From the NCBI GenBank assembly GCA_016699205.1, contig CP064964.1, positions 750,001 to 782,000 on the forward strand: a stretch of 32,000 nucleotides of DNA. The letters run 5' to 3'. Under the pieces are notes generated by a model. The model had not been told where the DNA came from. It did no database searches and saw only the letters and a list, made by a program, of their open reading frames with translations. Positions 1-32,000 of the stretch are shown piece by piece. Numbering within the stretch: the first letter of the stretch is position 1; each line of letters opens with the position of its first letter. The DNA is from Candidatus Saccharimonadota bacterium. Lineage in GTDB: Bacteria; Patescibacteriota; Patescibacteriia; 2-12-FULL-60-25. Made by a program: the position numbers and the translations under genes.

Positions 1-461
1 AAGCTGAATACGTCGAGCGTCTTCACAAGCAAGGCCTACGCGAACGCGAGCATGCGGCACAGGTCGATGCTTGGAACAAGGAGCTCGAGCTCAAGAAGGA
101 GATCGACGCTTGGTCGGGCGCTGCTCTCAAGGCAGAGACCACCGGCAAGCTCTCGGATGTCGAGAGGCGCATGAGCGAGATGGAAGGCCGCATGAACGGG
201 TATGAGCGTCGTGCGATTTCCGCTGAGAAGGATCTCGACGAAACCAACGATTTCCTCGAAGTGGCCCGCAAGGAGTTCAAGGCGGCCAAGGAATTGATCG
301 AAGGGATCAAGAAGGGTCCCAATTTCCTGGAAGCCAGAACGGCGCAGATGGCCGAGTACATTTCCCAGCTGGAGGAGAAGCTCGGGATCGAGCGTAAGTC
401 CATCTGGGCTGGCTTGCCCGACTTGGCCTACGGCTCGGTTCCGCCCAAGGCAAAGGCCTAA
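1..461 (+). CDS. 3' part of a coiled-coil protein of unknown function (5' end outside window)
   Basis: Frame 3 is open from base 3 (AEYVERLHKQGLREREHAAQVDAWNKELELKKEIDAW...) and continues into tracked ORF 171..461. The sequence is E/K/L-rich and heptad-like. Stop TAA at 459..461. No family recognised. Confidence 0.6.
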   Translation, partial: AEYVERLHKQGLREREHAAQVDAWNKELELKKEIDAWSGAALKAETTGKLSDVERRMSEMEGRMNGYERRAISAEKDLDETNDFLEVARKEFKAAKELIEGIKKGPNFLEARTAQMAEYISQLEEKLGIERKSIWAGLPDLAYGSVPPKAKA

Positions 462-484
462 TCATCGCACTTTTTCTACTCTTT

Positions 485-540
485 GCCGCCCGGTCCGTCA
501 GCCTCTCAGGGTTGACAGGCCGGGCGGTTTTGGTTAAGGT
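485..540 (+). promoter_or_regulatory. Intergenic hairpin plus weak -35/-10 candidate upstream of rpsF
   Basis: GCCGCCCGG (485..493) can pair with CCGGGCGGT (520..528), followed by TTTT. TTGACA (512..517) is followed by 17 nt and TAAGGT (535..540). This could be the upstream gene's terminator, the rpsF promoter, or both. The loop is large and the -10 is weak. Confidence 0.3.
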
Positions 541-619
541 TTGGCCACTAAAAAACCTAGCGTGACTGGCCAATCTGCTTTACAGCAGAGCCCCAAATAG
601 GGGACATGTCACAACAACT

Positions 620-1111
620 ATGTCTGACGTATTATCGTCATCCAAGTACGAGCTCATGTACATCATTCCGGCCACTCTTTCTGAAGAAGAGGCAGGAGCG
701 GTGGAGACCAAGATCTCGGCACTTATTACCAAGTACGGTGCGACGGTTGAATCGACCAAGCGCCTCGGCAAGTTTCGTCTTGCTTACATCATCCAGAATC
801 AGCGCCATGGTTACTACATGCTTGTCCGTTTCTCGGCCGAGCGTACGGCCATGAACAAGATCGATGAGAACCTTCGTATCTCGACCGACATCACCCGCCA
901 CATGATTTTGCGTGCGGAGGAAGCTGGCGAGGGCAAGTACAACTTGGTGGAATACAAGGAGATCAACCTTGATAACAAGGAGGATCGTCCGCGCCGCCGT
1001 ACCGATACGGCCAAGGCTGAAGACGCCAAGCCTGCTGAGGGCGAGAAGACCGAAGCCAAGGCCGAGACCGCTCCTGAAGCGGCCTTGCCGGAAGCCGGCA
1101 CCAATGCCTAA
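620..1111 (+). CDS. rpsF: 30S ribosomal protein S6 with a long K/E/A/P-rich C-terminal tail
   Basis: 163 aa. The N-terminal ~100 aa fit the S6 pattern (YELMYIIPATLSEEE...LITKYGATVESTKRLGKFRLAYIIQNQRHGYYMLVRF...ITRHMILR). It sits in the conserved rpsF-ssb-rpsR order. The extra ~60 aa charged tail is not part of the core S6 fold. Confidence 0.95.
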   Translation: MSDVLSSSKYELMYIIPATLSEEEAGAVETKISALITKYGATVESTKRLGKFRLAYIIQNQRHGYYMLVRFSAERTAMNKIDENLRISTDITRHMILRAEEAGEGKYNLVEYKEINLDNKEDRPRRRTDTAKAEDAKPAEGEKTEAKAETAPEAALPEAGTNA

Positions 1112-1122
1112 ACTGGTTCTAT

Positions 1123-1587
1123 ATGGATTTGAACCGCGCCATGATCATCGGTAACGTGACCCGCGACCCGGAACTCCGGACAACGGCCACGGGACAAAAT
1201 GTTTGTTCTTTTGGCATCGCTACCAACCAGCAATGGACGGATGCGCAAGGCCAAAAGCAGCAGCGCGCGGAGTATCACAATATTGTCGCTTGGGGAAAGC
1301 TCGCAGAAATCTGCGGCCAGTATCTCGGCAAAGGCCGCAAGGTCTATATCGAGGGACGTCTGCAGACACGCGAGTGGGAAACCCAGGATGCACAAAAGCG
1401 TCAACGCACCGAGATCGTCGCAGATAACATGATCTTGCTCGATCGTAAGGACGTTGGTTCCCAGGCTCCGAGCCGTACGCCCTCGCCGGCATCGATTCCG
1501 GCCGGTGAATCTCCTGAGCCGACGGTTGCGCCCATGGACAAGTCCATCGGTGACAATGAAATCCGCCTTGAAGATATTCCATTCTAA
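1123..1587 (+). CDS. ssb: Single-stranded DNA-binding protein
   Basis: 154 aa. OB-fold SSB pattern (NRAMIIGNVTRDPELRTTATGQNVCSFGIATNQQWTD...EYHNIVAWGKLAEICGQYLGKGRKVYIEGRLQTREW), then a P/S-rich linker and an acidic C-terminal tip ending EDIPF. Located between rpsF and rpsR. Confidence 0.95.
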   Translation: MDLNRAMIIGNVTRDPELRTTATGQNVCSFGIATNQQWTDAQGQKQQRAEYHNIVAWGKLAEICGQYLGKGRKVYIEGRLQTREWETQDAQKRQRTEIVADNMILLDRKDVGSQAPSRTPSPASIPAGESPEPTVAPMDKSIGDNEIRLEDIPF

Positions 1588-1651
1588 ACTCAACATTATT
1601 TATTTCATCCCGCGCGTTTCCGGCTGATTCGTTCCCAACGCGCCCACACTT

Positions 1652-1873
1652 ATGCAACACAAGAAAAGCACTCCGCGAACCTGTTTCTTCTGCCAACAGA
1701 ACGTAACTGAAATCAACTACAAGGATACCGATACGCTTCGCCGCTACCTTTCCTCGTTTGGAAAGATCGTGCCGCGCAAGCGCTCCGGTGTCTGCGCCTG
1801 GCATCAGCGCAAGCTGGCTAACGCGATCAAGCGCGCCCGCTTCATGGCCTTGGTTCCGTACTTGGTTCGCTAA
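1652..1873 (+). CDS. rpsR: 30S ribosomal protein S18
   Basis: 73 aa. S18 signature CFFC...INYKD...LRRYLSSFGKIVPRKRSGVCAWHQRKLANAIKRARFMALVPY. Confidence 0.95.
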   Translation: MQHKKSTPRTCFFCQQNVTEINYKDTDTLRRYLSSFGKIVPRKRSGVCAWHQRKLANAIKRARFMALVPYLVR

Positions 1874-1878
1874 ACACA

Positions 1879-1905
1879 AATCCCCCGGAAACGGGGGATT
1901 TTGTT
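1879..1905 (+). terminator. Rho-independent terminator after rpsR
   Basis: AATCCCCCG (1879..1887), loop GAAA, CGGGGGATT (1892..1900), followed by TTGTT. Confidence 0.8.
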
Positions 1906-1918
1906 ATACTTGGAATAT

Positions 1919-2443
1919 ATGAACGAGCAACGGAATATGCCGGCAACGGATTGGGAAGGGGAGGGAGTACAGATTTTCCGACCGGAAGATTTGGTGCGCA
2001 ATGATCTCGCTAAAAAGTTTGAGATGTTATTACCAGTGGGCACGTCCAAAGAGCGAGTTATGGATTTGGTCGATATGGTGCAAAAAGCCAAGACGCCGGA
2101 TTTTTCTTGGGTGCCTGAAGGAGCGCGCGGACCGGTTTTGCATGAAGCGCGTTTAGCCGCGGATGCCTTTGATCGCATCGCTGTCCAAAAAGTTGAGGCG
2201 GAGATGCAGCGCGCGGAGCGGGCGAAGACGATTCCGGAGATGCAACAAGCGGATGAGACCGAGCGTCAGGAAGTTATTGAGAAGTTTCGAGATGAGTTTG
2301 CCGGCGAGAAGAAAGTCGCTTCTGATCAGGCTGAGTTAGAGCGCTTGGCGCGAACATTTGAGTTGCCGCCCGAGGACCAGGGTCGGGTTTCACAGAGACA
2401 GATTCCAACGATGATCGTGAAGCGGAAGGACTTGAGAAAATAA
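1919..2443 (+). CDS. Hypothetical protein, charged and helical
   Basis: Tracked ORF 1901..2443 starts at a TTG inside the rpsR terminator. The first ATG is at 1919 (MNEQRNMPATDW...); an alternative ATG lies at 1937. The E/R/K-rich C-terminal half has no recognisable family. It ends 24 nt before epmA. Confidence 0.55.
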   Translation: MNEQRNMPATDWEGEGVQIFRPEDLVRNDLAKKFEMLLPVGTSKERVMDLVDMVQKAKTPDFSWVPEGARGPVLHEARLAADAFDRIAVQKVEAEMQRAERAKTIPEMQQADETERQEVIEKFRDEFAGEKKVASDQAELERLARTFELPPEDQGRVSQRQIPTMIVKRKDLRK

Positions 2444-2467
2444 GGGATTTCTGCTTGGATAGCACGC

Positions 2468-3469
2468 ATGAAGAAGGAGTTGGTTCAGGCGCGCTCACGC
2501 GTGGTGAAGCTTGTTCGTCGATATTTTGATGAGCAGGGCTTTTTGGAATTGCAGACGCCGCGACTTGTCGGACTTCCGGGTCAGGAGCCGTATCTTGAAC
2601 CGATGTGGACTGAGGTCAGTGGTCAGGTGTCAGTGGTCAGTGATCAGTCAGGTGAACTGACAACTGAAAACAAAAAACTGAAAACCGCCCTCATTACGAG
2701 TCCGGAATATGCTATGAAGCGCATGCTTGCTGCTGGCTTCGACAAAATTTATGATTTGGGTCCGTGTTTTCGGAATAGCGAACCGTGGGATGGGACGCAT
2801 GATCAGGAGTTTCTGATGTGTGAATGGTATGAAAAGGGGATCGGACTTTCCGAGCTCATGGATCGGACCGAGGCGATGGTTAAGTTTGTTGCTCAAGAAT
2901 ATGGTAAGCCGTTTACGGGCGATTTTCGCCGACTCACCGTGAAAGAGGCGATGAAGTTGTACGCAGGTATTGATTTGGAAACGCTGCATGATGATCGTGA
3001 GGCTATGGCAAAGGTTGCGATCGAGCATGGCCAGACAGTGACGGAAACGGACACTTGGGACGACTTGTTTTTCAAAGTGTTTTTGAGCGAGGTCGAGCCA
3101 AAGCTTGGGGAGACGCCGACGTTTTTAACGCATTATCCTGCTTCGATGGCGGCGCTTGCACAGAAAGATTCTGCTGATCCGCGTTTTGCCTTGCGTACCG
3201 AGCTATATATCGGGGAGTTGGAGCTAGCGAATGGATTTGTGGAACTGGCGGATCCGATCGAGCAGCGTAAACGGTTTGAGGAGGAGCAGGTGTTGCGAAA
3301 ATCTCTTGGAAAAGAAGTTTGGCCGATCGACGAACGCTTCATGGAGGCGCTGCCAAAGATGGGGCAGGCAGCGGGAATCGCATTTGGAGTGGATCGATTG
3401 GTGATGCTTTTGACTGGAACCAAATCGATTAGCGACTTGATGCCGATTCCGATTCGAGAACGGTTTTAA
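2468..3469 (+). CDS. epmA: EF-P lysine-lysyltransferase (EpmA/GenX/PoxA-like truncated class II lysyl-tRNA synthetase paralog)
   Basis: 333 aa. Class II aaRS catalytic core with no anticodon-binding domain. It is collinear with E. coli EpmA as I recall it (RRYFDEQGFLELQTP; LITSPEYAMKRMLAAGFDKIYDLGPCFRNSE...HDQEFLMCEWY; ELANGFVELADPIEQRKRFEEE; GIAFGVDRLVMLLTG). An efp gene lies 600 bp downstream. Confidence 0.85.
   Translation: MKKELVQARSRVVKLVRRYFDEQGFLELQTPRLVGLPGQEPYLEPMWTEVSGQVSVVSDQSGELTTENKKLKTALITSPEYAMKRMLAAGFDKIYDLGPCFRNSEPWDGTHDQEFLMCEWYEKGIGLSELMDRTEAMVKFVAQEYGKPFTGDFRRLTVKEAMKLYAGIDLETLHDDREAMAKVAIEHGQTVTETDTWDDLFFKVFLSEVEPKLGETPTFLTHYPASMAALAQKDSADPRFALRTELYIGELELANGFVELADPIEQRKRFEEEQVLRKSLGKEVWPIDERFMEALPKMGQAAGIAFGVDRLVMLLTGTKSISDLMPIPIRERF
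2615..2693 (+). repeat. Short tandem/low-complexity DNA tract inside epmA
   Basis: GTCAGTGGTCAG occurs at 2615..2626 and again at 2629..2640, followed by degenerate ATCAGTCAG and AACTGA/AAAAC iterations. It encodes SGQVSVVSDQSGELTTENKKLKT in a loop that is short in E. coli EpmA. Confidence 0.7.
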
Positions 3470-3497
3470 AAATCCCCGCTTGAGCGGGGATTTTTAT
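3468..3497. terminator. Bidirectional rho-independent terminator (epmA / convergent minus-strand gene)
   Basis: AAAAATCCCCGC, loop TTGA, GCGGGGATTTTT. A/T runs flank both sides, between two convergent stop codons. Confidence 0.85.
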
Positions 3498-4000
3498 TAT
3501 GGTGTGACCGGGAGGCTGAGGACTTCTGCGTCGCCGCAATATTCTCCGTTTGGATAAGGTGTGACTCCGTAGCCGCAGCGGGCGCTTCCGTCCGGGTTGT
3601 TGGTCGTGACGCGGATCCAGAAGGTTGATGGCTTATCGACTTTTGGATAGGTGAGGGTGCAGCGGTTTTGCGGCCAGAAATCGACTTTGCCCCAGACACG
3701 GCACTCTTGGATTTCCATCCATTCTTTTGGCTGATCCTTTTCACTATCCGTGACGGCTACGTAGACGCTGCGGAATTGTGAGCTGAAAGGGCTGCCGGTT
3801 GCTTTGTAACTGATGTCGATGGTTCGGGAGGGGATGCCGCTTAAGTCGAGGGTTTGGATTCTTTCTTTGATGGTGACCCAATCGATAGAGGCGCGCGTTG
3901 AAGAGTAGACGTTTTGGCTAATGAACATGACGCTGGTTACCACGACGAGCGCGAGAATCGTCGACATGATCGCCGCATTCTTTTTGTATTGGTCGTGCAT
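3497..4000 (-). CDS. Small membrane-anchored or secreted protein of unknown function
   Basis: Tracked ORF 3497..4300 overlaps efp, so I trimmed it to the internal ATG at 4000 (MHDQYKKNAAIMSTILALVVVTSVMFISQ...). It has an N-terminal hydrophobic helix, then a ~140 aa domain with 4 Cys. An alternative start is at 3967. Confidence 0.6.
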   Translation of the reverse strand: MHDQYKKNAAIMSTILALVVVTSVMFISQNVYSSTRASIDWVTIKERIQTLDLSGIPSRTIDISYKATGSPFSSQFRSVYVAVTDSEKDQPKEWMEIQECRVWGKVDFWPQNRCTLTYPKVDKPSTFWIRVTTNNPDGSARCGYGVTPYPNGEYCGDAEVLSLPVTP

Positions 4001-4035
4001 AGGATTGCTCGCAGTATAGCATTTTGCTTGGACCG

Positions 4036-4064
4036 TTGACGAAATGACGGCTTTTAGCCATACT
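4036..4064 (+). promoter_or_regulatory. Candidate sigma70-like promoter of efp
   Basis: TTGACG (4036..4041), 17 nt, CATACT (4059..4064), 11 nt before the efp ATG. It is embedded in GACCGTTGACGAAAT, which recurs at 12441. Confidence 0.4.
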
Positions 4065-4075
4065 TCCGGCCATCT

Positions 4076-4639
4076 ATGGCATCTACATCCGACATCAAGA
4101 AAGGCGTTGTTATCCAGGATCCGCAAGGGTTGTGGGTCGTCAACGAATTCCAGCACATCAACCCAGGTAAGGGTGCGGCTTTTGTGCGTACGCGCATCAA
4201 GAATTTGCAGACCGGCAAGACGTTGGAAACGACGTATAAGACATCGGAAACCATTACGTTGGTCGATGTAGAGCATCGCCGTATGCAGTACTTGTTCCAC
4301 GATGCGACGGGTTATACCTTCATGGATAAGGATACCTATGACCAGGTGTCGATGTCGGATGCGGATGTTGGTGCTGATGGTAAGTATCTCCGCGATGGTA
4401 TGGATATCAACGTGACGACGTATGAAGGCCAGCCGATCGCCCTTGAGCTTCCGCGCAAGATGACGTTCAAGGTTACGGAAGCGATGGATGCTTCATCTGG
4501 TAACACGGTGTCTGGTGGAAACATGACCAAGGAGGTTACCGTGGATGGCGGAATCAAGGTTCATGTACCGCTCTTCATTAAGCAGGGCGAGGACATTATC
4601 ATCAATACGGAAAACGGTGAGTACGTAGAACGAGCGTAA
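4076..4639 (+). CDS. efp: Translation elongation factor P
   Basis: 187 aa. EF-P pattern (DIKKGVVI...LWVVNEFQHINPGKGAAFVRTRIKNLQTGKTLETTYKTSE...VEHRRMQYLFHD...YTFMDKDTYDQ). The tip of the modified loop is Lys in PGKG. Confidence 0.95.
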   Translation: MASTSDIKKGVVIQDPQGLWVVNEFQHINPGKGAAFVRTRIKNLQTGKTLETTYKTSETITLVDVEHRRMQYLFHDATGYTFMDKDTYDQVSMSDADVGADGKYLRDGMDINVTTYEGQPIALELPRKMTFKVTEAMDASSGNTVSGGNMTKEVTVDGGIKVHVPLFIKQGEDIIINTENGEYVERA

Positions 4640-4675
4640 GAAAGCCATATACACGCAACTTAATCATAATCATAA

Positions 4676-4706
4676 AAACGCTCCCGGTTTGGGAGCGCTT
4701 TTTATT
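4676..4706. terminator. Bidirectional terminator between efp and the convergent 796-aa gene
   Basis: CGCTCCC (4679..4685), loop GGTTT, GGGAGCG (4691..4697), flanked by AAAA and CTTTTTATT. Confidence 0.75.
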
Positions 4707-4738
4707 AATGATGCGTGACGATGATGCGTGAATATGGC

Positions 4739-7129
4739 TTAAAAGTTCTGATCGACCTGGAGGACGGCTCCGGCTTCTGCGGCTGGGTTGAAGTCGCTGG
4801 TGGTGTTGATGTCGGTACCGAATCGATAGTTGGTGTAGAAGGCGTCGGAGATGTCATCGATCTGACGATTCCAGAGGGAGCCATAGAGTGCGCGGGCGGC
4901 GGTTTCTGAGGTGATCCATCGGAGGAGACCGTTTCTGCCGACGGCGTAGACTCGGTCGAGGGTGGTGAATTTTACGAGGCGGATTCCCGGGCGATAGGTG
5001 ACGTTGGCGCCGAGCGGGAAGGTGGAGAGGGAGTCGAGCTCGTAGACGGTGTTGAAGTCGGCGTACCAGGTGAAGTAGGCGCGTTCATTTGGGAAGGCGT
5101 GGCGCTTGCCGTCGGAGCTGACGTAGTAGATCGCTTTGCATGCGTGGTTGGAATCGACGACGGTTGGCGGACAGCGGAGTTTTACAAGCTGGCGATAGTA
5201 AGAGCCGCCGGGAGGAGTGGTTGGGGTCACGGAGGTTGTACTTACCGTGATGCTCGTAACAGGTCCTGTTCCGACGTTGCCGCGTTCATCGGTGCAGGTT
5301 GCGTACATGTTGTAGTTGCCAGGTGTGACGGAGGTAAAGAAGGTGTATTGATGCGATGCGTAGCCGACGCTTGCACCTGTTCTCGACAAAACGTATGGAA
5401 CGTAGCGGGAGCCTTGTTGAACGTATAGAGTGCAGTTGGTGATATAGCTCGCGTCCGCAAAGGAAACGCTATAGGTTTGGGTTGTTCCTCGTGTGGCGGT
5501 GTTTGGGGAAACGGGTCCGACTGTCGGTGCCGTCGTATCTGTTCCTGACGGAGCCGGTGTGGATGCTGCCGTAACGGAAATGCTAGTGACACCGTTGCCA
5601 AAATTGCCGGCAGCATCGCGACAACGGACTTCCATAGCAATGGAGCCACTGCCTGAGAATGTATGGTTACGGCTTACGGTTCCGCCCGTGCTTGCTCCAA
5701 GCGTCATGCCTCCGATCAAGGAGCCGCCGATGTAGAGGTCACATGCTGTGACGCCCACAGCATCGGAATAGACGGCGGTGACGGCGTAGGAGGTGCCTGC
5801 AACGGCGTTTACGGGAGCAAGGGAGGAGACGCTTGGAGCGATTGAGTCTGATGGGGCTGTCGTGCTCGCGGTTACGATTTGAGAACGTGTTCCGCTGTTT
5901 CCAGCGGCATCATAGCAACGAACCTCAACAGTGTAGCTTCCGGCAAATTCAAATGTTTCGTTACGTGTAGCGGTACCGTTGGTGGATCCGCTTAGAGACA
6001 TGCTTCCCGTGTTTACACCGTTCAGGAAATATTGGCATGTTGTAACGCCGACGGCATCCGAGTAGTTGGCGGAAATGGTGACGGAGGAGCCAACGGTGGC
6101 TGTTGATGGAGACAGCGTTGAAATGACGGGGGCTACTGCATCTCCGGCTGGAGCTGCGGAGAACACGATGTCGACAAGCGAGCTCTGCTGCTCTCCGCCT
6201 GAGGCGCTATAACAGACGGCTCGCACTTGATGCGTGCCAGCGGGATAGTGCGCGGCCGTGGGCGAGAATGTGACGCTCGCCGAAGTTCCCGATAGGGTCA
6301 TCGGGACATCTTCACCAAACGGGATGCCGCCGCTGTTGAAGCGGAGGCTGCAAGCTGTTGCGGCTCCAATGAAGGAGGCTGAAAATGTGGTTGAGTTACC
6401 CAGGGTTACGCTTGTTGGGCCCGCATACGTCACGCTTGTGACGACACTGGCGGCGGATACTGTCACGCTGTGATTACGTACCCCAATATTTCCTGCGGCA
6501 TCGCGACAGCGGATTTCTACAAATGCGGTACCGGCGCTGGAAAACGTGTGCAAGCGAGACGCGGTACCAGATGTTCCTGCACCGATGCTCATAGAGCCTT
6601 GAAGCACGCTATTTACATAGAGGTCGCAGCTCGTGACACCGACGGCATCAGAGTAGGCGGCCGTTACAGATATGGCTGTACCTGCTGTTGCGGTTGTTGG
6701 ACCGGAAGAAGTGATAGTAGGAGCAGTAGAGTCGGCCCCTCCGGATGACGAAGCGTTTATAAATACCGTTGGGCTGATTCGAGCGATTCCCGAGGAATCG
6801 GAGCATTGTACCTCTAGGCTATAGATTCCTGCGGGTTGACCTCCTAAGTTGTAGCCGATGGTTGCCGGTGACCCTGGAGTTGAGATGACCATCGTAACGG
6901 GACTGATGCCCTCTCCGGAAGGTTTGGTAATGAAGAGGCTGCAAGTCGTCGGCACTTCACCGGAGTACGCGGCGGAAACTGTGAAGGCGTTTCCGATGGT
7001 TACAGAGGCTGGCGCTGTTACGGTAACGCTTGTGACGGCGCTTTCAGCCGCAAGTGCGATGGGGGAGGTGGGAAGGAGTATCGAGATTCCAAGCAGGAAG
7101 CCGGCGACTCGTATCGAGAGATGTTTCAT
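4739..7129 (-). CDS. Large secreted surface protein: signal peptide, seven Ig-like beta-sandwich modules of two types, C-terminal ~160-aa conserved domain
   Basis: Start trimmed to the ATG at 7129 (MKHLSIRVAGFLLGISILLPTSPIALA/AES, signal-peptide-like). Modules are ~100 aa. Type A: APxxSxxP..A.AG....VTA.YSDAVGVT.C.LY......M......GT..R.HTF...G....E(V/I)RC.DAAGN. Type B: VTSVT..AP.SVT.GN.F..SA......C.L.......Y..G.....V.C. The C-terminus is homologous to the N-terminal domain of the 8304..9896 protein. Confidence 0.85.
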   Translation of the reverse strand: MKHLSIRVAGFLLGISILLPTSPIALAAESAVTSVTVTAPASVTIGNAFTVSAAYSGEVPTTCSLFITKPSGEGISPVTMVISTPGSPATIGYNLGGQPAGIYSLEVQCSDSSGIARISPTVFINASSSGGADSTAPTITSSGPTTATAGTAISVTAAYSDAVGVTSCDLYVNSVLQGSMSIGAGTSGTASRLHTFSSAGTAFVEIRCRDAAGNIGVRNHSVTVSAASVVTSVTYAGPTSVTLGNSTTFSASFIGAATACSLRFNSGGIPFGEDVPMTLSGTSASVTFSPTAAHYPAGTHQVRAVCYSASGGEQQSSLVDIVFSAAPAGDAVAPVISTLSPSTATVGSSVTISANYSDAVGVTTCQYFLNGVNTGSMSLSGSTNGTATRNETFEFAGSYTVEVRCYDAAGNSGTRSQIVTASTTAPSDSIAPSVSSLAPVNAVAGTSYAVTAVYSDAVGVTACDLYIGGSLIGGMTLGASTGGTVSRNHTFSGSGSIAMEVRCRDAAGNFGNGVTSISVTAASTPAPSGTDTTAPTVGPVSPNTATRGTTQTYSVSFADASYITNCTLYVQQGSRYVPYVLSRTGASVGYASHQYTFFTSVTPGNYNMYATCTDERGNVGTGPVTSITVSTTSVTPTTPPGGSYYRQLVKLRCPPTVVDSNHACKAIYYVSSDGKRHAFPNERAYFTWYADFNTVYELDSLSTFPLGANVTYRPGIRLVKFTTLDRVYAVGRNGLLRWITSETAARALYGSLWNRQIDDISDAFYTNYRFGTDINTTSDFNPAAEAGAVLQVDQNF

Positions 7130-7165
7130 AGTTGAGTTTAGTTTAACAATGAACGCGCGTACAAA

Positions 7166-7196
7166 CAAAAAACCCTCCGAGCGGAGGGTTTTTTGT
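7166..7196 (-). terminator. Rho-independent terminator downstream of the 7206.. minus-strand gene
   Basis: AAAAAACCCTCC, loop GAGC, GGAGGGTTTTTT. The hairpin is symmetric with U-runs on both strands. Confidence 0.8.
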
Positions 7197-7205
7197 TTGT
7201 TCTGG

Positions 7206-8303
7206 TTAGAACGTTGCGAGCGGGATGCGGGCGGTCTCGATGGTGTTGCCGAGCGAGCTGTTGCTGGCGACGCCGTAGACGCGCGTGTTTACGCCGCTGT
7301 TGCTGATGGTGTACGGGACCGAGCAGCTGACTGAACCCGTGCAGGTGCCGACCGGAGTCGATGACTGTTCCGTGTACAAGCGGATAACGGTGTTAGCCGA
7401 GGCGTACGGAAGGTTGGTGAAGCTGGCGGTGAGATACACCGTGCCGCCGGCACGAACGTTCGTAGAAGGCGCGATGTAAATGTCCGTGTTAGGGATCTGG
7501 CCGACGGAACCCGACGAGCCGTTGGTCGTTACGTAGATACCCGGTTGCACATAGGCAATCAGGTTACCGTTCGTATCGTAGGCAAACGTTTGGAATGTCA
7601 CGTTGTTATACGTTTGACCAGCGATGTACGTGTACGAGCACGGGTTGCTGTAGCAGGTTTGGACAACGGTTGCGACCGAGCCTGCGTTGGCTGTACCGAT
7701 CGTGATGCGACCATTGGAAGGAAGCGATCCCGAGTAGTTAGCCGTAATGGTAACGGACTGGCCATGAGTCGGATTCATGGTGTTGGCGTTGATCGAGAGC
7801 AGTCCGTTATTGGATGTGCCTGTCGAGCCTGTGGAGGTACCGTTCACGTAGATCACCGGACCAAACTGGCTCATGACGAAGTTTCCGTTGCGGTCATAGA
7901 TGCGAGCCTCGTACTGAGCGGTACCGTTGTTGCCCTGAACGGACACATCGGCGACACACCAGGACTGGTCATAGCAGGTGCGAACGATGGAACCGGTGCG
8001 GACATCGCGGATCTCGATGCGATTACCGACGTAGCTCCAGTTGCCGGCGTTGTAGGCATTAGCCGTGAGCTTCACCATGCCGCCGTTATCGACGGAGGTG
8101 CGGTCGGACTGGAGGGTCAAGCCGTTGATGTAGTTCGTCCCGTCGTTTGAGGAGCCGTTGTTGTTACCGTTGATGTAGATCGTCGGGCCGTACTGGGTAG
8201 CGACGATTGAGCCGGAGTTGTTGAAGACCGTTGCAACGTACTGCGTGGAGGCGTTTTGGTTTGGGTACACCGTAACACTGCAGTAGGCCGTGTCGTAACA
8301 AGC
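7206..8303 (-). CDS. C-terminal continuation (modules 4b-7) of the repeat protein that starts at 9896/9881, separated from it only by an in-frame TAA
   Basis: The tracked ORF starts at a GTG (8270) inside a repeat module and has no signal peptide or RBS. Translating straight after the TAA at 8304..8306 gives ACYDTAYCSVTVYPNQNASTQYVATVFNN, which completes the interrupted module in the same frame. Confidence 0.6.
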   Translation of the reverse strand, partial: ACYDTAYCSVTVYPNQNASTQYVATVFNNSGSIVATQYGPTIYINGNNNGSSNDGTNYINGLTLQSDRTSVDNGGMVKLTANAYNAGNWSYVGNRIEIRDVRTGSIVRTCYDQSWCVADVSVQGNNGTAQYEARIYDRNGNFVMSQFGPVIYVNGTSTGSTGTSNNGLLSINANTMNPTHGQSVTITANYSGSLPSNGRITIGTANAGSVATVVQTCYSNPCSYTYIAGQTYNNVTFQTFAYDTNGNLIAYVQPGIYVTTNGSSGSVGQIPNTDIYIAPSTNVRAGGTVYLTASFTNLPYASANTVIRLYTEQSSTPVGTCTGSVSCSVPYTISNSGVNTRVYGVASNSSLGNTIETARIPLATF

Positions 8304-9329
8304 TTATACGATGTTGCTCGAGCTGACTTCCTTGATCTCGATGCGGCCACCGTTAAGGCTGTTGTTGTAGCTAGCCGAGAGCATGACGCTCTGACCAGAG
8401 GTGATCGAGGTGCGGTCAGCGGTAAGCGTGAGCGTACCGGTCTGGCTGGAGCCATCGAAGTAAATCGTGGAGCTATTCTGGGTAGCGATTTGCGAACCAG
8501 AGTTGTTGAAGACCGTGGCGACGTACTGGGTCGAGGAGTAGCCCGTCTGGTACGGATAGACTGTGACCGTGCAGTAGGTCGTGTCGTAACAGGACTTAAC
8601 AATGGTGTTGGTGCGAACTTCCTTGATCTCGATACGACCTCCATTGAGGCTATTGTTGTAATTCGCATTGAGAGTCACAGACTGACCGCTCGTGATATTG
8701 GTGCGGTCGGATGTGATGGTGAGCGTACCGGTCTGGCCGTTGGAACCATCAAAGTAAATGGTCGGGCCGTACTGGGTGGCGATCTGGTTGCCGTTGGTAT
8801 CGATCACGACGACGAAATATTGCGTCGAAGAATAACCGGTTTGATACGGGTAGATCGCGGTGGAACAGGAAGCGACGTTGTAGCAGGACTTCACAACGTT
8901 ATTGGTGCGGACTTCCTTGATCTCCATGCGCGCGCCACTCGGAATGTTGGCGTTGTAGTTGGCGTAGAGATTTACTTGCTGACCGTTCGTGACGTTTGTG
9001 CGGTCGGAAGTGAGGGTGAGCGTACCGTTTTGCGAAGAACCATTGGTGTAGATCACCGGACCGTATTGGGTTCCGATGTGCGTACCGTTGCTGTTCTTGG
9101 CGACGATGTAGTACTGCACCGAGTTCTGTGAAGAATCGGTGGTCGGGTAGACCGTGACGCTACATGTACTCGTGTTGTAGCAGGTCTTGAGCGTGTTGCT
9201 TGTGCGAACATCCTTGATCTCGAGGTAACCGCTCGTTGGCAATGTGCCGAAGTAGGTACCCGTGAGATACACAGCCTGACCGCTTGTGATCGACGTGCGA
9301 TCAGCGGTGAGGGTCAATGATCCGGACTG
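7209..9329 (-). repeat. Seven tandem ~95-105-aa coding modules (~290-bp period)
   Basis: Recurring protein blocks and recurring DNA strings, for example CTTCCTTGATCTCGAT at 8328, 8619 and 8911 (plus strand). Confidence 0.8.
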
Positions 9330-9896
9330 GCCATTGTTGTTTTGGCCTTGGGTGCGGAGCGAGTCATTTGGGTTGAAGACGCCGTTGTACTCGTTGCTGA
9401 CGTTGTAGTCAGATGTGTTGTAGATCGGCGAGCCAACCGTGTAGTTCACGAAAAATTCATCCGGTACGTCCTGAACCTGGGAGGCCCAGTTAGAACCAAA
9501 GAATTGCGTCGCGAGGTACTCACTCGTGACATGGCGCAAGACGCCGCCGCGTGCGACAGCGTATACCTTAGGGTCCGTCGTAACTTTTACGAGCTTGGCG
9601 CCCGGGCGATAGGTCACGTTTCCGGCGAGCGGAATCGCAAACAGTTCCGAGTCGGAAATGTTTTGGACATTGTCGAATGACGGGAACCACGTGAAGTACG
9701 TGGCAGCATTCGGGAATACATAGCGCTTGCCGTCATTGGCGTACCAATAAACGGTTTGCTGGGACTGTCCGCGGATCGCGGTGTTGGTCGAGGCAGCGAA
9801 TACCGTGGCGACGTTACCGAAAGCGGTAAGCGGCGCGGCGATGAGCGCAACCAAGATCAGACTCAAGAGTGTCTTATTCATAGGATGATATCGCAT
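8304..9896 (-). CDS. Secreted repeat protein, N-terminal part: signal peptide, ~130-aa conserved domain, then ~95-aa Cys-containing tandem modules; ends at an in-frame TAA
   Basis: MRYHPMNKTLLSLILVALIAAPLTAFGNVATVFA/AS (an alternative start ATG is at 9881). The N-terminal domain is homologous to the C-terminus of the 4739..7129 protein. Modules follow the form GTLTLT.DRT.(I/V)T.GQ.V.L.A.YN......R.EIKEVRT...VK(S/T)CY....C...(V/I)YP.......TQY........G..IATQYGP(T/V)IY..G. Confidence 0.85.
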   Translation of the reverse strand: MRYHPMNKTLLSLILVALIAAPLTAFGNVATVFAASTNTAIRGQSQQTVYWYANDGKRYVFPNAATYFTWFPSFDNVQNISDSELFAIPLAGNVTYRPGAKLVKVTTDPKVYAVARGGVLRHVTSEYLATQFFGSNWASQVQDVPDEFFVNYTVGSPIYNTSDYNVSNEYNGVFNPNDSLRTQGQNNNGQSGSLTLTADRTSITSGQAVYLTGTYFGTLPTSGYLEIKDVRTSNTLKTCYNTSTCSVTVYPTTDSSQNSVQYYIVAKNSNGTHIGTQYGPVIYTNGSSQNGTLTLTSDRTNVTNGQQVNLYANYNANIPSGARMEIKEVRTNNVVKSCYNVASCSTAIYPYQTGYSSTQYFVVVIDTNGNQIATQYGPTIYFDGSNGQTGTLTITSDRTNITSGQSVTLNANYNNSLNGGRIEIKEVRTNTIVKSCYDTTYCTVTVYPYQTGYSSTQYVATVFNNSGSQIATQNSSTIYFDGSSQTGTLTLTADRTSITSGQSVMLSASYNNSLNGGRIEIKEVSSSNIV

Positions 9897-10008
9897 TAGC
9901 GATGGGCTAACCTTAGCAGAATTTTAATAAAATGTCAATGGTCTTACCCTCCGATCTTTGTTCAAGTTCTAACGATTGGCAAGAGCATCTGCTATGCTGT
10001 GTATACGT

Positions 10009-10542
10009 ATGAAAAAAATGGCCATGACAAGCCTTGTTTTGACCCTCGCCTTGGCTGGCGCCGGGTGCCAAAACGGACCCAAGTACGTGCTTGGCGACTT
10101 ACCAAACGAGCAACAGCTCGCTCTTATGGATGATCAGGATAAGGTCAAGGCGATCGAGGCGGTCATGGAAAAGGCCCCCATGCCAGAGCTTTCCGAGGAT
10201 GAAAAACGTCAGGAATTGCGAGAATCCATCGATACGATGATGGGTGGGACGGCGGAGCGGTTGGCCGATTTTTCCGGCAAGAATTTTCATGAAGGCGGTG
10301 GAACAGTGCGTATTGTGAAAGTCGGGAATATTTATCGTATCGTGCTATCGGAAGAGTTTTTTGTGACGCCTGGGCCTTATCTGGTCGTGAAAGCAGGGGA
10401 GGTTGAGATTGCGCCGCTTAAGAATTCACGCGGGGCGCAGACATACGATTTGCCACAGGACTTTGATTTGTCTAAGGCGCCGTATATTTCGATTTACTGC
10501 AAACCGTTCCGGGTCGAGTTTGCGCGAGCGACGTTCAATTGA
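10009..10542 (+). CDS. DM13 domain-containing putative lipoprotein
   Basis: Tracked ORF starts at a TTG (9976); I prefer the ATG at 10009 (MKKMAMTSLVLTLALAGAGC, a signal peptide with a lipobox-like AGAGC). The C-terminal part fits the DM13 pattern as I recall it (FHEGGGTVRIVKVGNIYRIVLSEEFFVTPGPYLVV...LKNSRGAQTYDLPQDFDLSKAPYISIYCKPFRVEFARATF). Confidence 0.7.
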   Translation: MKKMAMTSLVLTLALAGAGCQNGPKYVLGDLPNEQQLALMDDQDKVKAIEAVMEKAPMPELSEDEKRQELRESIDTMMGGTAERLADFSGKNFHEGGGTVRIVKVGNIYRIVLSEEFFVTPGPYLVVKAGEVEIAPLKNSRGAQTYDLPQDFDLSKAPYISIYCKPFRVEFARATFN

Positions 10543-10577
10543 TTTTCCTCAAGGACTCGCGTAGCCTGAGGGCGCCA

Positions 10578-10664
10578 GCCGAGATGGTGGAACTGGTAGA
10601 CACACCAGCCTTAGGAGCTGGCCCTCGAAAGAGGATGAGAGTTCGAGTCTCTCTCTCGGCACCA
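10578..10664 (+). tRNA. tRNA-Leu (anticodon UAG), type II with long variable arm, CCA encoded
   Basis: Acceptor GCCGAGA/TCTCGGC. D-arm GTGGAACTGGTAGACAC. Anticodon stem CCAGC/GCTGG with loop CTTAGGA. Variable arm CCTCGAAAGAGGAT. T-arm GAGAG-TTCGAGT-CTCTC. Discriminator A followed by CCA. Confidence 0.95.
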
Positions 10665-10665
10665 T

Positions 10666-10697
10666 AAAAAAATCCCCGCATAATGCGGGGATTTTTT
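10666..10697 (+). terminator. Rho-independent terminator after tRNA-Leu
   Basis: AAAAAAATCCCCGCA, loop TAA, TGCGGGGATTTTTT. Confidence 0.85.
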
Positions 10698-10797
10698 ATC
10701 TGGCTTGACCCATTGACAGAATAAGCGTTTTCCGATTGTCTGTCAGTGTCCTTTGGAGATTGAAGATCCATGTCGTCGAACCGGATTGGAGGGGACT

Positions 10798-11175
10798 ATG
10801 GCCGCACAAAAGCCTCGCAGCAGAGAGAAGCCGACCAAGGGAATGCTCGAAGTAACGGTGCACGATGCCGACGGCCAGCCGCGTCGGCGGCTGCGCGTCC
10901 AGCTCTCGAGCGGCCGCACCGATCTCGGCGAGATCCTGACCGACGACGATGGAGTCGTGGAATTCCCTGATCTCTCGCTTGGCGAGAAGTACTTCGTACG
11001 CGTCAACGGTGATGAGGTCTACGAGGAGCTCGTGATGGAGCGGGCCAAGGAGTCGCTCGAGATCGAGTACGATGGCGAGGCTGTCCGCAGCACGGACGAC
11101 GAAGACGAGGACACGGATGCGGAAGACGACGAGGATCTCGATTCTCCTGACGAGTCTCTGGAAGATCTCGGCTGA
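10798..11175 (+). CDS. Hypothetical small protein: single beta-sandwich-like domain plus poly-acidic tail
   Basis: Tracked ORF starts at a TTG (10753). The ATG at 10798 is preceded by GGAGG with 6-nt spacing (MAAQKPRSREK...). VTVHDADGQP...GVVEFPDL resembles carboxypeptidase-regulatory-like folds. The tail is DDEDEDTDAEDDEDLDSPDESLEDLG. Local GC is high. Confidence 0.6.
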   Translation: MAAQKPRSREKPTKGMLEVTVHDADGQPRRRLRVQLSSGRTDLGEILTDDDGVVEFPDLSLGEKYFVRVNGDEVYEELVMERAKESLEIEYDGEAVRSTDDEDEDTDAEDDEDLDSPDESLEDLG

Positions 11176-11195
11176 GCGGCGCTATCGGCGAAACT

Positions 11196-11226
11196 GAAAG
11201 CCCCCGGTTCACGGGGGCTTTTTTTA
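11196..11226. terminator. Bidirectional terminator
   Basis: AAAGCCCCCG, loop GTTCA, CGGGGGCTTTTTTT, between convergent stop codons at 11175 and 11224. Confidence 0.8.
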
Positions 11227-12084
11227 TTGTGTCGGCGCCTTTGCGCTTGGATTCATCGCTGGGCAGACAGCGCGGCAGGCATTATCTTTCTTCACAACGC
11301 AATCGGTTAACTCGTTAAAGTACGCTTGCGGTGGAGGGACCTTTGGATCGACCACGTTGTATTTGATCTTGGCTGCTTTGAAGCAGAGTGACATTTCCGT
11401 ACGGCAGTTCAGGAGACATGTTTGAGCGCCTGACTCGATTGGCGGTACGGGTGGTTTCGTTGGTGCTGGGTAGAAGTACCAGTCGCTACAAAGTCCTTTG
11501 CATTCTTTCTCGTTATTTTCTACACAGAGAAAGTCATTTCCAGGGCTTGGTACGAGCGGCGTTTCTTTGGTTGCGGCGAGGCACTTATTGAACGCGCTCT
11601 CGCATTGCTGCATACACGTATTCAGATTTTTTTCTTTCTGAGGATCTGGCTGTGGGGGAGCAGGTGGAGGTGGTGTTGGTTCCGACGGGGGAGTTGGTTG
11701 TGTTGGCGGAGGAATCGACTCTGATGGTTGAGGAGGCGGCAGGGGTTCTGCTTGCGGTGCCGTTTCTCCTGTCCTTGATGGAAGATTTGATGAACCTAGA
11801 AGCTGCGTGGGCGTTGTTTGTGTTGTTGTACGGATTAGGCCTCGGCTTCTCATTTTTGTTTCTATTCCGAGTATTCGTACGCCAATATCGCGTATTTCTT
11901 TGCGTAGGTCGTTGAGTGCGATCAGAATGCCTCCGCTATCTTTTGCGTATCCTCGCGTCGTTCCTTGGCCCAGGGCAGCGAGCGATATTGTTGAAAAAGA
12001 AAAAACCGTCACGATCAGTGCGATCCAGGTAACGATATACCAGGGAGCTTTCCGTGGGGTTTTTTTAGGTGAGCCGAGCGGCAT
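11224..12084 (-). CDS. Membrane-anchored protein: basic N-terminus, TM helix, conserved ~45-aa juxtamembrane segment, Pro-rich linker, duplicated 6-Cys module
   Basis: 286 aa. WYIVTWIALIVTVFSFSTISLAAL is the TM helix. The linker is PPPQPSESIPPPTQPTPPSEPTPPPPAPPQP. Two copies follow of C-x3-C-x6-C ... C-x7-C-x3-C (CMQQCESAFNKC...CVENNEKECKGLC and CLLNCRTEMSLC...CVVKKDNACRAVC). Confidence 0.75.
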   Translation of the reverse strand: MPLGSPKKTPRKAPWYIVTWIALIVTVFSFSTISLAALGQGTTRGYAKDSGGILIALNDLRKEIRDIGVRILGIETKMRSRGLIRTTTQTTPTQLLGSSNLPSRTGETAPQAEPLPPPQPSESIPPPTQPTPPSEPTPPPPAPPQPDPQKEKNLNTCMQQCESAFNKCLAATKETPLVPSPGNDFLCVENNEKECKGLCSDWYFYPAPTKPPVPPIESGAQTCLLNCRTEMSLCFKAAKIKYNVVDPKVPPPQAYFNELTDCVVKKDNACRAVCPAMNPSAKAPTQ

Positions 12085-12088
12085 AGTC

Positions 12089-12382
12089 TTACTCGGCTAG
12101 ACTGTTTTCAATACGCATGACGCGAGCACCAATTTCACGGACGTCTTTTCTGATGTCGGAAATAGATTGGAGGATGCCTGTGGCATTTTTTTGGTAGCCA
12201 GACGATGTGCCTTGAGCCATAGCAGCCAAGGAGATGGTCGAGACCGAGAAGGTGATCGCGATGGCAGCAATCCAGAGGACGGCGTGCCAGTGAGCGCCGT
12301 GACCATCACGACCCTTGGTCGGGTGTGATTTTGCTGGCATTGGTTTTACGGCTGAAGTTTTTTTGGATTTTACAGATGGCAT
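12089..12382 (-). CDS. Short paralog of the N-terminal region of the downstream (11224..12084) protein
   Basis: 97 aa. HWHAVLWIAAIAITFSVSTISLAAMAQGTSSGYQKNATGILQSISDIRKDVREIGARVMRIENSL aligns with WYIVTWIALIVTVFSFSTISLAALGQGTTRGYAKDSGGILIALNDLRKEIRDIGVRILGIETKM. There is a 4-nt gap to the next gene. Confidence 0.7.
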   Translation of the reverse strand: MPSVKSKKTSAVKPMPAKSHPTKGRDGHGAHWHAVLWIAAIAITFSVSTISLAAMAQGTSSGYQKNATGILQSISDIRKDVREIGARVMRIENSLAE

Positions 12383-12445
12383 AAAAGGGGCGCAAAGATC
12401 GATATATTTTGATAGCTAGAAGTATATCATAGTTTGGCTCGACCG

Positions 12446-12474
12446 TTGACAAAATCGCTAAAATCCTGTATCAA
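12446..12474 (+). promoter_or_regulatory. Candidate sigma70-like promoter
   Basis: TTGACA (12446..12451), 17 nt, TATCAA (12469..12474), 27 nt upstream of the ATG at 12502. It is embedded in GACCGTTGACAAAAT, which is shared with the efp upstream region. Confidence 0.45.
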
Positions 12475-12501
12475 GCACGTGTCCGATGGATTGAGGTGGT
12501 T

Positions 12502-12966
12502 ATGGACCCCGCTCCCGTGCTCGACCTGTTTCGTGACAAGCATCGCGAATTCCTGAATTGCATCAAGATGGTGTGGGTGGGTTATGACAGGCGTCGTGAT
12601 CGGCTCCGCATCCGTTTCCGCATCAACGAGAAGCTGCCGCCCGTCTGGCTCGGCCAACTCTCGATCATCGTCCGTCACGACGAATTCCTCGGCGAGGAAG
12701 AGCTCGAGAAGATCGAGTGGATCGATACGGAAGGCTCACTCATCACCATGACTTGCGCGCGACCACGCAAACTCTTGCCCGATGCCGATCTCCGCGGCAT
12801 GAGCGATGAGATCCTGCCCATTGGCGATGTCATCCTGTTCTCTGGTAACGGAGATCTTGTTCACGAGCATCCGCTCTACAACGGGCTGAGCATGCACGTG
12901 ATGAGCCGCGCCATCGCCGATCTCCCGCGGACCTACCCGAGGCATCGCGAGGACAAAATCCTCTGA
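12502..12966 (+). CDS. Hypothetical protein
   Basis: Tracked ORF 12496 (GTG). The ATG at 12502 is preceded by GAGGTGG. 154 aa, no recognised family. Ends with TGA. Confidence 0.6.
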   Translation: MDPAPVLDLFRDKHREFLNCIKMVWVGYDRRRDRLRIRFRINEKLPPVWLGQLSIIVRHDEFLGEEELEKIEWIDTEGSLITMTCARPRKLLPDADLRGMSDEILPIGDVILFSGNGDLVHEHPLYNGLSMHVMSRAIADLPRTYPRHREDKIL

Positions 12967-12971
12967 AGAAA

Positions 12972-13004
12972 CGCCCCCGCGACCATGACTGGTCTGCGGG
13001 GGCG
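12972..13004. terminator. Bidirectional GC-rich hairpin terminator between convergent genes
   Basis: CGCCCCCGCGACC, loop ATGACT, GGTCTGCGGGGGCG (one mismatch), followed by AATTGTTTTAT. Confidence 0.7.
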
Positions 13005-13011
13005 AATTGTT

Positions 13012-13698
13012 TTATGCCGTTTCTTCTTTCTTTTTCTTCTTATATTTTCTGACGATGACCGTGATGTCATCTGGCTTGCCTCGGACGTGATTTGTCTGGG
13101 ATCGAGCTGCTGCCGCTTGCTCGAGCTCTTGGGCTGCTTTGAGGGGTTCGTCGATATGCCTGATCAGAATGGCCTGGATTTCATTGTCGGTGAGAACGTC
13201 GGAGAGGCCATCGGAACAATCGAGGTATACATCGCCATTCTCTAATTCATCGGTACGGATATAAGGTTTCAATTCCGCGCCGTAATAATCCTTGTTGGTA
13301 TTTTTATTGCCCAACGATTGCAGGAGGTAGTGGCGAATATCGTCCAATGTAAATGTTTCGGCTTTCTTTCTTTTCATTAGGCTCGCGATGGATGCGATCT
13401 CCCTGCTCTGTGTTGCATATTTTTCCAGTGTCGCGAGAGAAAATTTTCTTGTGATGTCTTGGTCGTTTTCGATGGGCTCACCGTTCACGTCCGGTATGCG
13501 TAGATCGGCAATGGCTTGAGCGAGGGAGTGATCCGGAGTCATGCGTTCCAATCGATCTTGGCGCAAGCGATAAATGCGGCTGTCGCCAACATGGCCGATC
13601 GTGTTCCAATCTTTACCCTCGATATCACGCCAGATTTTGGAAAGGGAGGCTGTGCAGCTCATCGACCGGGCTATCGACATCACAAGTTGGCGGTCCAT
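13012..13698 (-). CDS. PP2C-family Ser/Thr phosphatase, C-terminal fragment (frame-shifted relative to the N-terminal fragment)
   Basis: Contains the middle and late PP2C motifs: SMSCTASL (GMGTT-like), IGHVGDSRIYRLR...LERMTPDHSL, LDCSDGLSDVLTDNEI, KPDDITVIVRK. It lacks the N-terminal metal-binding motifs, which are in ORF 13680..14192. Confidence 0.75.
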   Translation of the reverse strand: MDRQLVMSIARSMSCTASLSKIWRDIEGKDWNTIGHVGDSRIYRLRQDRLERMTPDHSLAQAIADLRIPDVNGEPIENDQDITRKFSLATLEKYATQSREIASIASLMKRKKAETFTLDDIRHYLLQSLGNKNTNKDYYGAELKPYIRTDELENGDVYLDCSDGLSDVLTDNEIQAILIRHIDEPLKAAQELEQAAAARSQTNHVRGKPDDITVIVRKYKKKKKEETA

Positions 13699-14192
13699 CG
13701 GATCATTCGGATCGAGTTTGCGTTTATATTCTTTTCCGCCCGTTTGACGGCCATTGTAATCACATGAGACTCGTTATGGAGTTTGCCAATAGCTTGTTGC
13801 ATGTTGCGCAATGTTTGGTCGACCGCGTTTTCTACCAAGGCAGCGATAGCGATCGGCTCTTCACGGCCTGCTTCCATGACAAGGCGCGTCATCGGGTCGC
13901 GTGTTGCGAGGCGCTCCAACGTGAGTTCTTCTGCGGCTTTTGCGCTTGCAAGATTACCCGCTAAACCACCGCCGACTCCGTCAGCAACAAAATCAATGCC
14001 GCGTTCTTCTGAAACGTAGTAGCTGTCTTCATTGCGTTCCGGATGATCGGGCGAGGCTTCCGTTGCAATACCGATTTGCAGCTGCGTTTCATTTTCTTGC
14101 GACTCAACTAAACGGAACTCCGCTTTGCGGATTTCTTTTTTGGGAGTCTCGGCCGGTGCTGGAGCCGGTGTCCATCGTTCAAAGGCATTCAT
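13680..14192 (-). CDS. PP2C-family Ser/Thr phosphatase, N-terminal fragment
   Basis: PERNEDSYYV...GIDFVADGVGGGLAGNLASAKAAEEL matches PP2C motifs 1-2 (xxNEDxx, ADGMGGHxxGexAS). It overlaps the C-terminal fragment by 19 nt in a different frame. The start ATG (14192) lies 2 nt after the rlmH stop. Confidence 0.75.
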   Translation of the reverse strand: MNAFERWTPAPAPAETPKKEIRKAEFRLVESQENETQLQIGIATEASPDHPERNEDSYYVSEERGIDFVADGVGGGLAGNLASAKAAEELTLERLATRDPMTRLVMEAGREEPIAIAALVENAVDQTLRNMQQAIGKLHNESHVITMAVKRAEKNINANSIRMIRWTANL

Positions 14193-14194
14193 CG

Positions 14195-14677
14195 CTACTT
14201 ATGATACTCCTTTTTTCGGATGATCGTCTCGGCACGATACAGTTGCTCTAATAATACGATGCGTGCGAGCTGGTGGGGGAGCGTTTGTTTGCCGAGCGAG
14301 ATGACGGCTTCTGCTTGCGAGCGAAGCGCGGGATCAAGCCCCCAAGATCCACCGATTAAAAAGACGAGTGGACGACCGGACTCGGACCAGGTCTCGAGTT
14401 TGCGTGCGAATGAGGGTGAATCAAGATTGGTTCCAGTTTCATCGAGGGCAATAACGAATGAACCCTTAGGTTGTCCTTTGGCGAGTGACTCGGCTTCTCG
14501 AGCCCGGGTTTTATTGGTGTCGGGTTTAGCCGAGCCTTGGTGGCCTTCCGCGACCTCGGTCAATTCCACCTTGGTAAAAGGCTTAAGACGCTCGAGATAC
14601 ATGGAAATAGCCTCGGATTGCCAGTCTTCCGTAGGGGAGCCGACGGCTCGAATGTGGATGCTCTTCATAAGGCTCAT
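14195..14677 (-). CDS. rlmH: 23S rRNA (pseudouridine1915-N3)-methyltransferase RlmH (SPOUT family)
   Basis: IHIRAVGSPTEDWQSEAISMYLERLKPFTKVELTEV...GSFVIALDETGTNLDSPSFARKLETW...GRPLVFLIGGSWGLDPALRSQAEAVISLGKQTLPHQLARIVLLEQLYRAETIIRKKEYHK is the RlmH pattern. Start is at ATG 14677 (MSLMKSIHI) or 14668; the tracked 14746 start is probably too long. Confidence 0.9.
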   Translation of the reverse strand: MSLMKSIHIRAVGSPTEDWQSEAISMYLERLKPFTKVELTEVAEGHQGSAKPDTNKTRAREAESLAKGQPKGSFVIALDETGTNLDSPSFARKLETWSESGRPLVFLIGGSWGLDPALRSQAEAVISLGKQTLPHQLARIVLLEQLYRAETIIRKKEYHK

Positions 14678-14697
14678 TTTCCTTTGAATCCGAGCCC

Positions 14698-14724
14698 TTG
14701 ACAAGGGTTTAGGGGTTCTATAAA
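14698..14724 (+). promoter_or_regulatory. Candidate promoter of the 23S-5S operon
   Basis: TTGACA (14698..14703), 15 nt, TATAAA (14719..14724); alternatively TAAACT with 17-nt spacing. About 430 nt upstream of mature 23S and divergent from rlmH. Confidence 0.5.
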
Positions 14725-14801
14725 CTAACGGCACTTCAAAACCCATGTCCCCCAGAATTACGGAAGATTACGGGGACCTCTGGAGATTTCTCATGAGCGA
14801 C

Positions 14802-14829
14802 CTCACGCAACACGCATCACGCTTCACGC
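14802..14829 (+). repeat. Four tandem heptamers NNCACGC in the 23S leader
   Basis: CTCACGC AACACGC ATCACGC TTCACGC, read directly from the sequence. ATTACGG also occurs twice at 14757..14775. Confidence 0.6.
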
Positions 14830-15154
14830 GTCATGTTTGCGGCTAAGACTCACGGAAGCCTCTCCAGGTTTCGCGAGCTTGGCCGACGACGGTCAAGCTC
14901 GCTTTCGTTCTCTCTACACTTTCGCTCGAGTCGGACAGGAACGGTATCCCATCAATGATCGGGTCCCATTCCTGTCCGTGTCGCCCCGCTTATGCGGAGG
15001 ACGCGGATATGCCTTTTGCACAACCCGAGATAGGTACGTATAACGATTCAAACGTGATACGTGCAAGGCATAGAAACAACATTTGCAATCGAGCATAACG
15101 TAATTGAAGTAGTTGCAAGACCATTCCAGAGACCGACTTGTTCGGACGCCTGGA

Positions 15155-18128
<2,974 letters not shown>

Positions 18129-18272
18129 ATCCAGATGTAAAACTCTGTCGATGGTCGAGCAAGTGCTACATTACGTAGCGCGTAGCAAGTGTTTTCCTAC
18201 TGCCTTGCACGTATCACTTTTGAATCCGCAGTTTGAGTCATCGATTTTGTTTTTCGAATAATCGAAAGCCAA

Positions 18273-18392
<120 letters not shown>

Positions 18393-18396
18393 AGAG

Positions 18397-18428
18397 AAGC
18401 TCAGCTGAAAGGCTGGGCTTTTGTGTTT
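18397..18428 (+). terminator. Rho-independent terminator of the rRNA operon
   Basis: AAGCTCAGC, loop TGAAAG, GCTGGGCTT (one G-U pair), followed by TTTGTGTTT. Confidence 0.75.
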
Positions 18429-18441
18429 GGTAAAAATAGTA

Positions 18442-18467
18442 AGAACGCACCTTGTTGGGTGCGTTCT
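18442..18467 (-). terminator. Terminator hairpin for minus-strand gene 18473..18958
   Basis: AGAACGCACC, loop TTGTTG, GGTGCGTTCT, 5 nt beyond the stop codon. On the minus strand the following sequence is T-rich (TACTATTTTTA). Confidence 0.65.
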
Positions 18468-18472
18468 GTTGA

Positions 18473-18958
18473 TCAGGTACCGAGGATGGTGAGCATCTCG
18501 AGGATCGCGTGCTTGTTTGCAGCAACTCGTCTCTCTTTCTCCGCCTCGATTGTGAGCATATTTTTCACGTGTTGCATGCCGGCGGCCCATGAGCGGATGG
18601 TGGTGGTTGTGTCACCTCCGTCCTCCTCCCATACGACCGTTCCATCCGGATAGAATCGCAGGGTCCAGATCACCCCACGCTCGTCGCGAAGCGTCAAATA
18701 CTGATGCCGTTCATCGCGATGATAGTCGCAGGAGAACTCTTTGTGCCAGCCGCAGAAACTGAGTTCTTTGATGAACTTGTTGAGTGCTTCCTCGAGGGCA
18801 TTGAATCGGTCGGAGTAGAGTGATTGCTCCTGCTCTGTTGACTTATCGTTGAGATGGAATCCCGGAGCTTCGGGAATGTTGAGGATGAGTCGTGGAGTGA
18901 TCTCAGGGTCCAGCGGCGGATCGTTGAAGTTGCCGCTCATTTTGTTTTCACCACCCAT
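18473..18958 (-). CDS. Hypothetical protein
   Basis: 161 aa. The ATG at 18958 is preceded by AGAGG with 5-6-nt spacing. No recognised family. Confidence 0.65.
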   Translation of the reverse strand: MGGENKMSGNFNDPPLDPEITPRLILNIPEAPGFHLNDKSTEQEQSLYSDRFNALEEALNKFIKELSFCGWHKEFSCDYHRDERHQYLTLRDERGVIWTLRFYPDGTVVWEEDGGDTTTTIRSWAAGMQHVKNMLTIEAEKERRVAANKHAILEMLTILGT

Positions 18959-19068
18959 AACTACCTCTTGGAGTCTGAGAACTCGGAAAGGACCTAACTT
19001 TTATAGATGAGATAAGCCAAAAAGTCAAGAGTAGTACTTGGCTTTTGTGTTTGTGCTAATATTTCTTC

Positions 19069-19893
19069 ATGAAAAAGTGCCTGGAACCATCTCCGGAAGA
19101 TTCGGAATTGAAAGCATTAAAAACGCAGGCGGTACAGGATTATATAGCAAGTCGTCCAGAGCGGCCGATACAGTTTGACCTTGACTCGCCTGAATATGAT
19201 CAAGCTCGGGAGGAGGCATTAGCTTTGAGCGAATTTATTAAATCTAAACAAGAATTAGTTGAGCCAATAAGAAGTTCGGTCTCCCATCCGTACCTCAATA
19301 GAGCCGAATCTTGGTTTAGAGGCATTCAGCGAGACTTAGAGAATCCGCGCTCCAGGTCTCTTGATGCTATTCGTAAAGATATTCATGACATAAAAACGGA
19401 ACTAAATCGTAAAGAGCAGGAGTATCATTTAAAGAAACTTCAAGAGGCAAAGAACCCTTTTTCAAAGGAGTCTTGGGAGGAGCAGGTTCGTTTGAGACAG
19501 GATGCGGAGATGGCTTTGGAATTATTGGATGTAATTTCCCGAGCTAAGAAGCCCAAGGATCTTTCTACACGCGAAGAGTCTTTATGGCAGAAGATTATTG
19601 TCCAGGCAAAAGGCCTCAAAAATCAGTACGGGCTCGACAACAAAAGTTTTATACAGGAAGCCCGTGAGGTAATTGAGCGTTCGGCTGAGCTCCAAAGAGT
19701 TTCTGCCAATTATCTGGAACGTTTTTTAGCTATTCGTAGTCGTTTGGAAAAGCGCGCCAAGACTTTGGGTGAGCAGGTAACGAATGAATTGTTTAAACGG
19801 TTAAAACCGGAGTTGGTTGAGTTGGCTAAGAAGGAATTAGCATCTATGGAATTGGATGAAGCTTTAGATGAAATTTTGGTAAGTGCTTTTTAG
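19069..19893 (+). CDS. Hypothetical helical protein encoded by an AT-rich gene
   Basis: 274 aa, K/E/L-rich. Sampled lines give about 32-47% GC, against >60% for the next gene. TGCTAATAT (extended -10-like) ends 6 nt before the ATG, so the mRNA may be leaderless. Confidence 0.6.
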   Translation: MKKCLEPSPEDSELKALKTQAVQDYIASRPERPIQFDLDSPEYDQAREEALALSEFIKSKQELVEPIRSSVSHPYLNRAESWFRGIQRDLENPRSRSLDAIRKDIHDIKTELNRKEQEYHLKKLQEAKNPFSKESWEEQVRLRQDAEMALELLDVISRAKKPKDLSTREESLWQKIIVQAKGLKNQYGLDNKSFIQEAREVIERSAELQRVSANYLERFLAIRSRLEKRAKTLGEQVTNELFKRLKPELVELAKKELASMELDEALDEILVSAF

Positions 19894-19962
19894 ATTCAAC
19901 CCTTTACAAAATTCCTCTTTTTTGCGATGGTTTCCTCGGTTCTTTATTAATCGGAGGTTCCC

Positions 19963-20391
19963 ATGGGTCACAGGGAGTGGTTGAAGGCGGCAGAGACGGT
20001 CGAGGCGCAGAAGCGTCAGCCCGAGGTCGAGGCCAGGGAGATCGAGGAAGAGGCGCGCAAGCTCGAGAGCTTCTTGAGCAGCGTCGAGGGTAATGCCGCA
20101 CGGCGGCTCCTCAAGGCGACGGCCAAGCACATCATCGTCGGCGAGCTCGAGGCTTCCCCGGGGCATGCGATGGTCTGCTTCTTGGATGGCGAAGGACTGC
20201 GGCAGTCCATCGAAGGTAAGGGGCTCTCGGGCGCTTACGCGGGCAACAAGCCCGACATTTCCTCGACAACGCCGGAGCTGGCGACCAAGGCTTTCACGCA
20301 TCCTGATCGTGGGAAGCGCAAGCCGTCTGAGCTCCTGAACTACATTCGCGGTGAGCTCGACAAGATCGCCGAGGCGGTCAAGAAGGGATAG
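19963..20391 (+). CDS. Hypothetical protein
   Basis: 142 aa. The ATG is preceded by GGAGG with 5-nt spacing. GC-rich, no recognised family. Confidence 0.65.
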   Translation: MGHREWLKAAETVEAQKRQPEVEAREIEEEARKLESFLSSVEGNAARRLLKATAKHIIVGELEASPGHAMVCFLDGEGLRQSIEGKGLSGAYAGNKPDISSTTPELATKAFTHPDRGKRKPSELLNYIRGELDKIAEAVKKG

Positions 20392-20401
20392 ATCTGCTGC
20401 T

Positions 20402-20441
20402 GAGTCCGACGCATTGCTTTGCGTCGGACTCTTGCGTTTTG
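20402..20441 (+). terminator. Rho-independent terminator
   Basis: GAGTCCGACGC, loop ATTGCTTT, GCGTCGGACTC, followed by TTGCGTTTTG. Confidence 0.75.
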
Positions 20442-20478
20442 TATCTCTATTTACAGGAAAGGAGTACGCTGTATTGAT

Positions 20479-20649
20479 ATGAATCAAAAATCTCTCGCGA
20501 TGTGGTCTTTCTGGATTGGTGCCGTGATCGTGCTTGTGACGCATGTCTATATGTTGGTGGCGGGATTGCCTGCGTCGCAGATGATGGGACACTCGATATT
20601 GAACTTGGTTGCTGGGGCGCTTGTCATCTTTGGTTGGATGAAGCGCTAG
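20479..20649 (+). CDS. Small two-TM membrane protein (56 aa)
   Basis: MNQKSLAMWSFWIGAVIVLVTHVYMLVAGLPASQMMGHSILNLVAGALVIFGWMKR has two hydrophobic helices. The tracked start at 20419 lies inside the preceding terminator, so I trimmed to the ATG at 20479. Confidence 0.5.
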   Translation: MNQKSLAMWSFWIGAVIVLVTHVYMLVAGLPASQMMGHSILNLVAGALVIFGWMKR

Positions 20650-20657
20650 AGAATGCG

Positions 20658-20687
20658 AAAGGCCGTCCAGAGAGGGCGGCCTTTTTT
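20658..20687. terminator. Bidirectional terminator
   Basis: AAAGGCCGTCC, loop AGAGAG, GGCGGCCTTTTTT (one bulged base), between convergent genes. Confidence 0.7.
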
Positions 20688-21036
20688 AGTGTTTACGTTT
20701 TTGGCTCGCGCGGATCTTTCGCGCGATGTAGATCCCTTCCGGTGTAAGACGGTAGAAAAGTCTCGCTGCCGGCTTTTTTGCGCCAGGTGGCAGGATCGGA
20801 GGTGGGGCAGAAATGCACTCGATGTGACCGTACAGAATGAGGAGATTCAACATCTTTCTTCCGGCGCTTGGGTCTTTTCCGTAGTGAATCTCCGTGTAAT
20901 GGCCCGGATGTGTGTCCTCGATCAGGAGCAGTACTTGCATGATTTCCACGCGGATCGTCTGCTCCGATTGCTTGATCGATAGCCAGAGCGCGATGAATGC
21001 GATGGCGGCTAGTACCGCGAGAAGGGCGTAGACCAT
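20686..21036 (-). CDS. Membrane-anchored small protein with a putative winged-helix domain
   Basis: N-terminal TM helix MVYALLAVLAAIAFIALWL. The rest (IMQVLLLIEDTHPGHYTEIHY...LNLLILYGHIECIS...RLFYRLTPEGIYIARKI) resembles PadR/MarR-like wHTH topology. This is a weak, pattern-based call. Confidence 0.45.
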   Translation of the reverse strand: MVYALLAVLAAIAFIALWLSIKQSEQTIRVEIMQVLLLIEDTHPGHYTEIHYGKDPSAGRKMLNLLILYGHIECISAPPPILPPGAKKPAARLFYRLTPEGIYIARKIRASQKRKH

Positions 21037-21152
21037 TCAAGCCTCCGGTGACTATTTGAATCTGAATATCGCTCTTTGTCAATGGTCGATTCTGCGTTGA
21101 CATCGCTTCCGTAAAATGATGAGCTTGCGGCGGTTCCTTGAAAGGAAAACCT

Positions 21153-21665
21153 ATGCTGAACGGACTCGAATCGTTCGTGCCTCGATTGCTCGAGCTCACT
21201 CGTCAGGCCGGGATCGACGTCTCGGAATATCTCATGGACCATGTGTGCTATCGCGTGGCGGACATGAAGCGTTATGAAGAGCTTGCGCATGTTTGGCGAC
21301 TCTTTGCCGAGAAGACGCACGAGAGTATGGTGAACGGCCGGCCGATCACCGTGTTCACGCTTTACACGCCGATCAAGATCGCGGGACGTATCATCCGCGT
21401 GATCGAGTTGCCGGCGCCGAAAGAGGGTGCCCCGTATCCTGAAGGTTGGGAGCATGCAGAGTTCGTCATCGACGAGCCGTTTGCGCACTTCATGTCGCGC
21501 TACGACGAGCATGTCTTTGATACGAGAGGTCTCGCCAAAGAGTTCAATCCCGAACTCGGATACAAGCTGCCCGAAGGTCTGCAGATCAAGTTTCATCAGA
21601 TGCCGCTCGAGTGCGTCATCGAGATCGAGGCGGATCGTGGATTGCCTCTACCTAGCGAAGAATAG
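21153..21665 (+). CDS. VOC-superfamily protein, YecM-like
   Basis: The ATG at 21153 is preceded by AAGGA with 6-nt spacing. MDHVCYRVADMKRYEEL...GRPITVF...IRVIELPAPKEG.PYPEGWEHAEFVI fits the YecM/VOC fold pattern as I recall it. Confidence 0.6.
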   Translation: MLNGLESFVPRLLELTRQAGIDVSEYLMDHVCYRVADMKRYEELAHVWRLFAEKTHESMVNGRPITVFTLYTPIKIAGRIIRVIELPAPKEGAPYPEGWEHAEFVIDEPFAHFMSRYDEHVFDTRGLAKEFNPELGYKLPEGLQIKFHQMPLECVIEIEADRGLPLPSEE

Positions 21666-21678
21666 TTGAGGAGGATGT

Positions 21679-22461
21679 ATGCCTGCCGTGCGATTTCCCG
21701 TGATCAAGCCAGAGTACGAAGTCAACAATGGGAATGATTTCCAGGTCCCCGTGTTGCGCGAGATCAGCCCGCGAATTGGTTGGACACTGCGCTTGTTCAT
21801 CGATACGGACGTGCAAGTGCATCAGGTCTGGTATCCGATGGTCGAGAATGGCGATGCGGATATCGCCGAATGCAAGAAGCGATTTCGTGCGCTCAAGAAC
21901 GAGCTTCCTCGACTGTTCCCTCCGATGTACAAGACAGAACGTGAAGAGGACACGGATCTGCATTCCGCGCTGACGGATATCGGCGCCGAGCATTTCTATG
22001 GCGGATGGATGCGTAAGTTTGACGACACGGCCAAGCTCGCGGGACCAATCTGGGTCGGTAGGCACGTGAGTTTCCGATCATCGTGCAAGGTGCTCGGTCC
22101 CTCGCTCATCGAGTCGAATGTAACGATCGGAACTTCTGCGATCGTGAATCGCTCGATCGTGTGTCGGCGTACGGAGATTGACGCGGGCGCGCAGGTCGCG
22201 GATTCGATCATCGGGCGCGATGTGTACATCGGGCCGACGGCACTTCTTCTGCATAAGCCGCTTACGGGTAAACTCGAACCGCTTCACGAAGGAGTGAGGC
22301 TCACGAATCGCAAGAAGTGCGGAGTCATCGTTGGCGACGGATGCCGTATCGGTGCCGGAGCCACGATTGAGCCGGGGACAATCCTCATGCCCAAGTGCGT
22401 TGTGCCCATCGGCCAACATGTGAAGACCGGGTTTTATTGCCCAGAAGACTTCCGAGACTGA
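21679..22461 (+). CDS. Protein with unknown N-terminal domain and C-terminal left-handed beta-helix (hexapeptide repeat) domain
   Basis: RBS GAGGAGG sits 5 nt before the ATG. The C-terminal half shows hexapeptide periodicity (VGRHVSF.SSCKVLG.SLIESNVTIGTSAIVNRSIVCRRTEIDAGAQVADSIIGRDVYIGPTA...CGVIVGDGCRIGAGATIEPGTIL), like the LbH tails of sugar-nucleotidyltransferases and acyltransferases. Confidence 0.65.
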   Translation: MPAVRFPVIKPEYEVNNGNDFQVPVLREISPRIGWTLRLFIDTDVQVHQVWYPMVENGDADIAECKKRFRALKNELPRLFPPMYKTEREEDTDLHSALTDIGAEHFYGGWMRKFDDTAKLAGPIWVGRHVSFRSSCKVLGPSLIESNVTIGTSAIVNRSIVCRRTEIDAGAQVADSIIGRDVYIGPTALLLHKPLTGKLEPLHEGVRLTNRKKCGVIVGDGCRIGAGATIEPGTILMPKCVVPIGQHVKTGFYCPEDFRD

Positions 22462-22466
22462 AACTG

Positions 22467-22496
22467 AAATCCTCCGCTTATACTAGCGGAGGATTT
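22467..22496. terminator. Bidirectional terminator, overlapping the last codons of the flippase gene
   Basis: AAATCCTCCGC, loop TTATACTA, GCGGAGGATTT. Confidence 0.7.
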
Positions 22497-23929
22497 GACG
22501 TTTTGGCTTTGAGAATGTCTTGAAGCGTCTCTTTTTTTATACCGCCCATGGCGTAGAGGACGAGAGCATAGACGATTGCGCCGACAAGGATCGGAATCGC
22601 AACGAATTGATCGCGTAGGAACCAGACAAAAATCGACATGAGTATTGATGCGCCGATTGCGGCGAGGAGAACGCGCGGCTTGAATTCTGTCGGTATGGCT
22701 TTGTGCGAGACGATGATGGAACCAAGTCCGACGAGAACTTCGGAAGCGACGGTGAGCCAGGCAGCTGCCCACATGCCGTACGTTGGAATGAAGAGGAGGT
22801 AGCCGATCACGGCGCCGATCGCAACCGCAATATAAACCGGAATCATTTTACGCTGGCCATCGATTGCGACCACGATATGCGAGAAGACGGTATTTAAATA
22901 AATGGCGGCGACGGCGACGATCAAAATTGAAAGGATGCGACCGGAGTCCGCAAACTCCGGACCGGCGACTAATATCATAATACGTTCGCCGAGGATCCAG
23001 GTGCCGGCCATCATCGGTAAACAAAAGACGAGCATGACATCGATCGAGTTGGTGACGAGGTTTTTGAATTTTGGAAGATCTTTTTTTGCAAAGGCGTTGG
23101 AGAGGATTGGAAGAAGTACGCCGGCATACATGAAGGGGACAGTGATGAGTATTTCAAGTACTCGGTAAGCAGCTCCGTAGATTCCGACCTCGGTTTGAGG
23201 ACGAACAAACGAGAGAATAAGCGTGTCCGCTTTGAAATACGCGAGCCCGAAAGCAATAGAAAGTCCGACCGGCCAGGATCTGTGTAGAGCCATTTTCCAG
23301 AACACTGGGTCCCAATTCCAGTGGAAATCGGCGTATTTGCGGGCAGAGAGGAAGTTGAGGATGAAGTTGCCAAACCCGGCGAGCGAGATGAACCACATGA
23401 TCGGCACGAGGCCCCAGCCCTGCGATTGTGCAATGAGTAATCCGGCGAGTGCGATCACGCGGCCGACATTTTCTGCAATGGCGGCCATCGACATTCTAAG
23501 GTGACGCTGTTGCGCGCCTACGACGACTTGATTCAAGCTCGGGAAAATAAATGAACCGGTGAGAGCGATGATCGCGAGTTTGAGTGCAAGCGGATAAGGA
23601 GAAGCGAGTGCGACCGCTGGCGCGACAAGACCAAGAATCAAAAACGCCATGACGATGCGCAATGTGAAAAGCGCGCTCGTACAGCGCCTCTCATATTTTT
23701 CATCACCGGCATGCTCGCCGAGAAGTGCGACGAGCGTTACGTTCAAGCCGAGGTCGAGAAGTAGTGCGAAGACTTGGAGAAAGGCGTTTGCTGTCGAGTA
23801 GGCACCAAAGCCTTCCGTGCCGAGCTGGCGCGTCATGAGCCCGATGATGACGATGCCGAGAACGGTGGATACGCCTTTACCGAGTATTTGTACGCCTGTA
23901 TTGAGGGCTAGGGAGCGGGCGAGCGACAT
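22478..23929 (-). CDS. MOP-superfamily oligosaccharide or lipid-II flippase (Wzx/MurJ-like polysaccharide biosynthesis protein)
   Basis: Start trimmed to the ATG at 23929 (MSLARSLALNTGVQILGKGVSTVLGIVIIGLMTRQLGTEGFGAYSTANAF...). 483 aa, about 12-14 hydrophobic helices, with the typical N-terminal motif of Wzx/MurJ-type flippases. Confidence 0.75.
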   Translation of the reverse strand: MSLARSLALNTGVQILGKGVSTVLGIVIIGLMTRQLGTEGFGAYSTANAFLQVFALLLDLGLNVTLVALLGEHAGDEKYERRCTSALFTLRIVMAFLILGLVAPAVALASPYPLALKLAIIALTGSFIFPSLNQVVVGAQQRHLRMSMAAIAENVGRVIALAGLLIAQSQGWGLVPIMWFISLAGFGNFILNFLSARKYADFHWNWDPVFWKMALHRSWPVGLSIAFGLAYFKADTLILSFVRPQTEVGIYGAAYRVLEILITVPFMYAGVLLPILSNAFAKKDLPKFKNLVTNSIDVMLVFCLPMMAGTWILGERIMILVAGPEFADSGRILSILIVAVAAIYLNTVFSHIVVAIDGQRKMIPVYIAVAIGAVIGYLLFIPTYGMWAAAWLTVASEVLVGLGSIIVSHKAIPTEFKPRVLLAAIGASILMSIFVWFLRDQFVAIPILVGAIVYALVLYAMGGIKKETLQDILKAKTSNPPLV

Positions 23930-23979
23930 GCGGGCTAGTGTACATTGAACGAATGGGGTTGAACATTTACTATGATGGC

Positions 23980-24714
23980 ATGTTTCTGCGTGGGTTTGCG
24001 ATCTTTTTGTTGATTTGCGGTTTACTGCCGATTCATTTGGTATTGGCCCAGAATGCTTCAAGTACAAATTTTCAGAATACAGACTCCTCGATCTTACCTT
24101 TGATTGTTAATACCCAGTCCGGAAATTTTCAAATTGATGGATCGGTGCAATCGATTGTTGGCAGCGTGCAGAGTCCTTCTTTCCTGGTGGAAAGCGGAGC
24201 ACAATCAACGAGCGGAACAACGCCGACCGTTGTCGTCATACCGCCTCCTAGCGGAGGGGGAGGTGGCGGAGGAGGGCTTCCGTTGCCTCAAACGGGACCG
24301 AGACTTGAGCCCGCGCCTACAATTGATCCTCGGGATTGGACCTATAAAACTACGGCTATTGTTCAGGGTTCACGCGGTGTTGATGGTGCGGCTATTTTGC
24401 TGAATAGCTCCGATATTGGCGTGATTTATCCGAATGAACAGCGCTGGGAACGGAGTTTGCCTCTTGGACTGGGGGATAATTTGATCCAGATTCAAGCAAA
24501 ACTCGGAGATCGCGTTTCTATCGTTGTTATAGGTATGGTGCATCGTCGTTTGATCGGGGATGTGAATGATGATCGGGTGGTTGATGATGTCGATCTTTCT
24601 TTGTTCACCAGGCACTGGCGTCGTTATGATCGCCAGTCTGATTTTAATGAAGATGGTATGATTGATGATATCGATCTATCGTTGCTCGCCAGTCATTGGG
24701 GTCGACGATATTGA
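23980..24714 (+). CDS. Secreted protein with C-terminal dockerin-like duplicated Ca-binding repeat
   Basis: Start at ATG 23980 (MFLRGFAIFLLICGLLPIHLVLA/QNAS) or 23953. Gly8 linker. The C-terminus carries two EF-hand-like dockerin segments, GDVNDDRVVDDVDLSLFTRHW and DFNEDGMIDDIDLSLLASHW. The TGA stop is 2 nt before the next ATG. Confidence 0.75.
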   Translation: MFLRGFAIFLLICGLLPIHLVLAQNASSTNFQNTDSSILPLIVNTQSGNFQIDGSVQSIVGSVQSPSFLVESGAQSTSGTTPTVVVIPPPSGGGGGGGGLPLPQTGPRLEPAPTIDPRDWTYKTTAIVQGSRGVDGAAILLNSSDIGVIYPNEQRWERSLPLGLGDNLIQIQAKLGDRVSIVVIGMVHRRLIGDVNDDRVVDDVDLSLFTRHWRRYDRQSDFNEDGMIDDIDLSLLASHWGRRY

Positions 24715-24716
24715 TT

Positions 24717-25898
24717 ATGAAGCGTTTCTTTTTTCTTTTTGCTCTCCTCCTGCTCGTGCCGCGAGATGTTTTTGCCGCATCTGCCGGTTTGACGGGGCCA
24801 GCTGAGGTTCAGGTTGGGAGAACGTTCCAGGTACGTATGACGGTTGGGGGAGCTGTTGATGTTGATACGGTGCGTTTTGTGGGCTCGTTTCCTACGGATT
24901 TGCTCGAGTTTCAAGGGATGGCGAATGGATCGTCTTTGCCGACGCGCTCGCCTGGATCAGGTGCAACGGGTGGAACGTTTAATTTTGGCGGTTTCTCTTT
25001 AGGGAATCCGGTGAATGGTGGAACGCAGGCCGGTGTCCTGACATTTCGTGCGAAAAAAATTGGAGAGGCGACGATTTCTCTGCAAGGAGGAACGCGTATT
25101 TTGTCCGCAGGAGAAGATCAGACGACAGGACGGGGGAGTTTGAAGATCAAGATCGTGGAAGCTCCGGCACCCGGCGAGATTCCGGTGACGCCGCCGGTTC
25201 AGACGACGATCGATCTTTTGAGTAAGACGCATCCTGATCAGAATGTCTGGTATCCAAAGCGAGGCCTTGGTCTTGAGTGGAAATTCAGCGGAAGACAGCC
25301 GATTTCTTACACGGTTGGTTTTGATCAGGCGCCGGAAGGTCCTGCGGAGATGAGAGCTGTTGCTACAAGCTCGGCTTCATTTGATGCTCCAAACGATGGC
25401 GTTTGGTATGGTCATTTGGTTGTCCGTTACTCTGCGAGCGAGATTGTCCGTAAAGACTTCCGTTTCTTGGTTGATTCAACAGCTCCACGTCCGTTGGCGG
25501 TGTCTGTTGACCAGAACGATGTTCGTCCGCAAACGCCGAATTTTCTTAGATTTACAGCTTTGGATGATGCTTCTGGTGTCGCGCGTTACGACGTTAGTAT
25601 CAATGAAACATTCGTCACTTCTACAGCATTGCCTTACTTGTCTTTGGCTGAGCTCGGTGCTGGGGACTATCGTGCTCGAGTGCGCGCTGTTGACTATGCA
25701 GGTAATGCCTCGGAAGGGGTTACCGAGTTCCGCCTTACGGACAAGATCACAGGTGTTGATGCGGATCTCGTACGAGCTGAGCGATGGCAAGATTCTATTT
25801 TGCGCTTAGTTCTGGCATTTTTTGCCATTCTTCTCTTGTTTATTTTTGGGATTTTGGTGGGGCGACGTACATTGGAAAAGAAGCGACGTAAAAAATAA
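24717..25898 (+). CDS. Cohesin-like domain protein with Ig-like domains and C-terminal TM anchor
   Basis: ATG at 24717 (MKRFFFLFALLLLVPRDVFA/AS). The N-terminal ~130 aa fit the cohesin pattern (VQVGRTFQVRMTVGGAVDVDTVRFVGSFPTDLLEFQG...GVLTFRAKKIGEATISL). The middle contains SKTHPDQNVWY and D.AGN-type beta-sandwich motifs (RVRAVDYAGNAS). The C-terminus is ILRLVLAFFAILLLFIFGILVG-RRTLEKKRRKK. Confidence 0.7.
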   Translation: MKRFFFLFALLLLVPRDVFAASAGLTGPAEVQVGRTFQVRMTVGGAVDVDTVRFVGSFPTDLLEFQGMANGSSLPTRSPGSGATGGTFNFGGFSLGNPVNGGTQAGVLTFRAKKIGEATISLQGGTRILSAGEDQTTGRGSLKIKIVEAPAPGEIPVTPPVQTTIDLLSKTHPDQNVWYPKRGLGLEWKFSGRQPISYTVGFDQAPEGPAEMRAVATSSASFDAPNDGVWYGHLVVRYSASEIVRKDFRFLVDSTAPRPLAVSVDQNDVRPQTPNFLRFTALDDASGVARYDVSINETFVTSTALPYLSLAELGAGDYRARVRAVDYAGNASEGVTEFRLTDKITGVDADLVRAERWQDSILRLVLAFFAILLLFIFGILVGRRTLEKKRRKK

Positions 25899-25952
25899 GT
25901 TGGATCTTGATTAGTTACCCACAGTTTTAGCTAATTTTTGCAGAAAAAGGAG

Positions 25953-25958
25953 TATAAT
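25953..25958 (+). promoter_or_regulatory. Perfect TATAAT -10 hexamer upstream of the giant gene
   Basis: TATAAT at 25953..25958 follows AAAAGGAG. No convincing -35 at 17 nt. It lies 47 nt before the ATG at 26006. Confidence 0.35.
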
Positions 25959-26005
25959 TGATTTGGCCGTTGAACCCTTGTTCCACGGTAATATTCAAAT
26001 AAAAA

Positions 26006-29000
26006 ATGGAGCCAAAGCGGGTGGTTAAAATCAAGCGTACGTTTCGGAAAACAATTGCCACGATCCTTTCCTTGATTCAATTGTCAGGAATGGGGCTTTT
26101 TCCGAATGCTCCAACATTTTTCTTGGATTTTTTCCGTGCATTACCTGCGTACGCAGCCACTCCGACAACACTCGGTTATCAGGGGCGACTTAAAAATTCT
26201 TCCAGTGTCGCATTAAGCGGTAGTTATAATTTTACTTTTCGATTGTATTCGGCTGCTTCCGGAGGCGTATCGCTTTGGACGGAGACACAGACAGGTGTAA
26301 GTGTTAGTGATGGATATTTTGCGGTTCGGCTTGGTTCTGTCACCCCGTTTCCATCGACGTTTGATTTTAATCAGCCGCTGTATCTCACCACAGAAGTGAA
26401 TAGCGATGGTGAAATGTCGCCGCGTGTTGCTGTTAATAATGTTGCGTACGCGTATACGGCTGGCGGCATCAACTCCCTCGACAGTGATCCAGTTTCCGCG
26501 ACAGGTGGAAGAATGTATTATAATACAACCGATGGCAGTTTGCGTTACTATGATGGCCAAGCGGCTCTTTGGACGATTTTAGGCTCATCCGGTTCCTCGA
26601 CGAGCTTGCAGGCAGTAACGAATGTTGGGAATAGCACGACAAATGCGTTGATTTTTGCCGGCGGAACATCGACAGCGAATTTTGTCTTTCAATCAAACGT
26701 GACGGTTGGTGGGTCAGCAACGCTTCAGAATTTTACGTTTAGCGCTGGTTCAGGAACGAGCATGGTAACGACTAACTCGACCTCAACGAATCTCTTTGCG
26801 TCCAATGCCGTGTTCACAAGTCTTTCTGTCGGCACCTTTAATCCGACCAATATTACTTGGACGAATGCAACGGGTACGAATACGACTACGACAAATTTGG
26901 GAGTGCTTGGACCCGCATCGATCGCCGGTCTTTTGACGTTTGGCTCGGCGACCGGATCGACATTGAATGCGAATAGTACGAATATCGGGAGCGGTACGAT
27001 CGGTACGCTTTCATCGGCGACGGGTACGATTGCTGTTTTGAATTCCGGGAGTGCGAATATCGCCACGCTCTTGTTTGGAAATGCGACGGGATCGACTCTA
27101 AATGCTGTTACTATTTCTGGAACGACTGTTACGACGACGGCGCTTTTTGTGAATGGTCGAGCGGTGTGTCTTGTTGACGGTACGAATTGTCCGGCCTCCG
27201 GAACCGAGAGTGATACGCTTGCTTCCGTTACCAATCGAGGCGCTTTTGCTACCTCGAGCGTCACGCTCTTTGGCGGCCTCACCACTTCCAACCTCACCGC
27301 GACTGGAACCACCTCGCTTCAGAACACCACCGCAACCAATCTCGCCTCAACGGGATTGCTCTCGTTTGTTGCTGCAACCGGCTCTACGCTTAACGCCAAC
27401 TTCGCCTCCTTCGCCTCGGCTACCATTGCCGGACAGGGGATTTGTTTGCAGAACGGCGTTGGTTGTCCGAGTACTGCTACCGAAGCCGATACCCTGGCCT
27501 CGGTTACGAACCGTGGAGCCTTTGCGACTTCAAGTGTCACGCTCTTCGGCGGCCTCACCACTTCCAACCTTACCGCCACCGGAACGCTCTCGGTTACAGG
27601 CGTTTCCTCCCTTGCCGGCGTTACCTTCACGAATGCGACGGGCACTAATGCCACGACGACGAATTTCTTTGCGACGAATGGAGTCTTCACAAATCTCATC
27701 GCTTCTACCTTCACGGTTGCAACTCTTAACACCACGAATCTCACATGGACGAATGCAACGGGTACGAATACGACTTCCACCAATCTTTTTGGTTCGAACC
27801 TCGGTTTCTCAAGCGCTACAGGAACCTCTTTGAACACAAACACGCTTAATGCCGGTTCTGTCACTCTTGGCACGGCAACGGTTTCAGGTCTGACGTCTCT
27901 CCAGAACACGGCTCTTACGAACGGAACCTCAACGAACTTTGCCTCTACCGGACTTCTCTCATTCTCGACAGCAACGGGTACCCAGATCCTCGCGAATATC
28001 GGTACATTCTCTACGGCGACGGTTTCTGGTGTCGCTGTCTGTCTTGCGAATGGCGTCGGTTGTCCAAGTGGAACCGTGCTTTCCGATACCCTCCAGTCCG
28101 TTACAGCTCGCGGAAGCTTTACGACGACCACGGTTCAGTTCTTTGGAGGTCTCACGACGAGTGATTTAACAGTTACCGGTACGGCTTCACTTCAAAATAC
28201 GACGGCAACGAATCTCGCCTCGACTGGATTGCTTTCGTTTACTTCAGCGACTGGAACTTCGTTGAATTCAAATAATGCCGCGATTGGAATTTTGTCTTTT
28301 GGTAGCGCAACCGGCTCTACGCTTAACGCAAACTTCGCTTCATTCGCCTCGGCTACCGTTGCAGGGCAGGGGATTTGTTTGCAGAACGGTGTTGGTTGTC
28401 CTTCCACCGCGACTGAAGCCGATACGCTCGCGAGCGTTACGAATCGCGGTTCCTTTGCTACATCATCAGTTACGCTGTTTGGTGGACTTACAACATCGAA
28501 CGTAACAGCAACCGGTACGCTTACTGTTGGTGGGGTATCCTCGTTGGGAGGAGTGACATTCACGGATGCGACTGGAACGAATGCTACGGCTACAAATATT
28601 TTTGCTTCAAACTTAGGATTTACGAATGCGACGGGTTCAATATTGAATGCGAATACGGTTGCCGCGGGTCTGCTCGTGTTCGGAAATGCTACTGGTGCAA
28701 CATTAAATGCTGGAGTTCTTTCCGCTTCTATTGTTACGTCGACCGCAGTGCTCGTAAACGGTATCGCTGTTTGTTTGGCGAATGGAACCAACTGTCCTTC
28801 TAGCACAAGTCCGAATTTCCAGACGGTGACGAATGCCGGTAACACGACGACGAATGCGATCCAGTTTGGAGGAGGTACTTCAACCGGAGACTTTGTCTTT
28901 AGTTCATCGGCTAGCGTTAATGGTTTACTGACTTTTGTAAGTGCCACTGGGTCGATTTTGAACGCCAACTTTGCTTCCTTCGCCTCCGCTACCGTTGCCG

Positions 29001-31660
29001 GACAGGGGATTTGTCTTCAGAACGGTGTCGGCTGTCCGTCTGCCTCAGCTGAAGCCGATACCCTGGCCTCGGTCACGAGTCGCGGAGCCTTTGCGACTTC
29101 AAGTGTGACGTTGTTTGGAGGGCTCACCACTTCCAACCTTACCGCCACCGGCACGCTCTCGGTTACAGGCGTTTCCTCCCTTGCCGGAGTTACCTTCACC
29201 AATGCCACCGGCACCAATACGACTTCCACCAATCTTTTTGGTTCGAACCTCGGTTTCTCAAACGCTACAGGAACCTCTTTGAACACAAACACGCTTAATG
29301 CCGGTTCTGTCACCCTCGGCACGGCAACGGTTTCAGGTCTGACGTCGCTTCAGAACACGGCTCTTACGAACGGAACCTCAACGAACTTTGCCTCGACAGG
29401 GCTTCTCTCGTTCTCAACCGCGACTGGTACCCAGATCCTCGCGAATATCGGTACATTCTCTACGGCGACGGTTTCTGGTGTCGCTGTCTGTCTTGCGAAT
29501 GGCGTCGGTTGTCCGAGCGGTACGGTTCTTTCCGATACGCTTCAGTCGGTCACGGCTCGCGGAAGCTTTACGACGACCACGGTTCAGTTCTTTGGAGGAT
29601 TGAGTGCGTCGAATATTACCGCGACCGGAACCACATCGCTCCAGAACACCACTGCAACGAATCTTGCTGCTACTGGATTGCTTTCGTTTACTTCAGCCAC
29701 GGGAACTTCGTTGAATTCAAATAATGCCGCGATTGGAATTTTGTCTTTTGGTAGCGCGACCGGTTCTACGCTTAATACGAATTTCGCATCCTTCGCTTCT
29801 GCAACGGTCGCGGGACAGGGGATCTGTCTCCAGAACGGTGTTGGCTGTCCTTCGGCTGCCGCTGAAGCCGATACCCTCGCTTCGGTCACGAACCGTGGAG
29901 CCTTTGCGACCACAACCCTCACGCTCTTCGGCGGCCTCACCACTTCCAACCTTACCGCCACCGGCACGCTCTCGGTTACAGGCGTTTCCTCCCTTGCCGG
30001 AGTTACCTTCACCAATGCCACCGGCACCAATACGACTTCCACCAATCTTTTTGGTTCGAACCTCGGTTTCTCAAACGCTACAGGAACCTCTTTGAACACA
30101 AACACGCTTAATGCCGGTTCTGTCACCTTCGGCACGGCAACGGTTTCAGGCCTGACGTCTCTCCAGAACACGACGCTAACAAATGGAACCTCGACGAACT
30201 TTGCTTCAACTGGATTGCTTTCGTTCTCGACGGCAACGGGTACCCAGATTCTTGCGAATATTGGTACGTTCTCGACGGCAACCGTCATGGGCGTCGCTGT
30301 GTGTTTGCAGAACGGTGTTGGTTGTCCGAGCGGTACGGTTCTTTCCGATACGCTTCAGTCGGTCACGGCTCGCGGATCATTTACAACAACGACGGTTCAG
30401 TTCTTTGGCGGCCTCACCACTTCCAACCTCACCGCCACCGGAACGACCTCACTTCAGAACACCACGGCCACCAATCTCGCTTCGACTGGATTGCTCTCGT
30501 TTGTTTCAGCGACTGGCTCTACGCTTAACGCCAACTTCGCTTCCTTCGCTTCTGCAACGGTCGCGGGACAGGGGATCTGTCTCCAGAACGGTGTTGGCTG
30601 TCCTTCGGCTGCCGCTGAAGCCGATACCCTCGCTTCGGTCACGAACCGTGGAGCCTTTGCGACCACAACCCTCACGCTCTTCGGCGGCCTCACCACTTCC
30701 AACCTTACCGCCACCGGAACGCTCTCGGTTACAGGCGTTTCCTCCCTTGCCGGCGTTACCTTCACCAATGCCACCGGCACCAATGCCACGACGACGAATT
30801 TCTTTGCGACTAATCTCGGCTTCTCAAATGCTACGGGCACTTCTCTGAACGTGAACGCGTTGTCTGCTGGCTCGGCTGTGCTTGGCACGGTGACCGTTTC
30901 CGGCTCTACCTCGCTTCAGAACACAACTCTCACGAACGGAACCTCAACGAACTTTGCTTCGACAGGACTTCTCTCGTTCTCAACCGCGACTGGTACCCAG
31001 ATCCTCGCGAATATCGGTACATTCTCGACTGCCACGGTTTCTGGTATCGCGGTCTGTCTCGCGAATGGCGTTGGTTGTCCGAGTGGAACGGTACTTTCCG
31101 ATACCCTCCAATCCGTCACGGCTCGCGGCAGCTTCACGACGACCACGGTTCAGTTCTTTGGAGGATTGAGTGCGTCGAATATTACCGCGACCGGAACCAC
31201 ATCGCTCCAGAACACCACTGCAACGAATCTTGCTGCTACTGGATTGCTTTCGTTTACTTCAGCCACGGGAACTTCGTTGAATTCAAATAATGCCGCGATT
31301 GGAATTTTGTCTTTTGGTAGCGCGACCGGTTCTACGCTTAATACGAATTTCGCATCCTTCGCTTCTGCAACGGTCGCGGGACAGGGGATCTGTCTCCAGA
31401 ACGGTGTTGGCTGTCCTTCGGCTGCCGCTGAAGCCGATACCCTCGCTTCGGTCACGAACCGTGGAGCCTTTGCGACCACAACCCTCACGCTCTTCGGCGG
31501 CCTCACCACTTCCAACCTTACCGCCACCGGCACGCTCTCGGTTACAGGCGTTTCCTCCCTTGCCGGAGTTACCTTCACCAATGCCACCGGCACCAATACG
31601 ACTTCCACCAATCTTTTGGTTCGAACCTCGGTTTCTCAAACGCTACAGGAACCTCTTTGA
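26006..31660 (+). CDS. Giant T/S/N/G/A-rich fibre-like surface protein (reading frame broken at 31614..31617; the coding repeat continues to the window end)
   Basis: 1884-aa ORF. Basic N-terminus plus a hydrophobic segment (TIATILSLIQLSGMGLF). A ~130-aa N-terminal domain (TLGYQGRLKNSS..LSGSYNFTFRLYSAASGGVSLWTETQTGVSVSDGYFAVRLG...PLYLTTEVNSDGEMSPRVAVNNVAYAYTA) resembles the N-terminal domain of tail-fibre-like proteins. Alternating repeat modules with Cys-loops follow. Confidence 0.85.
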   Translation: MEPKRVVKIKRTFRKTIATILSLIQLSGMGLFPNAPTFFLDFFRALPAYAATPTTLGYQGRLKNSSSVALSGSYNFTFRLYSAASGGVSLWTETQTGVSVSDGYFAVRLGSVTPFPSTFDFNQPLYLTTEVNSDGEMSPRVAVNNVAYAYTAGGINSLDSDPVSATGGRMYYNTTDGSLRYYDGQAALWTILGSSGSSTSLQAVTNVGNSTTNALIFAGGTSTANFVFQSNVTVGGSATLQNFTFSAGSGTSMVTTNSTSTNLFASNAVFTSLSVGTFNPTNITWTNATGTNTTTTNLGVLGPASIAGLLTFGSATGSTLNANSTNIGSGTIGTLSSATGTIAVLNSGSANIATLLFGNATGSTLNAVTISGTTVTTTALFVNGRAVCLVDGTNCPASGTESDTLASVTNRGAFATSSVTLFGGLTTSNLTATGTTSLQNTTATNLASTGLLSFVAATGSTLNANFASFASATIAGQGICLQNGVGCPSTATEADTLASVTNRGAFATSSVTLFGGLTTSNLTATGTLSVTGVSSLAGVTFTNATGTNATTTNFFATNGVFTNLIASTFTVATLNTTNLTWTNATGTNTTSTNLFGSNLGFSSATGTSLNTNTLNAGSVTLGTATVSGLTSLQNTALTNGTSTNFASTGLLSFSTATGTQILANIGTFSTATVSGVAVCLANGVGCPSGTVLSDTLQSVTARGSFTTTTVQFFGGLTTSDLTVTGTASLQNTTATNLASTGLLSFTSATGTSLNSNNAAIGILSFGSATGSTLNANFASFASATVAGQGICLQNGVGCPSTATEADTLASVTNRGSFATSSVTLFGGLTTSNVTATGTLTVGGVSSLGGVTFTDATGTNATATNIFASNLGFTNATGSILNANTVAAGLLVFGNATGATLNAGVLSASIVTSTAVLVNGIAVCLANGTNCPSSTSPNFQTVTNAGNTTTNAIQFGGGTSTGDFVFSSSASVNGLLTFVSATGSILNANFASFASATVAGQGICLQNGVGCPSASAEADTLASVTSRGAFATSSVTLFGGLTTSNLTATGTLSVTGVSSLAGVTFTNATGTNTTSTNLFGSNLGFSNATGTSLNTNTLNAGSVTLGTATVSGLTSLQNTALTNGTSTNFASTGLLSFSTATGTQILANIGTFSTATVSGVAVCLANGVGCPSGTVLSDTLQSVTARGSFTTTTVQFFGGLSASNITATGTTSLQNTTATNLAATGLLSFTSATGTSLNSNNAAIGILSFGSATGSTLNTNFASFASATVAGQGICLQNGVGCPSAAAEADTLASVTNRGAFATTTLTLFGGLTTSNLTATGTLSVTGVSSLAGVTFTNATGTNTTSTNLFGSNLGFSNATGTSLNTNTLNAGSVTFGTATVSGLTSLQNTTLTNGTSTNFASTGLLSFSTATGTQILANIGTFSTATVMGVAVCLQNGVGCPSGTVLSDTLQSVTARGSFTTTTVQFFGGLTTSNLTATGTTSLQNTTATNLASTGLLSFVSATGSTLNANFASFASATVAGQGICLQNGVGCPSAAAEADTLASVTNRGAFATTTLTLFGGLTTSNLTATGTLSVTGVSSLAGVTFTNATGTNATTTNFFATNLGFSNATGTSLNVNALSAGSAVLGTVTVSGSTSLQNTTLTNGTSTNFASTGLLSFSTATGTQILANIGTFSTATVSGIAVCLANGVGCPSGTVLSDTLQSVTARGSFTTTTVQFFGGLSASNITATGTTSLQNTTATNLAATGLLSFTSATGTSLNSNNAAIGILSFGSATGSTLNTNFASFASATVAGQGICLQNGVGCPSAAAEADTLASVTNRGAFATTTLTLFGGLTTSNLTATGTLSVTGVSSLAGVTFTNATGTNTTSTNLLVRTSVSQTLQEPL

Positions 31661-32000
31661 ACACAAACACGCTTAATGCCGGTTCTGTCACCTTCGGCAC
31701 GGCAACGGTTTCAGGCCTGACGTCTCTCCAGAACACGACGCTAACAAATGGAACCTCGACGAACTTTGCTTCAACTGGATTGCTTTCGTTCTCGACGGCA
31801 ACGGGTACCCAGATCCTCGCGAATATCGGTACGTTCTCGACTGCCACGGTTTCTGGTATCGCGGTCTGTCTCGCGAATGGCGTTGGTTGTCCGAGTGGAA
31901 CGGTACTTTCCGATACCCTCCAATCCGTCACGGCTCGCGGATCATTTACAACAACGACAGTTCAGTTCTTTGGCGGCCTCACCACTTCCAACCTCACCGC
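27150..32000 (+). repeat. Hierarchical coding repeat array (sub-units ~280/334/477 bp; 1566-bp near-perfect super-repeat)
   Basis: Cys-loop codons (TGTCC) recur near 27190, 27465, 28063, 28396, 28797, 29033, 29511, 29845, 30321, 30600, 31077, 31411 and 31887. By eye, 29581..30249 is identical to 31147..31813 except for one missing T. Confidence 0.9.
31618..32000 (+). CDS. Continuation of the giant repeat protein in the +2 frame after a 1-nt deletion (partial, runs off window)
   Basis: From 31618 the frame GGT TCG AAC CTC GGT TTC TCA AAC GCT ACA... is open to base 32000. It encodes the same module sequence (GSNLGFSNATGTSLNTNTLNAGSVTFGTATVSGLTSLQNTTLTNG...) found at 30049 onward. Confidence 0.8.

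Follow-up and report, generated by a model that had tools for sequence, protein, structure and literature searches.

A cohesin–dockerin gene pair of Candidatus Uhrbacteria and related Patescibacteria, conserved ahead of a giant MAT-like fibre gene: a candidate cell-surface socket

Results

Overview of the locus

Three consecutive genes lie at the end of the window, by which we mean the whole 32,000-nucleotide stretch of DNA analysed here (Table 1). Gene 1 encodes a predicted secreted protein that ends in a dockerin, gene 2 encodes a cohesin protein with a C-terminal transmembrane (TM) helix, and the third gene encodes a giant repetitive protein that resembles the MAT fibres of Bdellovibrio.

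Table 1. Genes and protein features of the locus, numbered from the first base of the window
Feature	Residues	Position	Strand	Basis
Gene 1, dockerin adaptor protein (predicted secreted)	244 aa + stop	23980..24714	+	ORF
Gene 1 signal peptide (predicted), VLA/Q	1-23	23980..24048	+	Read from sequence
Gene 1 conserved SxNF-repeat N-region	24-77	24049..24210	+	Alignment A2, local HMM
Gly8 flexible linker in Pro/Gly-rich stretch	92-99	24253..24276	+	Read from sequence
Gene 1 Ig/FN3-like beta-sandwich	105-187	24292..24540	+	AF2
Dockerin module	188-244	24541..24711	+	Pfam PF00404, Foldseek
Gene 2, cohesin protein of type I membrane topology	393 aa + stop	24717..25898	+	ORF
Cohesin domain	21-150	24777..25166	+	Homologues' PF00963 matches, fold
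Ig-like middle domain with THPDQNxWY motif	164-255	25206..25481	+	AF2 beta-sandwich
FN3-like domain with VRAVDYAGNAS	256-345	25482..25751	+	Profile vs PDB
C-terminal TM helix + tail RRTLEKKRRKK	~361-382 (helix)	25797..25895	+	Read from sequence
Giant repetitive secreted protein (MAT-like fibre)		26006..32000, runs off window	+	ORF + orthologues
Fibre conserved N-terminal domain		26141..26530	+	Alignment A5, NF053851

The dockerin protein

The methionine at 23980 is near-invariant in the family alignment (A2), and the reading frame closes with a TGA at 24712-24714. An NCBI protein (P0036) is 100% identical to the gene 1 product; the NCBI version of the gene (IPH19_03810, Candidatus Uhrbacteria) runs to 253 aa from 23953. 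By eye, the N-terminus has the basic N-region, hydrophobic core and AXA-like site of a signal peptide, and a helix is predicted at residues 2-15 of the AF2 model.

The stretch that follows had been described in the preliminary description as a region of ~90 aa. It forms no confident domain (pLDDT ~40 in the AF2 monomer model), but ~55 aa of it are conserved, after which the linker begins. The conserved part is built around the SxNF units STNFQN, SGNFQI and SPSFLV, with S28 and S47 invariant in A2, and the local HMM for this region (‘g1N’) gives E-values of 1e-17 to 1e-25 at all cassette loci. We propose that this N-region is the fibre-binding end of the adaptor. Among 1.8 billion representatives, phmmer found 7 matches to the 54-aa SxNF region; 2 of these had another architecture and were rejected as repeat-protein artefacts.

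The poly-Gly run of the linker is kept across A2. It leads into a beta-sandwich that is modelled with a pLDDT of ~95, lacks a Pfam match and finds only generic FN3/Ig structures with Foldseek; against viral structures, the gene 1 model gave only generic Ig/IPT or low-quality matches. Neither Pfam nor Foldseek indicates a catalytic domain in gene 1, and apart from the Ig-like sandwich and the low-confidence N-region we found no recognisable effector domain.

The dockerin itself is well supported. The whole protein scores 27.4 bits against PF00404 (Dockerin_1; GA 22.9) and the last 57 aa alone score 32.4 bits (E 1.1e-7); most homologues also carry PF00404. Its two Ca2+-loop/helix segments begin at D194 (24559) and D221 (24640). 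Both 12-residue loops are canonical, with D/N/D/D/D at positions 1, 3, 5, 9 and 12: the first, DVNDDRVVDDVD, is followed by the helix LSLFTRHW and the second, DFNEDGMIDDID, by LSLLASHW. The loop residues are invariant in the 47 sequences of A2, and the dockerin, with a mean pairwise identity of 76%, is the best-conserved part of the protein. The helices (203-214 and 230-238, pLDDT ~95) match those of 2y3n_B, a cellulosomal type II dockerin (TMt 0.78, rmsd 1.7, 30% identity). With the 57-aa dockerin as the sole query, a word-indexed search returned 1 fragment. The ORF, the AF2 model and the Pfam score thus uphold the signal peptide, Gly8 linker, ~90-aa domain and duplicated dockerin of the preliminary description.

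The membrane-anchored cohesin protein

The ATG of gene 2 lies 2 nt past the TGA of gene 1, as had been observed before. We found 35 homologues of its product, one of which (P0008, 69% identical) is named ‘cohesin domain-containing protein’ by NCBI; the scan of the genome collection for this family used the trimmed alignment A4 as its query. A signal peptide is predicted, with the site VFA/A.

Profiles for the two modules were a suggested check on the pair. PF00404 passes its cut-off in gene 1, whereas PF00963 is unmatched in the window's gene 2 product, over its full length as well as with the domain taken by itself, and even at E<=10; there is no NCBIfam match to this cohesin either. The Pfam cohesin model does match 16 of the 32 aligned homologues (best E 4.7e-8), and the family profile finds the Archaeoglobus fulgidus cohesin 2xdh in the PDB with an E-value of 0.034. 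The AF2 model of residues 21-150 is a beta-sandwich with a pLDDT of ~90. The top Foldseek match is 2w1n (1.5e-11), a cohesin+FN3 double module; other matches include 2vo8 (TMt 0.83, rmsd 2.5), 2jh2 (0.78) and 2xdh (0.77), as well as the dockerin-bound cohesins 5nrm (0.70) and 4uyq (0.71). Judged by the PF00963 matches of the homologues and by the predicted fold, the N-terminal domain is a cohesin. It is also the best-conserved module of the protein (62%).

In the Ig-like middle domain the motif reads THPDQNVWY in the window, and S169, W178 and W188 are invariant in alignment A1. Tandem copies of this domain occur in the giant proteins of loci L017 and L018. The FN3-like domain finds the FnIII module of chitinase A1 (1k85, E 4.5e-6) in the profile search of the PDB, and an OmpL47-type NCBIfam domain at 7.8e-7, which is under the cut-off of that model. 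A helix is predicted by AF2 at 357-392, and A1 shows conservation of both the hydrophobic stretch and the basic tail. The architecture and membrane topology put forward earlier for gene 2 (signal peptide, cohesin, two beta-sandwiches, TM helix and K/R tail) therefore stand.

The giant downstream gene

The third gene starts 107 nt after gene 2, and the gap contains a TATAAT-like element; a promoter and terminator scan of 23700-26200 gave nothing beyond the shuffled background. A T5 run at ~31610 has lost 1 nt, which produces an apparent stop at 31660. The C-terminus of the window's own giant protein lies past base 32000, and orthologues range from 1701 to >4824 aa. Repeats were found in the gene by a repeat search, with a period beyond the limit of Tandem Repeats Finder.

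An AXA signal-peptidase site lies directly 5′ of the fibre N-domain, which has a mean column identity of 71% (alignment A5). NF053851 (Bdello_MAT_N) is matched by 13/13 of these domains with a best E-value of 1.3e-10; the match scores ~36 bits where the cut-off is 60, and it extends over positions 8-77 of the 162 in the model, so we consider the domain distantly related to the Bdellovibrio MAT N-domain. The L001 orthologue also has Peptidase_S74 in two stretches (87 bits), which the L003 and L010 orthologues lack. None of the complete giant orthologues examined has a dockerin or a cohesin, nor, by eye, a C-terminal TM helix. Without these, and with an AXA site in front of its N-domain, the fibre would need an anchor.

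A conserved three-gene cassette

In the window and at L001-L015, a dockerin gene is followed by a cohesin gene and then by a giant gene that has the conserved N-domain; L001-L015 were retrieved via the cohesin protein at identities down to 39%. An independent retrieval via the fibre N-domain gave the same order at 19/23 evaluable metagenome loci. The three-gene order is thus conserved and is recovered from both search directions. At about 30 loci, the distance from the gene 1 stop to the gene 2 ATG is 1-12 nt, which suggests putative translational coupling and a matched output of both proteins. The pair is absent upstream at 4/23 close fibre-N-domain loci, and distant homologues of the N-domain are mostly without a detectable pair, so the N-domain is able to exist without it.

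L003 has a second, paralogous dockerin/cohesin-TM pair, which has co-diverged and has another type of dockerin sequence. In a mirror-tree comparison, dockerin and cohesin identities correlate with a rho of 0.86, no higher than for unrelated domain pairs (0.6-0.89).

Outside the family, the non-CPR contigs L081 and L098 have a small SxNY + dockerin protein directly upstream of a fibre-N-domain gene. When compared with the family profiles by hhalign, the SxNY regions of L041, L067, L081, L087 and L098 and a putative cohesin-like PEP-CTERM protein of L081 gave probabilities <=25%; the SxN[YF] likeness of these proteins is at the level of the motif only.

Discussion

The preliminary description had placed the pair outside any cellulosome context. 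There is indeed no cellulosome, but a context does exist, as the pair opens a conserved three-gene cassette. The window contains one dockerin and one cohesin only, no CBM was found with the pair, and no glycoside hydrolase is encoded by the tested window ORFs of >=150 aa, in agreement with the earlier statement that none is nearby. We therefore rejected a cellulosome reading, given the lack of enzymes and of a CBM and the presence of just one cohesin. A variant of it, in which gene 2 is a minimal cellulosome-like scaffold and its cohesin presents carbohydrate-active enzymes that carry dockerins and come from other parts of the genome, strikes us as very improbable. Cohesins and dockerins are the defining modules of cellulosomes, and our enzyme survey covers the window ORFs out of a genome of ~1.08 Mb. 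That said, the variant has to face the same findings, a gene 1 that lacks a catalytic domain and a neighbourhood that consists of a flippase, a hexapeptide transferase, YecM and rRNA genes.

The most economical reading of the pair is a 1:1 extracellular cohesin-dockerin dock. We favour it because of the gene order and spacing, the conservation of the two modules, the paralogous pair of L003 and the presence of just one module of each kind in the window. The two proteins might instead not interact at all, each being an adhesin-type binder of host glycans or proteins, and be linked merely as surface factors. There are precedents for this: host-associated glycans have been put forward as the target of dockerin-domain proteins in Patescibacteria (PMC10633639), and non-cellulosomal dockerins of Omnitrophota have been proposed as adhesins (PMC10066038). 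We find it quite improbable here, since it does not account for the strict adjacency of one dockerin and one cohesin at 1-12 nt, for paralogous pairs that have diverged jointly, or for conservation that peaks exactly in the dockerin and cohesin modules. Host-facing adhesins are usually the fastest-varying proteins.

Our main proposal is that genes 1 and 2 form a cell-surface socket that holds or organises the fibre in Candidatus Uhrbacteria and related Patescibacteria, a reading to which we give about an even chance. Once exported, the gene 2 product would stay in the membrane through the helix at its C-terminus and keep the K/R tail in the cytoplasm, and it would display its single cohesin at the tip of an FN3/Ig stalk. 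The gene 1 product would be secreted and plug its Ca2+-dependent C-terminal dockerin into this cohesin, so that a Gly-rich leash would keep the SxNF N-region at the cell. A giant secreted fibre, presumably trimeric and with no anchor in its own sequence, would come from the third gene. Its N-domain may then be held or organised by the cohesin-dockerin complex, probably via the gene 1 N-region, and the fibre would serve to attach the bacterium to other cells or to surfaces.

A life spent attached to other cells is assumed for CPR/Patescibacteria. To our knowledge, the hardware that they use for attachment is largely unknown, with the exception of type IV pili. The cassette of cohesin socket, dockerin adaptor and giant fibre offers a testable model for the mounting of very long adhesive fibres. 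Many ‘orphan’ cohesin-dockerin pairs occur outside cellulolytic organisms, and the socket, if true, would give one of them a defined non-enzymatic role.

The generic display module that was suggested earlier is too unspecific, because the pair is followed by a giant MAT-like fibre gene wherever a related locus offers enough sequence. As no dockerin is present in the complete giant proteins either, the pair looks dedicated to the fibre. A stand-alone complex that works independently of the giant gene, e.g. as a small adhesin in its own right or as an organiser of the wall or matrix, would share all the domain calls and the topology with the socket, and the neighbourhood would reflect nothing but shared regulation of surface genes. 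The TATAAT-like element in the 107-nt gap may give the giant gene its own promoter, and the four close fibre loci without the pair also fit. Set against this is a three-gene order that is kept down to 39% identity in both search directions, and a gene 1 without a recognisable effector domain. On balance we regard this alternative as unlikely.

Synteny alone cannot tell an anchor from an assembly factor. The pair could be an accessory for assembly or secretion, in which the tethered gene 1 protein transiently binds nascent fibre N-termini at the membrane and nucleates trimerisation before the fibre is passed on to a different surface structure or released. This too is in keeping with the conserved synteny, the gene 1 N-region may fold on binding only, and the fibres already rely on dedicated S74 chaperone domains. 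Yet an intramolecular S74 chaperone (PMC10769870) already explains trimer folding in the L001 orthologue, and a cohesin on an Ig and FN3 stalk above the membrane resembles an architecture for display. We therefore think an accessory role improbable and return to the socket.

A broader form of the socket proposal is more tentative. The pair may be a cell-surface receptor for the N-domain of MAT-type adhesive fibres, with the SxN[YF] N-region of the adaptor gripping the base of the fibre and the anchor at the opposite end being modular and exchangeable. This anchor would be a dockerin with a cohesin-TM protein in Uhrbacteria, a dockerin beside PEP-CTERM proteins in the Gram-negative contigs L081 and L098, and a direct FN3+TM fusion in L041. 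With such parts, the ultra-small CPR cells could mount and exchange giant host-binding fibres.

As in the Bdellovibrio MAT fibres, the giant protein has a long repetitive shaft and, right behind its signal peptide, a conserved domain of ~130 aa, though the match to the MAT family model is below its cut-off; S74 chaperone/protease domains are present in the L001 orthologue. The proteins described here are much longer (1700 to >4800 aa) and belong to a Gram-positive-type CPR host. In the available text of Caulton et al. (2024, PMC10769870), the MAT N-domain ‘would presumably tightly bind a surface element’, which is still unidentified there, and that text mentions no cohesin or dockerin partner. 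The cassette is a candidate answer to what this invariant N-domain binds on the cell surface. A further parallel comes from the saccharibacterium Southlakia epibionticum, where SEML1_0315 is an essential dockerin-domain envelope protein with a proposed role in host interaction (Wang et al. 2023, PMC10633639); the available text reports neither a cohesin partner nor a link to a fibre. Like gene 1, it is a dockerin-domain protein in a Patescibacterium without a cellulosome, and the likeness is at the level of the dockerin.

Cohesin and dockerin modules outside cellulosomes are themselves not new (Peer et al. 2009, as cited in PMC10066038 and PMC5244752). They comprise the same two module types, employed outside cellulose degradation, and include the cohesins 2xdh of A. 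fulgidus and 2vo8, 2jh2 and 2w1n of Clostridium perfringens, the last of which combines a cohesin with FN3 as gene 2 does. The C. perfringens modules are located on secreted glycoside hydrolases, whereas the gene 2 cohesin is on a TM-anchored stalk. For the pair of A. fulgidus we know of no function. In contrast to both, the dockerin here is on a non-enzymatic adaptor and the pair is fixed beside a giant fibre gene, a link that appears to be new.

The anchoring scaffoldins of cellulosomes (Clostridia, Ruminococcus) likewise pair a cell-attached cohesin with a Ca2+-dependent duplicated dockerin, as we infer for genes 1 and 2. X-Doc dyads also have an Ig-like module ahead of the dockerin, although the X-Doc complex 5m0y_B is a poor match to gene 1 (rmsd 13.8). 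Where cellulosomes have multi-cohesin scaffoldins, CBMs, enzymes and SLH or sortase anchoring, the pair has none of these, and its anchor is the C-terminal TM helix of gene 2.

Gene pair and domain assignment

The preliminary description read gene 1 as encoding a signal peptide, a Gly8 linker, a second domain and a duplicated dockerin. All of these are borne out by the ORF reading and by the Pfam model Dockerin_1 (PF00404), which scores 27.4 bits against the whole protein and 32.4 bits (E 1.1e-7) against the last 57 residues, above the cut-off of 22.9 bits. Both Ca2+ loops of the dockerin are canonical (DVNDDRVVDDVD and DFNEDGMIDDID), and its two 21-residue segments have 11 identical positions. 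The AlphaFold model has a pLDDT of ~95 over residues 105-244 and a poor value of ~40 over the conserved N-region. In Foldseek comparisons the type II dockerin 2y3n_B fits the dockerin helices (TMt 0.78, rmsd 1.7, 30% identity) and the sandwich has generic FN3/Ig matches only; neither Pfam nor Foldseek found an enzymatic or carbohydrate-binding domain in gene 1. The protein matches IPH19_03810 at 100% identity; this record belongs to a Candidatus Uhrbacteria MAG whose contig measures 1.08 Mb.

Coordinates of the cassette genes, their parts and the RNA genes of the window
Feature	Position	Length	Remarks
Gene 1 (+)	ATG 23980, TGA 24712-24714	244 aa	ORF reading
Gene 1 signal peptide	residues 1-23
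Gene 1 conserved region	residues 24-77		three SxNF-like motifs
Gene 1 Gly8	residues 92-99		within a Pro-rich stretch
Gene 1 beta-sandwich	residues 105-187
Gene 1 dockerin	residues 188-244		C-terminal
Gene 2 (+)	ATG 24717 to 25898	393 aa	starts two bases past the gene 1 stop; signal peptide, then three beta-sandwich domains
Gene 2 hydrophobic helix	residues ~361-382		tail RRTLEKKRRKK
Giant fibre gene (+)	26006-32000		runs off the window
Complete 23S rRNA gene and a 5S rRNA gene	15157-18392
tRNA	10578-10661	84 nt

The start of gene 2 just past the gene 1 stop, its signal peptide, three beta-sandwiches, C-terminal helix and basic tail are likewise as had been claimed. Its cohesin stood in part. 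Neither PF00963 nor any NCBIfam model matches gene 2, whole or as the isolated first domain, even at E<=10, and phmmer against PDB sequences returned nothing. However, 16 of the 32 aligned family members do match PF00963 (best E 4.7e-8). One of 35 homologues, at 69% identity, carries the NCBI name 'cohesin domain-containing protein', and the family profile reaches 2xdh, a non-cellulosomal Archaeoglobus fulgidus cohesin, at E 0.034. An alignment-based AlphaFold model of gene 2 (mean pLDDT 85) has as its top Foldseek match 2w1n, a cohesin+FN3 double module (E 1.5e-11). The same model compares with the single cohesins 2vo8, 2jh2 and 2xdh at TM 0.77-0.83, and the solved dockerin-bound cohesins 5nrm, 4uyq and 5n5p likewise align to it. 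The first domain is a predicted cohesin, not evident from its own sequence but evident from its family.

The third domain is FN3-like (profile match to 1k85, E 4.5e-6), and the middle domain is an Ig-like sandwich without a named family. MAGs of candidate division FCPU426 encode ~2470-aa proteins with about 15 tandem copies of this THPDQNxWY-type domain (L017, 7670-15067; L018, 7598-15061), which seems to be a repeat domain of large surface proteins that has no name so far.

The dockerin features of gene 1 and the domain layout of gene 2 confirm that the dockerin/cohesin gene pair is real, with the modules and membrane topology first proposed. With family-specific HMMs, the window yields only a single dockerin and a single cohesin. 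As had been noted, no glycoside hydrolase was found there, nor was any CBM.

A conserved three-gene cassette

The pair had been placed outside any cellulosome context and read as a generic surface-assembly or display module. We replace the generic display with a dedicated partner of the adjacent fibre gene, and consider the earlier interpretation partly supported overall. Contigs were retrieved via gene 2 homologues and scanned with local HMMs, one per domain. The loci L001-L015, which come from Uhrbacteria and 'Patescibacteria group' MAGs and include some repeat retrievals of one contig region, all have the identical order: first the dockerin protein, composed of SxNF region, sandwich and dockerin; then the cohesin protein, with its cohesin, Ig, FN3 and TM parts; and last a giant protein whose N-terminal domain is conserved. 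Gene 2 identity among them is as low as 39%. In the reverse search, a metagenome scan with the giant protein N-domain as query, 23 loci had a close N-domain and sufficient sequence upstream of it, and in 19 of these the pair lies directly upstream. It is absent in the other four, and most of the distant N-domain homologues have no detectable dockerin/cohesin pair; these pair-less fibre loci weaken the tether model proposed below.

The gene 1 stop and the gene 2 ATG are 1-12 nt apart in about 30 loci, a spacing compatible with translational coupling. The best-conserved module of each protein is the dockerin (76%) and the cohesin (62% mean pairwise identity, 17 matched pairs); column identity in the fibre N-domain averages 71%. 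Typical Uhrbacteria-type cassettes also occur in contigs publicly labelled 'uncultured Gammaproteobacteria bacterium' or 'Verrucomicrobiae bacterium' (L015, CAZQNT010000015.1; protein records P0013/P0077), and these labels are probably binning or labelling errors.

The giant protein, a putative fibre

Within the window the giant protein exceeds 1884 aa, is built of ~813-nt repeats and continues past the window end. Long imperfect direct repeats fill 27348-31875 (period about 753-933 nt, mostly 813 nt; copies 73-100% identical in DNA) and code for Thr/Asn/Gly-rich units of the TNATGTNTTSTNLF type, in which Cys pairs (CLxNGxxCP) recur at regular spacing. The ORF stops at 31660 because of a 1-nt deletion: at 31600-31660 one copy reads ACCAATCTTTTGG (T4) and three others read CTTTTTGG (T5). 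The repeat goes on in the +2 frame until the window ends. Either a homopolymer error in the assembly or genuine slippage at this site would explain the difference.

According to PMC10769870, the signal peptide of every Bdellovibrio mosaic adhesive trimer (MAT) fibre is directly followed by a conserved domain of ~130 aa, which the authors presume to bind a surface element tightly. The N-domain here follows an AXA signal-peptidase site, and 13 of 13 examples match the NCBIfam model of the MAT N-domain, NF053851 (best E 1.3e-10), but with 36 bits against a curated cut-off of 60 and over about half of the model. This putative relation is sub-threshold, which weakens the tether model. Complete orthologues have 1701, 2254 and 2846 aa and contain no dockerin or cohesin; in that of L001, Peptidase_S74 chaperone stretches occur twice. 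Inspection by eye shows no C-terminal TM helix in the L001 and L003 orthologues.

A possible tether for the fibre

Beside the observed domains, topology, gene order, spacing and conservation, we infer a series of binding steps. Gene 2 would be a type I membrane stalk displaying a single cohesin, onto which the gene 1 dockerin would dock. The gene 1 N-region, on its Gly/Pro leash, would grip the base of the secreted fibre, which has no anchor of its own and would be held via this tether. Alternatively, the pair could be an assembly factor of the fibre and not its anchor; synteny fits both. We give the full tether model an even chance.

Related arrangements lend the tether indirect support. Three proteins make up a second, paralogous set downstream of the L003 fibre gene (15721-18788). 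The first, of 359 aa, has SxNY, poly-Gly and a dockerin of another sequence type (DLNCDTKVNLIDFSIAAFWY); the next, of 299 aa, combines cohesin, FN3 and TM; the third has cohesin, Ig and FN3. The second set suggests that cognate pairs diverged together. At L081 (3007-6798) and L098 (79-3706), a MAT-like N-domain gene is immediately preceded by one for a small SxNY + thrombospondin-type-3 (TSP3) + dockerin protein (Pfam 25.2 and 22.4 bits). These metagenome contigs encode PEP-CTERM proteins and are therefore probably Gram-negative, not CPR. The L081 dockerin protein is preceded by a 206-aa PEP-CTERM protein, cohesin-like by eye, without hhalign support. At L041 (3735-5891) the protein encoded upstream of the MAT-like N-domain gene has 688 aa: its N-region is rich in SxNY, and it has Ig/FN3-like domains and, at the C-terminus, a TM helix with a basic tail. 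This one chain may correspond to genes 1 and 2 combined, minus the cohesin-dockerin joint; its SxNY resemblance to gene 1 is at motif level only (hhalign probability 25%).

Relation to known systems

Catalogues of cohesin and dockerin modules from outside cellulosomes go back to Peer et al. 2009, as cited in PMC10066038 and PMC5244752; in the latter their function there 'is not known'. Solved structures of A. fulgidus and C. perfringens modules are among our Foldseek matches and public annotation names relatives of both genes cohesin or dockerin, so the domain finding itself is not new. Full-text searches on dockerin or cohesin in CPR, Patescibacteria or Uhrbacteria, and on fibre or S74 in CPR, turned up no account of the cassette. 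The nearest item, from PMC10633639, is a saccharibacterial envelope protein that has a dockerin domain and is essential. What we rate as new is a minimal, non-enzymatic 1:1 cohesin-dockerin tether, as proposed here, fixed beside a MAT-like giant fibre gene.

Other features of the window

The rRNA operon is unlinked, since the entire 32 kb of the window hold no 16S rRNA gene. Other genes encode ribosomal protein S6, a class II tRNA synthetase, a SPOUT methyltransferase, PP2C, YecM, a hexapeptide transferase and a divergent polysaccharide flippase. G+C dips to 0.42 at 19001-20000, with flanks of about 0.52-0.56, and the ORFs in this stretch (19069-19893, +; 19864-20592, -) have no Pfam match. 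Two further ORFs (7206-8270 and 8304-9896, -), without a convincing family match, adjoin the gene for an 808-aa protein (4739-7168, -). This has Big_7/Ig-like domains and weak matches to the gene 2 FN3-like profile, and is a probable further surface protein.

Follow-up and report, generated by a model that had tools for sequence, protein, structure and literature searches.

A frameshift-split giant gene of Candidatus Uhrbacteria probably encodes a secreted surface fibre with a MAT-like N-terminal domain and a shaft of Cys-loop junction modules

Results

The stretch of DNA analysed here (the window, 32,000 nt) comes from the genome of Candidatus Uhrbacteria IPH19 (Patescibacteria, CPR; about 1.08 Mb). 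An ORF starting with ATG at 26006 (+) closes, as assembled, at 31660 after 1,884 aa, and an exact look-up of this ORF returned no record. An earlier note, made from the letters of the window, had described a frame of at least 1,990 aa open past the window end. This does not hold for the assembled sequence, in which a frameshift at a T4 run (31614..31617, +; three paralogous copies have T5) leads to a premature TGA (31658..31660, +), where the next annotated CDS, IPH19_03825, begins at an overlapping TTG. Downstream of the TGA, module sequence runs on in the +3 frame to 32000, and restoring one T in the run at 31614 gives 1,998 open codons up to the window end. The window translation from aa 1886 onward is identical to aa 2-114 of P0037 (IPH19_03825), and P0059 (IPH19_03830, QQR60514.1, 2,995 aa) picks up the same module frame again. 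A second frameshift lies some 0.9 kb beyond the end of the window, in a G-run, so that both shifts fall inside homopolymers. Further window proteins correspond to IPH19_03800 and GenX, on the same 1,082,254-bp contig; going by the numbering, the window ORF is IPH19_03820, and the assembly splits one continuous gene into IPH19_03820, 03825 and 03830. The whole gene measures about 16 kb, with about 5,380 aa and about 29 junctions (13 of them in the window, which covers the 5′ 37%); past 32000 it was reconstructed from P0037, P0059 and a 94%-identical JGI contig, not from IPH19 DNA.

The first 50 residues (26006..26155, +) form a signal or signal-anchor: in the translation the n-region is basic, TIATILSLIQLSGMGLF makes up a hydrophobic stretch, and an AYA|A motif is present. 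AlphaFold places helices at 7-30 and 35-42 of this leader, in agreement with the hydrophobic anchor or signal proposed before, and all homologues have a signal-peptide-like leader that ends just ahead of the conserved domain. That domain, a MAT_N-like beta-rich module at aa ~51-150 (26156..26455, +), has the motif YQGRL...F.LY...GG..LWTETQ...V..G.F.V.LGSVTPF...YL...V..DGEMSPR. The NCBIfam model NF053851 (Bdello_MAT_N, chimeric fibre protein) matches aa 43-114 with E = 5.7e-9 and 36 bits, under its curated cut-off of 60, and is also matched by 33 of 37 aligned N-domain sequences. By its sequence we judge the domain homologous to the Bdellovibrio MAT N-domain, yet outside the Bdellovibrio subfamily by the NCBI threshold. 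AlphaFold gave a confident beta-rich fold (pLDDT 92-98 across aa 55-145), for which Foldseek against PDB and viral structures found nothing better than E = 5e-4, all generic beta-sandwich matches; a PDB sequence search with the N-terminal 382 aa and the modules gave compositional matches only (HIV gp120, designed repeat proteins).

The first shaft segment (aa 151-376; 26456..27133, +) contains GGRMYYNTTDGSLRYYDG as well as a junction-like motif without Cys, SLQAVTNVGNSTTNALIFAGGTST, which recurs in homologues; PHROG matches at aa 155-225 are weak (E about 1e-3). It is followed by an array of 13 shaft modules that continues past the window (27134..32000, +). Each module opens with a junction of ~55-75 aa, in which a C-x6-C loop is followed by a predicted short helix at DTLxSV and then by RGxFxTxxVxLFGGL, and after the junctions two module types alternate, one of 159 aa and one of 92/112 aa. 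The 13 loops (ICLQNGVGC, VCLANGVGC, VCLVDGTNC, VCLANGTNC or VCLQNGVGC) hold all 26 Cys of the window protein. Their first-Cys codons start at 27167, 27443, 28040, 28376, 28772, 29012, 29489, 29825, 30302, 30578, 31055, 31391 and 31867, giving spacings of 276, 597, 336, 396 and 240 bp and then 477/336/477/276/477/336/477 bp; the alternation of 334 or 279 with 477 bp claimed in the earlier note roughly describes the last 3.3 kb but not the earlier part. The conserved junction motif claimed along with the Cys loops is real: 12 of the 13 loops precede DTL(A/Q)SVT(N/A/S)RG(A/S)F(A/T)T..V/L..(L/F)FGGL, the exception being the loop at aa 923, with the variant NFQTVTNAGNTTTNAIQFGGG. The composition of the window protein (T 22%, S 13%, G 12%, A 12%, L 10%, N 9%) likewise fits the T/S/N/G/A tracts described before. 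Lys is absent, and D, E and R together make up about 2%.

Junction copies are under purifying selection, with dN/dS of about 0.04-0.16, and the earlier copies are synonymously saturated (dS up to >1). Given saturated dS together with low dN/dS, the motif is held by protein-level selection and not only by recent duplication; it is also kept across divergent genomes. As the Cys loop is missing from the junctions of some relatives, disulphides are not essential to the module.

At the DNA level, the last part of the window consists of a 1566-bp (522-aa) super-repeat, as had been claimed, with copy 1 at 28961..30526 (+) and copy 2, truncated by the window end, at 30527..32000 (+). Identity between 28961-30435 and 30527-32000 is 91.5% at the 1566-bp period. 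Copy 2 carries a 482-bp tract identical to copy 1 (29570-30051 = 31136-31617) and, past a one-T indel, 201 further identical bases; the single-T difference between blocks pointed out earlier is the T5-to-T4 frameshift itself. A block of ~190 bp occurs three times, 29123 and 29936 being identical over 192 bp and 31502 matching too, and the final 190 bp of the window are indeed a patchwork (31834-31940 = 31022-31128; 31967-32000 = 27267-27300). The near-identity of repeats is confined to the last ~3 kb and does not extend to the earlier copies, whose dS reaches >1. Copy 1 is collinear with the single copy of the JGI strain (L005 12959-13771), which window positions 30529-31341 match as well, at 98%. 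Since both copies match the same L005 segment, the unit is duplicated relative to that 94%-identical strain (two copies here, one there), a copy number that, like the 100%-identity tracts, comes from one assembly that carries homopolymer indels. Tandem Repeats Finder reported no repeat, because the period exceeds 500, the longest that it covers. The mosaic tracts and the difference in copy number between strains fit intragenic recombination, in line with the gene conversion or unequal recombination suggested before.

Beyond the window, the C-terminal domains are non-repeat and comprise a Gly-rich stretch, a globular domain, a weak phage-tail-fibre-like region, a coiled-coil-like stretch and a Pro/Glu tail. 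One PHROG tail-fibre match (E = 8e-7) was the only hit in this part of P0059. Neither Pfam, run on C-terminal segments of L006 (the orthologue in the JGI strain), nor NCBIfam and PHROGs, run on P0059, detected an S74, tail-collar, TNF or lectin tip, although a tip of unrecognised fold may be present; assignment of the C-terminal DPGTVVSID...GD.LT.S domain to Peptidase_G2 or S74 was rejected for want of a Pfam match. A GTDB genome scan with the C-terminal 592 aa found no relative.

Two genes precede the fibre gene. The first (23938..24714, +; translation probably starts at the ATG near 23953) encodes a secreted protein with a hydrophobic N-terminus, a Gly-rich linker and a C-terminal type I dockerin (Pfam Dockerin_1, E = 4e-6, 27.4 bits against a gathering cut-off of 22.9). 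The product of the second (24717..25898, +; 393 aa), a candidate membrane anchor or scaffold, begins with a signal peptide and ends in a C-terminal TM helix and a KKRRKK tail; between these lie a conserved beta-rich N-domain and an FnIII-like domain. Its 7-orthologue profile matches the FnIII of chitinase A1 (1k85) with E = 4e-4. The N-domain of this protein looks cohesin-like by eye only; a cohesin assignment was discarded after Pfam, PDB phmmer and PDB profile searches gave no match. Synteny is largely kept: both partners lie directly upstream of the fibre gene in 5 of 7 related loci (L007, L009, L010, L018 and L020), the membrane-anchored gene alone stands beside it in L019, and L013 has neither. 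A perfect TATAAT hexamer at 25953..25958 (+), 48 nt upstream of the start codon, is only a lead as a -10 box, and a promoter consensus scan upstream of the fibre gene found no complete promoter. Elsewhere in the window, the 274-aa ORF at 19069-19893 was considered as a thiol oxidoreductase for disulphides (NCBIfam, E = 0.006) and rejected, as it has no Cys. Its product is charged, helical and cytoplasmic-looking.

The junction module is in none of Pfam, NCBIfam, PHROGs, PDB or the phage genomes searched. An exhaustive representative search with the junction profile recovered 184 clusters among 1.84 billion protein clusters; all of those named in their source are hypothetical proteins, nearly all are labelled Patescibacteria, and they are often giants. 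A word-indexed search of 5.8 billion sequences with the 76-column profile had no match at E <= 1e-3, owing to the shortness of the query relative to a collection of that size. The N-domain is present in 64 of 157 junction-bearing proteins, beginning no later than residue ~75 in almost all of those listed. Junction-bearing proteins reach 26 junctions and 6,814 aa. Pfam matches on the whole window protein (AIM3_BBC1_C, zf-CCCH) were discarded as spurious, low-complexity hits.

Discussion

We consider it probable that positions 26006-32000 are the 5′ part of a single Uhrbacteria gene of ~5,380 codons, split by frameshifts, for a secreted surface fibre with a MAT-like N-domain and a shaft of junction modules. 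The N-domain would fix the fibre to the cell envelope, and the dockerin and membrane-anchored proteins encoded upstream may share in this anchoring. The shaft would assemble as an oligomer, probably a trimer, into a beta-rich rod some 150-200 nm long, in which the junctions may act as register-setting, disulphide-stapled nodes. The distal end would bind a partner cell or surface, and recombination between the DNA repeats could alter the number of modules, and hence the length of the fibre, between strains.

The shaft may instead be a single-chain beta-solenoid (a pentapeptide-repeat or other monomeric beta-helix), in which case the protein would be a monomeric surface spacer or adhesin and not a MAT-like trimer; we think this unlikely. 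Identity autocorrelation of the shaft is significant at lag 5 (z = 4.9) and at lag 20 (z = 5.9), and its Fourier spectrum peaks at 2.49 residues; periods of 5 and 20 residues would fit the quadrilateral beta-helix of pentapeptide-repeat proteins. The sole PDB sequence matches of the modules, marginal at E 0.5-0.9, are to designed beta1 repeat proteins, with an aligned part that is pentapeptide-like by eye, and short strands abound in the monomer model made with AlphaFold for 360 aa of modules. However, the Pfam pentapeptide families (PF00805 and relatives) had no match in the window protein even at E <= 1, and the junction breaks the shaft every 90-160 aa. The module model is uninformative, its pLDDT being 58 where monomeric solenoids are usually predicted with confidence, and the absence of a fold match when Foldseek was run with it is meaningless. 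The company that the N-domain keeps gives an indirect hint of a trimer, as its relatives bear collagen, tail-collar, S74 and other C-terminal parts, the first three of which are parts of trimeric fibres.

The repeat structure on which a fibre of variable length would depend could in part be an artefact of assembly, with consensus chimerism or a mis-joined repeat accounting for the near-identical last ~3 kb and for the module count, a reading that we also doubt. Short-read assemblies do not reach beyond the first junctions (L001 ends at window position 25648, L002 at 27296), the present assembly has homopolymer errors, and the 94%-identical strain has no second 1566-bp unit. Yet two independent long contigs are collinear over the first 3.8 kb of the gene, the junction family commonly has giant ORFs with 13-26 junctions, and identity along the super-repeat is graded and mosaic, with 100%-identity tracts, and not that of a clean duplicate.

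Taking the frameshifts as real, the gene would be a decaying pseudogene that yields no more than its first 1,884 aa, or no product at all. There are two frameshifts here and several in the JGI strain, but all are in short homopolymers and the sites differ between the two strains. Beyond each shift the module sequence resumes without other damage, and dN/dS stays well under 1. L007, the syntenic orthologue, is uninterrupted for >3,560 codons; together with L019, L020 and L014 it belongs to a set of relatives with unbroken ORFs of 2,285 to >3,560 aa and 7-18 C-x6-C loops. The same sort of T-run deletion also splits a PP2C gene in the window, which a 98.7%-identical genome has intact, with 393 aa. 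Decay of the gene is therefore improbable, and given the homopolymer sites and the uninterrupted ORFs of >3,500 aa in related genomes, we read both frameshifts as probable assembly errors. Programmed or phase-variable (slipped-strand) switching of the fibre on and off, or of its length, seems very improbable: both shifts do lie in coding mononucleotide runs, but these tracts have only 4-5 bases, shorter than typical contingency tracts, and a similar deletion is found in a housekeeping-type gene of the same assembly.

Phage tail fibres and tailspikes resemble the proposed fibre in being modular, Thr/Ser/Gly/Asn-rich beta fibres whose modules are shuffled by recombination, and in motifs such as VGIGTTNPLAKLEV of the C-terminal part. 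The N-domain had earlier been taken for a tail-fibre-like module, and it does recur in fibre-type proteins, as the NF053851 match indicates. However, tblastn with the N-domain and with a module pair found no match in 50,697 phage genomes, so that "tail fibre" is a remote analogy only. That the gene belongs to a prophage or tailocin, to which the weak PHROG matches and the JGI name of the N-terminal fragment ("phage baseplate assembly protein gpV") could point, is hardly credible for a chromosomal gene amid housekeeping genes (rRNA genes, GenX and a polysaccharide flippase, with LytR_C and SpoIID in a related strain, and no phage genes found among the neighbours) whose product has a Sec-type signal peptide.

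The closest likeness is to the MAT fibres of Bdellovibrio, where all 21 MATs have a conserved domain, rich in beta structure and ~130 aa long, after the signal peptide, without a PDB homologue (Caulton et al., 2024, PMC10769870). The Uhrbacteria protein shares with them the signal peptide followed by a beta-rich domain of ~100-130 aa without PDB homologue, the long fibre with variable distal parts, the presence of several paralogues per genome and a host that is a small bacterium living off other cells. It differs in being ~5 times longer (~5,380 against ~1,000 aa), in an N-domain under the family cut-off, in a shaft of Cys-loop junction modules found in no library, and in that no S74, TNF-like or C-type-lectin tip was detected in it. 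Two conserved partner genes lie upstream at the Uhrbacteria locus, whose fibre is a putative trimer. To our knowledge, its Patescibacteria host has no outer membrane.

Other systems resemble the fibre in single features. In trimeric autotransporter adhesins (YadA, BadA), a short conserved connector (the "neck") recurs between repeats of variable length and intragenic recombination alters fibre length; the Uhrbacteria anchor, however, would be N-terminal and not C-terminal, and neither a YadA anchor nor any TAA domain of Pfam was detected when the window protein and the C-terminal segments of the orthologue from the JGI strain were searched. The ultrasmall genomes of Absconditicoccaceae (Vampirococcus, Strigamonas) encode surface-targeted proteins of >1,500 aa with a proposed role in host recognition (PMC13059738). 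They share with Uhrbacteria a giant surface-protein investment, whereas the Uhrbacteria fibre is built on its own module.

How CPR bacteria find and hold their hosts is little understood outside Saccharibacteria, where type IV pili have been studied as the attachment factor, and this locus offers a testable candidate in Uhrbacteria, in which host binding would be the function of the fibre. An N-domain common to this fibre and to the prey-recognition fibres of Bdellovibrio would mean that one anchor module serves two unrelated lifestyles of living off other bacteria. More tentatively, the Cys-loop junction might be a new kind of disulphide-stapled register node, possibly an inter-chain "cystine-knot", in a three-chain fibre whose length would exceed that of all characterised MAT and phage fibres several-fold and, at ~150-200 nm, would be comparable to the size of the cell; with both partners, such a fibre could be a host-tethering organelle of Uhrbacteria whose reach is tuned by recombination. 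The junction module and the conserved three-gene cassette are in no domain library and define a family open to modelling, expression and imaging. Giant genes of this kind are broken systematically by short-read assembly and carry frameshifts after long-read assembly, which is why they are split or lost in annotation. The fibre gene takes up ~1.5% of the 1.08-Mb genome and, with its paralogues of 2,787 and 2,215 aa, ~3%.

Extent of the fibre gene

The gene that begins at 26006 is real and unusual, yet its kind is recognisable: it encodes the giant, modular surface fibre of a Patescibacterium. We infer the binding of this fibre to a host or surface, its trimer state, its disulphides and its anchoring. 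By exact look-up, window positions 2468-3469 and 21679-22461 are GenX (QQR60487.1) and IPH19_03800 (QQR60508.1), respectively, and the IPH19_ locus tags belong to a 1,082,254-bp contig of Candidatus Uhrbacteria bacterium. Translation in frame from the ATG at 26006 gives 1,884 codons followed by a TGA at 31658-31660, and not, as first described, at least 1,990 aa running off the window. The ORF is closed early because a single T is missing. Bases 29570-30051 are repeated exactly at 31136-31617, after which the upstream copy has a run of five Ts and the downstream copy four (31614-31617), followed by 201 more identical bases. Five Ts are also present in each of the other three paralogous copies (27782, 29231 and 30044). 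Past the shift, module sequence continues unbroken in the +3 frame up to base 32000, and addition of one T leaves 1,998 codons open. The earlier note had correctly seen the one-base difference between the copies, but not that it is the frameshift closing the ORF.

Beyond the window the gene continues in IPH19_03825 (P0037, 502 aa), whose TTG start overlaps the premature stop and whose residues 2-114 are the frame-3 translation of the window to base 32000. This protein loses frame at a G-run, where AGQG|ICLQ is read as AGQG|SVSRTV, and the correct frame is resumed in IPH19_03830 (P0059, QQR60514.1, 2,995 aa). The stitched gene has ~5,381 codons and is thus ~2.7x longer than the window shows, a larger extent than initially reported. 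It encodes 28 visible C-x6-C loops and one hidden by the second frameshift, a module count that comes from one assembly, which has homopolymer errors. Besides modules, IPH19_03830 contains non-repeat parts: a globular insertion, a stretch rich in Gly that ends in VGIGTTNPLAKLEV, a globular region of ~300 aa, a region weakly similar to a PHROG tail fibre (E = 8e-7), a coiled-coil-like stretch and a Pro/Glu-rich tail; these parts had no match in NCBIfam or in Pfam, the latter searched with the orthologue of the related JGI strain.

Nature of the frameshifts

We think that both frameshifts are assembly errors rather than real, because both are in short homopolymers, the assembly has a homopolymer deletion elsewhere, the gene breaks at different places in the JGI strain, and an orthologue and several relatives are uninterrupted. 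The other deletion is at 13731, where a T-run one base shorter splits a PP2C-type phosphatase gene (13012-14192, - strand) into ORFs of 228 and 170 aa; in a 98.7%-identical genome (L001, GCA_963851785.1) the same gene is intact, with 393 aa. This split suggests a homopolymer assembly error or a strain-specific pseudogene. In the 94%-identical JGI strain (loci L005 and L006, 916,764-bp contig), several breaks interrupt the fibre gene, and at other positions. L007, from another Uhrbacteria genome, contains the syntenic orthologue, whose ORF runs uninterrupted for >3,562 codons and has 17 C-x6-C loops, and the frames of relatives L019, L020 and L014 remain open to the end of the available sequence (at least 3,555, 3,545 and 2,285 codons, respectively). 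Real frameshifts would make the fibre gene a pseudogene, a reading to which the breaks in both strains would lend themselves but which these open frames render improbable. A phase switch is more improbable still. At L006 15730-15732 we also observed an in-frame stop within a conserved stretch (…FSIVGGE*WGYLYVHGG…), whereas IPH19 reads straight through (…FSIVGANDGYLYVHGG…), which again points to an error-rich JGI contig.

Repeat anatomy, selection and proposed recombination

The repeat anatomy described in the earlier note largely stands, with corrections to the reading frame, the gene length and the way in which older repeats are kept. All 26 cysteines of the window protein fall in 13 C-x6-C loops, 12 of which are followed by DTL(A/Q)SVTxRGxFxTxxVxxFGGL, the exception being the loop at aa 923, with its variant motif. 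Successive loops are 92, 199, 112, 132 and 80, then 159/112/159/92/159/112/159 aa apart. The shaft is composed mainly of Thr (22%), Ser (13%), Gly (12%), Ala (12%), Leu (10%) and Asn (9%), lacks Lys and has almost no charge. The two copies of the 1566-bp super-repeat (28961-30435 and 30527-32000) are 91.5% identical overall, in a mosaic of 68-97% identity over the first 600 bp, 100% over ~684 bp, and lower identity again thereafter. Such perfect tracts within 68-97% identical repeats fit the proposed recombination between repeats, and the patchwork reported at the window end is present and fits exchange as well. The JGI strain is collinear with window 19653-29775, and a single unit of it (L005 12959-13771) matches both 28963-29775 and 30529-31341 (the latter at 98%), which is consistent with exchange between repeats.

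The repeats are not, however, nearly identical throughout. At most synonymous sites, junction copies in the first half have diverged from the later copies (dS 0.4 to >2, dN 0.04-0.12), and recent duplication or conversion (dS 0.03) is confined to the last ~3 kb. Because dN is this low despite such dS, the junction motif is held by purifying selection on the protein; selection, rather than the identity-preserving recombination originally invoked, thus keeps the older repeats. As expected with such repeats, short-read assemblies of close relatives reach the first junctions at most. In relatives from other assemblies, exact intragenic repeats were measured at 35-149 bp at the longest, which could reflect either biology or an assembly limit.

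The junction module and its family

The junction, which opens each shaft module with a C-x6-C loop, a predicted short helix at DTLxSV and the motif RGxFxTxxVxLFGGL, was matched by no entry of Pfam, NCBIfam, PHROGs or the PDB; it is rare, and new to the searched libraries and solved structures. An exhaustive HMMER search of 1.84 billion cluster representatives, using a 76-position profile of 12 window junction copies (alignment A3), found 184 representatives at E <= 1e-3, of which 31 reach E <= 1e-30. Many of these proteins are giant, at 2,000-6,814 aa and with as many as 30 stretches matched. Those named by their source are all "hypothetical protein". The label is Uhrbacteria or "Patescibacteria group" in nearly every case, and a few metagenome bins bear other labels. 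A domain resembling the N-terminal domain of Bdellovibrio mosaic adhesive trimer (MAT) fibres was present in 64 of the 157 junction-bearing proteins examined, starting within the first ~75 residues in nearly all among the matches listed. Given this co-occurrence, the leader/N-domain/junction-studded shaft architecture defines a family. Some relatives have a Cys-free segment in place of the loop and keep the core LQxVTxxGxxTTxxIQFAGGTST, so the putative disulphide is an optional staple and not the essence of the module.

Paralogues in the same genome are IPH19_03360 (P0063, 2,787 aa, 11 junctions), IPH19_03385 (P0193, 2,215 aa), which combines the N-domain and YVTN beta-propeller repeats with the junction, and P0058, an LVIVD-propeller protein with one junction. 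The 1.08-Mb genome encodes at least three further Cys-loop junction proteins, which with the giant gene take up ~3% of it.

Leader and N-domain

In the fibre leader, a basic stretch comes before a hydrophobic segment of 17 residues, and an AYA|A motif lies ~20 residues further along. A leader that stops just ahead of the conserved domain is present in all homologues; the one here is a predicted signal, either cleaved or kept as a membrane anchor. The domain that follows (residues ~51-150) was modelled by AlphaFold as beta structure with pLDDT 92-98, without a convincing fold match (best PDB E = 0.017; best viral model E = 5.5e-4, TM ~0.25). It matches NCBIfam NF053851 (Bdello_MAT_N) at E = 5.7e-9 and 36 bits, where the cut-off is 60, as do 33 of 37 aligned sequences. 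All 21 MATs of Bdellovibrio carry a beta-rich domain, conserved and ~130 aa long, directly after the signal peptide, without a PDB homologue and thought to bind a predator surface element (Caulton et al., 2024, PMC10769870). The window gene is therefore related to the MAT fibres through the N-domain, by a match under the family cut-off. Relatives of the N-domain end in collagen repeats or in phage tail-collar, S74 or FGE-sulfatase domains. The initial description of a module common in tail-fibre-like proteins was essentially right, although these relatives are bacterial chimeric fibres; by tblastn, neither the N-domain nor a module pair was found in 50,697 phage genomes.

Shaft fold

An AlphaFold monomer model of 360 aa over three junctions (pLDDT 58) places short helices at DTLxSV and contains numerous short strands. 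Within aa 200-1450, periodicities of 5 and 20 residues were significant (identity autocorrelation z = 4.9 and 5.9), with a Fourier peak at 2.49 residues. The pattern resembles that of pentapeptide repeats, but no pentapeptide family was matched in Pfam. By analogy we favour an intertwined trimer: MAT fibres are trimeric, members of the N-domain family are fused to domains that we take to be trimeric as well, and a poor monomer model is typical of obligate oligomers. Solved MAT fragments measure 142 Å per 370 aa and 95 Å per 334 aa, and at this scale 5,381 aa would form a rod of roughly 150-200 nm. The 1,998 residues of 26006-32000 contain 59 N-x-S/T sequons, and Thr and Ser make up 35% of the repeat region. 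Just upstream (21679-24067) are genes for a hexapeptide transferase of sugar-nucleotide type and for a polysaccharide flippase. The fibre may conceivably be glycosylated.

Neighbouring genes

No phage genes were found among the neighbours of the fibre gene, which are ordinary chromosomal genes: 23S and 5S rRNA (15157-18392), tRNA-Leu, GenX, a SPOUT methyltransferase, YecM, the hexapeptide transferase and the polysaccharide flippase. Two partner genes (23938-25898) lie on the same strand directly upstream of it. The product of the first is secreted and carries a type I dockerin at its C terminus (Pfam 27.4 bits, above cut-off). The second codes for 393 aa, in which a signal peptide is followed by a beta-rich N-domain that is conserved, an FnIII-like domain (profile against 1k85, E = 4e-4), a transmembrane helix near the C terminus and a tail of basic residues. 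In five of the seven related loci examined, both genes directly precede the fibre gene (at ~7.5-9.9 kb): L007, where synteny is full and includes YecM, the hexapeptide transferase and the flippase; L010; L020; and L009 and L018, two cassettes ~13 kb apart on one contig (JACRQE010000002.1). L019 has the second partner gene only, and L013 neither. This conserved three-gene cassette, which falls outside the region that the earlier note covered, is the best lead to how the fibre may be fixed to the cell. Pfam, PDB sequence and profile searches detected no cohesin in the second partner protein; a cohesin there, if true, would give a dockerin-cohesin anchor.

The rRNA operon is unlinked, since no 16S gene lies within 15 kb upstream of the 23S and 5S genes; the 23S gene fits the full-length model and has no large insertion. 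Between the 5S gene and the next gene is a ~1.47-kb segment (18430-19898) of low G+C content (0.42 vs ~0.53) that is missing from the close relative L001. An ORF at 19069-19893 encodes a highly charged, Cys-free, probably helical protein of 274 aa with no family match. Three consecutive large ORFs on the - strand (4739-9896; 809, 354 and 530 aa), the first with a bacterial Ig (Big_7) domain, may encode further surface proteins.
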